50,515 nucleotides of DNA from Thermodesulfobacteriota bacterium. Its GTDB lineage: Bacteria > Desulfobacterota > Desulfobulbia > Desulfobulbales > SURF-16. Below the pieces are notes generated by a model, which worked only from the letters and a program-made list of their open reading frames with translations, was not told where the DNA came from and searched no databases. Below, one piece after another: positions 1 through 50,515 of the stretch. The position numbers were made by a program, and so were the translations under genes. The stretch covers positions 1-50,515 of the forward strand of contig JBDLIE010000019.1 of NCBI GenBank assembly GCA_039715015.1, read 5' to 3'. Position 1 is the stretch's first letter; every line of letters begins with the position of its first letter.

Positions 1-32
1 ACAAACTTTTTCCTTACCAATAGTAGCCATAA

Positions 33-998
33 TCACTTCTTTGCTCTCAATATACATTCCTCACCGGAATCTTTTTGCACTAAAAAAATAAGTGCCGCAC
101 AAATATAAAAAAACAAAGCCCTCGCAAGGGTAAACAGACTATAACGCTTCCCGTGCAAACGTTTTCCTGTACAACGTATCTCAAAACTAGCCGCCGCCAT
201 CACGAAGGTATTAACGGGAGTCGTCGATGTTTGATAATGTTCAAATCCCACCTTCTGTGCAAAAAGCTCAAGAATGTTGGGAGAAAAAAGACATAAGTGC
301 CGAGGCGGATCCAGCCCCAACCAGTTTAGCCCGAAATATTTATGACCTGAACTTTTTATATTAGGGGTGATTACAACCAGTTCCCCTGCTGATTTTAACA
401 GCCTACGGCATTCTGTCAGTAAAGTTACAGGATCATACACATGCTCAATAACATGATTCATGATAATGACATCATATGAGCCCTCTGCAAGATCAAGTTT
501 TTCAAGTTCCCCAAAATGAACTTTAATACCATGAGCAGTCCTGGCACTTTCCGCCGCCTTAGGGTCAACCTCCTGTCCTTCAACCTCCCAACCTGCCTTT
601 CGCATCCAAACTAAGCGATCACCGCTACCACAACCAACTTCTAACAATTTCCCAGGAATTTTCCGGGGACGACATAAATGGTTAAGTTTCTTATAGTCCT
701 GCCTCATAAAAATATCTTTGCAAAAACTATAAATTTTCTGCGATAGAGTTTGCTTACGCACATCTTCACCATGCGTATAATATTCATCATAAGCCTTCCA
801 GAGATCATCCTTGCAGGGCCTTGGATCCAACCAGACAAGACCACATTGCAGATTAGGACAACGCTTAATGCTCCATTTACCAGAGACTCCAAATAACCGG
901 TCCTCCAGGTCCTGGTAAAGAATGTCACCTTTACTGCCACAGATATAACAATCAAGGCAGGCCTGTACGCGCATATTTGCATCAGATACTTGTGACAT
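33..998 (-). CDS. Class I SAM-dependent methyltransferase with N-terminal Cys-rich (Zn-ribbon-like) region, glycan-locus associated
   Basis: SAM motif LLEVGCGSG; YDVIIMNHVIEHVYDP; N-terminal CYICG and CPNLQCG; PPRHL motif seen in this methyltransferase group. Confidence 0.85.
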   Translation of the reverse strand: MSQVSDANMRVQACLDCYICGSKGDILYQDLEDRLFGVSGKWSIKRCPNLQCGLVWLDPRPCKDDLWKAYDEYYTHGEDVRKQTLSQKIYSFCKDIFMRQDYKKLNHLCRPRKIPGKLLEVGCGSGDRLVWMRKAGWEVEGQEVDPKAAESARTAHGIKVHFGELEKLDLAEGSYDVIIMNHVIEHVYDPVTLLTECRRLLKSAGELVVITPNIKSSGHKYFGLNWLGLDPPRHLCLFSPNILELFAQKVGFEHYQTSTTPVNTFVMAAASFEIRCTGKRLHGKRYSLFTLARALFFYICAALIFLVQKDSGEECILRAKK

Positions 999-1013
999 AA
1001 TTTCGAAAATAAT

Positions 1014-2561
1014 TTAGTTAAAGAGGGGAAAGTTTTTCAGGTAATTACGTATGAATGATTTGTCTTCTTTCGTTAAGAAAAGAAACCAAACTGCAGGGAT
1101 TAGCAAAAGAATAATACCGGAAAAATAAACGACCTTGAAAAATATATTTTCCATCCCTGCAGCTATCAACAAAATGAGTAATGCAACACATAATGAAAGA
1201 GCTTTTTGTTGGATGAACACAACATTTGAAGGAAGATATCGTTTCGATATAAAAAAAAGTAGTAATGTATCCAAGATTACCCGCCCCACCCAGGCAATAG
1301 CAGCTCCTTCTATCCCGTAAAGATCAACCAATAGCCAGAGTGCCAGAAGATAAATCGGAAGTTCAAAAAGGTGTAATTTCGCTGTTATGTCTGGTTTTCC
1401 TGCCCCTTGGATTAAGGCAAAAGGAATGTGACCAAGGCTATTTATCAATACCCCAACTGAAATCCACTGCAACACCCTGGTACTATTCTCAGCGAACTCA
1501 GCACCGAGCCACAACCCCAAACCTTGCTGGGCAAAGATCACAATCGCGAGGACAACTGGGAACAATGCGACAAAAATATAGTTCACGCCCCTATTAAACA
1601 ACCGCTGAGCATGAAATTTATCGTTGACCAGCGTTGTGGAAAAAGCAGGAAACAAAACACCAGCCACAGCATAAGGAACAAGCCAGAGCTTTGTCGCGAC
1701 CTCATACGGTGTGACATAATAGGCAACTGCAGCCATGGCAATCATGCTGCCGATCAAAAATCGATCAATATAAACTAAAAACGGACCAAGCGCATTGCTG
1801 ACACTCATCCACCCCCCAAAACTCAGCAATGGCCGAAACAGATTCCTTTGTATTTTGGCCTTGCCAAGCAAATCAGGAACTAAGCGGACACACAAGAACA
1901 GACTCCAGATGCAGACAATTAAACGTCCACAACCCAGCACCCACATAACCGGCACCAGGCTATCTGAAAAAGGCAAAACCAAAACCGGGCCAAGAAAAGT
2001 TATAACACCAAGGGGTATTCTAACAGCATTGGCCAAATCAAAACGTTGATAGGCTTCAAGAATACCTCTTAACCCGGTTGAGGCAATAACAAACGGAATT
2101 GACAAAGATAGGACATAGAAAGAATGTACGGTTTCTACCTGCAAGAAACTTGGCACATTTAAAATATTGAAGACAAGCTGGTGGGAAACTGCAACGACAA
2201 CGAATGTCCCCAAAAAGCCCAGGGCGGTCATCAGGCATAAACCTGTTTGGGCTAGATCGGGAATAGTATCCCCATCCCCTGCCCCCAGTTTCTCGGCAAT
2301 CAACTTTGTCAGTGCCCTGCCAAGGCCTAAGTCAAAAAGACTAAAATATCCAATGACCATCCAGGCAAGAGACAAAATACCGAAACGATCCGTTCCCAGA
2401 CCGTTGATCAAAAAGGGAAAGGCGAAAAAGGCAACTACCAAGGGCGCACTGTGACCAACTATATTCCAAAGAGCATTACGGGCAAGTTTTGGCCCGCTCG
2501 TTAACTGATCAACATCCGATGTGCCTTCGTATGCAAATGGGGAATCTTTCTGGACTTTCAT
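1014..2561 (-). CDS. wzx: Wzx-type polysaccharide/O-antigen flippase (MOP superfamily)
   Basis: Multi-pass membrane protein of 515 aa with family signatures LARNALWN, FDLGLGRAL, YIDRFLIG, GIEGAAIA. Confidence 0.85.
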   Translation of the reverse strand: MKVQKDSPFAYEGTSDVDQLTSGPKLARNALWNIVGHSAPLVVAFFAFPFLINGLGTDRFGILSLAWMVIGYFSLFDLGLGRALTKLIAEKLGAGDGDTIPDLAQTGLCLMTALGFLGTFVVVAVSHQLVFNILNVPSFLQVETVHSFYVLSLSIPFVIASTGLRGILEAYQRFDLANAVRIPLGVITFLGPVLVLPFSDSLVPVMWVLGCGRLIVCIWSLFLCVRLVPDLLGKAKIQRNLFRPLLSFGGWMSVSNALGPFLVYIDRFLIGSMIAMAAVAYYVTPYEVATKLWLVPYAVAGVLFPAFSTTLVNDKFHAQRLFNRGVNYIFVALFPVVLAIVIFAQQGLGLWLGAEFAENSTRVLQWISVGVLINSLGHIPFALIQGAGKPDITAKLHLFELPIYLLALWLLVDLYGIEGAAIAWVGRVILDTLLLFFISKRYLPSNVVFIQQKALSLCVALLILLIAAGMENIFFKVVYFSGIILLLIPAVWFLFLTKEDKSFIRNYLKNFPLFN

Positions 2562-2676
2562 CTACTTACCACAATTTGTCATCACCCAATACTGCGAGCT
2601 AGCACAAATCAATAAAGTACCACCAATTTAGTCGTCCCTGAACAAATCATTTCAGAGGATCAGCTTTTCCTCAGAA

Positions 2677-2955
2677 TCAATTGTAAACTAGTTCTAGCTT
2701 TTTCATGAGAGTTATTCCCCGCTGTGCCATGTTAGGACGTTCGTTATTGTAGGTCCAGAGCCAACGTGTAGCATATCCATGCACATCTTCTATTGAATCA
2801 AACAGATACTGGGCCAACCAGCATAGCGAGCTGTACGATTGTACCGTTCAATATATAAGCTTTTTGCTGCAGTTTTCCCAGGTGACTACAGTAAGACGAA
2901 TTCCTTGCTTCTCCGCTCATTTCATAATTTGGCTCATGATGTATTTAGGGCCATT
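2677..2955 (-). pseudogene. Degenerate IS3-family transposase (OrfB integrase C-terminus) remnant
   Basis: Manual translation across frameshifts and a stop gives NGPKYI..K*AEKQGIRL..PGK..YIERYNRT..WLAQYLFDSIEDVHGYATRWLWTYNNERPNMA..GIT, the typical IS3 OrfB C-terminus. Confidence 0.85.
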
Positions 2956-3049
2956 GCAAGAAAGAATAGTCCTAGGCTAGACGCGCCATATAACGACTTG
3001 CTTCACAGCTCAGATTACACTTTCAGATGGCAAAGAAAAAATGGCTCCC

Positions 3050-4984
3050 CTATTCTTGGCCCCTAAAATTAAAACCTAGTCTATTGAGACGTTTTTTGAG
3101 ACCACCGAACCCTTCGTTCAGCAATACCCATAACCCAGAACGATAGGCAGCAGGACTGACAAGCAGTCGGCACCAGTCTTTTAAGCTTGGATGAGGCCTT
3201 AGAGACGCAGCAGGTTCATCACCAACAGGAATGGATTGTCTGTACGCACGCGCCGCAAAAATCGCTGCCTGCCACTTATCTGCTGATTGAGAAAGAGAAT
3301 AATGATCGCGGCAAAATTTTCTTGCAGCTGAGGCCATTATGGCACGCCCCTCTGGATCAAGCACCAATCGCCGTATCGCTTCGTACCATGCATGCTCATC
3401 ATTATCTACCAACACACCCGTAATTTCGTTTTGCACCACGTCATTATAAGGAGGGACATTTGAACACACCGAGACGACTCCACACGACCCATAGTCAAGA
3501 AACTTAATCGCACTCTTGCAGGAACTAAAAATAGACATATCCAACGGAATAATACCAATAGCGTTGTCATGCGCCACGATGAAGTCTAAGAAAGATTGAT
3601 AAGGCAAGTTTTCGATACAAGTAATGGGAATGCCTGCCTTATCCAAAAACTCACCCGGCGGACCAATGCCAATGATCTCAATATGAAGATCACTATCCGC
3701 AGCAAGGGAATGAAGAGCAGGAACAATAAAATCCACGCGTACGGTATCACTCGAAGCAATAAATATCGTCACGGGCTTATCATCAGCAATGTGTCGAACA
3801 TTATCACTCATCTGTATTGGACAGTTGCGGATAACTCTGATGCTTGGATTGTATTGCGTCAACTGACTAGCAAGTCTCTGAGTCGTAGTCGTAACCATAT
3901 CAACATTACGTAGTATCGACTCAATATTTTGCTTCGCACGTTGGTAATGAGCATATGTGGCTAGAAATTTCGGAACATCAGTTAACAAGTCATCAATATC
4001 GAAAATAACTGCCTTGCCATGTTGCTGGAAACGTCTAACAAGATCAATTATGTGGTGGCTAGATTCTCGTTGCAGTACAATTACATCAGCCCACAGGATA
4101 TCTCTAACCTGGTATTCCGATATACTTTTACACCGAATCTCCCCCCCATACTTCTCAGCCCAGGCGGTCAGAGGATTAGAAAGGCGAATCTCACCGATAG
4201 TCCAGTCCGATATAGGGGGGAGGATAAGGACACGAGCACTAGGCATATTTTCGAAATAAGGATTTGGATTGCCCGGGCACGCCTGAACAACATACTGAAA
4301 TACGTCAGCAGCATCGTCGTTGACATGCTGAGATATTGCATCAAGAAGAGCTGGATCGAATGCAATGCCTATGGAATCAGCAGGCAATCGCACCGAAACA
4401 ACGGACAACACACGATAACCAGTGAGAGCGAAAAGCTCCATGAGGCCACGCTTGTCAAAGAATCGCATGTGTGTTCGGTCGAGCACCCCCCTATCACTGT
4501 ACTCCCACCGCCCCTCCAATAGCATAAGACGCACCGCCAAATGTGCTACATTTGGCACAGAAGCAACGATGATTCCTCCAGGCAGAAGCCGCTCACGAAT
4601 TTTTACCAATACCTCACCCGGGTTGACTAAATGCTCAAGAACATCGCCAAAAATAATGCAATCAAACTGCTCTTTACTGTAAACTGGAGAGTCAAGATAG
4701 GCTTCAATAGTGCCAGCGAACACATGATCCAGTCGCTCCTCTGCGAGCGCCGCGCATTCAGCAGAAATCTCAACACCAAAAACTGAATGACCGGCAAGCT
4801 TAAGCGTTTCTCCAAAATATCCTGTATTGCAGCCTACTTCGAGAATTCGGGCCTTATTCCCACGAAATGTATCGGCAATAAAATTATAGGTGATAGTGTG
4901 CGAGTTATTCCTGACACTCAGATCGATCTCCCCTTCATAAACCGAGGTATTAGCAACGTTGGTCATGTGACGATTAACTATCAT
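3050..4984 (-). CDS. Methyltransferase-glycosyltransferase (GT4-like) fusion protein
   Basis: N-terminal ILEVGCNTG, FGDVLEHL and GVLDRTHMRFF; C-terminal GT-B features FDIDD, KSAIKFLDY, SNVPPYNDVV, TGVLV. Confidence 0.85.
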   Translation of the reverse strand: MIVNRHMTNVANTSVYEGEIDLSVRNNSHTITYNFIADTFRGNKARILEVGCNTGYFGETLKLAGHSVFGVEISAECAALAEERLDHVFAGTIEAYLDSPVYSKEQFDCIIFGDVLEHLVNPGEVLVKIRERLLPGGIIVASVPNVAHLAVRLMLLEGRWEYSDRGVLDRTHMRFFDKRGLMELFALTGYRVLSVVSVRLPADSIGIAFDPALLDAISQHVNDDAADVFQYVVQACPGNPNPYFENMPSARVLILPPISDWTIGEIRLSNPLTAWAEKYGGEIRCKSISEYQVRDILWADVIVLQRESSHHIIDLVRRFQQHGKAVIFDIDDLLTDVPKFLATYAHYQRAKQNIESILRNVDMVTTTTQRLASQLTQYNPSIRVIRNCPIQMSDNVRHIADDKPVTIFIASSDTVRVDFIVPALHSLAADSDLHIEIIGIGPPGEFLDKAGIPITCIENLPYQSFLDFIVAHDNAIGIIPLDMSIFSSCKSAIKFLDYGSCGVVSVCSNVPPYNDVVQNEITGVLVDNDEHAWYEAIRRLVLDPEGRAIMASAARKFCRDHYSLSQSADKWQAAIFAARAYRQSIPVGDEPAASLRPHPSLKDWCRLLVSPAAYRSGLWVLLNEGFGGLKKRLNRLGFNFRGQE

Positions 4985-5056
4985 TAATATTCTTCCACAA
5001 AATTAGTAGGTTTTCTCAAAACTCATTACATCCAACCGGTCTACTGCTATATGAGA

Positions 5057-6433
5057 TTAGCCAACATCTGTTTTTGTGGCCATGGATATTGCCAGCATGG
5101 GTACGCCCACAAGACCTGTACATAAACTGTTTGAAGCGGATTTCAGGATCATTGCATCGTGGATCCATTGATGCTGAAAAGGTTCCTGCTGAGTGCCATC
5201 GGCGATCGCTACAGTCACAGAATATTCTCCTTTAGGGAGAATAGGCATCTGAAAGAAGAATTTAGCCTCTAAAGTAACACCCGCCTCAGCTCTTACAGGT
5301 TGTTCAATCAAAGTGAGAAAAGTATTGTCGCCGAACAATGCCTGTCCAAGCCGGTCTTTCACAATAAAACCAACGATCGGACTTTCAAGGGTCTCAAGGG
5401 TAGCGCAGCACACACACAGTTTAACCAATTCCCCGCCGACAACCCAGGCAAGCGGTGTGTTGTTTTCATCTGTAAGCACGACCGAAGTGATGTAGGCACC
5501 ACCAGACCCAAAAGATTTTGCATTTGGTTGAAACTGAAACACCTCAATATCGTTGCGCAGGTTCGTAGTATTGATGAAATCAAGACGCATATCACGATAA
5601 GACATTTTAGGCACATCAATAGGTTCTGAAGATGTTGTGTCAGGCTTAGCCCCAGTGGAAGTACCTCCCTGGGTTGTTTCATATAACTTAGCAAGATAAG
5701 CTTCGCTGATCTCTTTTGGCGATCCGGATTGACGAACTGATCCGTGATTAAGCCAAAAGGCCTCTTGGCAAAGTGCAACAACAGCTGCGATATCGTGACT
5801 AACAAAAAGGATAGTTCCATTTTCACGAAAATTCCGCAGAAACCGCATGCACTTTTGTGTAAAAAAAGCATCGCCTACGGACAACGCCTCATCGACTACC
5901 AAAATATCTGCATCTACATGGGCAATCACCGAAAATGCTAAGCGTACATACATACCACTAGAGTAAGTTTTTACAGGTTGATCAATAAACTCTCCAATAT
6001 CAGCAAAAGCAATAATATCATCAAGACGTGCATCAATTTCTTCTTTGGTCAACCCAAGAATAGACGCATTCATGTAAACATTTTCACGCCCCGTAAATTC
6101 AATATTAAAACCGGCACCGAGTTCCAGCAGAGACGCTACCCTGCCAAATGTCTCTATAGTACCGGAGGTGGGCGTTAAAGTGCCGCATACTATTTGCAGA
6201 AGAGTAGATTTGCCGCTACCATTGCGACCAATGATACCGCATGTTGCTCCTTTTTTTATTTCAAAGGAAACATCTCTCAGCGCCCAAAATTCCTGAAAAT
6301 ATTGTTTGGACTGTTTCCCAACAAGCCGATGCAAACGCGGATAGACAGACTGTTTGAGACGATCATGCGGTTTATCGTAAACCTGATAGCATTTACTAAT
6401 ATTTTCTACCTTAATAGCAACCTCAGAGGACAT
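5057..6433 (-). CDS. wzt: O-antigen ABC transporter ATPase with C-terminal Wzt_C carbohydrate-binding domain (start reassigned to MSSEV)
   Basis: Walker A GRNGSGKS, signature YSSGM, Walker B ILVVDE, long beta-rich C-terminal extension; ATG at 6433 overlaps the wzm end. Confidence 0.93.
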   Translation of the reverse strand: MSSEVAIKVENISKCYQVYDKPHDRLKQSVYPRLHRLVGKQSKQYFQEFWALRDVSFEIKKGATCGIIGRNGSGKSTLLQIVCGTLTPTSGTIETFGRVASLLELGAGFNIEFTGRENVYMNASILGLTKEEIDARLDDIIAFADIGEFIDQPVKTYSSGMYVRLAFSVIAHVDADILVVDEALSVGDAFFTQKCMRFLRNFRENGTILFVSHDIAAVVALCQEAFWLNHGSVRQSGSPKEISEAYLAKLYETTQGGTSTGAKPDTTSSEPIDVPKMSYRDMRLDFINTTNLRNDIEVFQFQPNAKSFGSGGAYITSVVLTDENNTPLAWVVGGELVKLCVCCATLETLESPIVGFIVKDRLGQALFGDNTFLTLIEQPVRAEAGVTLEAKFFFQMPILPKGEYSVTVAIADGTQQEPFQHQWIHDAMILKSASNSLCTGLVGVPMLAISMATKTDVG

Positions 6434-7250
6434 CAGCAAACCCCTTTCTTGTCTTTTGGAAGAATGCAAAACCAAGCCAAGCGACCAATGCAGCACCTAG
6501 GAGATAGATAGTCAAGATTTTTAGATTAGGGATTTTACCCCAGAACAGCACTTCACGGGTTTGTTTAATTATGGGAGAGAGAGGGTTCAGTAGCAGTAAC
6601 TTCTGATACTTTTCAGGTAGCGCACTGGCAGGGTAAAAAATCGGTGAAAGAAACATCAAAATCGTTGTGATGATGCCTACAAATTGAGAGATATCTCGTA
6701 AATATACACCCAATGAAGCAAGTGACCATGTGAAACCCATAACAAAAAGTAACAAGGACAGGGTGACCAATGGCAGTAGCAATATGGTGAGGTGTGGAGC
6801 CCCAAAAAAAATAAAGTAAAAAATAAACCACACACTAAGACTGATAAGGGCATGAAACAAAGATGAACCCAAAACAACCCAAGGCAATATCTCTAAAGGA
6901 AAAACAACCTTCTTGACATAATTAACATTGGCAACAATAAGACTAGGGGCGCGATTGATGCAATCAGAAAAAAAATTAAATACAATAAGCCCCACAAATA
7001 AAATAAGCGCAAACTCGCTTTTCGAATCAGCTCCAGTACTCCAACGAGCCTTAAAGACCACGCTGAAGACAAAAGTATAGACGGCCAACATGAATAAAGG
7101 GTTAAAAAACGACCAAGCAAGTCCCAAGAAAGAACCGCGGTAGCGACCAATAACTTCGCGCTTGGTCATTTGGGCAATAAGTTGACGATTTACAAAAAAA
7201 CTACGAATTGCATTGATAGGGTTTATGGAGACCGGAGCATGTGGATTCAT
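6423..7250 (-). CDS. wzm: O-antigen ABC transporter permease
   Basis: RYRGSFLGLAWSFFNPL, YVKKVVFP, LSPIFYP and C-terminal GFADVL motifs. Confidence 0.93.
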   Translation of the reverse strand: MNPHAPVSINPINAIRSFFVNRQLIAQMTKREVIGRYRGSFLGLAWSFFNPLFMLAVYTFVFSVVFKARWSTGADSKSEFALILFVGLIVFNFFSDCINRAPSLIVANVNYVKKVVFPLEILPWVVLGSSLFHALISLSVWFIFYFIFFGAPHLTILLLPLVTLSLLLFVMGFTWSLASLGVYLRDISQFVGIITTILMFLSPIFYPASALPEKYQKLLLLNPLSPIIKQTREVLFWGKIPNLKILTIYLLGAALVAWLGFAFFQKTRKGFADVL

Positions 7251-8152
7251 GGCATGTCCATGCAGAGTTCTAACGCCTCATCCCAACTTGGCATTATCAC
7301 ATTATACTTTTGTTGCAATTTGGCTATCGCCATACAGGAGTTCTTCGGGCGTTTGGCTAGCGTAGGGTATTCAGCGGTACTGATAGGGTGAATATTCTGT
7401 ATTTTCATAACATCACTTTTGCTTTGTTTATGGGCTATCTCCCTTATATTTTTGGCAAAACTGTGCCAGGTTGTTTGGCCAGAGGAGGTGAGATGATAGA
7501 GTTCTGATTGGAATGTTTTTTGTTGTCGTTCAACCAGTGACTGTTTGACAATCTGGGCGGTTGTCTCGGCAATGAGTCTTGCCCAGGTGGGGGTTCCTGT
7601 CTGGTCGGCGATGATGCGTAAGTTTTCCCTTTCCTTCATTAACTTGAGCATGGTCAACAAAAAATTGTTGCCACGAGAACCATACACCCATGATGTCCGC
7701 AGAATCACATGATCTGCATCAATGGTTTGGATGGCCTGCTCACCAGCCAGTTTACTTGCACCGTAGATATTAATTGGCTTAGGCCCATCTGTCTCAGTGT
7801 AGGGTGTTTGTTTGTTACCATCAAAGACATAATCAGTGGAGTAGTGGATCAGCAATGCCTTCTGTTGTTTGGCCTCTTCTGCCAAGACACCAGGGGCACT
7901 ACCGTTTACTTGCATTGCCAACTCTTGCTCCTCTTCAGCCTTATCTACCGCAGTGTAGGCAGCGGCATTGACAATAACATCCGGCTTTATGTGTTGGATA
8001 GCTTTTCGGATAGATTCATTATCAGCCAAATCCAGGGCGTGCCTGTCCAGGGCGACGATATGCCCAAGGGGGAGCAGGGTGCGCTGCAGTTCCCAGCCAA
8101 CCTGGCCGTTTTTGCCGGTGATAAGGATTATGGGTGATGTAGGTGATTTCAA
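7247..8152 (-). CDS. rmlD: dTDP-4-dehydrorhamnose reductase
   Basis: GKNGQVG, NAAAYTAVDKAE, HYSTDYVFDG, YGASK; TTG start overlaps the rmlC stop. Confidence 0.96.
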   Translation of the reverse strand: MKSPTSPIILITGKNGQVGWELQRTLLPLGHIVALDRHALDLADNESIRKAIQHIKPDVIVNAAAYTAVDKAEEEQELAMQVNGSAPGVLAEEAKQQKALLIHYSTDYVFDGNKQTPYTETDGPKPINIYGASKLAGEQAIQTIDADHVILRTSWVYGSRGNNFLLTMLKLMKERENLRIIADQTGTPTWARLIAETTAQIVKQSLVERQQKTFQSELYHLTSSGQTTWHSFAKNIREIAHKQSKSDVMKIQNIHPISTAEYPTLAKRPKNSCMAIAKLQQKYNVIMPSWDEALELCMDMP

Positions 8153-8745
8153 TTCCCCTCACCCCTGCCCTCTCCCTTTGGAGAGGGGGTTACGATTGGG
8201 TGATCAAAGTAGTCGGCTTTTGCAAATGGCTGGCCCTGCTTGTCCTTGGCTGAAAGTGAAGGCTGGCCGTCTATGGGCCAGTTAATATCAAGATTCGAAT
8301 CGTCCCAGACGATGCAGCGTTCATATTCCGGGGCATAATAATCAGTGGTTTTATACAGAAATTCGGCGTACTCACTTAACACGACAAAACCGTGGGCAAA
8401 GCCGGCCGGTACCCAGAACTGTTTCTTATTTTCCGCAGAGAGATACTCGCCCACCCATTGTCCGAAAGTAGATGATTTCTTGCGAATATCAACTGCCACA
8501 TCAAATACTTCGCCGCTCACAACACGGACCAATTTACCCTGGGGCTGTTTTATCTGGTAATGCAGGCCACGCAGCACATTTTTGCTTGAACGTGAATGAT
8601 TGTCCTGGACAAAGCATACGTCATAACCAACTGCCTGGTTAAAGGCCTTAGCATTGAAACTTTCAAAGAAGAAACCTCGGTCGTCACCAAAGACATGAGG
8701 CTCAATGACTAACACCTCTGGAATAGCGGTAGGAGTTACCTTCAT
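8149..8745 (-). CDS. rmlC: dTDP-4-dehydrorhamnose 3,5-epimerase
   Basis: [30 protein letters not shown]-terminal tail is repeat-derived. Confidence 0.96.
8155..8190. repeat. BoxC-like palindromic repeat (CCCCTCACCCCTGCCCTCTCCCTTTGGAGAGGGGGT) inside the rmlC 3' end
   Basis: Matches the widespread CCCTCACCC..CCCTCTCC..GGAGAGGG repeat pattern; hairpin CCCTCTCC-cttt-GGAGAGGG. Confidence 0.7.
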
Positions 8746-9626
8746 ACTTTCCGGCCACGCTCTAAAATTTTCACCAAATACTGGCCATAACCATTCTTCA
8801 ACAAGGTCTGAGCCAGTGCTTCCAACTGGTCATCGCTGATATAGCCCATATTCCAGGCGATTTCTTCAGGACAAGACACCTTTAAACCCTGGCGCTGTTC
8901 CAGTATTTCTACAAAACGCGAGGCATCAAGGAGGGATGCGTGGGTTCCGGTATCAAGCCAGGCATATCCACGCCCCATCAGAGAGACTTCTAACTGTTCC
9001 TGATCTAGATAGCGTTGGTTAACCTCAGTAATTTCTAATTCCCCACGAGCAGAGGGCTTGATATCAGAGGCAATATCCACCACCTGATTATCATAAAAAT
9101 AAAGCCCTGTTATTGCATAATCAGATTTTGGTTTCTGAGGTTTCTCCTCCAGGCTAATCACTTTTCCCTGCTCGTTAAATTCTACGACACCGTAGCGTTC
9201 TGGATCTTTAACCTGATAAGCAAAAACTGTAGCGCCAGTCTGGTTATTGGCTGCCGGCATCAATAACTTGGAGAAATCATGACCATGGAAGATATTATCC
9301 CCCAAAACCAAGGCACTGGGATTATTACCTATAAAATCTTTACCGATAATAAAAGCCTGGGCCAGACCATCAGGGGAAGGTTGAACGGCATAGCTGATGT
9401 TGAGTCCTAACTTTTCGCCATCCCCCAGCAGGTTCTGAAACAATGGGGTATCTTGTGGCGTGGAAATAATCAGAATGTCTTTTATCCCTGCCAGCATCAA
9501 AGTTGACAAAGGGTAATAGATCATTGGCTTATCATAAATCGGCAAAAGCTGCTTTGAAACTGCCATGGTTAACGGATATAAACGTGTACCGGAGCCGCCC
9601 GCCAATATAATTCCCTTTCGCGACAT
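8742..9626 (-). CDS. rmlA: Glucose-1-phosphate thymidylyltransferase
   Basis: [44 protein letters not shown]. Confidence 0.97.
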
Positions 9627-10702
9627 TATCTTCCCCCGTAATTTTCGACAATCCAGTTCTGATAACTACCATTGACGATATTTTCTACCCACGCCAAATT
9701 CTCCAGATACCAGGCGACTGTTTTCCTGATGCCCGACTCAAATGTTTCTGATGGTGTCCAACCAATCTCCTTTGAAATCTTGGTGGCATCTATGGCATAG
9801 CGATGATCATGGCCGGGCCGATCCTTAACAAATGTAATGAGGCGGCGATAGGGTGTCCCAGATGAGTCAGGTGCCAACTCATCAAGAATGTCACACACGG
9901 CATGAACGATTTCCAGATTCGTTTTCTCGTGGTTACCACCGATGTTATAGACTTCGCCCACTTTCCCCTTGTCCAGTACTTCGCGAATGGCTGCACAGTG
10001 ATCGCCTACATAAAGCCAGTCACGAATATTTTTACCATCACCATAAATGGGTAGGCTTTGCCCCTTGAGGGCATTCATGATGATCAGCGGAATCAATTTT
10101 TCGGGAAACTGATAGGGGCCATAATTGTTCGAACAGTTTGTGGTGAGAACGGGCAATCCGTATGTATGATGATAGGAACGGACAAGATGATCGGAAGACG
10201 CCTTAGATGCCGAATAAGGGCTATTAGGCGCATAGGCGTTCTTTTCTGTGAATGCCGGGTCGGAGGAGGCAAGGGAACCATAAACCTCATCTGTTGAAAC
10301 GTGTAAAAACCGGAACTGTTCTTTCTGCTGATCTTGTAGTTGCAACCAGTGGCCACGAACCGATTCTAAAAGATGAAAGGTTCCAGTGATATTTGTCTGA
10401 ATAAAATCTTCGGGACCGTGGATCGATCGATCCACATGACTTTCAGCTGCAAAATTAACAATTGCCTGGGGCTTATATTGGTCGAGCAGCTTGTCAATGA
10501 GGGCCCTATCACCGATATCACCCTGGGCAAAAACATGCTGAGGATGGTCTTTTACTGCCTTTAAATTATCTAGATTACCCGCATAGGTAAGCTTATCAAG
10601 ATTAATTACCCTGCTTTTGTTTACCTTCAACCAATCCAATACAAAGTTTGAGCCAATAAAACCAGCGCCACCTGTTACTAAAATCGTATCCAACTCATAC
10701 AC
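9626..10702 (-). CDS. rmlB: dTDP-glucose 4,6-dehydratase
   Basis: [40 protein letters not shown]. Confidence 0.97.
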
Positions 10703-10942
10703 CTTATTAATTATCCAACAATATTGTTATTCTAGGAGGGAGGGGGGAACTAAAGATTACCTAACTACCTCATCAGTCCTGATTTGAAAAGAAAAAAAAC
10801 CCTTATTTCCTGTTAAAAAAGGTGACTAAACTGAGGCCCGTCGGCATTAGTAGTGGCCACTCGGGCACGTCTATATTCAGCGGGACAGACAGGCCCTCAA
10901 ATTTGAGAGGGAACTAAAAATAAACACTCTTATATGTCCCTG

Positions 10943-12355
10943 TTAGCGCCCATAGGTATCTTCAAAACGGACAATGTCATCTTCCCCCAGATAACTTCCT
11001 GATTGAACTTCGATAAGCTCAAGAGGAATTTCCCCAGGATTTTCGAGGCTATGTTTTTCGCCAAGGGGGATATAGGTAGATTGATTTTCTGTCAAAGAAA
11101 AAACTTCATCTCCCCGGGTGATCATGGCCGTACCACGGACCACTATCCAATGTTCAGCCCGGTGATGATGCTTTTGCAGGGAGAGCTTGGCGCCCGGCAA
11201 GACAACAATTCGTTTAACCTGGTACTTCTCGGCCATGTCCACACACTCGTATGTACCCCATGGACGATAAACCTGTTTATGGACAGCTATTTCAGAACGG
11301 CGATCATCTTTGAGCCTTTTGACAATATCCTTGACCTGCTGGACCCTATCCATAGGAGCAACAAGGACGGCATCAGGTGTTTCCACCACCACGTGGTTAT
11401 CAAGACCTATAGTGGCCACTAACCTTGAGGATGAGTACAAAAAAGAGTTTGAAGTTTCAGATGTTAAAACATCGCCTTTGGTGACATTGCCGTCCTTATC
11501 CTTTTGGCCAATCTCCCAGAGAGCTGACCAAGACCCAACATCATTCCAACCTGCATCCATAAGAATGACTACAGCAGATGAGGTCTTTTCCATCACCGCA
11601 TAATCAATAGAATCTGCCGGAGACTTTGAAAAGGCCTGGGAGTCCAGCCGGAAAAAATCGAGGTCATCCTGACCATCCTGCCAGGCCTTGCGGCAGGCAG
11701 CGACCATTTCTGGAGAATATTTCTCCAGTTCTTCAAGGTAGCGAGATGCAGAAAACAAGAACATGCCGCTATTCCAAAAATAGTCTCCTGAATCCACGTA
11801 ATGAGAGGCAGCAGGCAGGTCAGGTTTCTCAACAAACCGTTCAACTTGAAAAACTCCAGATCCTTCAGCCTCTAGTTCTTTGCCGGCCTTTATATAGCCA
11901 TAACTTGTTTCTGGATGCGAGGGGACAATTCCAAAGGTGAGCAAATTGCCCTTTTGGGCATATTTTACTGCTGAATTTATAGAATGAATAAGCGCTTCTG
12001 AGTCAGCGATCACATGGTCAGTAGGCAAGACAAGCAAGAGAGGATCTTCACTGTCATGCAGCGCCTGTAACGCAGCAACAGCGAGAGCGGGAGCGGTATT
12101 CTTTCCTTCAGGCTCAAGAATGAGCTTAGCCGGACGGGAAACTTGGCGGAGTTGCTCTGCCACCATAAAACGATGAGCCTCATTACAAACTACAATGGCT
12201 TCCCCACAATCCTCTACAGGGCCGAGACGGCCAATAGTCTCTTGTAACAGTGTGTGTTTCCCTGCCAGAGGTAAAAGCTGTTTCGGATACAACTCTCGTG
12301 ATAATGGCCATAATCTGGTGCCGGAACCACCGGAAAGAATTACTGGTATTAGCAT
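10943..12355 (-). CDS. manC: Mannose-1-phosphate guanylyltransferase / mannose-6-phosphate isomerase
   Basis: PVILSGGSGTRLWPLSR, FVEKP, SIDYAVME; cupin C-terminus RPWG, LSLQKHHHRAEHW. Confidence 0.96.
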   Translation of the reverse strand: MLIPVILSGGSGTRLWPLSRELYPKQLLPLAGKHTLLQETIGRLGPVEDCGEAIVVCNEAHRFMVAEQLRQVSRPAKLILEPEGKNTAPALAVAALQALHDSEDPLLLVLPTDHVIADSEALIHSINSAVKYAQKGNLLTFGIVPSHPETSYGYIKAGKELEAEGSGVFQVERFVEKPDLPAASHYVDSGDYFWNSGMFLFSASRYLEELEKYSPEMVAACRKAWQDGQDDLDFFRLDSQAFSKSPADSIDYAVMEKTSSAVVILMDAGWNDVGSWSALWEIGQKDKDGNVTKGDVLTSETSNSFLYSSSRLVATIGLDNHVVVETPDAVLVAPMDRVQQVKDIVKRLKDDRRSEIAVHKQVYRPWGTYECVDMAEKYQVKRIVVLPGAKLSLQKHHHRAEHWIVVRGTAMITRGDEVFSLTENQSTYIPLGEKHSLENPGEIPLELIEVQSGSYLGEDDIVRFEDTYGR

Positions 12356-12481
12356 ACTTTTTAAATTACCTAGTATAAAAGCAGGTAGTTTTACCCTGAA
12401 AGAAAATCAGCCCCTAAAACTCCAAACAGAGGTTTGCGCAAAACAGCTTGTCTTGTTTAGCAAGATGCATACAAAACAAAC

Positions 12482-14410
12482 ATGAAAAAACAACCCATTG
12501 AAAAGCAGCAGATCGCTCCGGAAATGGTTCTTGATTTCCTTGAGAACACCTTGCCCTTCAAGGAACTTGGGCATGATACTTTACGGGAACTTTCAGGGCA
12601 ATGCATAATCGATTTTTACCCGAAGAATACTCTTATTTTTCAGCAGGACATTACGGATGTTGCATACCTCTATATTGTTCAGCAGGGAGGAGTGCGCAGC
12701 TTCTTGAAGGATGAGGAGGGCGAGGTCACCCTGAAGGATTTTCGGGGCGAAGGGGAACATTTCGGGGCCTTGGCAATTATCCAGGGCACCAAGGCCAATC
12801 TTAACATCGAGACGGTGGAGGATACCTTCTGTTTTCTTTTCCCCAAAGATGCCATTAAGCGACTCCTGCAGTCTGACCCCAAAGCGACACACTACTTCCT
12901 TCGCTCTTTATCGGAAAAGCTGGTTAAAAGCGCTTACAAGGAATTACGGCACCACAAGGTATCGGCCCGTTCAGACAATGCTTTTTATCTCTTCACCACC
13001 CAGGTTGGTGAGATTAAGACAACACCCCAAAAAATTTCAGCGGATCATTCTGTCCAAAATGCCGCTGCAGAAATGGCCAAACTCGGTATCGGCTCCCTCC
13101 TTGTTGAAGAAAACCAGAAGATTGTCGGCATTGTCACCGACAAGGACCTCCGCACCAAGGTAGTTGCCCACGGCATGGATTACAGCACGCCGGTGCGCGA
13201 AATTATGGCGGCTCCGGTACAGACCATCCCAGGCAACTCTTTCTGTTTTGACGCCCTCATCACCATGATGAAAAAAAAGATGCACCATCTGGCTGTGGAG
13301 AGCCAGGGAGTGATCAATGGCATCGTCACCACCCATGACCTCATGGTGGTCCAGGGCACCTCCCCCCTTTATTTATTTAAAGAGATCAGCGGCGTGCGCT
13401 CTGTAGAAGGGCTCTACCCCATGGCTGAAAAGATCCCCTTGGTTGTCCGCAGTCTGATTGAGGACGGGGCCAAGGGCGGCAACATCACCCGCATGATCAC
13501 TATTATTAATGATCATATTGTCGAGAAACTTCTCACCTTGCTTTTGGAAAAACATGGCTCTCCCCCTGTGCCGTTCTGCTGGATGCTGATGGGGAGTGAG
13601 GGACGCCAGGAGCAAACCTTTCTCACTGACCAGGACAACGCCCTCCTCTATGAGGCCAGCGACGATCCAGACATCCAGCAAAAATCAGCAGAATACTTTA
13701 AAACCTTCTCCGAGGACGCCATTGACCAGTTGGAAAAATGTGGTTTCCCTCGTTGTCCCGGCAACATAATGGCCTCTAATCCGGAACTCCGACAAGACAA
13801 TCTCGCCTGGCAGCACACCTTTGACCGTTGGATCCGCATTCCCGACCCCAAAGAGGTCCTTAACTCCACCATTTTTTTTGATTTCCGAGGCGGCTTCGGC
13901 GACAAAAAGCTTGCTGAGGACCTGCGTGACCATTTAGCTAAAGCTATCCCCAAAAACGAGCTTTTCCTCTACCATCTGGCCAACGACTGCCTGAGCGTCC
14001 GCCCCCCCCTCTCTTTCTTTCGTAATTTTATTGTGGAAAAGGACGGAGAGCATAAAAACAGCCTCAACCTCAAGTATAATGGACTCGTACCCTTTGTCGA
14101 TTTTGCCCGGGTGCTGGCCCTCAAAAACGGCATCAAGGAAAGCAATACCCTGGGGCGCTTCCAGCTTCTCAAAGAACAGCAACTCCTTTCTCCGGAATTC
14201 TATGCCGAGATTGTTGATGCCTATGAGTTTATCATGCAGATCCGCCTGGTTCACCAGCTCCACCAAACCGAAAATAACGAGACACCGGACAACTATATTA
14301 ATCCAGCGCGTCTTTCAGATCTTGAAAAACAGACCTTGAAAGAGGCTTTTGAAGTCATTCGCCGTATGCAATCATATATTAAACAAGAGTTTCGGTTGGG
14401 GGAGGTATAG
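12482..14410 (+). CDS. cNMP-binding + CBS pair + DUF294 putative nucleotidyltransferase protein
   Basis: N-terminal cNMP-like domain (GEHFGALA); CBS motif GIVTDKDLR; nucleotidyltransferase motif GSEGRQEQTFLTDQDN; C-terminal IFFDFR and LNLK. Confidence 0.9.
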   Translation: MKKQPIEKQQIAPEMVLDFLENTLPFKELGHDTLRELSGQCIIDFYPKNTLIFQQDITDVAYLYIVQQGGVRSFLKDEEGEVTLKDFRGEGEHFGALAIIQGTKANLNIETVEDTFCFLFPKDAIKRLLQSDPKATHYFLRSLSEKLVKSAYKELRHHKVSARSDNAFYLFTTQVGEIKTTPQKISADHSVQNAAAEMAKLGIGSLLVEENQKIVGIVTDKDLRTKVVAHGMDYSTPVREIMAAPVQTIPGNSFCFDALITMMKKKMHHLAVESQGVINGIVTTHDLMVVQGTSPLYLFKEISGVRSVEGLYPMAEKIPLVVRSLIEDGAKGGNITRMITIINDHIVEKLLTLLLEKHGSPPVPFCWMLMGSEGRQEQTFLTDQDNALLYEASDDPDIQQKSAEYFKTFSEDAIDQLEKCGFPRCPGNIMASNPELRQDNLAWQHTFDRWIRIPDPKEVLNSTIFFDFRGGFGDKKLAEDLRDHLAKAIPKNELFLYHLANDCLSVRPPLSFFRNFIVEKDGEHKNSLNLKYNGLVPFVDFARVLALKNGIKESNTLGRFQLLKEQQLLSPEFYAEIVDAYEFIMQIRLVHQLHQTENNETPDNYINPARLSDLEKQTLKEAFEVIRRMQSYIKQEFRLGEV

Positions 14411-14413
14411 GGT

Positions 14414-14549
14414 CAGAATAAGAGGAGTTAAAGAAGGTAAAGAAATAATGAATGGGGCTTGGAGACAGGCGATAGGCTACGGAATATGAAAAAACACTTC
14501 GGACAATCTTCTTTAACTCCTGTGCCTTCCTTTAACTCCTCTTATTCTG
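14414..14549. repeat. Long inverted repeat built from GAGTTAAAG-type units
   Basis: Perfect 20-bp arms CAGAATAAGAGGAGTTAAAG (14414-14433) and its reverse complement (14530-14549); a related element is at about 20261-20344. Confidence 0.8.
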
Positions 14550-14561
14550 CGTCTTAAAACA

Positions 14562-15278
14562 ATGTTTGATTTTCTAAATTTATTTAAGCCAAGGGCGCCA
14601 AAGCATCCGGCCTTTGCCAAAAACCATGCGTTCTTCACCAATTTTGACCAGCACAAAGCCATTGAGGAGTACAATTATGTTGTGGTTGACACGGAACTCA
14701 CCGGTCTTAGCAGAAGAAGGGATGAAATCGTTTCCATCGGCGCTGTCCATATCAAGAACCTACAAATCATGGCTGGCCAGACTTTTTACACCCTTGTCCA
14801 GCCAGAACATAAGATAGATGCCACTGACTCCACGGTAATCCACCGCATCACCCCCCAGGAGCTTATCGAAGCGCCTAAAATAGATGAAGTTCTCCCCGAC
14901 TTTGTTGAATTCTGCGGCAATGCTCTTTTTGTCGGACATTATGTCGATCTTGACACAGGCTTTCTCAATAAAGAGTGCCGACATTTTTTTAACGCAAAGA
15001 TTGAATCACCGGGCCTGGACACCATCCGTTTGGCCCAGATATACACAGAATTAAACTGGCAGCACCATGATGACCGCTTTAATTGCAATATCTCATACAA
15101 CCTCACTGACTTGAGCAAGCAGCATGGTCTCCCCCTCTTCCCGGCCCACAATGCCTTGCAAGATGCTATGCAGACAGCGTATCTCTTTCTCTTTCTGGTT
15201 AAATCGCTTCAAAAAAACGGCCTGCACACCCTGAAAGATTTTTATACTGCCGGCCAGAACCTTCAGCAGATTTTCTAA
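14562..15278 (+). CDS. DEDDh 3'-5' exonuclease (DnaQ/epsilon-like)
   Basis: Exo I VVVDTELTG, VGHYVDLD and Exo III AHNALQDA motifs. Confidence 0.9.
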   Translation: MFDFLNLFKPRAPKHPAFAKNHAFFTNFDQHKAIEEYNYVVVDTELTGLSRRRDEIVSIGAVHIKNLQIMAGQTFYTLVQPEHKIDATDSTVIHRITPQELIEAPKIDEVLPDFVEFCGNALFVGHYVDLDTGFLNKECRHFFNAKIESPGLDTIRLAQIYTELNWQHHDDRFNCNISYNLTDLSKQHGLPLFPAHNALQDAMQTAYLFLFLVKSLQKNGLHTLKDFYTAGQNLQQIF

Positions 15279-15364
15279 GAAGTCCGTACCTCCCAGCTTT
15301 CACCTCTCAACTATTTTATCCAACTGCTCCTTGTCTCAAAAGTGCGGCTAGCTCTTTTCTTGTG

Positions 15365-15526
15365 ACCATCGAACTTCAGCCATTTTGGCAGCACGATGCC
15401 GCAGGAGCACCCCAAGGGTATTCGAAGTCTTCGCTTATCTCCTGCGGGGCACCCGGGCCTCAGGACGATAAGGTTCGATTTTATGCTCATGCCGGCCCCC
15501 TTAGCGCCACAGGGGTGAACTCCTAG
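15365..15526. repeat. Mosaic of dispersed REP/MITE-like repeat remnants
   Basis: 15365-15382 is identical to 37973-37990; 15422-15445 matches the reverse complement of 50193-50216 at 22/24; 15507-15526 resembles the REP arm near 36388-36408; hairpin CCGCAGGAG...CTCCTGCGG. Confidence 0.75.
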
Positions 15527-15886
15527 AAAGCAAGCAGTTCATATACCCATGTGCCATGGTGATCAATAACTGGCTGCCTGATCATTGCTGGCTTAAAAAC
15601 GACATAAATGACTTTTTTTTTAAGCCCGGATCCATATCCGAAAAAACACCTAAGTATCAATACTGACAACACTTATTATATGAGTAGTTATGCCCGGGCA
15701 ATAATACCTAGGTATTCATACCTATTGTAATTTTACCTAAAAGTCCCTAAAAAATGTTCCAACAATTCGAGGCCACTATTGCGCCCTACAAATTGTTATG
15801 TACATGCAAGGGGTTACCCCATGTGCCACAACCATTTTTTTGAACTTACTGAAAAAAGAGCATAGCTAGAGAAACCACCAGACAAT

Positions 15887-16138
15887 ATGGGCAAAACTCT
15901 CGCACAGTATTGGCGTAAAAACCTCATCCTCATGGTGGTCCTTCTTACTATCTGGGCAGCTGTTTCATATGGCTGCAGCATCCTCTTTGTTGAACAACTC
16001 AACTCTTTTACCATTGCCGGTTTTCCTCTGGGTTTCTGGTTTGCCCAGCAAGGTGCTATATACGTTTTCGTCATTCTCGTCTTTGTCTACTTCTTCGCCA
16101 TGGAGAAGCTTGATAAAAAATTCGATGTTGATGAATGA
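15887..16138 (+). CDS. DUF4212 small membrane subunit of solute:sodium symporter (copy 1)
   Basis: YWRKN, GFPLGFWFAQQGA, two TM helices, upstream of an SSS gene. Confidence 0.9.
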   Translation: MGKTLAQYWRKNLILMVVLLTIWAAVSYGCSILFVEQLNSFTIAGFPLGFWFAQQGAIYVFVILVFVYFFAMEKLDKKFDVDE

Positions 16139-16188
16139 GCTGAGACCACTAACTATTTACTCCTCAAGACAAACTACAAACTGAACAC

Positions 16189-17964
16189 ATGTCGATCCTG
16201 GACTGGACATATATAATGGTTGGAGTCACCTTCAGCCTGTATCTCAGTATTGCCTGGATTTCCATGGTGAAGACCACTAAAGGCTTTTATGTGGCTGGTG
16301 GCGGTGTTGGCCCCATAGCCAACGGCATGGCTACTGCTGCCGACTGGATGAGCGCGGCCTCTTTTATTTCCATGGCAGGCCTCATCTCATTTATGGGATA
16401 CACCGGTTCCATTTATCTGTTGGGTTGGACCGGCGGCTACGTATTGCTTGCTCTCATGCTGGCCCCTTATTTACGTAAATTTGGCAAATTCACCGTTCCT
16501 GATTTTATCGGGGACCGTTACTACTCGAACGAAGCTCGCTTCATCGCTCTTCTCTGTGCCATCTTTGTTTCATTTACCTATGTAGCAGGTCAGATGCGCG
16601 GTGTAGGTATTGTTTTTTCACGCTTTCTTGAAGTTGATGTCAACACCGGCGTTCTGATTGGCATGGCCATTGTCTTCTTCTATGCCTCGTTGGGTGGCAT
16701 GAAGGGTATCACTTACACCCAGGTGGCCCAATATTCCGTACTGATCATCGCCTACCTCTTGCCAGCCTTTGCCATCTCTCAGAAGATAGTTGGCACTCCA
16801 ATCCCCCAGATCGGCTTCGGCGGCACCATTGCCGATGGAACCCATGCCGGTCAATATCTTCTTGAGACCCTTAACCAGCTTAATACAGATCTAGGTTTCG
16901 CCGAATACACCAAACCTTTTGCCGAAGGCGGCAAATCCATGCTGGATGTTTTTTGTATCACTATGGCTCTTATGGTGGGCACCGCCGGCCTTCCCCACGT
17001 CATTGTCCGCTTTTATACTGTAGCCAATGTCCGCAGCGCTCGCCTTTCTGCCGGATTTGCCCTGCTCTTTATCGCAGTTCTTTACACAACAGCTCCGGCC
17101 ATCGCCTCTTTTGCCCGCTACAACATGATCAACTCCATTAGCGGGGCAGAGTACAGCAAGGCCCCTACATGGCTTACAAGTTGGGAAAGAACAGGTCTTA
17201 TCGCCTGGGTTGACAAGAACCATGACGGCATCATCAATTATAGCAAAGGCCAGCCCTTTATCGGCAAACCCAAATTTAACGGCGAGACAGGCTCATACGG
17301 CCAACTCATAGTCGCAAACACCCTGACGGACGACAACAATGAGCTTTATATTGATCGTGACATCATGGTCTTAGCCAACCCTGAAATCGCCAACTTGCCC
17401 AACTGGGTCATTGCCCTGGTTGCCGCCGGTGGCCTGGCCGCAGCTCTATCAACAGCATCCGGCCTCCTGCTTGTTATTTCATCTTCTATCTCACATGACC
17501 TCTACTATCGTCTGATAAACCGTAATGCCTCTGAAAAACAACGCCTTCTCGTGGGCAGGATTATGATCGGTGTTGCCGTGTGTGTTGCTGGTTTTTTTGG
17601 TATTCATCCGCCCGGTTTTGTGGCCCAGGTGGTTGCCTTTGCCTTTGGTCTGGCAGCCTCATCATTTTTCCCGGTGATCGTCCTGGGTATTTTTTCCAAA
17701 AAGACAAACAAGGAAGGGGCCATTGCCGGCATGGTGAGCGGCATCCTCTTTACCATGTTTTATATTATCAATATCAAATTCTTTAATGGCACGGCCTGGT
17801 GTTTCGGCATTTCAGCTGAAGGCATTGGTGCGGTGGGTATGCTTATAAATTTTATTATCACATTAACCATTTCCCGCTTTACCCCTGCCCCTCCTGAGGA
17901 GGTTCAGGACATGGTGGAAAATATCCGCTACCCACGCGGTGCAGGGGCCAGTGTTCATCAGTAG
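16189..17964 (+). CDS. Sodium:solute symporter, ActP-like cation/acetate symporter (copy 1)
   Basis: NGMATAADWMSAASFISMAG, LRKFGKFTVPDFIGDRY, GTAGLPHV, DRDIMVLANPEIA. Confidence 0.9.
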   Translation: MSILDWTYIMVGVTFSLYLSIAWISMVKTTKGFYVAGGGVGPIANGMATAADWMSAASFISMAGLISFMGYTGSIYLLGWTGGYVLLALMLAPYLRKFGKFTVPDFIGDRYYSNEARFIALLCAIFVSFTYVAGQMRGVGIVFSRFLEVDVNTGVLIGMAIVFFYASLGGMKGITYTQVAQYSVLIIAYLLPAFAISQKIVGTPIPQIGFGGTIADGTHAGQYLLETLNQLNTDLGFAEYTKPFAEGGKSMLDVFCITMALMVGTAGLPHVIVRFYTVANVRSARLSAGFALLFIAVLYTTAPAIASFARYNMINSISGAEYSKAPTWLTSWERTGLIAWVDKNHDGIINYSKGQPFIGKPKFNGETGSYGQLIVANTLTDDNNELYIDRDIMVLANPEIANLPNWVIALVAAGGLAAALSTASGLLLVISSSISHDLYYRLINRNASEKQRLLVGRIMIGVAVCVAGFFGIHPPGFVAQVVAFAFGLAASSFFPVIVLGIFSKKTNKEGAIAGMVSGILFTMFYIINIKFFNGTAWCFGISAEGIGAVGMLINFIITLTISRFTPAPPEEVQDMVENIRYPRGAGASVHQ

Positions 17965-18114
17965 ATTGGCCCCTGCAGCCCACTCTCTAAGTATGGACAA
18001 TGAACGTTTAGGTTTTAAGCATACTGACCCTGCTTAGAATTTAGCATAAGCCTTCAGGTACGGGAGAACGTAAACCCTGAGGGCTCCGATAAACCTTAGT
18101 AAGGAGGAAGAAGA

Positions 18115-18372
18115 ATGAGTGAAAACTCAGCAGCAGAATACTGGAAGGCAAACATCCGGCTTGTTATCGGTTGTCTTGTCGTCTGGTTTGTTATCTCATA
18201 CGGATGCGGCATCCTTTTTGCCGACGCCTTGAACGGCATCCGCCTGGGTGGCTATAAGCTTGGTTTCTGGTTTGCTCAGCAAGGTTCTATTTACACCTTT
18301 GTTGCCCTGATTTTTTTCTATGCATCCCGCATGAATAAGCTGGATAAGCAATTCAAAGTTGACGAAGACTAA
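18115..18372 (+). CDS. DUF4212 small membrane subunit of solute:sodium symporter (copy 2)
   Basis: YWKAN, GYKLGFWFAQQGS; strong RBS AAGGAGG. Confidence 0.9.
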   Translation: MSENSAAEYWKANIRLVIGCLVVWFVISYGCGILFADALNGIRLGGYKLGFWFAQQGSIYTFVALIFFYASRMNKLDKQFKVDED

Positions 18373-18382
18373 GGAGTAAATA

Positions 18383-20149
18383 ATGGATCTTAAATTATTA
18401 ACGTATCTCGTAGTAGGGGCGACCTTTGCCCTCTACATTTATATCGCTATTCGTTCCCGGGCGTCCAGTACCAAGGAATTTTACGTCGCTGGCACCGGAG
18501 TTCATCCGGTACTTAACGGTATGGCAACAGGCGCAGACTGGATGTCTGCGGCCTCCTTTATTTCCATGGCCGGCCTCATCGCCTTCAAGGGTTATGATGC
18601 CTCCGTCTACCTGATGGGTTGGACAGGTGGTTACTGCCTGCTTGCCATGCTTCTTGCCCCCTATCTGCGTAAGCACGGCAAATTTACCGTACCCGCTTTT
18701 ATCGGCGACAGGTACTACTCCAATGCAGCCCGCCTGGTTGCGGTTTTCTGTCTCATCGTTGCCTCCTTGACCTACGTTATCGGTCAGATGAAGGGTATCG
18801 GTGTTGCATTTTCCCGTTTCCTCGAACTGCCTTACGCAACTGGTTTGTATATTGGTATGGCCATCGTCTTCGTTTACGCAGTACTCGGCGGCATGAAAGG
18901 TGTTACCAATACCCAGATTGCCCAGTACTGTGTACTCATTTTTGCCTATACTGTTCCGGCTATCTTTATTTCACTGCAGCTCACCGGCAACCCTATCCCT
19001 CAGCTCGGACTGGGTAGCACTATGGCTGACGGCACCTACCTGCTAGACAAACTTGACTTGGTACTGGGGGACCTAGGATTCAAGGCCTATACCATCCAAA
19101 AGGGATCAACAACCAATATGGTATTGCTGACCCTTTCTCTGATGATCGGTACTGCTGGCCTGCCCCATGTTATTACCCGTTTCTTTACCGTACCTAAGGT
19201 TCGCGACGCCCGTTCCTCTGCTGGCTGGGCCCTGGTATTTATCGCCCTCCTGTACACCACTGCCCCTGCGGTTGGTGCCATGGCACGTCTTAACCTGATA
19301 AGCACTGTTCAGACTGGTGAGGTCGGAGCTGCTGACGGTAACCTGAGCTATGAAGAGCGTCCAACCTGGTTCAAAAACTGGGAAAAGACCGGTCTTCTCA
19401 AGTTTGAAGACAAAAACGAAGACGGCAAGATCCAGTACTATGGTGGAGACCTCAACGGTAAAGCCGAGAGTTATGGCTGGAAGGGTAACGAAATGGTGAA
19501 GGTTGACCGTGATATCATGGTTCTCGCCAATCCTGAGATTGCCAAGCTTCCCAACTGGGTTATTGCCCTGGTTGCTGCTGGTGGTATTGCTGCGGCCCTG
19601 TCCACGGCTGCCGGCCTGCTGCTTGCCATCTCTTCCGCCATTTCCCATGACGTTTTAAAGAGTACCTTCATGCCTGACCTGACTGATAAGGCCGAGCTTA
19701 CTGCCGGTCGTATTGCCATGGCCGGTGCTATTTTGGTAGCTGGTTATCTGGGCCTCAATCCTCCAGGATTTGCCGCCCAGGTTGTAGCCCTGGCCTTTGG
19801 TCTGGCTGCATCTTCCATCTTCCCAGCCTTGATGATGGGTATTTTTTCCAAGAAGATCAACAAGGCAGGCGCCATTGCTGGTATGCTTACCGGTATCGGC
19901 TCCACCCTTCTTTACATCTTCTGGTTCAAGGGCTTTCTGTTCATCAAGTCCACTGCCATCTTGGCTGACACTGCAGACAACTGGCTGCTTGGCATCTCAC
20001 CCGGCTCCTTCGGTGCCGTAGGTGCTTTGCTCAACTTCATCGTTGCCTTTGCTGTCTCCAATATGACAGAAGAACCACCTGAAGAAATTCAGGCTATGGT
20101 TGAAAACATCCGTGTTCCCATGGGTGCCGGCGAAGCTGTAGACCATTAA
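18383..20149 (+). CDS. Sodium:solute symporter, ActP-like cation/acetate symporter (copy 2)
   Basis: NGMATGADWMSAASFISMAG, GTAGLPHV, DRDIMVLANPEIA; paralogue of 16189..17964. Confidence 0.9.
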   Translation: MDLKLLTYLVVGATFALYIYIAIRSRASSTKEFYVAGTGVHPVLNGMATGADWMSAASFISMAGLIAFKGYDASVYLMGWTGGYCLLAMLLAPYLRKHGKFTVPAFIGDRYYSNAARLVAVFCLIVASLTYVIGQMKGIGVAFSRFLELPYATGLYIGMAIVFVYAVLGGMKGVTNTQIAQYCVLIFAYTVPAIFISLQLTGNPIPQLGLGSTMADGTYLLDKLDLVLGDLGFKAYTIQKGSTTNMVLLTLSLMIGTAGLPHVITRFFTVPKVRDARSSAGWALVFIALLYTTAPAVGAMARLNLISTVQTGEVGAADGNLSYEERPTWFKNWEKTGLLKFEDKNEDGKIQYYGGDLNGKAESYGWKGNEMVKVDRDIMVLANPEIAKLPNWVIALVAAGGIAAALSTAAGLLLAISSAISHDVLKSTFMPDLTDKAELTAGRIAMAGAILVAGYLGLNPPGFAAQVVALAFGLAASSIFPALMMGIFSKKINKAGAIAGMLTGIGSTLLYIFWFKGFLFIKSTAILADTADNWLLGISPGSFGAVGALLNFIVAFAVSNMTEEPPEEIQAMVENIRVPMGAGEAVDH

Positions 20150-20196
20150 TATTTATGCAATATAGGCTGGGGGCTGAAGCAATTTAGCCCCCTATA

Positions 20197-20235
20197 CAAA
20201 AACGCGCGGGGTTTCTAATCCCGCGCGTTTTTGTT
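20197..20235 (+). terminator. Rho-independent terminator (probably bidirectional) after the symporter genes
   Basis: AAAAACGCGCGGG-loop-CCCGCGCGTTTTT; a second hairpin GGGGGCT...AGCCCCC lies just upstream (20169-20192). Confidence 0.85.
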
Positions 20236-20260
20236 ATTATGGGAAAAATAAAAATAAAAA

Positions 20261-20344
20261 AAGTGAGAGAAGTTAAAGGAGTTATAGAATAATATCCTTC
20301 CTTCACTCCCCTTCTTTACCTCTTTTAACTTCTTTAACTCCTGT
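20261..20344. repeat. GAGTTAAAG / CTTTAACTC tandem-inverted repeat (second copy)
   Basis: The 16-mer CTTCTTTAACTCCTGT (20329-20344) is identical to 14508-14523; GAAGTTAAAGGAGTTA is on the left arm. Confidence 0.65.
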
Positions 20345-20354
20345 CCCCAAAAAA

Positions 20355-21731
20355 ATGCCCTCGATACTTGTTGTTGATGATGAACTTTCCATGCGAGAAT
20401 TCCTGTCGATTCTTCTTGAGAAAGAAGGCTACCAAGTCTTTACTGCCGGAGATCCTCAAAGGGGCTTCGAAATTGCCAGAAGTCGTGATCTTGATCTCGT
20501 CATCACAGACATCCGAATGGGCGAGATGTCAGGCCTTGACCTTTTAAAGGAGCTTAAAGATTCATTCCCCGACCTCCCGGTTCTGATCATCACTGCCTTT
20601 GCCTCCCCTGAAGATGCCGTTGTAGCCATGAAAAACGGTGCTTTCGACTATATCACCAAACCCTTTAAGCTTGATAAAATCATAGCCATCGTCTCTTCAG
20701 CCCTTGGAACTTCCGGTAACGCGGGGATACCTGCAAAGCAGCAAACACCTTCCCATGACATCATTGGCCAGAGCCCGGAGATGTTAAAAATCTTCGACCT
20801 GATCAATCGTATTGCGCCGACCCAGGCCAACGTCCTGATTTATGGCGAATCAGGCACAGGTAAGGAGCTTGTGGCAAAGGCAATCCACGACAATAGTAAG
20901 GTAGCTGCCAGTGCGTTTGTGCCCATCACCTGCAATGCCATCCCGGAAACACTTTTTGAAAGTGAACTTTTTGGCCATGTTAAGGGTTCTTTCACCGGAG
21001 CCACCTCTAACAAGGTGGGTTTATTTGGCCAGGCAAACAACGGCACTGCATTTCTTGATGAGGTTGGCGAACTCTCTGCTCTTACCCAGACCAAACTCTT
21101 GCGCGTTCTTCAGGAGCGTGAATTTAAAAGGGTGGGCGATACCCAGATTACTAAAATAAACGTCCGCATTGTTTCAGCGACCAACCGTAACCTTGAGGAA
21201 GAAGTCGTCAATGGAAGCTTTCGCGAGGATCTCTTTTACCGATTGGCTGTAGTGCCTATCCGTATGCCTCCCCTTCGTGACAGAAAGGGTGATGTACCTC
21301 TGCTTGTGGATTTCTTCCTCAAAAAATACGCGAAGATTTTTGACAAGGATGTTGTGGAATTATCCTCCTATGCCATGGAGGTTCTCATGAGCTATGATTA
21401 CCCAGGCAATGTCAGAGAACTTGAAAATATCATCGAAAGGGGTGTAGCTCTTTCGACCTCCAACATCATTCTGCCCGAAAGCCTTACCCTTTCAAGCCAC
21501 AAGAGGAAGTCTTCAGAAAAATTCCAAGATGATATCCCCGAAAGTTTAGTGGGAGTCCATAGTCAAGAAGAGCTATTTGAGGAAGGCCTGGAAAAGATAC
21601 TGGCCGGTTTTGAAAAAAAGCTGCTTATTTGTGCCCTGGAAAAGACAAATTATTCAAAAATGCGGGCCGCAGATCTTCTTAAAATAAGCTTCCGCTCTTT
21701 CCGCTATAAACTGAAAAAGTATAACCTCTAA
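20355..21731 (+). CDS. pilR: Sigma54-dependent response regulator, PilR-like
   Basis: REC domain (ILVVDDELSMREFL), AAA+ GESGTGKE, GSFTGA loop, PGNVRELEN, HTH ISFRSFRYKL. Confidence 0.8.
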   Translation: MPSILVVDDELSMREFLSILLEKEGYQVFTAGDPQRGFEIARSRDLDLVITDIRMGEMSGLDLLKELKDSFPDLPVLIITAFASPEDAVVAMKNGAFDYITKPFKLDKIIAIVSSALGTSGNAGIPAKQQTPSHDIIGQSPEMLKIFDLINRIAPTQANVLIYGESGTGKELVAKAIHDNSKVAASAFVPITCNAIPETLFESELFGHVKGSFTGATSNKVGLFGQANNGTAFLDEVGELSALTQTKLLRVLQEREFKRVGDTQITKINVRIVSATNRNLEEEVVNGSFREDLFYRLAVVPIRMPPLRDRKGDVPLLVDFFLKKYAKIFDKDVVELSSYAMEVLMSYDYPGNVRELENIIERGVALSTSNIILPESLTLSSHKRKSSEKFQDDIPESLVGVHSQEELFEEGLEKILAGFEKKLLICALEKTNYSKMRAADLLKISFRSFRYKLKKYNL

Positions 21732-21757
21732 GAGATACCTCATATATCATCCCACCT

Positions 21758-23425
21758 ATGGTAAGAAATGCTCTCAAACGGTTAGTTTATTCATTAAAGC
21801 CTCTTAATACAGAGGAGGATATTCATCTTCGCAGGCAGCTGCTCTGGGTCCTCTTTTTCAGGGTCGTACTTCTCACCTTTCTCTTGGGGATAATTGTTTT
21901 TTTCCAGTATAAAGATGGGACAGATTATCAGATTATCCCCATCCAGCTGGTGGGTCTTTTCGTTGGCGGCGTCTACCTCCTCACCATTGGCTCCGCTTTT
22001 CTTATAAGGTTTGTCCCCTACTTCAAACCCTTTACATTCATTCAGATATCCCTTGATGTGCTACTCACCTCCATTCTGGTTTTCTTTAGTGGAGGTAGCC
22101 AATCCTTTCTTATAATTATCTATTTCTTCCCCATAATCAGCGGCGCTACACTTCTCCTGCGCCGTGGCTCCTTATTTATGGCGGCCCAGGCCTCATTGAT
22201 GTATGGGGCTGTTTTGTGGATTGAATATAGCGGGACCATGGCTGTCTATTTCCCATCTAGCACCCTTGACGATTTCATGATGACTTTGCCCATTTTTTCT
22301 ATTTCCGGGCTCTCCTTTTTCCTCACCGCCTTTCTCAGCTCGTTCATGGCTGAACGCCTCAAAATCACGGAAACAGCCCTCTCCCAAACCATTCTTGATC
22401 GCGACAGGCTCGCTGTCCTATACAGGCAAATCTTAGCGGACATTACCACAGGGATCATCACCATCAATGGTCAAAAGATTATTACTTCTTTTAATCACGC
22501 CGCTGAAAAAATAAGCGGTTTCTCCTCACAAGAAGCTGTGGGCAAATCTTTGGCGGAGCTGATGCCGGAGATTGTGGCCGACCTTCGCGGCGAAATAAGA
22601 CCCTTGGCGACTTTAAGGCGAAAAGATGGAGAAAAGATCCCGGTGGGCTACTCATGGACGCCGCTGAACATGCCTGGGGAAAAAGAAGATTACCGAGTCT
22701 ATACCATGCAGGACTTGAGTCTGATCAAGAAAATGGAATACCAGGTACGCCAGGCGGAAAAAATGGCTGCCATTGGCCAAATGGCTGCAGGCATAGCCCA
22801 TGAATTCAGGAATCCTCTGGCCGCAATGAGCGGTGCCGCCCAAATTTTAGAAAAGGATTTCGTCTCCGACCCTACCACCCAGGCCTTAATGAATATCATT
22901 GTCAGAGAGAGTGACAAGCTGGAGGCAACTATCCACGGTTTTCTCGATTATTCCAGGCCTATGGAGCCGGTTATGGACTGGTTTTCGTTGAAGAGTCTAA
23001 CTGAGGAGGCCATCAGTATGGCTCACAATGATCCTCACTGGCATGATGTTGAAATCCATATCAACATTCCCGACGCCTTGGATTGCTGGGCAGATGCCAA
23101 TCAGATGCGCCAAGTGCTGACCAATCTCATCACTAACGCTGTCCATGCCATGGTTCACGTAGAAAAACCGCTCCTCATCATTGCGGCGCAGGAAGAAGAT
23201 CATGATGGAAAGCCACGGCATGTTATAGAAATAAGCGATAATGGCCCTGGCATCCCAGCTCCACTCCTTGGCCAGATCTTTGACCCTTTTTTCACCACTC
23301 AAGAAAGTGGAACAGGCCTGGGGCTATCCATTGTTAACCAGATCATTGCAAGCCATGAGGGCACTCTGAAAGTCAACTCAGATACATCTGGCACCTCTTT
23401 TGCTATCTCCCTGCCCCTGCAATAG
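21758..23425 (+). CDS. pilS: Membrane PAS sensor histidine kinase, PilS-like
   Basis: About six TM helices, PAS region, H-box IAHEFRNPL, N-box NLITNA, G-boxes DNGPG and GTGLGL. Confidence 0.78.
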   Translation: MVRNALKRLVYSLKPLNTEEDIHLRRQLLWVLFFRVVLLTFLLGIIVFFQYKDGTDYQIIPIQLVGLFVGGVYLLTIGSAFLIRFVPYFKPFTFIQISLDVLLTSILVFFSGGSQSFLIIIYFFPIISGATLLLRRGSLFMAAQASLMYGAVLWIEYSGTMAVYFPSSTLDDFMMTLPIFSISGLSFFLTAFLSSFMAERLKITETALSQTILDRDRLAVLYRQILADITTGIITINGQKIITSFNHAAEKISGFSSQEAVGKSLAELMPEIVADLRGEIRPLATLRRKDGEKIPVGYSWTPLNMPGEKEDYRVYTMQDLSLIKKMEYQVRQAEKMAAIGQMAAGIAHEFRNPLAAMSGAAQILEKDFVSDPTTQALMNIIVRESDKLEATIHGFLDYSRPMEPVMDWFSLKSLTEEAISMAHNDPHWHDVEIHINIPDALDCWADANQMRQVLTNLITNAVHAMVHVEKPLLIIAAQEEDHDGKPRHVIEISDNGPGIPAPLLGQIFDPFFTTQESGTGLGLSIVNQIIASHEGTLKVNSDTSGTSFAISLPLQ

Positions 23426-23498
23426 GGACATCTCAACATCAAGCTCCCCCCCCTTCTAACACAAACAGCCTGGCAATCTCTGTGAGAATTCGCTGAAA

Positions 23499-24350
23499 TC
23501 AACGACCAAGAGCAATAAAGGTAAGACCGCAATAAACGAGAAGCCAACAGCAGGAGTAGTAGGCGCCCTGTTTTTGTTGGATATCATCAGAGCGGAGCAA
23601 GATAAGAGAAAAGACAAAGGTCAGAGGAAAGACAATACCTGCCCAAAAAGGCTGCACATAGCGAAGCATCTCCTGTAACCCCAGAAAAAACCACGGTCCT
23701 GGCCTGTGGAAAACGCCAAGAGAGTCGGGCTCCATGGGGGCCGGAAAGAGCAGGGAGAGAAGCATGGTAAAGGAGAGAAATAAAAAATGCTCTTTAAGGT
23801 GAGCCCGATATTTCCGGACATGATCCCAGCAGAGTATCCCCCAGACCACTCCCAGGCCAATAATATGATTTGCATAAACCCTTTTGAGGCCATCCTCAAG
23901 AACGGAAAAGAGCAAGGTGTTGAGAGCCGAGCCGACAAGGGGAACGGAAAGGCAGATATTCTCGGCAATAATGCCGGCATTCTCACCTGTTGCATCCCCC
24001 CGTAACACATAGCCGGTAAACAGGAGAAGTAAGGCCACAGGCAAACTAATCACCAGAGGTACCCATTTCCCCCAAGAAAGCTTCAGGTATGATTTATCGA
24101 TGAGGATAGCCAGGAAATGGGCTAAACAAAGAAGGAAGAAGAGTTGGCTGGAATAAAAATGGAGACTGCGCCAAAAATCACCAAAAGGCACCAGAGCATC
24201 CATGGCACTGGTTGAAAAAAAAGGCGTGGCAAAATCATACTGAAGAGCAATAACTACCCCTGAAACCACAGAGACATAAAGGGAAACGAGACAAAGTTCT
24301 CCCCATTTAACTTCGGTAATTCTTGTTAGAAAATTCTGGCTGCTACACAT
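23499..24350 (-). CDS. Cytochrome b/b6-like subunit of a Rieske/cytochrome b complex
   Basis: Heme-ligand His pairs RSLH-x13-H and ANH-x14-H; FTGYVL; PEWY-equivalent GPWFF. Confidence 0.85.
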   Translation of the reverse strand: MCSSQNFLTRITEVKWGELCLVSLYVSVVSGVVIALQYDFATPFFSTSAMDALVPFGDFWRSLHFYSSQLFFLLCLAHFLAILIDKSYLKLSWGKWVPLVISLPVALLLLFTGYVLRGDATGENAGIIAENICLSVPLVGSALNTLLFSVLEDGLKRVYANHIIGLGVVWGILCWDHVRKYRAHLKEHFLFLSFTMLLSLLFPAPMEPDSLGVFHRPGPWFFLGLQEMLRYVQPFWAGIVFPLTFVFSLILLRSDDIQQKQGAYYSCCWLLVYCGLTFIALGR

Positions 24351-24407
24351 TATAAGAAAAGATCGTTACACACTATTTTCATCCGGAAGAACCAAGAGAC
24401 TGAGGTC

Positions 24408-24830
24408 TTACACTGTCACTATGTACCCTTTACCTTCGCCAAGGGCCTCTACTTTAAATTGAGCCAAATCTTTCTGGGCTGGTCCGGCAAGACGTTTGCC
24501 ATGGGGAGAAAATTTTGACTGATGACAGGGACAGATTAACTGCTTGTCTTTTTCGCTAAAATTGAGGCGGCAGCCTAAGTGGGTACAAGTTCTTGAAATA
24601 GCCCACGCCTCCTTTTCCGCCACAAAAAGGGCAAACTCAGGGTCAAGGTGGACATCGCCGATAAGGAGTTTTTTTTCAACCTTGATAAAACGAGGTTTCG
24701 CAGGAACATTAAAGCGGACAAAACGTAGGGCAGGATAACAAAGGATGAATCCTGCAAACAGTTTAAGCCAACTCCATCCCGAAGAGAGAAAATGGCGCCG
24801 TTCTCCTGGCCCCTCAGCTTTACGACCCAT
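24408..24830 (-). CDS. Rieske [2Fe-2S] protein (start reassigned to MGRKA)
   Basis: CTHLGC and CPCHQSKF boxes; Tat-like ERRHFL plus TM anchor; ATG at 24830 overlaps the end of the Mo-enzyme gene. Confidence 0.9.
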   Translation of the reverse strand: MGRKAEGPGERRHFLSSGWSWLKLFAGFILCYPALRFVRFNVPAKPRFIKVEKKLLIGDVHLDPEFALFVAEKEAWAISRTCTHLGCRLNFSEKDKQLICPCHQSKFSPHGKRLAGPAQKDLAQFKVEALGEGKGYIVTV

Positions 24831-26997
24831 TACCACCACGAAGAAGGCGAACAAAGGTATCACGCAAGCCCCGTGTACCGGAAACCACATCAACCTTGCC
24901 GCGACTCATTACGGCAGAATCAGAAGCACCTCGCAAGTAGGCATCTTTCACAAAAGGAGACTTATTGCCGAAACCGTGACTCATATAACAACAATCCTCC
25001 CTAATGCCCGGGGTTATTTTCACCTTGACCAAACTCAGTGAGCGAAAGCCGTCTCTATTTTCGAGACGAACCTTATCGCCATCATCAAAACCCTGTTGTG
25101 CAGCAATGGACTCGCCAACCCACAGTTCGTTTTCCGGCACTTCGTGATTTAACCAGGTAAAACCTGCGGTTCGCGTTAACGAGTGAGCTGGGCAGCGGCC
25201 ATAAAGTAAACGCAGATAGCCCTCAGGGGCCTGGGCAGGCGGTTCATAGGAAGGAAGAGGCGAAAAACCGTTATGCAACAACCAGAATGAATGAAATTCA
25301 ATTTTGCCAGAAGGTGTGGGGAAATCTGCCTGCCGGGGCCCTGGCAATGGCCCGGCAAAAAGATCATCAACCCCCTCACCGTCAGAATCGAAGCTCATAG
25401 TTGCTTCTGGATCCTTTGCCTTATTTTTCAAAAGCAAGCCCCCAGCTTTTTTCATCAAATCAAGGGAACTTCCTTGAGAGGCCAGGGAATCATCGACATA
25501 ATTTTGCACCCTGTTTTGCGACAGCAATTCACCCTGCCCACACTCCTTAGCAAGATCTTGAACTATCTGATAAGGGTCACGACATTCATGGGAGGGATTA
25601 ACCACCGGGAAACGACAGCCAGTCATGATTTGATCACCTGTATCCCAGGTGTGCAGGTCATCCATCCGCTCAAGAAAAGAGCATTCCGGTAAAATAATAT
25701 CAGCATACAGGGTAGGCTCTGTGGGGAGCAGATCGCAGGCAAAAATAAATTCAGCGTTTTTAAGGGCAGTCATAGTTTTGTAGGGAGCTATTTCAGACTG
25801 GAGAGGATTTTGTCCCCAGATACCAGTGACCTTAATGTTGCCGCTGCCGACCTGATGAATGAGACGGGCAAAGGAGAGAGGTTTGCGCTGAGACTCAAAA
25901 TCAAACTTCTGGCCAGAATCTGGGAGCCGACTGCCCAATAATGCAGATAAAATGGCCTGCGCCCTCACCCGGTCTACATCGGCGCCATACCAGCTCAGAT
26001 GACTGCCGGGCATAATAACGGTGCGTGAACCAGCATGGGACATTGTTTCAACAGCGAGACGAATCATCTCCTCCGGTATATCAGTAATTTCAGAGGTCTT
26101 GGCCAGTGTAAAGGGCGCCGCAACCTCGCGCAACTCATCAAGACCGACAACCTGCTCGGCGAGAAAGGGATTAAACAACTCCTGGCTGAGGATATAATTT
26201 ATCCAGCCTAAGAGTAGAGCGGTATCGGTGCCCGGCCTGATCGCCAAATAGTGATCGGCTTTGGCGGCCATGGCAGAAAAGCGAGGGTCAATAACAATGA
26301 GTTCTGAACCCTTGCTCAAGAAATCACTCACCTGCTTGAGTTGAGAGACTTGGTTATTTTCACCGACGTGACACCCCATAAGAACAAGGCAGTCCGCATC
26401 GTTCATTGCAGGCAGATAGGATGGATCAGGCACACGACCAAACACGGTGCCATAGCCAAGCTCCCTGATTGCAGCAGAATGCATCTGGGACGAGTCATAA
26501 ATATGGGGACAGGAAAGCCCTTCATATAATTTCCGGATGAAAGAGGAGGAGCTGCTGCCACAAAGCAATGCCAATGATTCAGGACCAAAATTGGCATGGG
26601 CCTTCTTCATATGACTGCCGATTTCGGCAATGGCATCCTGCCAGGTAATTCGTTTCCAAGCCCCCTGCCCCCGAGGACCAACCCGTTTCATGGGATATTT
26701 AAGCCGGTCAGGGGCGCCTAAAAGCTGGACGGAAGCCATGCCGCGGGCACACAGAGCATGACCATGGATAGGGCTGTTAGGATTACCATTCAGACGGATA
26801 TGGCCATTCTTGCTCTTTAAAGCAAGCATGGGACAACTAGCCTTGCACATGCCGCAAATTGTCGGTATTTTTTCAACTTCCCGCCTTGGGTAGCTGCTGG
26901 GAGAGGCCTTGCTCAGAGAAGGATTGGTCTGATTGAAGACGAGAGATAAGGCTGAAAGAGACCCACCCTTTAATAAGGTACGGCGACTACACTTCAC
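24820..26997 (-). CDS. Tat-exported molybdopterin oxidoreductase catalytic subunit, PsrA/PhsA-like (DMSO reductase family)
   Basis: SRRTLLK Tat motif; CGMCKASC...C [4Fe-4S] motif; PDRLKYPMKR; IRPGTDTA; YADIILPE; TPSGKIEF; GTG start with GGAGG RBS. Confidence 0.85.
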   Translation of the reverse strand: MKCSRRTLLKGGSLSALSLVFNQTNPSLSKASPSSYPRREVEKIPTICGMCKASCPMLALKSKNGHIRLNGNPNSPIHGHALCARGMASVQLLGAPDRLKYPMKRVGPRGQGAWKRITWQDAIAEIGSHMKKAHANFGPESLALLCGSSSSSFIRKLYEGLSCPHIYDSSQMHSAAIRELGYGTVFGRVPDPSYLPAMNDADCLVLMGCHVGENNQVSQLKQVSDFLSKGSELIVIDPRFSAMAAKADHYLAIRPGTDTALLLGWINYILSQELFNPFLAEQVVGLDELREVAAPFTLAKTSEITDIPEEMIRLAVETMSHAGSRTVIMPGSHLSWYGADVDRVRAQAILSALLGSRLPDSGQKFDFESQRKPLSFARLIHQVGSGNIKVTGIWGQNPLQSEIAPYKTMTALKNAEFIFACDLLPTEPTLYADIILPECSFLERMDDLHTWDTGDQIMTGCRFPVVNPSHECRDPYQIVQDLAKECGQGELLSQNRVQNYVDDSLASQGSSLDLMKKAGGLLLKNKAKDPEATMSFDSDGEGVDDLFAGPLPGPRQADFPTPSGKIEFHSFWLLHNGFSPLPSYEPPAQAPEGYLRLLYGRCPAHSLTRTAGFTWLNHEVPENELWVGESIAAQQGFDDGDKVRLENRDGFRSLSLVKVKITPGIREDCCYMSHGFGNKSPFVKDAYLRGASDSAVMSRGKVDVVSGTRGLRDTFVRLLRGGNGS

Positions 26998-28210
26998 TTT
27001 CCACCTCCGCTAAACTAAGACATCCAATCTCCTCAAAGATGGCCCTGGCTGTTAAATCTTTACTGAGAAGTTCAAGTTCTCTGGCTTCTCCGCTGCGCGT
27101 CAGAATGGTGACCTTATTGGTATCGGCCTGGAAACCAGTTTCTTTACCTTTGATATCATTAATAACTATCATATCGAGATTCTTGGCCGCGAGTTTCCTC
27201 CTTCCTTCATCAAGATGATTTTCGCTTTCTGCAGCAAATCCGACCAGGAGCTGTTCTTTTTTTCTTTCACCAAGGGCGCGGAGAATATCTGAATTAGCAA
27301 CAAGCTCAAGATCTAAGGCTGCTCCTGACTTTTTAATTTTCTCAGGGGCGCAGTGGCGAGGTCTGAAATCAGAAACCGCAGCACATTTAACAACAATATC
27401 AACTTCTTCATATCTGGCCAACACAGCTTCGTACATTTCTTCAGCAGTCCGCACCTGAAGCAACTCAACATTGGCCGGTGGCTCCAAGGAACTGGGGCCG
27501 CTGATCAAGATTACATCGCCGCCCCGCAGCATGGCTTGACGCGCCAATGCATACCCCATTTTACCGGAAGAACGGTTACTGAGGTAACGTACTGGATCTA
27601 AAGGTTCCTCAGTGGGACCTGCTGTTATCAGCAGGCGCTTGCCGGTTAGATCTTGAGGGGCAAACATCTTCTCAACACCACTCAAAATAACGGGCCACTC
27701 AGGAAGACGACCAGGCCCCTCCTCCTTGCACGCCATGGGTCCTGACTCTGGCTGAACGACTTGATAACCAAACCTGGAAATCTTCTCTATGTTTTCCTGG
27801 GTAACGGGATGGTTGAACATCTTGCTGTTCATGGCTGGACACACAACCACCGGGCAATCGGCAGCCAGAACAACAGCGCTCAAAAGATCATCAGCCATGC
27901 CAGAAGCAAAACGGGCGATGGTCTGCGCAGTTGCAGGGGCGACAAGAATCAAGTCATGGTCACGGGCCAGATTAATATGAGGGATGGTGTGGGCATCATG
28001 TTCGTCGAACATGTTGCCATACACCTTGGCGGCAGAAAGAGCAGCAAAGGTCAGGGAAGAGACGAACCGGGCCCCTCCACTGGTGACAATCACCGTGACC
28101 TCGGCCCCAAGCTTACGGAGGTTGCGTGTTATATCACAGGCTTTATAAGCCGCGATAGAACCACACACCCCGAGCAGAATTTTCTTCCCTGTCAGTGAAC
28201 TCTCAGACAT
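26987..28210 (-). CDS. coaBC: Bifunctional phosphopantothenoylcysteine decarboxylase/ligase
   Basis: GSIAAYK, HINLA, APATA, PAMN, TAGPTEEPLDPVRYLSNRSSGKMG, VGFAAE. Confidence 0.96.
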   Translation of the reverse strand: MSESSLTGKKILLGVCGSIAAYKACDITRNLRKLGAEVTVIVTSGGARFVSSLTFAALSAAKVYGNMFDEHDAHTIPHINLARDHDLILVAPATAQTIARFASGMADDLLSAVVLAADCPVVVCPAMNSKMFNHPVTQENIEKISRFGYQVVQPESGPMACKEEGPGRLPEWPVILSGVEKMFAPQDLTGKRLLITAGPTEEPLDPVRYLSNRSSGKMGYALARQAMLRGGDVILISGPSSLEPPANVELLQVRTAEEMYEAVLARYEEVDIVVKCAAVSDFRPRHCAPEKIKKSGAALDLELVANSDILRALGERKKEQLLVGFAAESENHLDEGRRKLAAKNLDMIVINDIKGKETGFQADTNKVTILTRSGEARELELLSKDLTARAIFEEIGCLSLAEVESEV

Positions 28211-28218
28211 GTAATCGT

Positions 28219-28692
28219 TTAATTAAGTGGATCGCTCTTGCCGTTGCCAACAATATCGGACACAAAAATATCTACGTAAGTTTTAAAATTTGTTTCTGTG
28301 ATTTTAATGATACAGGTACGCCCCTCTCTGGAATAGGCCTGAAGCATCCGGCCACTCACACTGCTGTAGACCTTCTTCCACTTATTCTTGGGCATGGTAT
28401 TGATGAAGAACTCAGCCAGAGACTCTATTTCCAGCTGGCCAATATAGCGTAAATGACCGCCGGTGAAGGAATCCGTGTCCACAAAAAAACTTTCCTTTTT
28501 ATCAAGCTCAAGGCCAAAGGGCAGAAGAATCTGCCGATAGGAATAATGATAGAAGGGCTGATTGGTCTCTTCAGTGGGAGCAGCAACCATCTCATCATCA
28601 GCGGTACCTAAACCAAAGATACAGCCACTTAAATTAAGAGACAAAAACAGGGCGAGAAAAAATGTCAGACCGGTAGCTTGAATGTGTTTCAT
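28219..28692 (-). CDS. Hypothetical lipoprotein
   Basis: Hydrophobic signal ending in lipobox LSGC; tight spacing with flanking genes. Confidence 0.7.
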   Translation of the reverse strand: MKHIQATGLTFFLALFLSLNLSGCIFGLGTADDEMVAAPTEETNQPFYHYSYRQILLPFGLELDKKESFFVDTDSFTGGHLRYIGQLEIESLAEFFINTMPKNKWKKVYSSVSGRMLQAYSREGRTCIIKITETNFKTYVDIFVSDIVGNGKSDPLN

Positions 28693-28702
28693 GAGAAGCC
28701 TC

Positions 28703-29212
28703 CTAAACGGTTTTCAAAATGAAGTGGTTAAGATCTTTACGATTTGACTTTTGATTACGATGGGCAGGGTGGCCAAAGGCCAGCATAGCCATCAGCTCAT
28801 ATCTCTCTTCAATGCCAAGGATATGGTTTACCTGTTCCTTGTTTTTCAGGATCTGACCAAGCCAAACACCACCGAGGGAAAGCGATTCTGCAGCCAGAAG
28901 CATATTCTGAATACAGGCGCCCACTGACTGGTGATCCTTCACAAGATCGTAAACCGCATCGGAATCAAGAAAGACCCCGATCAGGGCCTGGGCACCTTGG
29001 ACAATATGGCTATAATGGGTGGTTGTGCTGAGTTTTTCTCTGGTCTTGGCATCGGTAATAACAACAAAGCGCCAGGGCTGATTATTGAGTCCTGAAGGTG
29101 CCCAGATTCCTGCCGTGACAATCTCCTGAAGCTCTTCCCTGCCAACCGGATCCTCAGTAAATTCACGCCTGCTGCGCCGTCCATAAATTGCCTGCAATAT
29201 TTTGTTTGGCAT
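28703..29212 (-). CDS. Nitroreductase family protein
   Basis: RRSRREF, WAPSGLNNQPWRF, QNMLLAAESLSLGGVW. Confidence 0.92.
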   Translation of the reverse strand: MPNKILQAIYGRRSRREFTEDPVGREELQEIVTAGIWAPSGLNNQPWRFVVITDAKTREKLSTTTHYSHIVQGAQALIGVFLDSDAVYDLVKDHQSVGACIQNMLLAAESLSLGGVWLGQILKNKEQVNHILGIEERYELMAMLAFGHPAHRNQKSNRKDLNHFILKTV

Positions 29213-29443
29213 GAAGTGACCGTTTATTTAAAAAACAAAAACTCAATCCTTGCCGGACTACTTATTTTTTACCAGCAAAGCATTCATAAACTAGTTGTCT
29301 CACCTTTGTTTGTCAATTAATTTACCTTGTAACCATCCAGCTTTAGCTCTCCATTCTCACCATGAAAAAATCCTTTATCTCATGGAGTTTTTTGGGAGGA
29401 GAGCTTCTGGGGTCAACAGCTAATTCATTTTCTCTCTTTGCAC

Positions 29444-29472
29444 TTGACAGAGAATGGCGAGATGGCTATGTA
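29444..29472 (+). promoter_or_regulatory. Possible sigma70 promoter for the radical SAM gene
   Basis: TTGACA, 17-nt spacer, then TATGTA; the -10 match is weak. Confidence 0.3.
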
Positions 29473-29592
29473 ACGACTGATAATTATTGACCTAAAATCA
29501 TACACTCCTTTGACCTGTCAACCGTCTTTTCCTTTATTGTATGCTTGAGTATGGCAGATCTTTTTTTAAGATAATCTTCACCAGAGACACCC

Positions 29593-30939
29593 ATGCCGAA
29601 AGCACTCCTGATCCACGCCACTGATCCAAATTTTAGCGGAGCAGAACAACCCCCAACACCTTTTCCTGTTTTAGGGATTACCACCCTGGCCGCATTGTTC
29701 CCTGATCATTGGCAGTTGGAGTTAATTGACGAGAATTTTAAACAGGCTGACACCAGCAAAGATGCTGACCTGGTTCTCATTTCCACCCTAACCCTTAATG
29801 CGCCCCATGCCTACGAACTGGCAGCAGCATTTAAAAAACGAAATATGCCCATTCTTATGGGAGGCATGCATCCCAGTGCCTGCCCTGATGAGGCAATCAA
29901 ACATTGCGATGCCTTGATTATCGGCGAAGCAGAAGGGGTCTTTCGTGCAGTTTTAAAGGATTTTGAGGCCGGCAAAATGGCCGGCATCTACAGAGGGTCC
30001 AATGTAGACCTCGCCAATGTCCCTAATCCTCGCCTTGAGTACTTACCTGCCAAACATTTTAAGACCCTGGGACCAGTCCAGGCCACCAGAGGGTGCCCCT
30101 ATGACTGCGATTTTTGCTCAGTCACCACCTTCTTTGGCCATAAATACCGCCTGCGTCCGGTGGAAGCAGTTATCAAGGATGTAAAAGCTGTCTTAAAAAG
30201 GACCCGGTCCAATATTATCTTCTTTGTTGATGATAATATTGCCGGCAATCCGGTCTATGCAAAGAAGCTATTTAAGGCACTTACCCCTCTTAAAATTCGC
30301 TGGGGAAGTTTTGCCTCGATCACCATGTCCAATGACCTCGAGTTAATGAGACTTGCCGAACAATCGGGATGTATTCAACTTTTCATTGGTTTTGAGTCCA
30401 TCCAGCAGCAGAACCTGGACAACTCCCATAAAAAATGGGTTCAGGTTGAGAAGATGAAAGACCATATCAAGGTCTTCCATGACCATGGGGTGATTATTGA
30501 AGGCTCATTCGTCTTTGGCCATGATCAAGAAAGAAAGGATATCTTTGCCCGCACCGCCGAGTTTATTCAGGAAAATGGCATCCAGGTTCCGGTCTTCGGC
30601 GTTTTAACGCCCTACCCCTCCACCCGGCTGCGGAAACGCCTTGAAGAGGCCGGCCGTCTTCTACCTGCCGCCGCTGACTGGCGCCTCTACGATGCTAGCC
30701 ATGTCCTCTTTCAGCCAATGCACATGAGCCCAGAGGAACTGGAAGAGGGTCTTCTTTGGATAAAGAAATATTGCGGTTCTCCAACTTCCATTTTCAAACG
30801 TGTCTTTAAAGGACCTCGTAAAAATAGCCTTATGGCCTTAGGCATCAACTTCTCTATGTATAGAGGCCGCATGCGCCAAATAAATGAACAATGGCCCAGG
30901 AAAACAAAAGGGCCCCTCATCCGCCCCGGCACGTGGTGA
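29593..30939 (+). CDS. B12-binding domain radical SAM protein
   Basis: GGMHPS in the cobalamin-binding domain, IGEAE, TRGCPYDCDFC (CxxxCxxC), FVDDN, GFES. Confidence 0.9.
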   Translation: MPKALLIHATDPNFSGAEQPPTPFPVLGITTLAALFPDHWQLELIDENFKQADTSKDADLVLISTLTLNAPHAYELAAAFKKRNMPILMGGMHPSACPDEAIKHCDALIIGEAEGVFRAVLKDFEAGKMAGIYRGSNVDLANVPNPRLEYLPAKHFKTLGPVQATRGCPYDCDFCSVTTFFGHKYRLRPVEAVIKDVKAVLKRTRSNIIFFVDDNIAGNPVYAKKLFKALTPLKIRWGSFASITMSNDLELMRLAEQSGCIQLFIGFESIQQQNLDNSHKKWVQVEKMKDHIKVFHDHGVIIEGSFVFGHDQERKDIFARTAEFIQENGIQVPVFGVLTPYPSTRLRKRLEEAGRLLPAAADWRLYDASHVLFQPMHMSPEELEEGLLWIKKYCGSPTSIFKRVFKGPRKNSLMALGINFSMYRGRMRQINEQWPRKTKGPLIRPGTW

Positions 30940-31143
30940 TATTTTTTCAAGACAAGCAGCTTTTTCAACTTCTTTTTTGACCTCTCTGCCGCTCCTGCCA
31001 CCTGAAATCCATGCAAAAGTCTACCTTGGGCGTTGACCGGCATTTGGGAGGCAAGGTCTTTGTTAAATCCTGAGAAAAATGTAAAGTTGTTCCCCTCTAT
31101 TCTAATGCGTAACTTTTAAGGTAATGGCAACCAGGCGAAAATA

Positions 31144-31965
31144 GTGGCGAAAAAGAAGAAAAGAAAACCCCTCCCCACCCTCTCCAAAGGCGTGCATCTC
31201 GTTGACAGCCATTGTCATCTTGACATGGCTCCGTATGGGGACGATTGCCCTGAAGTCATTGCCAGATCGCAGACTGCAGGTGTTCGGACCATCTTTACCA
31301 TTGGCATTGACCTCGAAAGCTCTCAGGCAGCAGTAGAACTTGCAGTACAGCATGAAAACATTTACGCCACTGTGGGGATTCATCCTCACCACGCCTTGGA
31401 GGCCGGCCCGGAAGCCTATGGGACTCTGGCCAAACTGGCTGCCCAGCCCAAGGTGATCGGCTTTGGCGAAATCGGCATTGACCTTTTCAAAGACTATGCC
31501 CCAGTGGATGTCCAGATAAAGGCCTTTAGGGGCCAGCTTGATCTTGCCAACAAGCTCGAACTTCCAGTCATCATCCATGACCGCGATGCCCATGATGAAA
31601 TTCTCCAGATCCTTGAGGAGTGTGGCCCCTTCCCAGCCGGCGGCGTCATCCACTGTTTCTCAGGAGACAAAGAGGTGGCCCGGCGCTTTCTTGACCTTGG
31701 CTTTTATCTTTCCATTCCAGGTGTTGTGACCTTTAAAAAGGCACTTGAACTCCAAGAAGCTGCTGCCTTTATCCCCTTAGAGAAAATGCTCGTTGAAACA
31801 GACGGCCCCTTCCTGGCCCCGGAACCCTGGCGGGGAAAACGAAATGAACCAGCCTACACCCTCTATACAGCTGAAAAGATTGCTGAGCTCAAGGGTGTCA
31901 CTCTTGATACGGTCGCCCGGCAGACCACTAAAAACATTGAAGCCCTTTTCAAAATTAACCTCTAA
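31144..31965 (+). CDS. tatD: TatD family DNase
   Basis: DSHCHL, GIHPH, GEIGID, IHDRDA, IHCFSG, ETDGPFLAP. Confidence 0.93.
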   Translation: MAKKKKRKPLPTLSKGVHLVDSHCHLDMAPYGDDCPEVIARSQTAGVRTIFTIGIDLESSQAAVELAVQHENIYATVGIHPHHALEAGPEAYGTLAKLAAQPKVIGFGEIGIDLFKDYAPVDVQIKAFRGQLDLANKLELPVIIHDRDAHDEILQILEECGPFPAGGVIHCFSGDKEVARRFLDLGFYLSIPGVVTFKKALELQEAAAFIPLEKMLVETDGPFLAPEPWRGKRNEPAYTLYTAEKIAELKGVTLDTVARQTTKNIEALFKINL

Positions 31966-31983
31966 GCTTATTTTTTTGTTTCC

Positions 31984-32667
31984 ATGATCAAAGAAAACCT
32001 CGCCACCATCCATAATCGCATCGCGGCTGCTGCAGACAAGGCAGGCCGCCAAGCTGATGAAATTACCCTTATTGCCGTCTCCAAACGCAAATCTGTAGAG
32101 ATGATCAAAGAGGCCATTGAGGCGGGCCAGGGAGATTTTGGTGAAAATTATCTGCAGGAAGCAAAGGAGAAAATTACTGAGCTTGGTGGGCAGGCCCGTT
32201 TCCATTTCATAGGCTCGCTCCAGTCCAACAAGGCAAAGGATGCCGCCGCCCTTTGCGACATGATTCATACTGTGGACAGGCTCAAGCTGGGCAAGGAATT
32301 AAACAAACATGCCAAGGCTGCAGGCAAAATATTACCAGCCCTTATCCAGGTCAATGTCGGCAGAGACGAGCAAAAAAGCGGAGTAGTTCCCGAAAATGCC
32401 GAGGAGCTGGCAGGACAGCTCCAGGAATTGACCAACCTGGAAATTCGCGGCCTGATGACCATGCCACCATACAAGACCAATCCAGAAGAGGTCCGTCCCT
32501 ATTTTGCAGAGCTCAGGCGATTAGGTGAAGCATTGCAACAGAAAGGCCTTATCGCCACGAACTGTGCACTGGAACTGTCCATGGGTATGTCTGGTGACTT
32601 CGAGATTGCCATTGCTGAAGGTGCCACCATGGTCAGAGTTGGCACGGCCATTTTTGGAGCCCGCTAA
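31984..32667 (+). CDS. yggS: YggS/PLPBP pyridoxal phosphate homeostasis protein
   Basis: AVSK, FGENYLQE, HFIGSLQSNK, LSMGMSGDF, VRVGTAIFG. Confidence 0.95.
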   Translation: MIKENLATIHNRIAAAADKAGRQADEITLIAVSKRKSVEMIKEAIEAGQGDFGENYLQEAKEKITELGGQARFHFIGSLQSNKAKDAAALCDMIHTVDRLKLGKELNKHAKAAGKILPALIQVNVGRDEQKSGVVPENAEELAGQLQELTNLEIRGLMTMPPYKTNPEEVRPYFAELRRLGEALQQKGLIATNCALELSMGMSGDFEIAIAEGATMVRVGTAIFGAR

Positions 32668-32722
32668 CACCACAGGTCGTCACCCTCCACGTCTTACCCA
32701 AAAGAGACTTCCTTAAAGCTCG

Positions 32723-35700
32723 TTAAGAAGCCTTCTTCTGCCAGCCATTACCCTTCTTGCCCTGCATTAACTCCGCCTGCTTCTTCTGATAACTAATGGC
32801 AGCAGGGCCGAGAATTTTTCCCACTCCGCTACTAAAACTGTGGCTGGGCATGATGGTAAGATCCTTCTGGATCTCAACATCCGCCTCCCCTCGTCCTTCA
32901 AAATGAAGAACCAGTGATACCGGACAGGAGCCATGATGTTTATGGATAACGGTCTTCAACTCTTCTAGTTTCTGGCGGCTGATCTTTTCAGAATGGAGAA
33001 GAATCCGGGCACCTGTCGTATAACGCTCAAGGGCGGTGGCCAGGCTGACCACCTCATCTGCCAGGATCTTCGCCCCCCCCTCTTCCTCCTTCTGCACCTG
33101 GCCCTGAATAACAATGGGTTCATCAGAGTTGAGAAGGTGGGAGCACTGGGCATAGGTCGTGGGGAATACAACAACCTCCACATCGCCAGTGACATCTTCC
33201 AGAGTAAGAAAGGCCATGGGATCTCCCTTTTTACTCTTGTGATTCTTCATGGCCTTAATGAGCCCCCCGACCCTTCCGGCTGTACCATCTCCCTTCTTGT
33301 CAAGATCCTCAATGGCGCATTCAGTGGCATTGGCAAGCTCTTCCTTAAAATTATCCAGAGGATGACCGGTGATATAAAAACCCACGGTCTCCTTTTCAAA
33401 GGCAAGGCGCTGGCGATCTTCCCACTCCGGGACATCAGGCAGGGGAATTTCTGTGGCCTTCTCGGTGGTACCACTGGCCATGGCGCTAAAAAGCGAGATC
33501 TGGCCGCTTTCGCGATCACGCTGGGCGGCCTGGGCCTGTTCCATGGCCTGGTCAATGATGGCATATATCTGTGAGCGCCTGCCTCCCAAGGTGTCAAAGG
33601 CTCCGGCCTTTACCAGACTTTCAATAACCCTCTTGTTGACCTTGCGGGAATCAACCCGAGTACAAAAATCACCTAAAGATTTATAGGGTCCATCTTCATC
33701 CCGGACCTCAATGATGGAGTCGAGGGCCGCACCGCCGACATTCTTCACTGCGGCTAGACCAAAGCGAATATCTCCCTTGATAACGGTGAAATCCTTATCA
33801 CTTTCATTGATATCAGAGGGCAGGACATCAATGCCATGGTCCTGGCTCTCCTGGATATAACGCACCACCTTATCGGTATTATTGACGTCACAGGAGAGCA
33901 AGGCCGCCATAAACTCAGCCGGGTAATGGGCCTTCAGATAAGCTGTCTGGTAGGAGATAAGGGCATAGGCCGCCGAGTGGGACTTATTAAAGCCGTATCC
34001 GGCAAATTTCGCCATTAAGTCAAAGACATACTCTGCCTTCTTGAGATCAACGGCCAGCTTCTTGGCGCCGCCCATGAACTTGGTGCGCTCCTCCTCCATG
34101 ACCTCGGGGATCTTCTTACCCATGGCGCGCCGCAGGTTATCGGCATCACCCAGGGAATAGTCGGCCAGAACATTGGCAATCTTCATTACCTGCTCTTGAT
34201 AGACGATGACGCCATAGGTCTCTTCCAGGATGGGCTCGAGCTGGGGCAAAGGGTAGGAGGCCACCATGCGGCCATGCTTGGTATTAACAAAATCATCCAC
34301 CATGCCGCTTTCCAGGGGGCCGGGACGATAGAGGGCAACAAGGGCAATGAGGTCGGAGAATTGCTCCGGCTTCATCTTCATCAATAACTGGCGCATACCT
34401 GAGCTTTCAAGCTGGAAGACGCCCAGGGCATCACCACGGACCAGAAGATCATAGGTCTTTGGGTCATCCATGGGGATCTTGGCTATATCCAGATCAATAT
34501 CCAGCCCTTTTTTGATGATCTTCAGGGCCCGATCAATCACAGTGAGGGTCTTGAGGCCAAGGAAATCGAACTTAATCAGGCCGGTTTTCTCGGTGAATTT
34601 CATGTCATACTGGGTGAGCACCTCGCCCTTGGGGCCCTTGCAGACCGGCAGATACTCCACCATGGGCTCCGGCGAGATCACCACCCCGGCGGCATGGATT
34701 GAGGTATGTCGCTGCAAGCCTTCCAGGGTCATGCCAATATCAAGGAGCTGCTTGACCTGATCATCATGGCTGTAGAGGTCCTTGAGGCGCGGCTCATCAA
34801 CCAGGGCCTTCTTCAGGGTCATCCCTAAATCGTCAGGGATGAGCTTGGCCACCCGATCGACATCGGAAAAAGTCATCCCCAGTGCCCTACCGACATCACG
34901 GATGACGCCTTTGGCCTTCATGGAACCATAGGTGATGATCTGGCAGACATTGGTATCACCGCCATATTTATCATGGACGTATTTGATAACCTCGCCGCGC
35001 CGTTCCTGACAGAAGTCCACATCAAAATCGGGCATGGACTGGCGCTCGACATTCAAGAAGCGCTCAAAGATCAGGCCATATTTGATCGGATCAATATCAG
35101 TGATGCCCATGGAAAAGGCGACCAGGGACCCTGCCCCGGAACCACGGCCTGGCCCCACCGGGATATCATTGTCCTTGGCCCAGTTGATAAAGTCGGCAAC
35201 AATGAGAAAATAGCCCGGAAAACCCATGGTCTTGATAACATCAAGCTCCATTTCAAGGCGCTTACGATAGGTCTCTTCGAGCTCCGGACTGACATCCTCC
35301 ATAGACCGAATAATCGCAAAACGTTCTTTGAAACCTTTACGGGTAAGATCATCAAACATGGAGTCAAGGCTTTCCCCTTCTGGCACCTCGAAATTGGGGA
35401 AATAATGATTACCGAACTCTATCTCCAGGTTACAACGCTCGGCAATCTTTACCGTGTTTTCCAAAGCCTCAGGACAATAGGAAAAGGCCTGCCGCATCTC
35501 ATCAGGCGACTTGAAATAGAGCTCATCCGTGGAAAAACGAAAACGATTGCTATCCTGCAGGGTCTTGCCGGTCTGGATACAGAGGAGTAACTCGTGGGCA
35601 GCAGCCTCTTCGCGATTCAGATAATGGCAATCATTGGTGGCGACCAGCGGCACATCAATCTCCTTGGCTAGCTGCATCAAGCCCTTGTTGACCACGTCCT

Positions 35701-36271
35701 GCTCGGGGATATGGTTTTCCTGCATCTCAAAATAGAGGCGATCTCCAAAAATGCGTTTGAGGTCCAAGGCCTTCTGGCGGGCCAGATCCATATTATTTTC
35801 TTTGGCGATGAGATAGGGAATCTCGCCGTGGAGACAGGCGGTGAGGGCTATAAGACCATCGCTATGGGCCTCAAGGATCTCTTTATCTATACGGGGTTTA
35901 TAATGAAACCCCTCAAGCTGGGCGATGGAGGCCAGCTTGAGCAAATTCTTATAGCCGGCATGGTTCATGGCCAGAAGAACGATATGGAAAGCGGCCCGTC
36001 CGGCGCTCTTGGCCTTCTTTTTAAAACGGGAATCAGGGGCAATATAAAACTCGCAGCCGACAATGGGCTTAAGACCTTTAGCCTTGGCCTTGACATAGAA
36101 CTCCAACGCCCCAAACATGGCACCATGATCGGTAAGGGTAACCGTATCCATGCCGTACTCTTTACACTTGTCAAAAAGGTCCGCCAGGCGGATGGCGCCG
36201 TCCAGCAGACTATACTGACTATGGACATGGAGGTGGACGAAATTGGCCGGGGTGATCTGTTGTTCTTCCAT
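32723..36271 (-). CDS. dnaE: DNA polymerase III alpha subunit
   Basis: PHP domain FVHLHVHSQYSLLDG, GRGSGAGS, MPDFDVDF, KFDFLGL, FNKSH; 1182 aa with no intein-sized insertion. Confidence 0.98.
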   Translation of the reverse strand: MEEQQITPANFVHLHVHSQYSLLDGAIRLADLFDKCKEYGMDTVTLTDHGAMFGALEFYVKAKAKGLKPIVGCEFYIAPDSRFKKKAKSAGRAAFHIVLLAMNHAGYKNLLKLASIAQLEGFHYKPRIDKEILEAHSDGLIALTACLHGEIPYLIAKENNMDLARQKALDLKRIFGDRLYFEMQENHIPEQDVVNKGLMQLAKEIDVPLVATNDCHYLNREEAAAHELLLCIQTGKTLQDSNRFRFSTDELYFKSPDEMRQAFSYCPEALENTVKIAERCNLEIEFGNHYFPNFEVPEGESLDSMFDDLTRKGFKERFAIIRSMEDVSPELEETYRKRLEMELDVIKTMGFPGYFLIVADFINWAKDNDIPVGPGRGSGAGSLVAFSMGITDIDPIKYGLIFERFLNVERQSMPDFDVDFCQERRGEVIKYVHDKYGGDTNVCQIITYGSMKAKGVIRDVGRALGMTFSDVDRVAKLIPDDLGMTLKKALVDEPRLKDLYSHDDQVKQLLDIGMTLEGLQRHTSIHAAGVVISPEPMVEYLPVCKGPKGEVLTQYDMKFTEKTGLIKFDFLGLKTLTVIDRALKIIKKGLDIDLDIAKIPMDDPKTYDLLVRGDALGVFQLESSGMRQLLMKMKPEQFSDLIALVALYRPGPLESGMVDDFVNTKHGRMVASYPLPQLEPILEETYGVIVYQEQVMKIANVLADYSLGDADNLRRAMGKKIPEVMEEERTKFMGGAKKLAVDLKKAEYVFDLMAKFAGYGFNKSHSAAYALISYQTAYLKAHYPAEFMAALLSCDVNNTDKVVRYIQESQDHGIDVLPSDINESDKDFTVIKGDIRFGLAAVKNVGGAALDSIIEVRDEDGPYKSLGDFCTRVDSRKVNKRVIESLVKAGAFDTLGGRRSQIYAIIDQAMEQAQAAQRDRESGQISLFSAMASGTTEKATEIPLPDVPEWEDRQRLAFEKETVGFYITGHPLDNFKEELANATECAIEDLDKKGDGTAGRVGGLIKAMKNHKSKKGDPMAFLTLEDVTGDVEVVVFPTTYAQCSHLLNSDEPIVIQGQVQKEEEGGAKILADEVVSLATALERYTTGARILLHSEKISRQKLEELKTVIHKHHGSCPVSLVLHFEGRGEADVEIQKDLTIMPSHSFSSGVGKILGPAAISYQKKQAELMQGKKGNGWQKKAS

Positions 36272-36330
36272 TTCTTAGAAACCGGAGTGAGTTATAAAAT
36301 TTAACAAAGGAAAAGAGACATCTGTTTTGG

Positions 36331-36408
36331 GTAAGAGCCCACCCCTGTGGGCGATAATAAACTATGGTCAGGTAATCAAACGAATCGCCCACAGGGGTGG
36401 GCTCCTAG
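36331..36408. repeat. REPIN-like doublet of GTAG-family REP sequences
   Basis: Perfect 21-bp inverted repeat GAGCCCACCCCTGTGGGCGAT (36335-36355 / 36384-36404); each arm has an internal GCCCAC/GTGGGC hairpin; ends read GTAA and CTAG, one change each from GTAG. Confidence 0.85.
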
Positions 36409-37214
36409 ATCTCCACAAGGGCCTCGGGCATAAAACCAACCCTATCCATGAAGTAAAGGCCTGTTTCAATGCCTCCGGCATGATGGGCCTCCAGGGTAAC
36501 CAAGGGCTTAAGTTTCTCTTTGCTGAGAAAAGCGAAAAAATCTTCAAAATCGAAAAGACCTTCTCCAAGGCCCAGGTGGAGGTCAAGGTCGCCATTATTA
36601 TCATGGAGGTGCAGTTGCCCCAACCAAGGCGACATCTCAGGCAACCAGTCCTGCCAACGGCTCTTAGCAAAGGCCATAACATGACCAACATCCATACAAT
36701 AACGGGCGTAGGGAGAATCAAGCGCCGCCAAAACACGCCTCAAATGGTGGGGACCATGTTCATAGGTGTTTTCCAGCATCAGCGGCGTTTTCCGGCTTGA
36801 GGCAGTTTCAAGGAGCTGCTGCCAGGCCTCTAAGGAGTATTTGAACCACTCCTCCTCTTTATAGCCGTGCTTATTGGCCTCAAAACCTAGATGACAGACC
36901 ACTGAGGCAGGCCTGAAGATGTCGATAAGGTCAAAGGCCTTCTGGAGCTTATAACGGCTCAAGCGTCTAATATAAGGATCGAGACTGCCGGGGTAGAGTT
37001 CAAAAAAAGGAGCATGCAGGGTGCATCTGAGGCCAGCCTTGAGCAGGCGTTGGGCAACTAAAGAAAAATCTTCCTCACTCTCGTCATACAAAACCGTGCC
37101 TTCGAGACCGATCTCAGGTTGGAGTCCCTGGTCGATTATAGAGTCAATATCCTCTTTAAGACGCAAAAAAGGGACAGAGACAAAGCAACGTTTTTTGAGT
37201 TCGGAAAATGCCAT
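36405..37214 (-). CDS. Sugar phosphate isomerase/epimerase (xylose isomerase-like TIM barrel)
   Basis: LHAPF, LENT, CMDVGH, LHLHDNNG, TLEAH metal-binding motifs. Confidence 0.85.
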   Translation of the reverse strand: MAFSELKKRCFVSVPFLRLKEDIDSIIDQGLQPEIGLEGTVLYDESEEDFSLVAQRLLKAGLRCTLHAPFFELYPGSLDPYIRRLSRYKLQKAFDLIDIFRPASVVCHLGFEANKHGYKEEEWFKYSLEAWQQLLETASSRKTPLMLENTYEHGPHHLRRVLAALDSPYARYCMDVGHVMAFAKSRWQDWLPEMSPWLGQLHLHDNNGDLDLHLGLGEGLFDFEDFFAFLSKEKLKPLVTLEAHHAGGIETGLYFMDRVGFMPEALVEI

Positions 37215-37266
37215 ACAGTAAAATAATGGCTATGGGTTACTGAAAAAGGGCTGATGAGTGAAGCGT

Positions 37267-37437
37267 TTAATCTTCCAGGGGCTTTGCTTCATCGATCAAC
37301 ATGATGGGGATATCATCCTTGATTTCATAGACAAGCTTACAGCTCAGGCAGATCAAACCGTCGCCCTTGTCATTGAGAGAAACCGGCCCTTTACATTTAG
37401 GGCAGGCAAGAATATCGAGTAGTTCTTTTTTTATCAC
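37267..37437 (-). CDS. Trm112/YcaR-like small protein (GTG start)
   Basis: LLDILACPKCKG...C..C...YEIKDDIPIML; RBS AAGGAG upstream of GTG at 37437. Confidence 0.9.
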   Translation of the reverse strand: MIKKELLDILACPKCKGPVSLNDKGDGLICLSCKLVYEIKDDIPIMLIDEAKPLED

Positions 37438-37511
37438 AGGCTGTCTCCTTACCAAGAGAAAGAAGCGTCGATGTTGTAGTTAAAAAACAAATTTACCAGC
37501 TTGGAATTAAG

Positions 37512-37805
37512 CTAGCTATAAATAAAAACATAGGTGTCGTCGTTAATACTTATCCGGTAACGACCTCCATGATTTTTGCCATAAATTTCCCAGGCAGGGC
37601 CATCCGTAATTTCACATTTACAACAGGACGGTGAAAATTTCCCGGTGGTCTTATCAAACCAGGACATCAGCATGGGGTCTCCGCCATCACGGCTGGCAAT
37701 GGCATATGCCAGGTCTCGGGCGAGATCCCAGTCAAGATCCGCTCCCTCAACAGAAAGTGTGATTTTTTTCATACCTGGCCCGTTTATGGGAATAATTTCC
37801 GCCAT
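37512..37805 (-). CDS. AF1514-family (DUF5619-like) small protein
   Basis: Recalled family pattern: PMLMSWFD..G.FSP.CC....PAWEIYG.NHGG..ISIN; RBS GGAGGAG. Confidence 0.7.
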   Translation of the reverse strand: MAEIIPINGPGMKKITLSVEGADLDWDLARDLAYAIASRDGGDPMLMSWFDKTTGKFSPSCCKCEITDGPAWEIYGKNHGGRYRISINDDTYVFIYS

Positions 37806-37968
37806 GATCTCTCCTCCTCCTGAAAAAGGCAGCTAAAAAAATACCACTAACCATCTCACCCAGCGCTTGTCCATAAAAAATCTTCATTAATGAACACCTT
37901 AGAAATTTCAAGCCGTTTACCGATTCCGTTCGCAACACGTTAAAGAAGGCCACCTCAAAAGAAAATCC

Positions 37969-38077
37969 GATCACCATCGAACTTCAGCCAAACATTGCCC
38001 ATCTCCTGCACATGGTTGCATGAATGCCGGGCTCCTACAAATCGTGTCACAAAAATGGCTGAAGATGAGTGGTAATC
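37969..38077. repeat. Short MITE/REP-like element with imperfect terminal inverted repeats
   Basis: Left GATCACCATCGAACTTCAGCCA versus reverse complement of the right end GATTACCACTCATCTTCAGCCA; internal GTAGGAGCCC on the minus strand (38029-38038); partial copy at 15365. Confidence 0.65.
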
Positions 38078-38080
38078 AGA

Positions 38081-38119
38081 ATAGAAAATGGAAGTAACGC
38101 ATAAGCGCCACTTCCATTT
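38081..38119 (-). terminator. Rho-independent terminator downstream of the rhodanese selenoprotein gene
   Basis: Minus strand reads AAATGGAAGTGGCGC-TTAT-GCGTTACTTCCATTT followed by TCTATT; two G-U pairs form only on this strand. Confidence 0.7.
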
Positions 38120-38223
38120 CAAGATTAAATATTATGAAGAGAAGCAAGAATCTGCCAGACAGAAAAGGAGGTTGATCAAAAGAACATCTTGATCATTTGA
38201 GCCTGGCAGATTCTTAACATTTA

Positions 38224-39549
38224 TTACTCATAGACATCACATTCAGGACCATCACACTCGACATTGGCAACAAGATAACTGCTCTCGAAACCGGCGTTGC
38301 GCAGCTCGGTGCTGGCCATCTCAGCCCTGGCCCCAGTGGTACAATGGACCACAATTTCTTTACCCTTAGGAAGAGAACCAATCTTGCCTTGGAGATCATC
38401 CAGGGGAATGTGACGGGCATTAGCAAATTTGCCTTCTGCAGCCTCATCCACAGTACGAACATCAAGAATGAGTTTATCTTTCGATCCTTTGGAAACTTTC
38501 ATAAAATCAGCGATACTGATCTCATTCTTGCCAAGCTTACGTTTCCAGTTAATCTCATCTGGGGTAGCACCGGTCTCAATGGGCTTACCGGCCTTTTTCC
38601 AGGCCGTAAAACTAACACCGGAAATGGAGCCTTTTTTCTTGCCCCAGCCTTTAACGATTTTATAGGCCTTTTGAGGGGCATTTCCGTTGCCATAGACGAC
38701 AATGGGCGCAACCTTGCTGGATGGGAAATCATCCTCGGCATACTCAAGATCTGCCAGAGGAATATTATAGGCCCGTGGAATATGGCCTGATTCGTATTCT
38801 TTCTTTGAGCGCAGATCAACAAGAACGATATTGCCCTTGGTGACAAAATTCTCACTTGCTGTCACATAGTTACCCGCCTTTTTCCAGCCGGGGACACCTG
38901 CAAGCATAACTTTAACATTGGTATATCCTAATTTGACCGCCTGACCGGCGTTCTTTGTTGACATACCTCAGGTGGGGCCTCCGCAGTAAAAGACGAGCTG
39001 GATATCCTTATTTTTAGGAAGAAGAGAAGCGCCCTTCTTCTTCATGGCAGGAACAGGAATGCTGATGGAGCCAGGAATGGTTCCTTCATGGAAACGCTTG
39101 CCGGGACGGGCATCAACAAGAACGTATTTCTTGCCTGATGCCATCAAAGCAGCAAGCTCACCGGGCTTCATCTCAGAGGTGCCCTTAGGCAGCTTAGCCA
39201 GTTTCGGCTTGATAACCGTAGCGACACGGTCCTTTCCTTTGCCTTTGAATTCAATAATCGCGGCATGGCCCTTGACAGCGTGCTTTACGCCTTTGGTGCT
39301 GTCATCGAACTTGACCATCATGGTCTTGGCCTTCTTTCCCTTTCCTACAGAAATAGAAATGGTTTTGGCCTTATTGGACTTGCCGAGAATTTTTCCCTTG
39401 AGAACGTTCTGCTTCTTCTTGGCTTCGGCCTTTGCAGCGGGAGCCGCTTGGTTTCCGGCCTGGACCGGCTCGTGATTAACGCAACCGGCGACCAATATTG
39501 CTGCACCACAGGCTAGTGGTAGCAGGCGTTTAAGAATTTTCTGATTCAT
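38224..39549 (-). CDS. Selenocysteine-containing triple-rhodanese lipoprotein (441 aa; Sec194 from in-frame TGA at 38968-38970)
   Basis: The two track ORFs are in one frame separated by TGA GGT. Read-through restores a full rhodanese domain (VDARP..GTIPGSISIP..LVFYCGGPT-U-GMS..AVKLGYTNVKVMLAGVPGWKKAG). U aligns with the second Cys of FYCKGIRC in 43591..44316. A SECIS-like hairpin follows. Lipobox VAGC at Cys23. Confidence 0.9.
38920..38967 (-). promoter_or_regulatory. Bacterial SECIS-like element
   Basis: Directly after UGA: lower stem GGUAUGUC/GAUAUACC (8 bp, one G-U); upper stem CGCC/GGCG closing a GGUCA loop that starts with G and begins 21 nt after the UGA. Confidence 0.8.
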
Positions 39550-39622
39550 GGCAACTCCTTAAAAAAAGTGAAGAGATTAACAGCTTATGATAGCGCCTCT
39601 TTTGCTTAACAACTTTTAATGG

Positions 39623-39638
39623 AGCAATCTATATGCCA
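39623..39638 (-). promoter_or_regulatory. Sigma54 (-24/-12) promoter of the rhodanese selenoprotein gene
   Basis: Minus strand TGGCATATAGATTGCT matches TGGCAY-N5-TTGCW with GG-N10-GC spacing; 73 nt upstream of the ATG, which has RBS AAGGAG. Confidence 0.85.
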
Positions 39639-39661
39639 CCAGACGCCTTTTTCTCTTGTCT

Positions 39662-39674
39662 TATCAATTACTTG
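39662..39674 (+). promoter_or_regulatory. IHF binding site
   Basis: TATCAATTACTTG is an exact match to WATCAANNNNTTR and lies between the sigma54 promoter and the putative enhancers. Confidence 0.65.
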
Positions 39675-39751
39675 CTAAAAACTGCGAACTTTCAGGAAAT
39701 TATGCACATAAATCTTGAGGGCATCTCTCGCAAACCAGCCCGCCAATCCCC

Positions 39752-39849
39752 TGCAAAGTTATTTGACATCAATAACAGCTTCGAAGTAACATGCTGCACA
39801 CACAACATTTTTACCGACAAGGGCATTTGTCCATGCAAATTTTTTTGCA
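39752..39849. promoter_or_regulatory. Candidate upstream activator (enhancer) sites
   Basis: Dyads TGCAAAgttaTTTGaCA (39752-39768), GACAAgggcatTTGTC (39816-39831) and TGCAAAttttTTTGCA (39834-39849). Confidence 0.45.
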
Positions 39850-39864
39850 CCTTTTTTCACATCT

Positions 39865-42168
39865 ATGAACCTACGATATCTCATCTTTCTGACCATCACT
39901 GCCCTTGGCCTGCTTCCCTTGGCAGTGCTTCTCATTACGAGTTTTCCCCAAGCCATGGTGCAGTTGGATGACGCGGCCCGTCAGAAAACGGTTGCCCTGA
40001 CCCAGAACCGCTATACAAAGCTTAATGCCAAGGTTAAATGCCTCAAAAAGTCTATTAACAGGTTGGCAGCAGTACCAGTCAGTGAGGACATCATTGTTCA
40101 TGCCGATGAAGATCATCAAAATCGTATGGAACTCCTCATCGGCGACTGGTTTGCGGAAGATCTCCAGATTGATGACGTTCATTTTATTGATATTGTCGGC
40201 AATGAAACTTTCCGGATGACAAGGGGCCCGCAAGAGCTTGTAAAAATTGGCGCCAAGAATCTCCGAACCCGTGAACAGGATGCCTCCTTTCTCCATGGCC
40301 TTCAACTCTCTCCACAGGAGGTATTTGTCGGCATTGCCAACCAGACTGAGGGCAGCCTGGGAACTGAAGAACAATATGTTCTTTATATGGTAACACCCGT
40401 GGGAAGAGGTATTGATGAAATCATGGGCCTGGCTGTTATCCAGGTTGATCTCAAAACTTTTTTGCAGGATTTCAGTGACTCTCTGTGGCTTCTGACCAAC
40501 CGCCAGGTACTTTACGCACCGGCCAACATCCCGCCCTACACCCCGCCAACGGCTATTGCTGAAGATTTCAGTCAACCAGTTGATATCTCCATCTCTGACT
40601 CTACCTCCGGCAATCAAGTGGCGTGGCTCCCCCTCTCTTTTAACCCGGACCACCTCCCCCTGCTGTGGATTGCCAGCCCTATAGATCAATCAGCCACCCT
40701 GGCCTGGAAAACTGCCATCACCCGGAATATCTTTCTTATTGTCACCATCACCGGCCTGATGGTCTTCGGCATTGCTCATTTCATTGCCGGCCGCCTGGCT
40801 ACTATTAAAAACGAGATTGTTAATGGTCTCGACCGCATTTTGAATCATGATGAGCTCGTCCAGTTTTCCTGGAAAGGCCCGCAGGAATTAAAAAATATGG
40901 CTCAAGATCTCACCAGTATGGCCGACCATTATCACGAAATTCAAACGGCCCGTAGCCAGGCCGAAACCGCTCTGCGGGAAAGCGAGGAAAATTTCAGGAA
41001 CCTTACCACCTCAGCCCACGATGCCATCATTATGATGGATCATCATGGCGACATCTCTTTCTGGAACAAGGCAGCAGAGACCTTTTTCGGCTACCAAAGC
41101 GCTGAGGCCGTGGGCCAGCCTATCCACAGCCTCATCAGCCCACGGCGCCCGGAAACAGGGGAAGGTGTTTCTCCTTTAGGCGTGGCCAATGAGGGCTCCC
41201 CTGTCCATGAGATTATTGCCCTTACCGCCACCAAAAAAGACGGCACAGAGATCCAGATGGAACTCTCCCTCTCAGCAGCTTATATCAGCGACCGCTGGCA
41301 TGCTCTGTGGATTGTTCGTGATATCACCGAACGTATCCGTTCAGAGGCTAAAAACAGGGAGCAGCAGAAGCAACTCATCCAGGCCGACAAGATGATCTCC
41401 CTTGGCCTCCTCGTATCAGGTGTGGCCCATGAGATCAATAACCCTAACTCCATTGTCCTGCTCAACACCCCGCTCCTGGCCCGTTCCTGGAATTCTATCC
41501 TGCCCATACTTGACGAGTTCCATGAAGAAAATGGCGAATTTCTTGTGGCCGGTCTTGATTACTCTGATATGCGCGCCCAGATCCCAAAGATATGTGATGA
41601 GATTGACGACAGCAGCCAACGCATCAAACAGATTGTTATGGACCTCAAGGACTATGCCCGCCAGGATAGTACCCCCCATTTTGACCAGATCGACCTCAAC
41701 TCCGTTGTAGAGGCTGCCAGCCGCCTTACCTTAAATAAAATTAAAAATGCCACTAATCATTTCAGCACCAAACTTGAAAAAATACCCGCCGTTTTCGGCA
41801 ACCGCCAACGCCTGGAGCAGGTAGTCATTAACCTCATCCAAAACAGCTGCGAGGCCCTGAGCGGTCCTTCAAAGGGCATCACCATCACCTCCTTTTTTGA
41901 CAAAAAGGAAAACCTGGTCAAACTCTCTGTCATTGACGAAGGGAGCGGCATCGACCCCCAGTCCATCACCAAAGTAACTGATCCTTTTTACACCTCAAAA
42001 AGGACCATGGGCGGCACAGGCCTTGGGCTTTCCGTGTCAGCGGGTATTATCAAGGAGCATGACGCAACTATTAAGTTTCAAAGTAATTTCGGCCAAGGTA
42101 CCACGGTAATTCTTGCCTTTAAACCAGCCGACAATTCAGCCCCGATTAAGGGTAGACACCATGACTAA
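39865..42168 (+). CDS. Sensor histidine kinase with extracytoplasmic (Cache-like) domain and PAS domain
   Basis: Two TM helices flank a large periplasmic region; PAS (HDAIIMMD..WNKAAE..RDITE); H-box AHEINNP; N-box NLIQNS; GTGLGL. Confidence 0.9.
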   Translation: MNLRYLIFLTITALGLLPLAVLLITSFPQAMVQLDDAARQKTVALTQNRYTKLNAKVKCLKKSINRLAAVPVSEDIIVHADEDHQNRMELLIGDWFAEDLQIDDVHFIDIVGNETFRMTRGPQELVKIGAKNLRTREQDASFLHGLQLSPQEVFVGIANQTEGSLGTEEQYVLYMVTPVGRGIDEIMGLAVIQVDLKTFLQDFSDSLWLLTNRQVLYAPANIPPYTPPTAIAEDFSQPVDISISDSTSGNQVAWLPLSFNPDHLPLLWIASPIDQSATLAWKTAITRNIFLIVTITGLMVFGIAHFIAGRLATIKNEIVNGLDRILNHDELVQFSWKGPQELKNMAQDLTSMADHYHEIQTARSQAETALRESEENFRNLTTSAHDAIIMMDHHGDISFWNKAAETFFGYQSAEAVGQPIHSLISPRRPETGEGVSPLGVANEGSPVHEIIALTATKKDGTEIQMELSLSAAYISDRWHALWIVRDITERIRSEAKNREQQKQLIQADKMISLGLLVSGVAHEINNPNSIVLLNTPLLARSWNSILPILDEFHEENGEFLVAGLDYSDMRAQIPKICDEIDDSSQRIKQIVMDLKDYARQDSTPHFDQIDLNSVVEAASRLTLNKIKNATNHFSTKLEKIPAVFGNRQRLEQVVINLIQNSCEALSGPSKGITITSFFDKKENLVKLSVIDEGSGIDPQSITKVTDPFYTSKRTMGGTGLGLSVSAGIIKEHDATIKFQSNFGQGTTVILAFKPADNSAPIKGRHHD

Positions 42169-43594
42169 AAACCAATACCCTCTCCTTCCCGTTCTTCTTG
42201 TTGATGACGAGGAGGCATGGCTGCACAGCTTCAGCCTTACCCTACGTTCTGCAGGAATCAATAACATTATTACCTGTCAGGACAGTCGGGAGGTAATGGA
42301 TATCCTCGCCAAACAAACCATTTCGGTGATGGTGCTTGATCTCACCATGCCGTATATCAATGGCGCTGAAATTCTTATCAAGGCAGTTGAGGAATTCCCC
42401 CATATCCCGGTGATTATCATCAGCGGCCTTGATCAGGTTGAAACAGCAGTAAACTGCATCAAGCAAGGCGCCTTTGATTATTTCACTAAAGTTTCAGAAG
42501 AGAACAGACTTGTCTCCGGAGTGGACAGGGCCATTGAGGTGGGCAAATTACGCCGGGAAAATTTATCGTTAAAAGAACATTTCCTTGAAGACCGCCTTGA
42601 TTATCCCGACGCCTTTGCACACATCATTACCCACAACAAGAAAATGCGGGCTCTGTTTCAGTATATGGAGGCCATTGCCACCAGCTGCGAACCTGTTCTC
42701 ATCACCGGCGAAACCGGGGTGGGCAAGGAGCTTTTTGCCAAGGCCCTCCACAAGCTCTGCCACGGCGACGCCCCTTTTGTGGTGGCTAATGCCGCAGGTC
42801 TTGATGACACCATGTTCGCCGACACCCTTTTTGGCCACCGTAAAGGAGCCTTCACCGGTGCAGATAGCGCCCGGGACGGTCTGATCAAAAAGGCATCCGG
42901 GGGAACCCTCTTTCTTGACGAGATCGGCGATCTCTCCCAATCATCTCAGGTCAAATTGCTCCGCCTGATTCAGGAAAGAGAATATTTCCAGCTAGGCAGC
43001 GATCTCGCCAGAAAGACCGATGCCCGGATGATCTTTGCCACCCACCGCGACCTTGACACCCTCCAAAAAGAGGGGGATTTTCGGACAGATCTCTTTTTTC
43101 GTCTCCGAGCCCATCATATCCACATCCCTCCTTTGCGTGAACGCCTTGACGATATCGCCCTGCTCTTTGACTTTTTCCTCACTAAGGGAGCTAAGAAACT
43201 ATCGAAGAAAAAGCCGGCCTATCCTAAGGAACTCACCCTGCTCCTCGCCACCTATAATTATCCGGGCAATATTAGGGAACTTGACCATATTATTTTCGAT
43301 GCCTTGAGTCACCATAAGGAAAAGATGCTTTCCATGGAGAGCTTTAAAAAGTATTTTCAGAGTCAAACTACTCCGACTGAAAACAGCATCAACAATACGT
43401 TACTTAGCAGTGAAGATAGCACCCCCTTTCGTGTCCTTGGGCAACTGCCCACCCTTAAAGAATCAAGCAACCTGCTAATCCAGGAAGCCTTGCATCGTTC
43501 CGGCGGCAATCAGGCTATTGCCGCTGATATGCTGGGTGTTACCAGGCAGGCCCTCAACTGGCGCCTTAAAAAGTCGGAAAAGGAGACCCCATGA
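42161..43594 (+). CDS. Sigma54-dependent (NtrC-family) response regulator (start reassigned to MTKNQ)
   Basis: REC LLVDDE and LDLTMP; GETGVGKE; intact GAFTGA; PGNIREL; Fis-type HTH GNQAIAADMLGVTRQAL; ATG overlaps the kinase end. Confidence 0.93.
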   Translation: MTKNQYPLLPVLLVDDEEAWLHSFSLTLRSAGINNIITCQDSREVMDILAKQTISVMVLDLTMPYINGAEILIKAVEEFPHIPVIIISGLDQVETAVNCIKQGAFDYFTKVSEENRLVSGVDRAIEVGKLRRENLSLKEHFLEDRLDYPDAFAHIITHNKKMRALFQYMEAIATSCEPVLITGETGVGKELFAKALHKLCHGDAPFVVANAAGLDDTMFADTLFGHRKGAFTGADSARDGLIKKASGGTLFLDEIGDLSQSSQVKLLRLIQEREYFQLGSDLARKTDARMIFATHRDLDTLQKEGDFRTDLFFRLRAHHIHIPPLRERLDDIALLFDFFLTKGAKKLSKKKPAYPKELTLLLATYNYPGNIRELDHIIFDALSHHKEKMLSMESFKKYFQSQTTPTENSINNTLLSSEDSTPFRVLGQLPTLKESSNLLIQEALHRSGGNQAIAADMLGVTRQALNWRLKKSEKETP

Positions 43595-44316
43595 AGTCCA
43601 GATTGTCCTTATGCTTCACCGTGACAGCCGTCCTCCTCTGTGTTTTGGTTTCTTTTGCCCAGGCGGAACGCTTTGAAACCATCAGCACAGACGAGTTGCT
43701 TGCCTTAAGAAAAAGCAATGCCCCTTTCCTGCTTATCAACGCCCTCAGCCCCATCGAATACAATCAAGAGGCAATAAGTGGCTCCGTGAATATCCCGGCA
43801 AGCCATATGCGGACCGACCACCCACTCCTTCCCCAGGACAAATCCACCTTGCTGGTCTTCTACTGTAAGGGCATACGCTGCACCAAGAGCCGCCGGGCAG
43901 CCCGTAAAGCCATGGAGTTCGGTTATCAGCATGTAAAAATCTACACAGATGGACTACCGGGCTGGAAACGCCGTAACCTGCAGATAACTCATTCCACATC
44001 CTATCCAGACATCATCCCTCAAGTCCTTGAGCCTCTCACTGTCTATCAAAAAATGGAGTCTGCTATCCTCCTCGATATCCGTGGTGAGGAAGTCAGCCAG
44101 GTGGGAGAAATTAATAAAGCGCTGAAAATCCCCCTCGATGATCTTGATCGCTACTATCAGAAATTGCCCCGGGACAAGAGCATTATCATTATTGATCATG
44201 CTGAAAAGCAGTCCCCTATTTGCTCCCGTTTTCTATATAAAATGGGCTACCGTGATCTTGCCATTTTAAAAGGTGGCATGATTAACTGGGTTCGAGCCGG
44301 TCTACCCATAGAGTAA
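43591..44316 (+). CDS. Secreted tandem rhodanese-domain protein (CxxxxC loop)
   Basis: Signal peptide ending AQA; domain 1 ISGSVNIP..LVFYCKGIRCTKS..GLPGW; domain 2 has Asp at the catalytic position (IIIIDHAEKQS); ATGA overlap with the regulator. Confidence 0.88.
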   Translation: MKSRLSLCFTVTAVLLCVLVSFAQAERFETISTDELLALRKSNAPFLLINALSPIEYNQEAISGSVNIPASHMRTDHPLLPQDKSTLLVFYCKGIRCTKSRRAARKAMEFGYQHVKIYTDGLPGWKRRNLQITHSTSYPDIIPQVLEPLTVYQKMESAILLDIRGEEVSQVGEINKALKIPLDDLDRYYQKLPRDKSIIIIDHAEKQSPICSRFLYKMGYRDLAILKGGMINWVRAGLPIE

Positions 44317-45777
44317 ATGCCCCCACACGTGACAAATACCGACATAAAAAATGAACCTAGCCTGCCTGACCACCTGGCTGCCATGTTCATGGATGCCGCC
44401 GCACAGGGTCCCCCCCCTCCCCTGGATCTTATTTCCCTGCTTACCAAAATGGCCCTTGGCGCAGACCTTGATCTTGCCAAGGAGGCAACCCAAAGCCTCT
44501 ACAATAAAATTATCCTGCCCCTCTGTGATGATTTCACCAGCTCCAGCGTCGAGGTGGCTAATAAAGTTCTTATCAACATGATTTTGGCTTTTTGTCGCAC
44601 CTCCTATGGTAAGGAGACGCAACAGATCCTTCACGACTTACAGCTCACAGACCAACAAAGCTTCCTGTCCCGTTATCGGGACCTTGCCGAGCCTCGCACC
44701 TTGAGTGTAGAAGAGAGAAAAAAGGTGAAAAAGATTTTTATTCTCTCCAGAATTACTTTAGGAGCGGATATTGCCATCACCTCGCTTATTATTTCCCACT
44801 GCAAGGAGGCCTTACCTGAGGCGGATATCTATCTTATTGGCCCAGACCACCTTCGCCATCTTTTTTATGATGAGCAATTGCACCATCTTCATTTTTCTTA
44901 TGATCGTGATGGGACACTCCTGGAGAAAATGACGGCCTGGCCTCGGCTCTTTAAGATTATTGCCAAAGAGAGCAAGCACCTTGCCGGCCATGAGATTCTC
45001 ATTTTTGATCCTGACACCAGGCTAAGCCAGCTAGGACTGCTGCCCCTCACCTCTACTTCATCTACGTATTATCTCTGTAGCCGCCAAGACCAGGAAAAGA
45101 ACGCAAGCCTGCCGGAGATCACCTGTGCCTGGCTCCAAAAGATCTTCCCGGGCAACAACTCATCATTCCCCCAATGTCTCATTAACCCTGATCTTCTGGC
45201 CCAATGCCGATCCCTGTTAAGCAAGTGCGGTTCAAAGACCTTGCGGATATTCATTAATCTTGGCGTGGGCAATGATGAAAAAAAACGTCTATCTGATCCT
45301 TTTGAAGAAGAACTTCTTGCAAGCCTTCTCCAAACCAGAGACACTCTGATCATTCTTGACTCCGGCAAAGGGGCGCTTGAAGAAAAAATGGCCAAGAGAT
45401 TAATGGCAAAAATGGCCAAAAAGGGCTATAACACGGCCCAGTTTAGCGAAGAACAGCTCGCCAGGACCGAGATCTCCTTTCTTCATGGTATGGTGCGCTT
45501 TACAGGCAAGATTGACTCGGTGGCAGGCCTTGTCAGCAACTGCGATCTTTTTATCGGTTATGACTCATGTGGCCAGCACCTGGCAACTTCCACCGAGACG
45601 CCATCGATTATCTGTTTTATTGGCGCACCCAACAAAAGATTTTTAGGGCGCTGGCAACCAAGTAACCATCATGGTAAAACCACAACCTTAATTGTCGACC
45701 AGAACCCCTTGAGTGGCCAGAAACGTTCTGAACTCATCGACAAAATTGTAATTACGGCAGCCCGTTATCGATCCTGA
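44317..45777 (+). CDS. GT9-like (heptosyltransferase-type) glycosyltransferase with N-terminal extension
   Basis: KIFILSRITLGADIAITS...PEADIYLIG and CDLFIGYDSCGQHLA..TPSI resemble GT9 motifs; adjacent to the heptose kinase gene. Confidence 0.65.
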   Translation: MPPHVTNTDIKNEPSLPDHLAAMFMDAAAQGPPPPLDLISLLTKMALGADLDLAKEATQSLYNKIILPLCDDFTSSSVEVANKVLINMILAFCRTSYGKETQQILHDLQLTDQQSFLSRYRDLAEPRTLSVEERKKVKKIFILSRITLGADIAITSLIISHCKEALPEADIYLIGPDHLRHLFYDEQLHHLHFSYDRDGTLLEKMTAWPRLFKIIAKESKHLAGHEILIFDPDTRLSQLGLLPLTSTSSTYYLCSRQDQEKNASLPEITCAWLQKIFPGNNSSFPQCLINPDLLAQCRSLLSKCGSKTLRIFINLGVGNDEKKRLSDPFEEELLASLLQTRDTLIILDSGKGALEEKMAKRLMAKMAKKGYNTAQFSEEQLARTEISFLHGMVRFTGKIDSVAGLVSNCDLFIGYDSCGQHLATSTETPSIICFIGAPNKRFLGRWQPSNHHGKTTTLIVDQNPLSGQKRSELIDKIVITAARYRS

Positions 45778-45810
45778 CAACGTATCCTGCTTAAAAAATT
45801 CTGAAAAACC

Positions 45811-46803
45811 ATGCAACATCTCGTATCCATCGATCACCACATTTTAAAAGAGGCCCTTCACCGCTTCAAAGAGGCCAACATTCTTGTCATTGGCGATATT
45901 ATTGTTGACCATTTTATCTATGGTTCAGTGAGTCGAATTTCACCTGAGGCACCTGTTCCTGTGGTAAATGTCCGAAATGAGGATCTTCTTCTCGGCGGTT
46001 CTGCAAACGTCCTGCACAACCTGCATGCCCTGGGTGGCAAAGGGGCAATCTGCGGGGTGATTGGCCGTGATGTTATGGGAGATCAGCTCCTCAGTCTGCT
46101 CGACAAAATTGACTCCCCCACCTCCGGTGTCATTCATTGCGAGGATCGTCCCACCACCAAAAAGACCAGGGTCATTGCCCAGAACCAGCAGGTTGTCCGC
46201 TTTGACAGGGAAATAACCGGTGATTTGGCGGATGAGGTGATTGCCAGGATTTGCTCTTTTCTCGATGAAAATATCAGCTCTTTCCAAGCTGTTGTGGTTT
46301 CCGACTACGACAAGGGTGTTATCTGCCAAGCCATTATCGACCACCTCCGCACACTGCGCCAGAGCCATCCCATCCCCATGGTGGTTGACCCTAAACCAGG
46401 ACACCCTGATTTTTTTAAAGGGGCTACCCTGATCACCCCCAATAACCTTGAGGCGGAATTGATGTCAGGTATCAAAATTACTGATGGCGACTCCTTGCTC
46501 ACCGCAGCAAAAAAACTCAAAGAGGAACTGGAAAGTGAAGCGGTCCTTATCACCCGTGGAGAAGCAGGTATGGCCTTACTCTCCGGCGACAAGCCTCTTT
46601 TCACCATCCCCACGGTTGCCAAAGAGGTCTATGATGTCACCGGTGCCGGCGACACAGTCATTGCCACACTGGCCCTTGGCCTGGCAGTGGGTCTCAGCCA
46701 CGCCGAGGCAGCTGCCATCGCCAATTATGCAGCGGGTATTGTCGTGGGCAAGGTAGGAACAGCAACGGCAAGCCCAGAAGAACTTCAGGAGGTAATGGCA
46801 TGA
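45811..46803 (+). CDS. rfaE1: D-glycero-beta-D-manno-heptose-7-phosphate kinase (RfaE domain I)
   Basis: RISPEAPVPVV, SDYDKG, DPK, TPNNLE, VYDVTGAGDT. Confidence 0.93.
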   Translation: MQHLVSIDHHILKEALHRFKEANILVIGDIIVDHFIYGSVSRISPEAPVPVVNVRNEDLLLGGSANVLHNLHALGGKGAICGVIGRDVMGDQLLSLLDKIDSPTSGVIHCEDRPTTKKTRVIAQNQQVVRFDREITGDLADEVIARICSFLDENISSFQAVVVSDYDKGVICQAIIDHLRTLRQSHPIPMVVDPKPGHPDFFKGATLITPNNLEAELMSGIKITDGDSLLTAAKKLKEELESEAVLITRGEAGMALLSGDKPLFTIPTVAKEVYDVTGAGDTVIATLALGLAVGLSHAEAAAIANYAAGIVVGKVGTATASPEELQEVMA

Positions 46804-47690
46804 GTTTTCCGAGATCGATGACCGGCTTTGGCCGGGGTGATAACGAGGTTGACAGCCACACCTGGAGCGTTGAGATTAAATCGGTTAACCATCGCTTCTG
46901 CGACATCAAGGCCAAAATGCCCCGCCAACTCTTTGCCCTTGAAGATCGAATCAAAAAAGAGATCTCCAAGTCCTTTAGCCGCGGTCATGTCGACGTTATC
47001 ATCACAAGCTCCGGCACCATGGAAACCGGCAAACACCTTGAGGTTGATCATAACCTTGCCAGCCAATATAAAAACTGCCTGGTAGAGTTGGGCGCTCATC
47101 TCGATCTTGACTGTGAGCCTACTGCCCTGCTGAAACTGGTCTCACTTTACCCCCAGGTCATCCGCACCATTGATAATGATACCGACCTTGATACCCTCTG
47201 GGACCAACTGCAACCGGCCATCGAACAGGCATGCGCAAGCAGTCTGACCATGCGTGTTCAAGAAGGCAGTTATCTTAAGAAAGACCTGCTCGATCGCCTC
47301 GATTTCTTTACAGACACTGTGGAGGCCATCAAGGAAAAAACGCCTGAGCTTCTCGCCCTGCGCACCAGCAATCTTGAAGAGAAACTGGCAAAACGCCTCG
47401 ATGGCGTTGACATTGACCCGGCCCGCCTGGCCCAGGAGGTGGTTATTCTTGCCGATAAGGCCGATGTCACCGAGGAGGTTGTTCGCCTTGATAGCCACAT
47501 CTCCCAATTTCGGACTTTTCTTGATGCTGATGAAGCAACAGGACGGAGGCTTGATTTTCTGCTCCAGGAATTTTTACGTGAGATAAATACCCTGGCCTCA
47601 AAGATTTCCACCTCAAGTGTGGCCCACCAGACGGTTGAGCTCAAAAATGAGATGGAAAAAATGCGCGAACAGGTGCAGAATCTAGAGTAG
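46800..47690 (+). CDS. yicC: YicC/YloC family endoribonuclease
   Basis: SMTGFGR, KSVNHRF, EEVVRL.SH, GRRLDFLLQE..REINT..SK, REQVQNLE. Confidence 0.95.
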   Translation: MSFPRSMTGFGRGDNEVDSHTWSVEIKSVNHRFCDIKAKMPRQLFALEDRIKKEISKSFSRGHVDVIITSSGTMETGKHLEVDHNLASQYKNCLVELGAHLDLDCEPTALLKLVSLYPQVIRTIDNDTDLDTLWDQLQPAIEQACASSLTMRVQEGSYLKKDLLDRLDFFTDTVEAIKEKTPELLALRTSNLEEKLAKRLDGVDIDPARLAQEVVILADKADVTEEVVRLDSHISQFRTFLDADEATGRRLDFLLQEFLREINTLASKISTSSVAHQTVELKNEMEKMREQVQNLE

Positions 47691-47839
47691 GATTTCTCAG
47701 TAATTTAGCAACATTTTTTGATTAAACACAGAGCACAGAGGTTTTTTAAGAAGTTGTCCCTGTGTTAAAAAAATTACTTTAACGAATTGACTCACTTTTC
47801 AATTTCTTAGACTCCAAGAAAGGTAGAGGTTCCCAATTT

Positions 47840-48106
47840 ATGACTTCCCGTATGATCAATGTCGGTTTTGGTAATTCCGTGGTGGCCAGCCGTGTTCTTC
47901 TCGTAGCCAACCCAAAATCATCCCCCATCAAAAAGATAAAGGATGAGGCCAAATTGAAAAAAAAACTCATTGATGTCACTGAGGGCCGAAAAACGAGATC
48001 GGTCCTGCTTTTAGACAGTGATCATGTTGTACTTTCTGCTGTCCAGCCTGAGACCATCAACCTCCGTTTCTTGCCCCTGGAAGAGATGAAGGAGGAAGGG
48101 GCGTGA
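47840..48106 (+). CDS. RemA/DUF370 family protein
   Basis: INVGFGN, SSPIKK, DVTEGRKTRS, HVVLSAVQPET; conserved position between yicC and gmk. Confidence 0.9.
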   Translation: MTSRMINVGFGNSVVASRVLLVANPKSSPIKKIKDEAKLKKKLIDVTEGRKTRSVLLLDSDHVVLSAVQPETINLRFLPLEEMKEEGA

Positions 48107-48711
48107 AAGGCAACCTTGTAATTATTTCAGCGCCTTCCGGCACTGGCAAGACCACCATCCTCAAAAAGATTATGCCCCACCTCCTGGGTCTTACCTTTTC
48201 TGTTTCCCACACCACCAGAGCCCCTCGTGCAGGCGAGGAAAACGGCAAGGACTACCATTTTGTCAGCAAGGAGAATTTTCTATCCCTCCGTGACCAGGGT
48301 GGTTTTCTGGAATGGGCAGAGGTGCATGACAATTTTTACGGCACCAGCAAAGAAGAGGTAAACAACAGACTTGATGACGGCTTGGACGTTTTTCTTGATA
48401 TTGATATCCAGGGTGCCCGCCAAGTACGTCAGGCCGCCCCTGACGTCATTTCCATCTTCATCTCGCCGCCTTCCTGGCAAGAGCAAGAAAAAAGACTCAT
48501 TGGCCGTGGTACTGATTCAATGGGTACCATTCAGTTGCGTTTGGCCAATGCCAAGGCCGAGATGGCAGATGTTGGGCTCTATGATTATGTAGTGATGAAT
48601 GATGACCTTGACAGCGCAGCCCGCATGCTTGAGGCCATAATCCTCGCCATGCGGGCCAGAAATCGCCGCAGCCTGAGCGGCATCCCCCTCACCTTACCGG
48701 CTGGACAATAA
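48103..48711 (+). CDS. gmk: Guanylate kinase
   Basis: SAPSGTGKTT, SHTTRAPR, GKDYHF, YGT, DIDIQGA. Confidence 0.96.
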   Translation: MKGNLVIISAPSGTGKTTILKKIMPHLLGLTFSVSHTTRAPRAGEENGKDYHFVSKENFLSLRDQGGFLEWAEVHDNFYGTSKEEVNNRLDDGLDVFLDIDIQGARQVRQAAPDVISIFISPPSWQEQEKRLIGRGTDSMGTIQLRLANAKAEMADVGLYDYVVMNDDLDSAARMLEAIILAMRARNRRSLSGIPLTLPAGQ

Positions 48712-49502
48712 TGGCTGATAAATTTCCAGCGCCCAAGGGAAAACGCCTGCAGGCCAATGAGAACCTGATCTGGGGAATCCATCCGGTCGCCGCTTTGCTT
48801 GAGCAATCGCCGCGCACCATTAACGAAATCTTTATCGTTAAAGGGAAACCAAACCCAAAGATTCAAGAGATTATTGACCACTGCCGCTCCCTGGGCATCA
48901 AGATCCGTTTTGAGAAATCCCTGGCCATTTCCAGTGAAAGCGGTGGCCATGTCAACCACCAAGGAGTGGCGGCACGGACCCATGCCACAGCCACCTTAAA
49001 TGAAGAAGAATTTCTGGCCCTGCTTAAAAAAGAAAAACAGCCCCCTTTTCTGTTGGCTCTGGACTCCATCCAGGACCCCCATAACTTAGGGGCCATTCTC
49101 CGTTCAGCAGCAGCAGCCGGGGTCAGCGGGGTCATTCTGCCCCGGGACCGCAGCGCCCCTTTGGGTGGCACTACGGCAAAGATTGCAGCCGGGGCCTTGG
49201 CCCATCTTAACATCTGTGTGGTGACCAACCTGGCCACCTTTCTCCAGAAGCTTCAGAAAGAAAATATCTGGCTCTACGGTACGGTTAAGGATGGCGGCAC
49301 CTCCGTTTTCCAGACCGATCTCAGCGGCCCTATCTGCCTGGTAATCGGTAACGAGGAAAAGGGCCTACGGCCCTTGGTGGCCAAACAATGCGATTTCAAG
49401 GTGACCATCCCCATGCAGGGCTCCCTTGACTCCCTTAATGCTTCGGTGGCTGCCGGTATCAGCCTCTTTGAGGTTGTTCGTCAACGTTTAGAGACAACAT
49501 AA
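48711..49502 (+). CDS. rlmB: 23S rRNA (guanosine-2251-2'-O)-methyltransferase
   Basis: HQGVAA, QDPHNLGAILRS, GNEEKGLR, SLNASVA (SPOUT family). Confidence 0.92.
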   Translation: MADKFPAPKGKRLQANENLIWGIHPVAALLEQSPRTINEIFIVKGKPNPKIQEIIDHCRSLGIKIRFEKSLAISSESGGHVNHQGVAARTHATATLNEEEFLALLKKEKQPPFLLALDSIQDPHNLGAILRSAAAAGVSGVILPRDRSAPLGGTTAKIAAGALAHLNICVVTNLATFLQKLQKENIWLYGTVKDGGTSVFQTDLSGPICLVIGNEEKGLRPLVAKQCDFKVTIPMQGSLDSLNASVAAGISLFEVVRQRLETT

Positions 49503-49540
49503 AACCATCTTTTGAATACTCACCAAAGAAAAGAGAGAAA

Positions 49541-50119
49541 ATGAAAGAATCACTTGGCGCAAATACCCTGGTTTACCCCACCCCGGTGTGGGTTATTGGT
49601 ACCTACAACGAAGATGGCAGCGCGAATGCCATGACCGCAGCCTGGGGAGGAATATGTTGTTCAAAACCGCCCTGCCTTGCTGTCTCCCTGCGCGAAGCCA
49701 CCCTCAGCCATGGCAATATCAAGCGCAATGATGCCTTCACCGTTCATATTGGTACAGAAAAGCTGATGGCAGAGACGGATTACTTCGGCATTTCAACAGG
49801 TCGGGTGACGGACAAGCTGGCAGATACTGGTTTAAAGACCGTAAAAAGTGACACCGTAAATGCGCCCCTTATCGAGGAATTTCCGCTTATTTTGGAGTGC
49901 AGACTGAAACAGATGGTGGAGATTGGTCTCCATACCCAGTTCATCGGCGAAATTATGGATGTCAAAGCGGACAAGGAAATCCTGGGAGAAAAGGATCTGC
50001 CTGATGTGGAACTCTTGCGCCCCCTGGTCTTTTCACCGGTGGTTCGCAAATATCACGGACTTGGCAAGTTGGCTGGTCAGGCCTTTAATGTCGGCAAAAA
50101 ATTCAAGAACAAGGATTAA
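49541..50119 (+). CDS. Flavin reductase family protein (flavoredoxin-like)
   Basis: YPTPVWVIGTY, NAMTAAWGG, DYFGI.TG, LECRL, GLHTQFIGEI. Confidence 0.88.
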   Translation: MKESLGANTLVYPTPVWVIGTYNEDGSANAMTAAWGGICCSKPPCLAVSLREATLSHGNIKRNDAFTVHIGTEKLMAETDYFGISTGRVTDKLADTGLKTVKSDTVNAPLIEEFPLILECRLKQMVEIGLHTQFIGEIMDVKADKEILGEKDLPDVELLRPLVFSPVVRKYHGLGKLAGQAFNVGKKFKNKD

Positions 50120-50177
50120 GGGACAGAAGGGACACTGAAAGACTTACTGAAGAATAAATAGTTTCCGTGGACACAAT

Positions 50178-50273
50178 GTCATTCCCGCGTATGCGGGAGG
50201 TAAGCGAAGACTTCGACCCAAAGTGTTAAGCTTGGCCTCCTATCTCCTAGATTCCGTCCTATGCATGAATGAC
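50178..50273. repeat. Degenerate GTCATTCCCGCG...GCGGGA-type REP doublet
   Basis: GTCATTCCCGCGTATGCGGGA (50178-50198) and a decayed inverse copy CTAGATTCCGTCCTATGCATGAATGAC (50247-50273). Confidence 0.7.
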
Positions 50274-50306
50274 TCACTAACATGTCTTAAAGCCAGGGGA
50301 ATCAAA

Positions 50307-50352
50307 AAAACAAAGCGGCCTAAAGACTCAAGTCTTTAGGCCGCTTTGTTTT
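50307..50352. terminator. Bidirectional Rho-independent terminator
   Basis: Perfect 22-bp inverted repeat AAAACAAAGCGGCCTAAAGACT / AGTCTTTAGGCCGCTTTGTTTT. Confidence 0.85.
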
Positions 50353-50462
50353 AAAGCAATTAGATTTAGTTACTCATATCTGGCTAAAGAAATTTCAGAA
50401 TCATATTTGATTAAACCTGACACTATCAGGAAGTATACGTAACAAAATGTAAATGGATTATA

Positions 50463-50471
50463 TGGTATAAT
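50463..50471 (+). promoter_or_regulatory. Extended -10 promoter element for a gene beyond the window
   Basis: TGGTATAAT (TGnTATAAT), with an RBS-like AAGGAAGG at the window end. Confidence 0.45.
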
Positions 50472-50515
50472 TCGCCATCAAACCCTTGTTTTTTCGATGA
50501 AAAAAAGGAAGGTAG

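Follow-up and report, generated by a model that had tools for sequence, protein, structure and literature searches.

Reading Frame and Gene Structure

Two adjacent open reading frames separated by a TGA codon can represent two genes, the remains of one, or a single gene in which the TGA is read as selenocysteine (Sec). We asked which of these applies to positions 38224..39549 (minus strand) of the window, that is, of the whole 50,515-nt stretch of DNA analyzed here. Under translation table 11, a 193-aa ORF (38968-39549) and a 246-aa ORF (38224-38964) share one frame, and the minus-strand text at their junction reads ...TTT TAC TGC GGA GGC CCC ACC TGA GGT ATG TCA.... When the TGA (38968..38970, minus strand) is translated as U, the locus reads directly as one gene of 441 codons plus a TAA stop, with a single in-frame TGA, and yields a single 441-residue product in which U is position 194 (Sec194); the orthologues also read through one TGA. 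An earlier note on this DNA had proposed that the two ORFs are one gene and that the TGA falls inside a rhodanese active-site loop. Both proposals are borne out by the continuous frame and by the best PF00581 stretch of the product (residues 129-225), which spans the TGA. The strings quoted in that note (FYCGGPTU, AVKLGYTNVKVMLAGVPGWKKAG, VVYGNG, VHCTTGAR, LVAGC and the peptide DIQLVFYCGGPTUGMSTK) are all present in the product. A Shine-Dalgarno sequence, AAGGAG (39555..39560, minus strand), lies 5 nt before the ATG. On the other side of the gene, a 20-nt inverted repeat (38146..38215, minus strand) begins 9 nt past the stop codon and may mark the transcript end; a terminator scan called no intrinsic terminator 3′ of the gene.

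We are highly confident that this is one gene, encoding an exported triple-rhodanese protein with Sec at codon 194. It is a real selenoprotein that has been mis-split in annotation, and it belongs to an already known selenoprotein class. As had been anticipated, gene callers split it: the window's 246-aa piece and a further 16 from public records make up a set of 17 fragments of 245-247 aa, which begin at a Met two codons after the TGA. At least 16 public counterparts, like the window gene itself, are filed as truncated "rhodanese" proteins, and, owing to this mis-split annotation, selenoproteome counts and metabolic models of the Desulfobulbales miss the protein. The Desulfobulbales are relatives of cable bacteria and sulfur disproportionators.

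Selenocysteine Decoding

The genome contains the complete Sec machinery that the earlier note's reading presupposed: selA, selB and selD were all found above curated cut-offs in profile searches, the selD gene itself carrying one TGA, and a tRNA-Sec with anticodon TCA is present. We then compared the codon at position 194 across related loci. Among the 20 best orthologous loci, 19 have TGA and one has TGT, while among 80 named genome loci there were 33 with TGA, 44 with TGC or TGT and 3 without a call, so that the 77 loci with a call carry only TGA or Cys codons. Such recurrence of the TGA exceeds chance. Cys occupies the Sec194 column in 99/99 full-length public homologues and in 65/65 sequences of our alignment, which comprises 64 homologues and the query with its U stored as C. 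The local paralogue gives the same picture, since BLASTP aligns the second Cys of its FYCKGIRC motif with the TGA position, as had been claimed. Independent assemblies retain the TGA at protein identities as low as approximately 36%, with both halves of the protein conserved. Bacterial selenoprotein genes are recognized by an in-frame UGA within a homologous frame that is open on both sides, by homologues that have Cys in the UGA column and by conservation of the UGA in orthologues, and all of these features were found here.

The earlier note had also reported a hairpin adjoining the UGA. We found a SECIS-like structure at 38920..38967 (minus strand) by folding, conservation and compensatory changes, with a core hairpin at 38937-38951 and an apical loop, GGUCA, at 38942-38946. 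At a spacing of 21 nt downstream of the TGA, the hairpin has a 5-nt apical loop starting GG-U, a stem of 4-5 bp and an MFE of -8.4 kcal/mol. All four values fall inside the bacterial SECIS (bSECIS) model of PMC13188914, which specifies an apical loop of 3-9 nt with a G in its opening two positions, a stem of 4-16 bp, a distance of 16-37 nt from the UGA and an MFE of at most -7.5 kcal/mol. In the alignment, 95% of the cells are paired in the hairpin, compared with 22-57% when the partner is slid, and compensatory changes occur at 3 of the 5 hairpin pairs, including a synonymous GCC>GCA together with CTG>CTT. The hairpin with its GU loop is found in 33/33 Sec forms versus 4/44 Cys forms. For the single sequence, stability was not significantly above that of shuffles (z -1.54 and -1.13). 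Since conserved codons (S-A-G-L-A) run through the hairpin, its conservation could in part be at the protein level. From these sequence comparisons, the TGA at codon 194 is almost certainly decoded as Sec by SelA, SelB, SelC and SelD, guided by the hairpin.

The Sec form is carried by a cultured organism, Hydrosulfovibrio ferrireducens CB1MN (locus L145), and the Cys form by Desulfobulbus elongatus DSM 2908 and D. rhabdoformis DSM 8777. These cultured carriers provide a natural Sec/Cys comparison.

Protein Architecture

The order of domains is the one originally described, namely signal peptide and lipobox, Lys-rich beta domain (here assigned as an OB-fold), Sec-rhodanese, Cys-less rhodanese and Cys-rhodanese. 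A signal peptide with the lipobox L-V-A-G-C (Cys23) is predicted from sequence at 39481..39549 (minus strand); V-A-G-C23 follows a hydrophobic stretch and agrees with the lipobox pattern [LVI][ASTVI][GAS]C. The N-termini are hydrophobic throughout the family, and the lipobox Cys column holds Cys in 25/65 aligned sequences, many family members having an ordinary signal peptide in place of the lipobox. The 441-residue protein is exported and probably lipid-anchored. Residues 49-115 (39205..39405, minus strand) form a Lys-rich, five-stranded OB-fold domain in AF2 models, for which the best fold matches were SSB/PriB, at a Z of approximately 8 that is within the range common for this fold search, and CusF/SilF (TM 0.70). 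No Pfam family scored above its cut-off over this domain; a sub-threshold BipA_C match was seen there in 17/20 members.

The Pfam search gave PF00581 at 133.9 bits (cut-off 22.2) over three stretches, with Cys189 and Cys403 at the starts of their loops and no Cys in domain 2. Rhodanese domain 1 (residues 129-225; 38875..39165, minus strand) has the loop C189-G-G-P-T-U194. Its canonical catalytic cysteine, Cys189 (codon at 38983..38985, minus strand), is conserved in 64/65 aligned sequences, and with Sec194 five residues past it the domain carries a Cys/Sec pair. Domain 2 (38593..38841, minus strand), with its cysteine-less loop VVYGNGNAP, is inactive, while domain 3 (38272..38484, minus strand) has an ordinary single-Cys rhodanese site in the classical loop H-C403-T-T-G-A-R (C403 in 62/65 and R408 in 65/65). 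Among solved structures, domain 3 is closest to rhodanese domains from persulfide reductases (3nta, E 8e-22). A C-terminal cysteine pair, C432...C437 (38239..38256, minus strand), is placed on a beta-hairpin in the AF2 model and is also conserved (C432 in 54/65, C437 in 62/65). A fold search with the whole model matched only multi-rhodanese proteins, with low TM-scores. A paralogue on contig 10 of the same genome (34% identity) was considered and set aside; it has no Cys in domain 1 and is a member of a different subfamily.

Promoter and Neighboring Genes

A motif scan identified a sigma-54 type -24/-12 promoter, TGGCATATAGATTGCT (39623..39638, minus strand), 74 nt upstream of the ATG. There are 2 matches to this motif in the window versus 0.21 expected, and rpoN is present in the genome. 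Among 20 orthologous loci the promoter is kept in 8/8 of the same genus and in 1 other; in all, the strict motif was found upstream in only 9/20 and, in a larger set, 12/72 evaluated loci. Divergently oriented on the plus strand lie a sensor histidine kinase (39865..42168) with PAS, HisKA and HATPase domains and a long N-terminal stretch that no Pfam family matches, an NtrC-type response regulator with a sigma-54 interaction domain (42113..43594), and an exported two-rhodanese paralogue bearing the Cys form of the loop, C-K-G-I-R-C (43591..44316; identified by sequence and BLASTP). The two-rhodanese paralogue sits in the kinase-regulator operon, whereas the triple-rhodanese gene does not. A kinase and/or sigma-54 regulator occurs within 3 kb in 25/33 Sec loci and 14/44 Cys loci. 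The neighborhoods of 18 further loci revealed no conserved metabolic operon around the gene, nor was a psr, sox or dsr operon seen nearby in the loci examined, where neighbors other than regulators are housekeeping or variable genes. These data partly establish that the gene is transcribed alone from the predicted sigma-54 promoter, most likely under the control of the histidine kinase and the NtrC-type activator encoded next to it.

Comparison With Known Systems

That rhodanese-like selenoproteins had been recognized before, as the earlier note stated, is confirmed by the catalogue in PMC13188914, where form 1 is UxxS, forms 2 and 4 are UxxG, and form 3 is CxU (NF041203). Like the window protein, catalogued forms 1-4 carry Sec inside a PF00581 domain, but none of them is described there as an exported protein with an OB domain and three rhodanese domains. 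By motif descriptor alone, U-G-M-S of the window protein fits form 1 (UxxS; WP_010941598.1), and the same descriptor, again as a descriptor comparison only, also matches U-x-L-S, the form taken by most of the C-x4-U loops that were sampled in the phylum. Form 3 (LYCAU, NF041203) was rejected as an assignment, with a score of 54.3 bits versus 115 and Sec at +2 there instead of +5 here.

Position by position, the loop matches that of the selenoprotein TsoB (NF045694; "form 5", UxxxxU, PMC13188914), in which length and register are the same (FY-U-AGLT-U-VRS versus FY-C-GGPT-U-GMS). BLASTP aligned the two proteins with 33% identity over 94 residues (E 1e-10), placing U115 and U120 of TsoB on C189 and U194, and in both the rhodanese domain faces the periplasm. 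TsoB differs in that both positions are Sec and only one rhodanese domain is present; it also has a membrane helix at its N-terminus, a DsbD-type membrane domain and, at its C-terminus, a thioredoxin (WCTPC). The window protein is not a TsoB, as it scores 57.2 bits over residues 138-233 only, versus a cut-off of 805, with one Sec and no membrane or thioredoxin part; no TsoB scored above the cut-off in this genome.

The multi-rhodanese proteins YnjE of E. coli (2wlr, 3ipo) and 1yt8, a four-domain sulfurtransferase, resemble the window protein in retaining the catalytic Cys in some of their domains only. Foldseek matched them to it with E values from 8e-14 to 4e-10; however, they are without Sec, a second loop chalcogen or an OB domain, and identity (16-18%) and whole-model TM (0.22-0.25) are low. 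Sud is a periplasmic polysulfide-sulfur transferase. In Sud of Wolinella succinogenes (1qxn) and in persulfide reductases (3nta, 8a56), rhodanese domains carry sulfane sulfur to or from reductases. Domain 3 matches these by profile (E 5.4e-7 for 1qxn, besides 3nta as given above), but they have single-Cys sites, and the window gene has no partner reductase beside it. A precedent for the chemistry proposed below is MccSep of Geobacter, which PMC13510729 describes as a selenoprotein, a periplasmic multihaem polysulfide reductase in which a selenol and a cysteine cleave polysulfide S-S bonds, although its pentahaem cytochrome fold is unrelated and its electrons come from haems.

Proposed Function and Alternative Explanations

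In an attempt to assign a function, we tentatively propose, with somewhat less than even confidence, that the protein handles zero-valent (sulfane) sulfur in the periplasm, in the form of polysulfide, thiosulfate or persulfides. The Sec194 selenolate would attack S-S bonds and take up sulfur. Cys189 would then receive the sulfur, or resolve the adduct with formation of a Cys-S-Se-Sec bond and release of sulfide, and Cys403 of domain 3, perhaps with the C-terminal Cys pair, would relay sulfur onward. In rhodaneses, the +5 side chain contacts the persulfide, as is known from the bovine enzyme. The sulfur role is argued from domain homology and analogy, as the neighborhood is without a psr, sox or dsr operon. 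Fusion of the TsoB rhodanese to a DsbD-type domain and a thioredoxin argues for a redox-active dichalcogenide, and alignment with the TsoB loop turns the role of the second chalcogen into a concrete, testable idea. Taking gene, Sec decoding, sulfane-sulfur role and sigma-54 regulation together, we regard the explanation as a whole as likely.

A real selenoprotein could instead act on selenium or on another chalcogen or metalloid. The Cys/Sec loop would then serve uptake or detoxification by binding or reducing periplasmic selenite, tellurite or arsenic species. Arsenate reductases are found among proteins of the rhodanese and Cdc25 fold. Furthermore, ExtH, an exported rhodanese-like lipoprotein, is reported to be encoded beside a porin that Geobacter requires to reduce selenite and tellurite (PMC6148476; PMC5877670), and MccSep also reduces selenite (PMC13510729). 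We nevertheless consider such a substrate improbable, given that no selenium, tellurium or arsenic genes adjoin the gene in any examined locus, that the carriers are, by the organism names of the loci, sulfur-cycling Desulfobulbales, and that domain 3 is most like persulfide-carrier domains. A sensory role, in which the protein would be chiefly a periplasmic accessory whose Cys/Sec loop informs membrane sensors (the neighboring histidine kinase or, in other genera, chemoreceptors) of the polysulfide or redox state rather than serving bulk sulfur flux, would account for the finding that sensors are the only recurrent neighbors. It would also fit the methyl-accepting chemotaxis genes that one genus (loci L049, L051, and L052) has on the flanks of the gene, the MarR genes that adjoin it in two loci, and the long periplasmic part of the kinase, which has no known domain. 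Its own sigma-54 promoter, however, suits a regulated target better than a component of the sensor, and it is the two-rhodanese paralogue that shares an operon with the kinase and regulator, making this role quite improbable.

The remaining explanation denies Sec altogether and takes the TGA as a true stop, the locus being a pseudogene, two genes (a 193-aa OB/half-rhodanese and a 246-aa two-rhodanese protein) or an assembly error. The 17 public fragments agree with it, TGA is an ordinary stop elsewhere in the window, where it ends 8/24 ORFs of at least 250 aa, and no expression data were found for the gene. Yet the break would cut a rhodanese domain within its active-site loop, the same TGA recurs in independent assemblies between two conserved halves, Cys substitutes for it in the remaining homologues, the hairpin tracks the TGA and the Sec machinery is complete. 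A true stop is therefore extremely improbable.

Returning to sulfane sulfur, a broader possibility, which we consider unlikely, is that the C-x4-U/U-x4-U loop would constitute a cofactor-free catalytic dichalcogenide center. As a sulfane-sulfur reductase or relay in the periplasm, it would cleave S-S bonds of polysulfides and persulfides; recycling by DsbD/thioredoxin-type electron import is suggested by the TsoB fusion. If this were true, the sigma-54-controlled triple-rhodanese of the Desulfobulbales would be a missing periplasmic step from elemental sulfur and polysulfide to the cytoplasmic Dsr pathway, serving both sulfur disproportionation and sulfide oxidation.

Other Rhodanese Sec Sites in the Genome and Phylum

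A full-text literature search found no mention of a C-x4-U rhodanese selenoprotein and no bench study of the loop; in it, UxxxxU and TsoB appeared only in the 2026 review PMC13188914. The genome encodes a second C-x4-U protein (P0122), for which a protein search returned 68 matches, none named from Geobacter and none named as a selenoprotein. A form 3-type (LYCAU) rhodanese selenoprotein is encoded separately in the same genome. All 40 of the 40 TGA-bearing rhodanese matches sampled in the phylum, from 11 further families, have the C-x4-U loop, which ranks there among the most frequent Sec sites of rhodanese domains.

Results

Two table 11 ORFs on the minus strand, of 193 aa (38968-39549) and 246 aa (38224-38964), lie in the same frame and meet at a TGA read at window positions 38970-38968 (...TTT TAC TGC GGA GGC CCC ACC TGA GGT ATG TCA...). 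Read as U, this codon yields a single 441-residue product with U194, and a Shine-Dalgarno sequence, AAGGAG, stands 5 nt upstream of its ATG. Three rhodanese stretches were found (Pfam, 133.9 bits; cut-off, 22.2), the best of which, residues 129-225, crosses the TGA. The earlier note, whose quoted strings all occur in the sequence, had joined the two ORFs into one gene that gene callers would split; the continuous frame and domain support the first point, and public entries bear out the second. Seventeen entries of 245-247 aa (the window's own piece and 16 others, some named just "rhodanese") begin at the Met two codons past the Sec position, so the Sec forms are split in public annotation.

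The decoding genes named in the earlier note (selA, selB, selC and selD) are all present: the 99.99% complete assembly has genes for SelA (618 bits), SelB (373 bits) and SelD (361 bits), the last with one in-frame TGA of its own, together with a tRNA-Sec (70 bits; tRNA-SeC, anticodon tca, by ARAGORN). TGA keeps its role as a stop codon in this organism, ending 8 of the 24 long ORFs in the window. A read-through search with the 441-aa protein gave matches in 57 of 61 related genomes; of the 20 best loci, 19 have TGA at the aligned position and one has TGT, within an invariant context, CGG-x-T-[U/C]-GMS. As had been anticipated, homologues carry either TGA or Cys at position 194: among 80 named genome records, three of which gave no codon call, the 77 resolved comprised 33 TGA, 34 TGC and 10 TGT (44 Cys forms). 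All 99 full-length homologues (at least 400 aa) in the public protein collection have Cys at this column, as do 65 of 65 rows in an alignment of the query (its U stored as C) with 64 homologues. By comparison across these genomes, the two ORFs are one gene with Sec almost certainly inserted at codon 194 and an exported triple-rhodanese product.

RNA folding placed a nested structure 3′ of the TGA (38967-38920, minus strand), the core of which is a G+C stem of 4-5 bp closed by a loop, GGUCA, that begins 21 nt past the TGA. The consensus bacterial SECIS model, as quoted in a 2026 review (PMC13188914), has an apical loop of 3-9 nt with G in its first two positions, a 4-16 bp stem at 16-37 nt from the UGA and an MFE of -7.5 kcal/mol or lower; the window hairpin (MFE -8.4 kcal/mol) agrees with it on all four counts. 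In the single sequence, stability does not separate the hairpin from shuffles (z -1.54 and -1.13); comparison therefore carries the weight of the evidence. Pairing holds in 95% of cells across the 19 Sec orthologues and in 22-57% with the partner slid, the loop G and U are invariant, and three of the five pairs show compensatory changes, one of them combining two synonymous substitutions (GCC>GCA and CTG>CTT). The hairpin, scored as at least four of five pairs plus the GU loop, was found in 33/33 Sec forms but only 4/44 Cys forms among the named loci, which answers the objection that it is merely conserved coding sequence and upholds the adjacent hairpin of the earlier reading. One Cys form (L109, TGC) retains a complete SECIS-type hairpin with the loop GGUCU, and three others (L104, L111 and L112) retain most of it; these four loci may be recent Sec-to-Cys conversions.

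Residues 1-23 read as a signal peptide closing in a lipobox, V-A-G-C, and the N-terminus is hydrophobic throughout the family. Only some members have the lipobox Cys (25 of 65 rows at that column), so that the proposed lipoprotein character is probable for the window protein but not family-wide; the protein is predicted to be exported and here is probably lipid-anchored. In a confident AlphaFold model built from 65 sequences (pLDDT 91.3, pTM 0.82), a Lys-rich barrel of five strands spans residues 49-115 (pLDDT 81 when folded alone) and resembles OB folds (SSB/PriB, Z ~8; the periplasmic chaperones CusF/SilF, TM 0.70). No metal-site residues are conserved in this domain, and the modeled OB label is a fold assignment only. 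The loop of domain 1 is C189-G-G-P-T-U194, that of domain 2 (VVYGNGNAP) is without cysteine, and that of domain 3 is the classical H-C403-T-T-G-A-R408, so that every part of the domain set first proposed is seen; a C432/C437 pair is placed on a C-terminal hairpin. Profile searches with domain 3 gave the rhodanese part of persulfide reductases as the nearest relative (3nta, E 8e-22), with a further match to Sud (1qxn); for the protein as a whole, the matches (1yt8, 6mxv and YnjE) are multi-rhodanese proteins.

A sigma-54 type box, TGGCATATAGATTGCT (39623-39638, minus strand), lies 74 nt before the ATG. The window holds two such matches versus 0.21 expected, and rpoN is present in the genome; the only other perfect -24/-12 match is TGGCACCTCTTTTGCT (23389-23404, plus strand). 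The box, at -89 to -97, is kept in 8/8 same-genus loci and one other of 20 loci; of the 72 named loci evaluated, only 12 have a match to the strict pattern. Three plus-strand genes diverge from the triple-rhodanese gene: 39865-42168 for a histidine kinase, 42113-43594 for an NtrC-type sigma-54 activator and 43591-44316 for an exported two-rhodanese paralogue, whose Cys-form loop, C-K-G-I-R-C, aligns to C189/U194 as originally claimed. Kinase and/or regulator homologues lie within 3 kb in 25/33 Sec loci and 14/44 Cys loci, counts that come from short flanks and may include generic kinase matches. Methyl-accepting chemotaxis genes replace the pair in three loci of one genus (L049, L051 and L052, in genomes G024, G015 and G017), and a MarR gene flanks the triple-rhodanese gene in two loci. 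The remaining neighbors differ between genomes or have housekeeping roles (dnaE, gmk and others), and no sulfur-respiration operon is adjacent in the neighborhoods examined. Just beyond the stop codon lies an inverted repeat of 20 nt. Directly downstream is a gene for a 97-aa DUF5619 protein with a C-C-K-C motif (37512-37805, minus strand), which holds this position in 6 of 18 further loci examined.

Discussion

Five rhodanese selenoprotein forms are catalogued in the 2026 review (PMC13188914): UxxS, UxxG, CxU (NF041203), UxxG and TsoB UxxxxU (NF045694). No NCBIfam selenoprotein model passed against the window protein (TsoB, 57 bits versus 805; LYCAU, 54 versus 115). In alignment, the TsoB loop FY-U-AGLT-U-VRS pairs with FY-C-GGPT-U-GMS, which places the two TsoB Sec residues opposite Cys189 and Sec194; beyond its rhodanese part, TsoB has a DsbD-type membrane domain and then a WCTPC thioredoxin. 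Among 401 genomes of the phylum, 25 have TsoB genes above the cut-off, each such row having two TGA. Domain 1 alone, searched against the 401 genomes, matched in 160, with one TGA in 54 of 150 rows among the matches listed. Loops were fetched for the best 40 of these 54 from genomes other than the window's own and the sample's single same-family genome (G000, G015); C-x4-U was seen in 40/40, in 11 further families and frames of ~120 to 530 aa. The U-x-x-S descriptor of form 1 fits most of them, and C-x4-U is likely the same Sec site, compared by motif descriptor only. The window gene does encode a selenoprotein and is wrongly split by gene callers; its product is an unannotated member of a known rhodanese selenoprotein class, and C-x4-U appears to be the most widespread Sec site of that class.

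We infer that domain 1 works on sulfane sulfur with its Cys/Sec pair; a selenolate is the better nucleophile and leaving group. In rhodaneses, including the bovine enzyme, the residue at loop position +5 touches the persulfide, and Sec194 could therefore play either of two roles. It may take up sulfur first and hand it to Cys189 and Cys403, or it may resolve the Cys189 persulfide to a selenylsulfide with release of sulfide. A selenol and a cysteine cleave polysulfide in MccSep, a periplasmic selenoenzyme (PMC13510729). By analogy with TsoB, where the corresponding loop is fused to DsbD and thioredoxin, the Cys/Sec pair would be redox-cycled. Less probably, the substrate may be selenium or a metalloid instead of sulfur, or the protein, encoded beside a kinase and regulator, may be a sensory accessory. 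Were the TGA a true stop, it would cut the rhodanese domain within its active-site loop, since the best rhodanese stretch spans it.

The same genome encodes a second C-x4-U candidate, an exported 258-aa two-rhodanese protein (L042; contig 1, 1141-1917, minus strand; loop C-M-G-F-R-U95), which is the Sec equivalent of the Cys paralogue in the window. Its public relatives are mostly ~150-aa fragments resembling post-TGA halves. An exported 137-aa single-rhodanese protein (L046; contig 2, 1504-1917, minus strand) carries the known LYCAU motif with Sec at +2, so this genome has at least three rhodanese selenoprotein genes. A thioredoxin-like frame with one in-frame TGA (L045; contig 18, 49527-49844) aligns with the TsoB profile over its C-terminal thioredoxin part, and CcdA/DsbD-like membrane proteins are encoded on contigs 77 and 16; together these are possible reductants for periplasmic Cys/Sec centers.

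Follow-up and report, generated by a model that had tools for sequence, protein, structure and literature searches.

Organization of the locus

A locus in the assembly GCA_039715015.1 (Thermodesulfobacteriota bacterium, contig JBDLIE010000019.1) sets a two-component system back to back with a gene for a rhodanese whose frame holds a TGA codon. Does the one control the other, and has such a circuit been described? The window, that is, the whole stretch of DNA analyzed, comprises positions 1-50,515 of the contig, with the module at 38224-44316. A sequence check of the window recovered every feature named in an initial annotation, at the same coordinates. The selenocysteine (Sec) rhodanese gene (38224-39549, minus strand) is divergent from a plus-strand unit (39865-44316) of overlapping reading frames encoding, in order, a kinase, a sigma-54 activator, and a small secreted rhodanese with two domains and a CxxxxC loop. 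The features are as follows:

38224-39549, minus: triple-rhodanese lipoprotein, a selenoprotein of 441 aa (ORF with TGA read as U, Pfam, model)
38968-38970, minus: in-frame TGA, well supported as selenocysteine 194 (TGA/Cys comparison)
38918-38967, minus: SECIS-like hairpin directly 3' of the TGA (fold and pair conservation)
39623-39638, minus: sigma-54 type -24/-12 element TGGCATATAGATTGCT (motif, position conserved in the genus)
39740-39850 (approximate), minus: candidate activator-binding sites GGTGCAAAAAAATTTGCA and TGTCAAATAACTTTGCAGG (conserved alignment blocks)
39865-42168, plus: sensor histidine kinase, 767 aa (Pfam, model, Foldseek)
42161-43594, plus: NtrC-type response regulator/sigma-54 activator (Pfam, NCBIfam)
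43591-44316, plus: secreted two-domain rhodanese, 241 aa (Pfam, signal peptide, invariant loops)
37512-37805, minus: DUF5619 protein, 97 aa (Pfam, 5.4e-26)
44317-45777, plus: GT9-like ORF, 486 aa (ORF starting immediately 3' of the small rhodanese stop)

Selenocysteine decoding signals and the triple-rhodanese lipoprotein

With TGA read as U, positions 38224-39549 of the minus strand form one uninterrupted frame of 441 aa. Of the best 80 triple-rhodanese loci in the species collection, 63 have TGA and 17 have Cys at position 194, and in the alignment the U194 column is an invariant Cys in 11 full-length homologues. All of the further distinct Sec sequences (79/79) begin with TGA. The hairpin that follows the codon folds at -18.5 kcal/mol (z = -3.0); its outer stem begins 2 nt past the UGA, and its apical stem is CGCC/GGCG, with the loop GGUCA. 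Four or more of the five apical pairs are kept in 80/80 distinct TGA sequences versus 6/19 Cys forms; 67 of the 80 TGA sequences have GGUCU or GGUCA as the apical loop, and paired synonymous changes occur in the stem (GCA..UGC, CUGCC..GGCAG). A search of Rfam with the hairpin matched no family. The genome also holds selA (546.8 bits), selB (373.2 bits, over the cut-off), and tRNA-SeC (on C84). Decoding of the TGA at 38968-38970 as Sec is well supported by these comparisons, and the initial annotation was sound in reading it so, given the TGA/Cys exchange, the hairpin, and the presence of selA, selB, and tRNA-Sec.

The protein bears the lipobox LVAGC in residues 1-23, followed by a beta-rich domain (about 48-115) and three stretches matching the Pfam rhodanese family (3.2e-39). 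The loop of the first rhodanese is C189-GGPT-U194-GMS, in the context FYCGGPT-U194-GMS; the second is without a Cys loop, the third has HC403TTGARA, and the C-terminal tail is C432-DGPE-C437. In the predicted structure (pLDDT 82.5), the fold matches multi-rhodanese sulfurtransferases, including 1yt8 and YnjE, while the sequence of domain 3 resembles that of Sud (1qxn, E 3.6e-4) and those of the rhodanese domains of persulfide reductases. By family resemblance, the protein is plausibly a periplasmic sulfane-sulfur transferase, and the matches to Sud, persulfide reductase, and YnjE make the same role, as first proposed in the annotation, a plausible one. Outside the cytoplasmic membrane, the enzyme would take up sulfane sulfur, as polysulfide, thiosulfate, or S0, and hand it on. 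In the available portions of PMC12142623, secreted triple-rhodanese lipoproteins of Desulfurivibrio dismutans are assigned to sulfur uptake for Psr. Those of PMC9751629, including its Table S4, report a 437-aa rhodanese protein detected under thiosulfate disproportionation only, which may be a counterpart of ours.

The kinase and its activator

The kinase is built of TM1, a periplasmic domain of the dCache fold (about residues 30-283), TM2, a coiled linker, PAS, HisKA, and HATPase_c, the two predicted membrane helices enclosing an outer domain of 255 residues. The Pfam search of the kinase matched no dCache model to the sensor domain. In the model (pLDDT 79.3), a long N-terminal helix is followed by two PAS-like modules between the membrane helices, and Foldseek placed the sensor with 2p7j, 3lie, 3lid, TlpA/TlpC, DctB, and Tlp3 (probability 1.00, E 1e-9 to 1e-5, TM up to 0.72 on the target). 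The solved dCache relatives in this listing hold small ligands. Comparison of the kinase sensors found no conserved Cys in the periplasmic domain.

The activator starts with an ATG at 42161, ahead of the kinase stop, and the two frames share 8 nt (ATGACTAA). It carries a REC domain (PF00072, 1.8e-21), a sigma-54 AAA+ domain (PF00158, 1.2e-54), and HTH_8 (PF02954, 1.5e-07), and rpoN is present in the genome (215.2 bits). The best NCBIfam matches were AtoS for the kinase (183.9 bits, cut-off 646) and AtoC for the activator (315.7 bits, cut-off 714). AtoS/AtoC and ZraS/ZraR share the domain order of both proteins; the pair in the window differs in its kinase sensor, a dCache domain that Pfam does not recognize, and in scores far under the AtoS/AtoC cut-offs. 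Assignment to AtoS/AtoC, ZraS/ZraR, or another named pair was rejected on these scores, which lie far under the NCBIfam equivalog cut-offs.

A probable sigma-54 promoter ahead of the rhodanese gene

The element TGGCATATAGATTGCT (TGGCAT-N5-TTGCT) was mapped to 39638-39623 on the minus strand, 89 nt ahead of the ATG of the Sec rhodanese. The sigma-54 motif alone is at chance level, with 4 such matches in the window versus 4.05 expected; this one is meaningful because of its position and its conservation, the position being kept in 8/8 genomes of the genus. When six intergenic regions from the genus were aligned, GGTGCAAAAAAATTTGCA and TGTCAAATAACTTTGCAGG also stood out as conserved blocks, and these candidate boxes lie 213 and 119 nt before the -24 element, respectively. 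A related 8-mer (TTTGCACC/GGTGCAAA; background 0.059 per kb) was found in 30 of 50 distinct upstream regions with a sigma-54-like element versus 4 of 51 without one. Its usual place is 73-86 nt before the -24 element, and its enrichment upstream of sigma-54 elements is seen in other genera. The genome has 73 strong sigma-54-like sites, and both boxes are found at one of them, the Sec rhodanese promoter.

The first candidate box overlaps the stretch just before the kinase start, and its conservation in the genus could serve kinase expression instead.

Conservation of the proposed circuit among relatives

In 25 of the best 80 loci, an orthologue of the kinase, of the activator, or of both is encoded no more than 7 kb from the triple rhodanese. 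A strong sigma-54 element, defined as at least 10/11 consensus bases within 900 nt upstream, is present at 17/25 of these loci versus 5/55 of those without the pair, and some of the 8/25 linked loci that have no strong element show weaker 9/11 matches. No kinase or activator is near the triple rhodanese in 55/80 loci, and the enzyme is therefore independent of the circuit. Seen from the kinase, 11 of 20 sampled loci, drawn from 9 family labels, hold the triple rhodanese, in divergent as well as co-directional arrangements. At the co-directional loci, the element is about 560 nt upstream, with an ORF for a CheY-like receiver between it and the rhodanese. One genus has kinase, activator, and DUF5619 unlinked from the rhodanese, and 4/4 of its genomes keep a sigma-54-like element 92-111 nt upstream of the rhodanese. 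By hand tally, a triple rhodanese (E ≤ 1e-60) occurs in 75 of 88 genomes positive for the kinase sensor versus 109 of 213 negative ones; because related loci and genomes are not independent, these counts overstate the support.

The pairing of kinase and rhodanese recurs across families of one order of sulfur-cycling bacteria, and, as far as comparison of sequences can tell, transcription of the rhodanese gene from the sigma-54 promoter is very probably under the control of the kinase and activator. Such control had been put forward in the initial annotation, and adjacency, sigma-54 elements, and the TTTGCACC box now support it well. We infer that the activator acts on the Sec rhodanese promoter.

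The neighborhood of dnaE, a TIM-barrel gene, Trm112, DUF5619, rhodanese, GT9-like, and rfaE-like genes is syntenic in many genera, with the kinase present or not. Adjacency could then be inherited gene order, the kinase and activator controlling other genes (e.g., the GT9-like/rfaE-like envelope genes) and another activator serving the rhodanese element. The window does hold another sigma-54 activator at 20355-21731, and the GT9-like ORF abuts the small rhodanese, but we give this reading a very slim chance: the association outlasts rearrangement, being seen in divergent, co-directional, and unlinked layouts; the sigma-54 element goes with the kinase and activator; and the same upstream box is kept at fixed spacing in many genera, unlinked loci included.

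The module is likely to be a two-component regulon, leading from the kinase through the NtrC-type activator and a sigma-54 promoter to the Sec triple-rhodanese lipoprotein. The membrane kinase, with its periplasmic dCache sensor and cytoplasmic PAS domain, would phosphorylate the activator, which would bind TTTGCA-type boxes upstream (the candidate sites) and open the sigma-54 promoter ahead of a periplasmic lipoprotein whose first rhodanese loop would carry selenocysteine (CGGPTU).

The signal of the kinase would be a periplasmic sulfur (or selenium) compound. It is very unlikely that the substrate of the module is selenium or another chalcogen oxyanion rather than sulfur, with the kinase sensing selenite/tellurite-type compounds and the lipoprotein binding or reducing them in the periplasm. 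The triple rhodanese is itself a selenoprotein, but Cys forms keep both the kinase/activator and the sigma-54 element (e.g., L040, L041, L044, L071, L084, and L086), so the circuit is not tied to Sec use. Although the title of a reference in PMC13510729 ties ExtH, a rhodanese-like lipoprotein, to selenite uptake in Geobacter sulfurreducens, no ExtH-named family was among the NCBIfam hits of the triple rhodanese at E ≤ 0.001. The cytochrome b encoded 13 kb away resembles ExtP of a 'selenite/tellurite reduction operon' at 77.7 bits, below the cut-off of 290; the host organisms, on the other hand, are sulfur-cycling Desulfobulbales.

The small secreted rhodanese

The small rhodanese has an ATG that overlaps the activator stop (ATGA) and is preceded by AAGGAG; its signal peptide ends in AQA-E, and its loop reads FYCKGIRC. 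The domain 1 loop, FYCKGxxCxKS, is invariant, as is the Cys-free domain 2 loop, DHAxxQ. It lies beside the triple rhodanese in 10 of the best 80 loci; at the kinase and activator it is confined to part of one family, with the same position kept in two further genera (L040-L042). What is conserved of the cassette picked out in the initial annotation is the association of kinase, activator, promoter, and rhodanese, in several arrangements and families; the four-gene layout is not, the small rhodanese being present in 3/20 sampled kinase loci. At no fewer than 8 distinct loci of other genera, an orthologue (42-48% identity) is the first gene of an operon that also encodes a methyl-accepting chemoreceptor and a membrane protein resembling MauE.

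This protein had been cast as an accessory receptor for the kinase. LuxP/LuxQ and TorT/TorS pair a periplasmic accessory protein with a kinase and offer a model for a secreted protein that hands a signal to the periplasmic domain of a kinase. Their accessory is a periplasmic binding protein, unlike the candidate here, a rhodanese with weakly predicted binding. Complex prediction with kinase residues 30-285 and small rhodanese residues 27-241 gave a median of 0.44 versus 0.00 for the best of three controls, the runs agreeing in at least 72% of contacts with a partner pLDDT of at least 87. In calibration the mark was reached by 116/157 solved complexes and 2/215 mismatched pairs; at ≤0.60, just 18/157 solved complexes passed, plus both passing mismatches, and a pass at 0.44, for a pair with no high prior likelihood, is wrong oftener than right.

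The small rhodanese is most likely a lineage-restricted accessory, in a thiol/persulfide relay with the triple rhodanese or with a transducer. As a true co-receptor, it would load its CxxxxC loop with sulfane sulfur (or selenium) and dock on the dCache domain of the kinase, and elsewhere on the chemoreceptor. This appears rather unlikely; 17/20 sampled kinase loci have no small rhodanese nearby, which argues that the kinase senses without it. Its translational coupling to the kinase and activator, and the same place in L040-L042, would fit a co-receptor; but it adjoins the triple rhodanese in every locus, and a partner role explains the linkage equally well. It travels with two classes of transmembrane transducer, kinase and chemoreceptor, yet sequence comparison found no similarity between the sensors of the two. 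Both of its loops are invariant, including the one without Cys, and the complex prediction lends the docking weak support, at a score oftener wrong than right without prior likelihood. Distinctly unlikely is the full claim that one secreted rhodanese is a loadable co-receptor for the dCache kinase here and for the methyl-accepting chemoreceptor in sister genera. If true, the amount of sulfane sulfur (or selenium) borne by a periplasmic carrier protein would both regulate genes and steer swimming in these bacteria, and two-component and chemotaxis systems would have an input of a new type.

Relation to known systems

FisR (itself a sigma-54 activator), CstR, SqrR, and BigR regulate genes for sulfur handling when persulfides or polysulfides are present, and sense in the cytoplasm via their own cysteines. 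The input of the circuit in the window differs in being a transmembrane kinase with a periplasmic domain. Sud, a polysulfide-sulfur transferase (Wolinella succinogenes, 1qxn), and E. coli YnjE (2wlr, 3ipo) are periplasmic rhodanese sulfur carriers like the enzyme in the window, and YnjE, which is periplasmic and has three rhodanese domains, matches its fold at E ~1e-9. Unlike the Sec protein, both are without the Sec loop and the extra N-terminal domain, and TM-scores are low (~0.22), so the domain arrangement differs. We know of no dedicated sigma-54 two-component regulation of Sud or YnjE.

Rhodanese-like selenoproteins are catalogued as forms 1-5 in the portions available of a 2026 review (PMC13188914), form 1 being UxxS, and a 'rhodanese-related sulfurtransferase' selenoprotein appears in those of PMC1976440. 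Sec is in the rhodanese active-site loop of the catalogued proteins, as in ours, whose UGMS in PF00581 domain 1 fits form 1; the Sec domain of the window is the first of three in a lipoprotein, which sets it apart from them, going by their descriptions. Nothing on the regulation of rhodanese selenoproteins was found in this catalogue, as covered by the available parts of the two sources. A further match of domain 1, at 8.1e-16 and far under the cut-off, is to the rhodanese portion of TsoB (UxxxxU, NF045694).

For Desulfurivibrio dismutans, the accessible sections of PMC12142623 describe RS06465, in a Psr operon, and RS12800 and RS05165. Going by description, these lipoproteins resemble the one in the window in their bacterial family, three PF00581 domains, lipoprotein signal, and proposed sulfur uptake outside the membrane, while our gene, unlike RS06465, is outside any Psr operon. 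The terms 'sigma-54' and 'histidine kinase' do not occur in that paper. The locus had been proposed as an undescribed system, and this holds for the kinase-activator-Sec rhodanese circuit, of which we found no description in the literature; its enzymes, judging from the accessible text, are already in print, both as Sec rhodaneses (PMC13188914, PMC1976440) and as triple-rhodanese lipoproteins (PMC12142623). What appears to be new is the regulatory circuit, while Sec rhodaneses and secreted triple-rhodanese lipoproteins are known.

Neighboring genes

The molybdenum enzyme encoded 11 kb away had been considered a PsrA-like module that the rhodanese might feed. Its catalytic subunit has PhsA as best match (303.9 bits, cut-off 694), and the adjacent genes encode a Rieske protein and cytochrome b, without PsrB or PsrC. 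A PsrABC operon was rejected on these partners, which are found in place of the PsrB 4Fe-4S protein and PsrC/NrfD, and a search at the enzyme found no regulatory motif in common with the Sec rhodanese. With non-Psr partners and no common motif, the proposed link is unsupported.

Two further genes were absent from the initial annotation. The GT9-like ORF begins directly after the stop codon of the small rhodanese (TAAATG), and the operon may run on into it by co-transcription. This ORF and the rfaE-like kinase gene are conserved neighbors, and its membership of the module is doubtful. The DUF5619 gene (37512-37805, minus strand) follows the Sec gene; its product lacks a signal peptide, has a single invariant Cys (C64), and, judged by gene context, probably belongs to the module as well. 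DUF5619 adjoins kinase/activator orthologues in 9 of the 20 sampled loci, four of which have kinase, activator, and DUF5619 without a nearby rhodanese, and this cytoplasmic protein is a more constant companion of the kinase and activator than the small rhodanese.

Gene organization and the selenocysteine rhodanese

The initial annotation had reported a selenocysteine (Sec) rhodanese gene, a divergent operon of overlapping genes and a sigma-54 element. The element, the Sec frame and the overlapping operon were all found, and this observation is thus confirmed:

38224-39549 (-), triple-rhodanese lipoprotein, one 441-aa frame when TGA is read as U
89 nt before the ATG of the Sec gene, sigma-54-type element TGGCATATAGATTGCT
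39865-44316 (+), start, sensor kinase of 767 aa: two membrane helices enclosing a periplasmic domain, followed by PAS, HisKA and HATPase_c
39865-44316 (+), within, sigma-54 activator (REC/AAA+/HTH_8), its ATG overlapping the kinase stop by 8 nt
39865-44316 (+), 3′ end, small rhodanese of 241 aa, secreted, two-domain, its ATG overlapping the activator stop

Two further features had not been described. A DUF5619 gene lies 3′ of the Sec gene, and the next ORF after the small rhodanese starts on the base directly following its stop codon (TAAATG). This GT9-like ORF and an rfaE-like (PfkB) kinase gene occupy 44317-46803 (+); many genera have the two on either side of the triple rhodanese, with or without the kinase and activator.

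In the Sec protein a lipoprotein signal (...ILVAGC) is followed by a beta-rich N-terminal domain and three rhodanese domains, which Pfam matches in three stretches (3.2e-39); the model has a pLDDT of 82.5. The loop of rhodanese 1 is FYCGGPT-U194-GMS, that of rhodanese 2 has no cysteine, that of rhodanese 3 is HCTTGARA, and the tail holds a further CxxxxC. A practical lesson is that in most genomes gene callers mis-split this protein into fragments of 193 and 246 aa. The public calls here cut it into 38224-38964 and 38968-39549 (-), and databases list many 246-aa fragments (56% query cover) as entries of their own under the name "rhodanese".

An inverted repeat of 13 bp with a loop of about 40 nt (AAGAATCTGCCAG ... 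CTGGCAGATTCTT; 38146-38213, (-)) immediately follows the stop codon of the Sec rhodanese gene, within the 418 nt that separate it from the DUF5619 gene, and may be a terminator or a regulatory element. In a terminator scan, terminator-like sites did not exceed those of shuffled sequences, and none was convincing 3′ of the Sec gene. The same genome encodes a Cys-type paralogue of 443 aa with 34% identity (G000:C10:10465-11796, (-)). It was considered as a member of a Psr operon and rejected, its neighbours being ABC/LolA-like, epimerase and SLAC1-like genes with no reductase nearby. Among listed public sequencing runs, one contains the sequence of the window, a DNA run from which this DNA may itself derive, and none is of RNA.

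Selenocysteine decoding

The reading of the TGA as Sec is judged right, and Sec decoding at position 194 is a well-supported prediction from comparative data. In 11 full-length homologues from public data a Cys aligns to U194, inside an invariant C-G-G-x-x-C-x-x-S. The best 80 related loci, from contigs sampled at one genome per species, have TGA at position 194 in 63 cases and a Cys codon in 17. The RNA directly 3′ of the TGA folds at -18.5 kcal/mol (z = -3.0), with a SECIS-like apical stem CGCC/GGCG and a GGUCA or GGUCU loop. At least four of the five apical pairs form in all 80 distinct TGA-bearing sequences, versus only 6 of 19 Cys-bearing ones, and synonymous changes occur in pairs within the hairpin stem (for example, GCA…UGC and CUGCC…GGCAG). 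The genome has selA, selB and tRNA-SeC. Rfam, searched with 36000-46000 at E ≤ 1, gave chance microRNA-type matches only and no SECIS family. Sec in a rhodanese is of a kind already known: a catalogue of rhodanese selenoproteins distinguishes five forms, one of them marked by UxxS (PMC13188914), and such proteins are described as abundant in deltaproteobacterial symbionts (PMC1976440).

Linkage of the kinase and activator to the triple rhodanese

This layout is kept in 8/8 genomes of the genus. A word-indexed protein search with the sensor returned only 16 proteins; this underestimates the family, because a six-frame genome search with residues 1-345 of the sensor recovered relatives from 88 of the 301 genomes of the order. 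Among 20 such loci, fetched from nine families as coded in our analysis, the triple rhodanese lies within the fetched stretch in 11 and DUF5619 in 9. Neither is found in five, which include two short contigs (L047, L042) and a weak paralogue (L048). The kinase and rhodanese are divergent in L040, L041, L046, L049, L053 and L054, and co-directional in L044, L045, L052, L056 and L057. In 25 of the best 80 loci the kinase and/or activator lies at most 7 kb from the triple rhodanese, these linkage counts being non-independent as they span related genomes. A hand tally of these 301 genomes counts the triple rhodanese (E ≤ 1e-60) in 75/88 sensor-positive versus 109/213 sensor-negative ones. Ten of the 13 sensor-positive genomes without it have only weak, longer kinase paralogues, and the other three are 77-88% complete.

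The DUF5619 protein probably belongs to the module. It is a cytoplasmic protein of 97 aa with one invariant Cys, and in other families its gene adjoins, or shares an operon with, the kinase and activator. A distant solved relative, 3c0f (E 2e-4), is itself of unknown function, and no mention of DUF5619 was found in the literature searched.

Sigma-54 promoter and candidate operator

The genome has rpoN. A sigma-54 element matching at least 10 of 11 consensus bases occurs within 900 nt upstream of the triple rhodanese in 17/25 loci linked to the kinase/activator, versus 5/55 others. In co-directional loci the element lies about 560 nt upstream, before a small CheY-like receiver ORF followed by the rhodanese (also in the related locus L034). 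This single-domain receiver gene, seen in co-directional loci of other families, maps between element and rhodanese as follows:

L044:12450-12940 (+)
L045:12565-13010 (+)
L034:391-780 (+)

In another genus (G086), kinase, activator and DUF5619 are hundreds of kilobases from the rhodanese, and a GG-N10-GC element stands 92-111 nt before the rhodanese in 4/4 genomes. The kinase-rhodanese link persists through rearrangement and unlinking, which plain synteny would not be expected to explain.

When the intergenic regions of the window's genus were aligned, two conserved blocks, GGTGCAAAAAAATTTGCA and TGTCAAATAAnTTTGCAGG, stood out as a candidate operator. Distinct regions with a sigma-54-like element carry the 8-mer TTTGCACC or its complement upstream in 30 of 50 cases, those without such an element in 4 of 51 (background rate 0.059 per kb); its position is mostly 73-86 nt upstream of the -24 element. 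The genome of the window has 73 strong sigma-54-like sites, of which only that of the Sec rhodanese has both boxes upstream. Three comparative lines, namely adjacency, the promoter and the candidate operator, indicate that the kinase/activator pair very probably controls the triple rhodanese, as the initial annotation had proposed.

The small rhodanese

The proposal that the four genes form a conserved unit was wrong, as the small rhodanese is beside the triple rhodanese in only 10/80 loci and accompanies the kinase in just three genera, all from a single family. Its loops, FYCKGxxCxKS and a Cys-free DHAxxQ, are invariant in 14 sequences. Elsewhere an orthologue with 42-48% identity is the first gene of an operon that also encodes a methyl-accepting chemoreceptor and a MauE-like membrane protein, even in the kinase-bearing loci L068 and L080:

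L029:6133-9014 (-), small CxxxxC rhodanese, chemoreceptor and MauE-like protein; also in L031, L064, L067, L068, L069, L080 and L081

This chemoreceptor has about 500 aa and a helical periplasmic domain, and in other genera the operon adjoins the triple rhodanese.

The kinase periplasmic domain was modelled as a dCache fold (pLDDT 79.3) and has no conserved cysteine. Its Foldseek matches (E down to 1.6e-9) are dCache sensor structures from kinases and chemoreceptors, several of them in complex with a small ligand. The sensor part of the kinase (residues 1-350) showed no similarity by BLASTP to three chemoreceptors encoded at related loci. Prediction of the complex of the periplasmic domain with the small rhodanese was classed as "weak support", with a median of 0.44 versus 0.00 for the best of three controls; the runs agreed in at least 72% of contacts, and partner pLDDT was at least 87. 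In calibration the mark was reached by 116/157 solved complexes and 2/215 mismatched pairs, and at scores of 0.60 or less by only 18 of the 157 together with both passing mismatches. Since mismatches also pass in the range of this score, we keep the proposed role of the small rhodanese as kinase co-receptor as a minority reading. Its best argument is that the protein travels with two kinds of transducer. A role as simple partner of the triple rhodanese is best favoured by the constant position of the small rhodanese beside it.

Function and novelty of the circuit

A sulfur role of the triple rhodanese and its circuit is plausible from sequence and fold matches. Domain 3 matches rhodanese domains of Sud and persulfide reductases by sequence, and the whole model matches the multi-rhodanese sulfurtransferases 1yt8, YnjE and EanB, with low TM-scores. 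The selenoprotein TsoB is also matched, in its rhodanese part, by both CxxxxC/U domains, with scores well short of the TsoB cut-off. Possibly orthologous proteins have been published from two species: secreted triple-rhodanese lipoproteins of Desulfurivibrio dismutans (RS06465, RS12800 and RS05165), proposed to accept extramembrane sulfur for Psr (PMC12142623), and a 437-aa rhodanese protein of Desulfolithobacter dissulfuricans, detected only under thiosulfate disproportionation with 2-3 spectral counts (PMC9751629, Table S4). A recent survey gives no marker value for disproportionation to SseA-type rhodaneses (PMC12998232); the triple-rhodanese family falls outside its scope. A selenium or tellurium role of the module is possible, against which stands the finding that Cys forms of the rhodanese keep the circuit.

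Searches combining rhodanese, sigma-54, histidine kinase and periplasmic found no description of such a circuit, the matches being judged incidental by title and abstract start. Searches combining rhodanese, chemoreceptor and polysulfide, judged mostly by titles and abstract starts, found no relevant description either; among these matches, the rhodanese considered in PMC3543383 is a cytoplasmic enzyme. The claim of an undescribed system therefore stands for the kinase/activator-rhodanese circuit, which appears to be undescribed in the literature searched, and falls for its parts, which are of known kinds, rhodanese selenoproteins and triple-rhodanese lipoproteins having been published.

To our knowledge, there is no agreed pathway of extracellular sulfur uptake or activation in sulfur-disproportionating and sulfide-oxidising Desulfobulbales, including relatives of cable bacteria, and we know of no regulator of it. 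A conserved kinase/activator wired to a periplasmic sulfur carrier would offer a genetic handle, with a promoter and candidate operator that could report the signal, and a testable entry to periplasmic sensing in this order. The natural Sec/Cys pair of the triple rhodanese is a route to what selenium adds to rhodanese chemistry.

The molybdenum enzyme and a second sigma-54 system

The circuit had also been suggested to feed a PsrA-like module 11 kb away:

23499-26997 (-), PhsA-like molybdopterin subunit, then Rieske protein, then cytochrome b

This link is unsupported. The best NCBIfam match of the PhsA-like catalytic subunit reaches 303.9 bits (cut-off 694). This subunit is accompanied by a Rieske protein and a cytochrome b, the latter matching ExtP ("selenite/tellurite reduction operon") below threshold; with such partners, an identity as PsrABC was rejected. 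No regulatory motif common to these genes and the Sec rhodanese was found. An enzyme of the Psr/Phs type would not usually be paired with a Rieske protein and a cytochrome b.

A second sigma-54 system was also mapped:

16189-23425 (+), whole system, two sodium:solute symporters, then activator, then kinase
20355-21731 (+), REC/AAA+/HTH_8 activator
21758-23425 (+), PilS-like six-helix PAS kinase

A perfect TGGCAC-N5-TTGC lies at 23389-23403, in the 3′ end of the PilS-like kinase gene.
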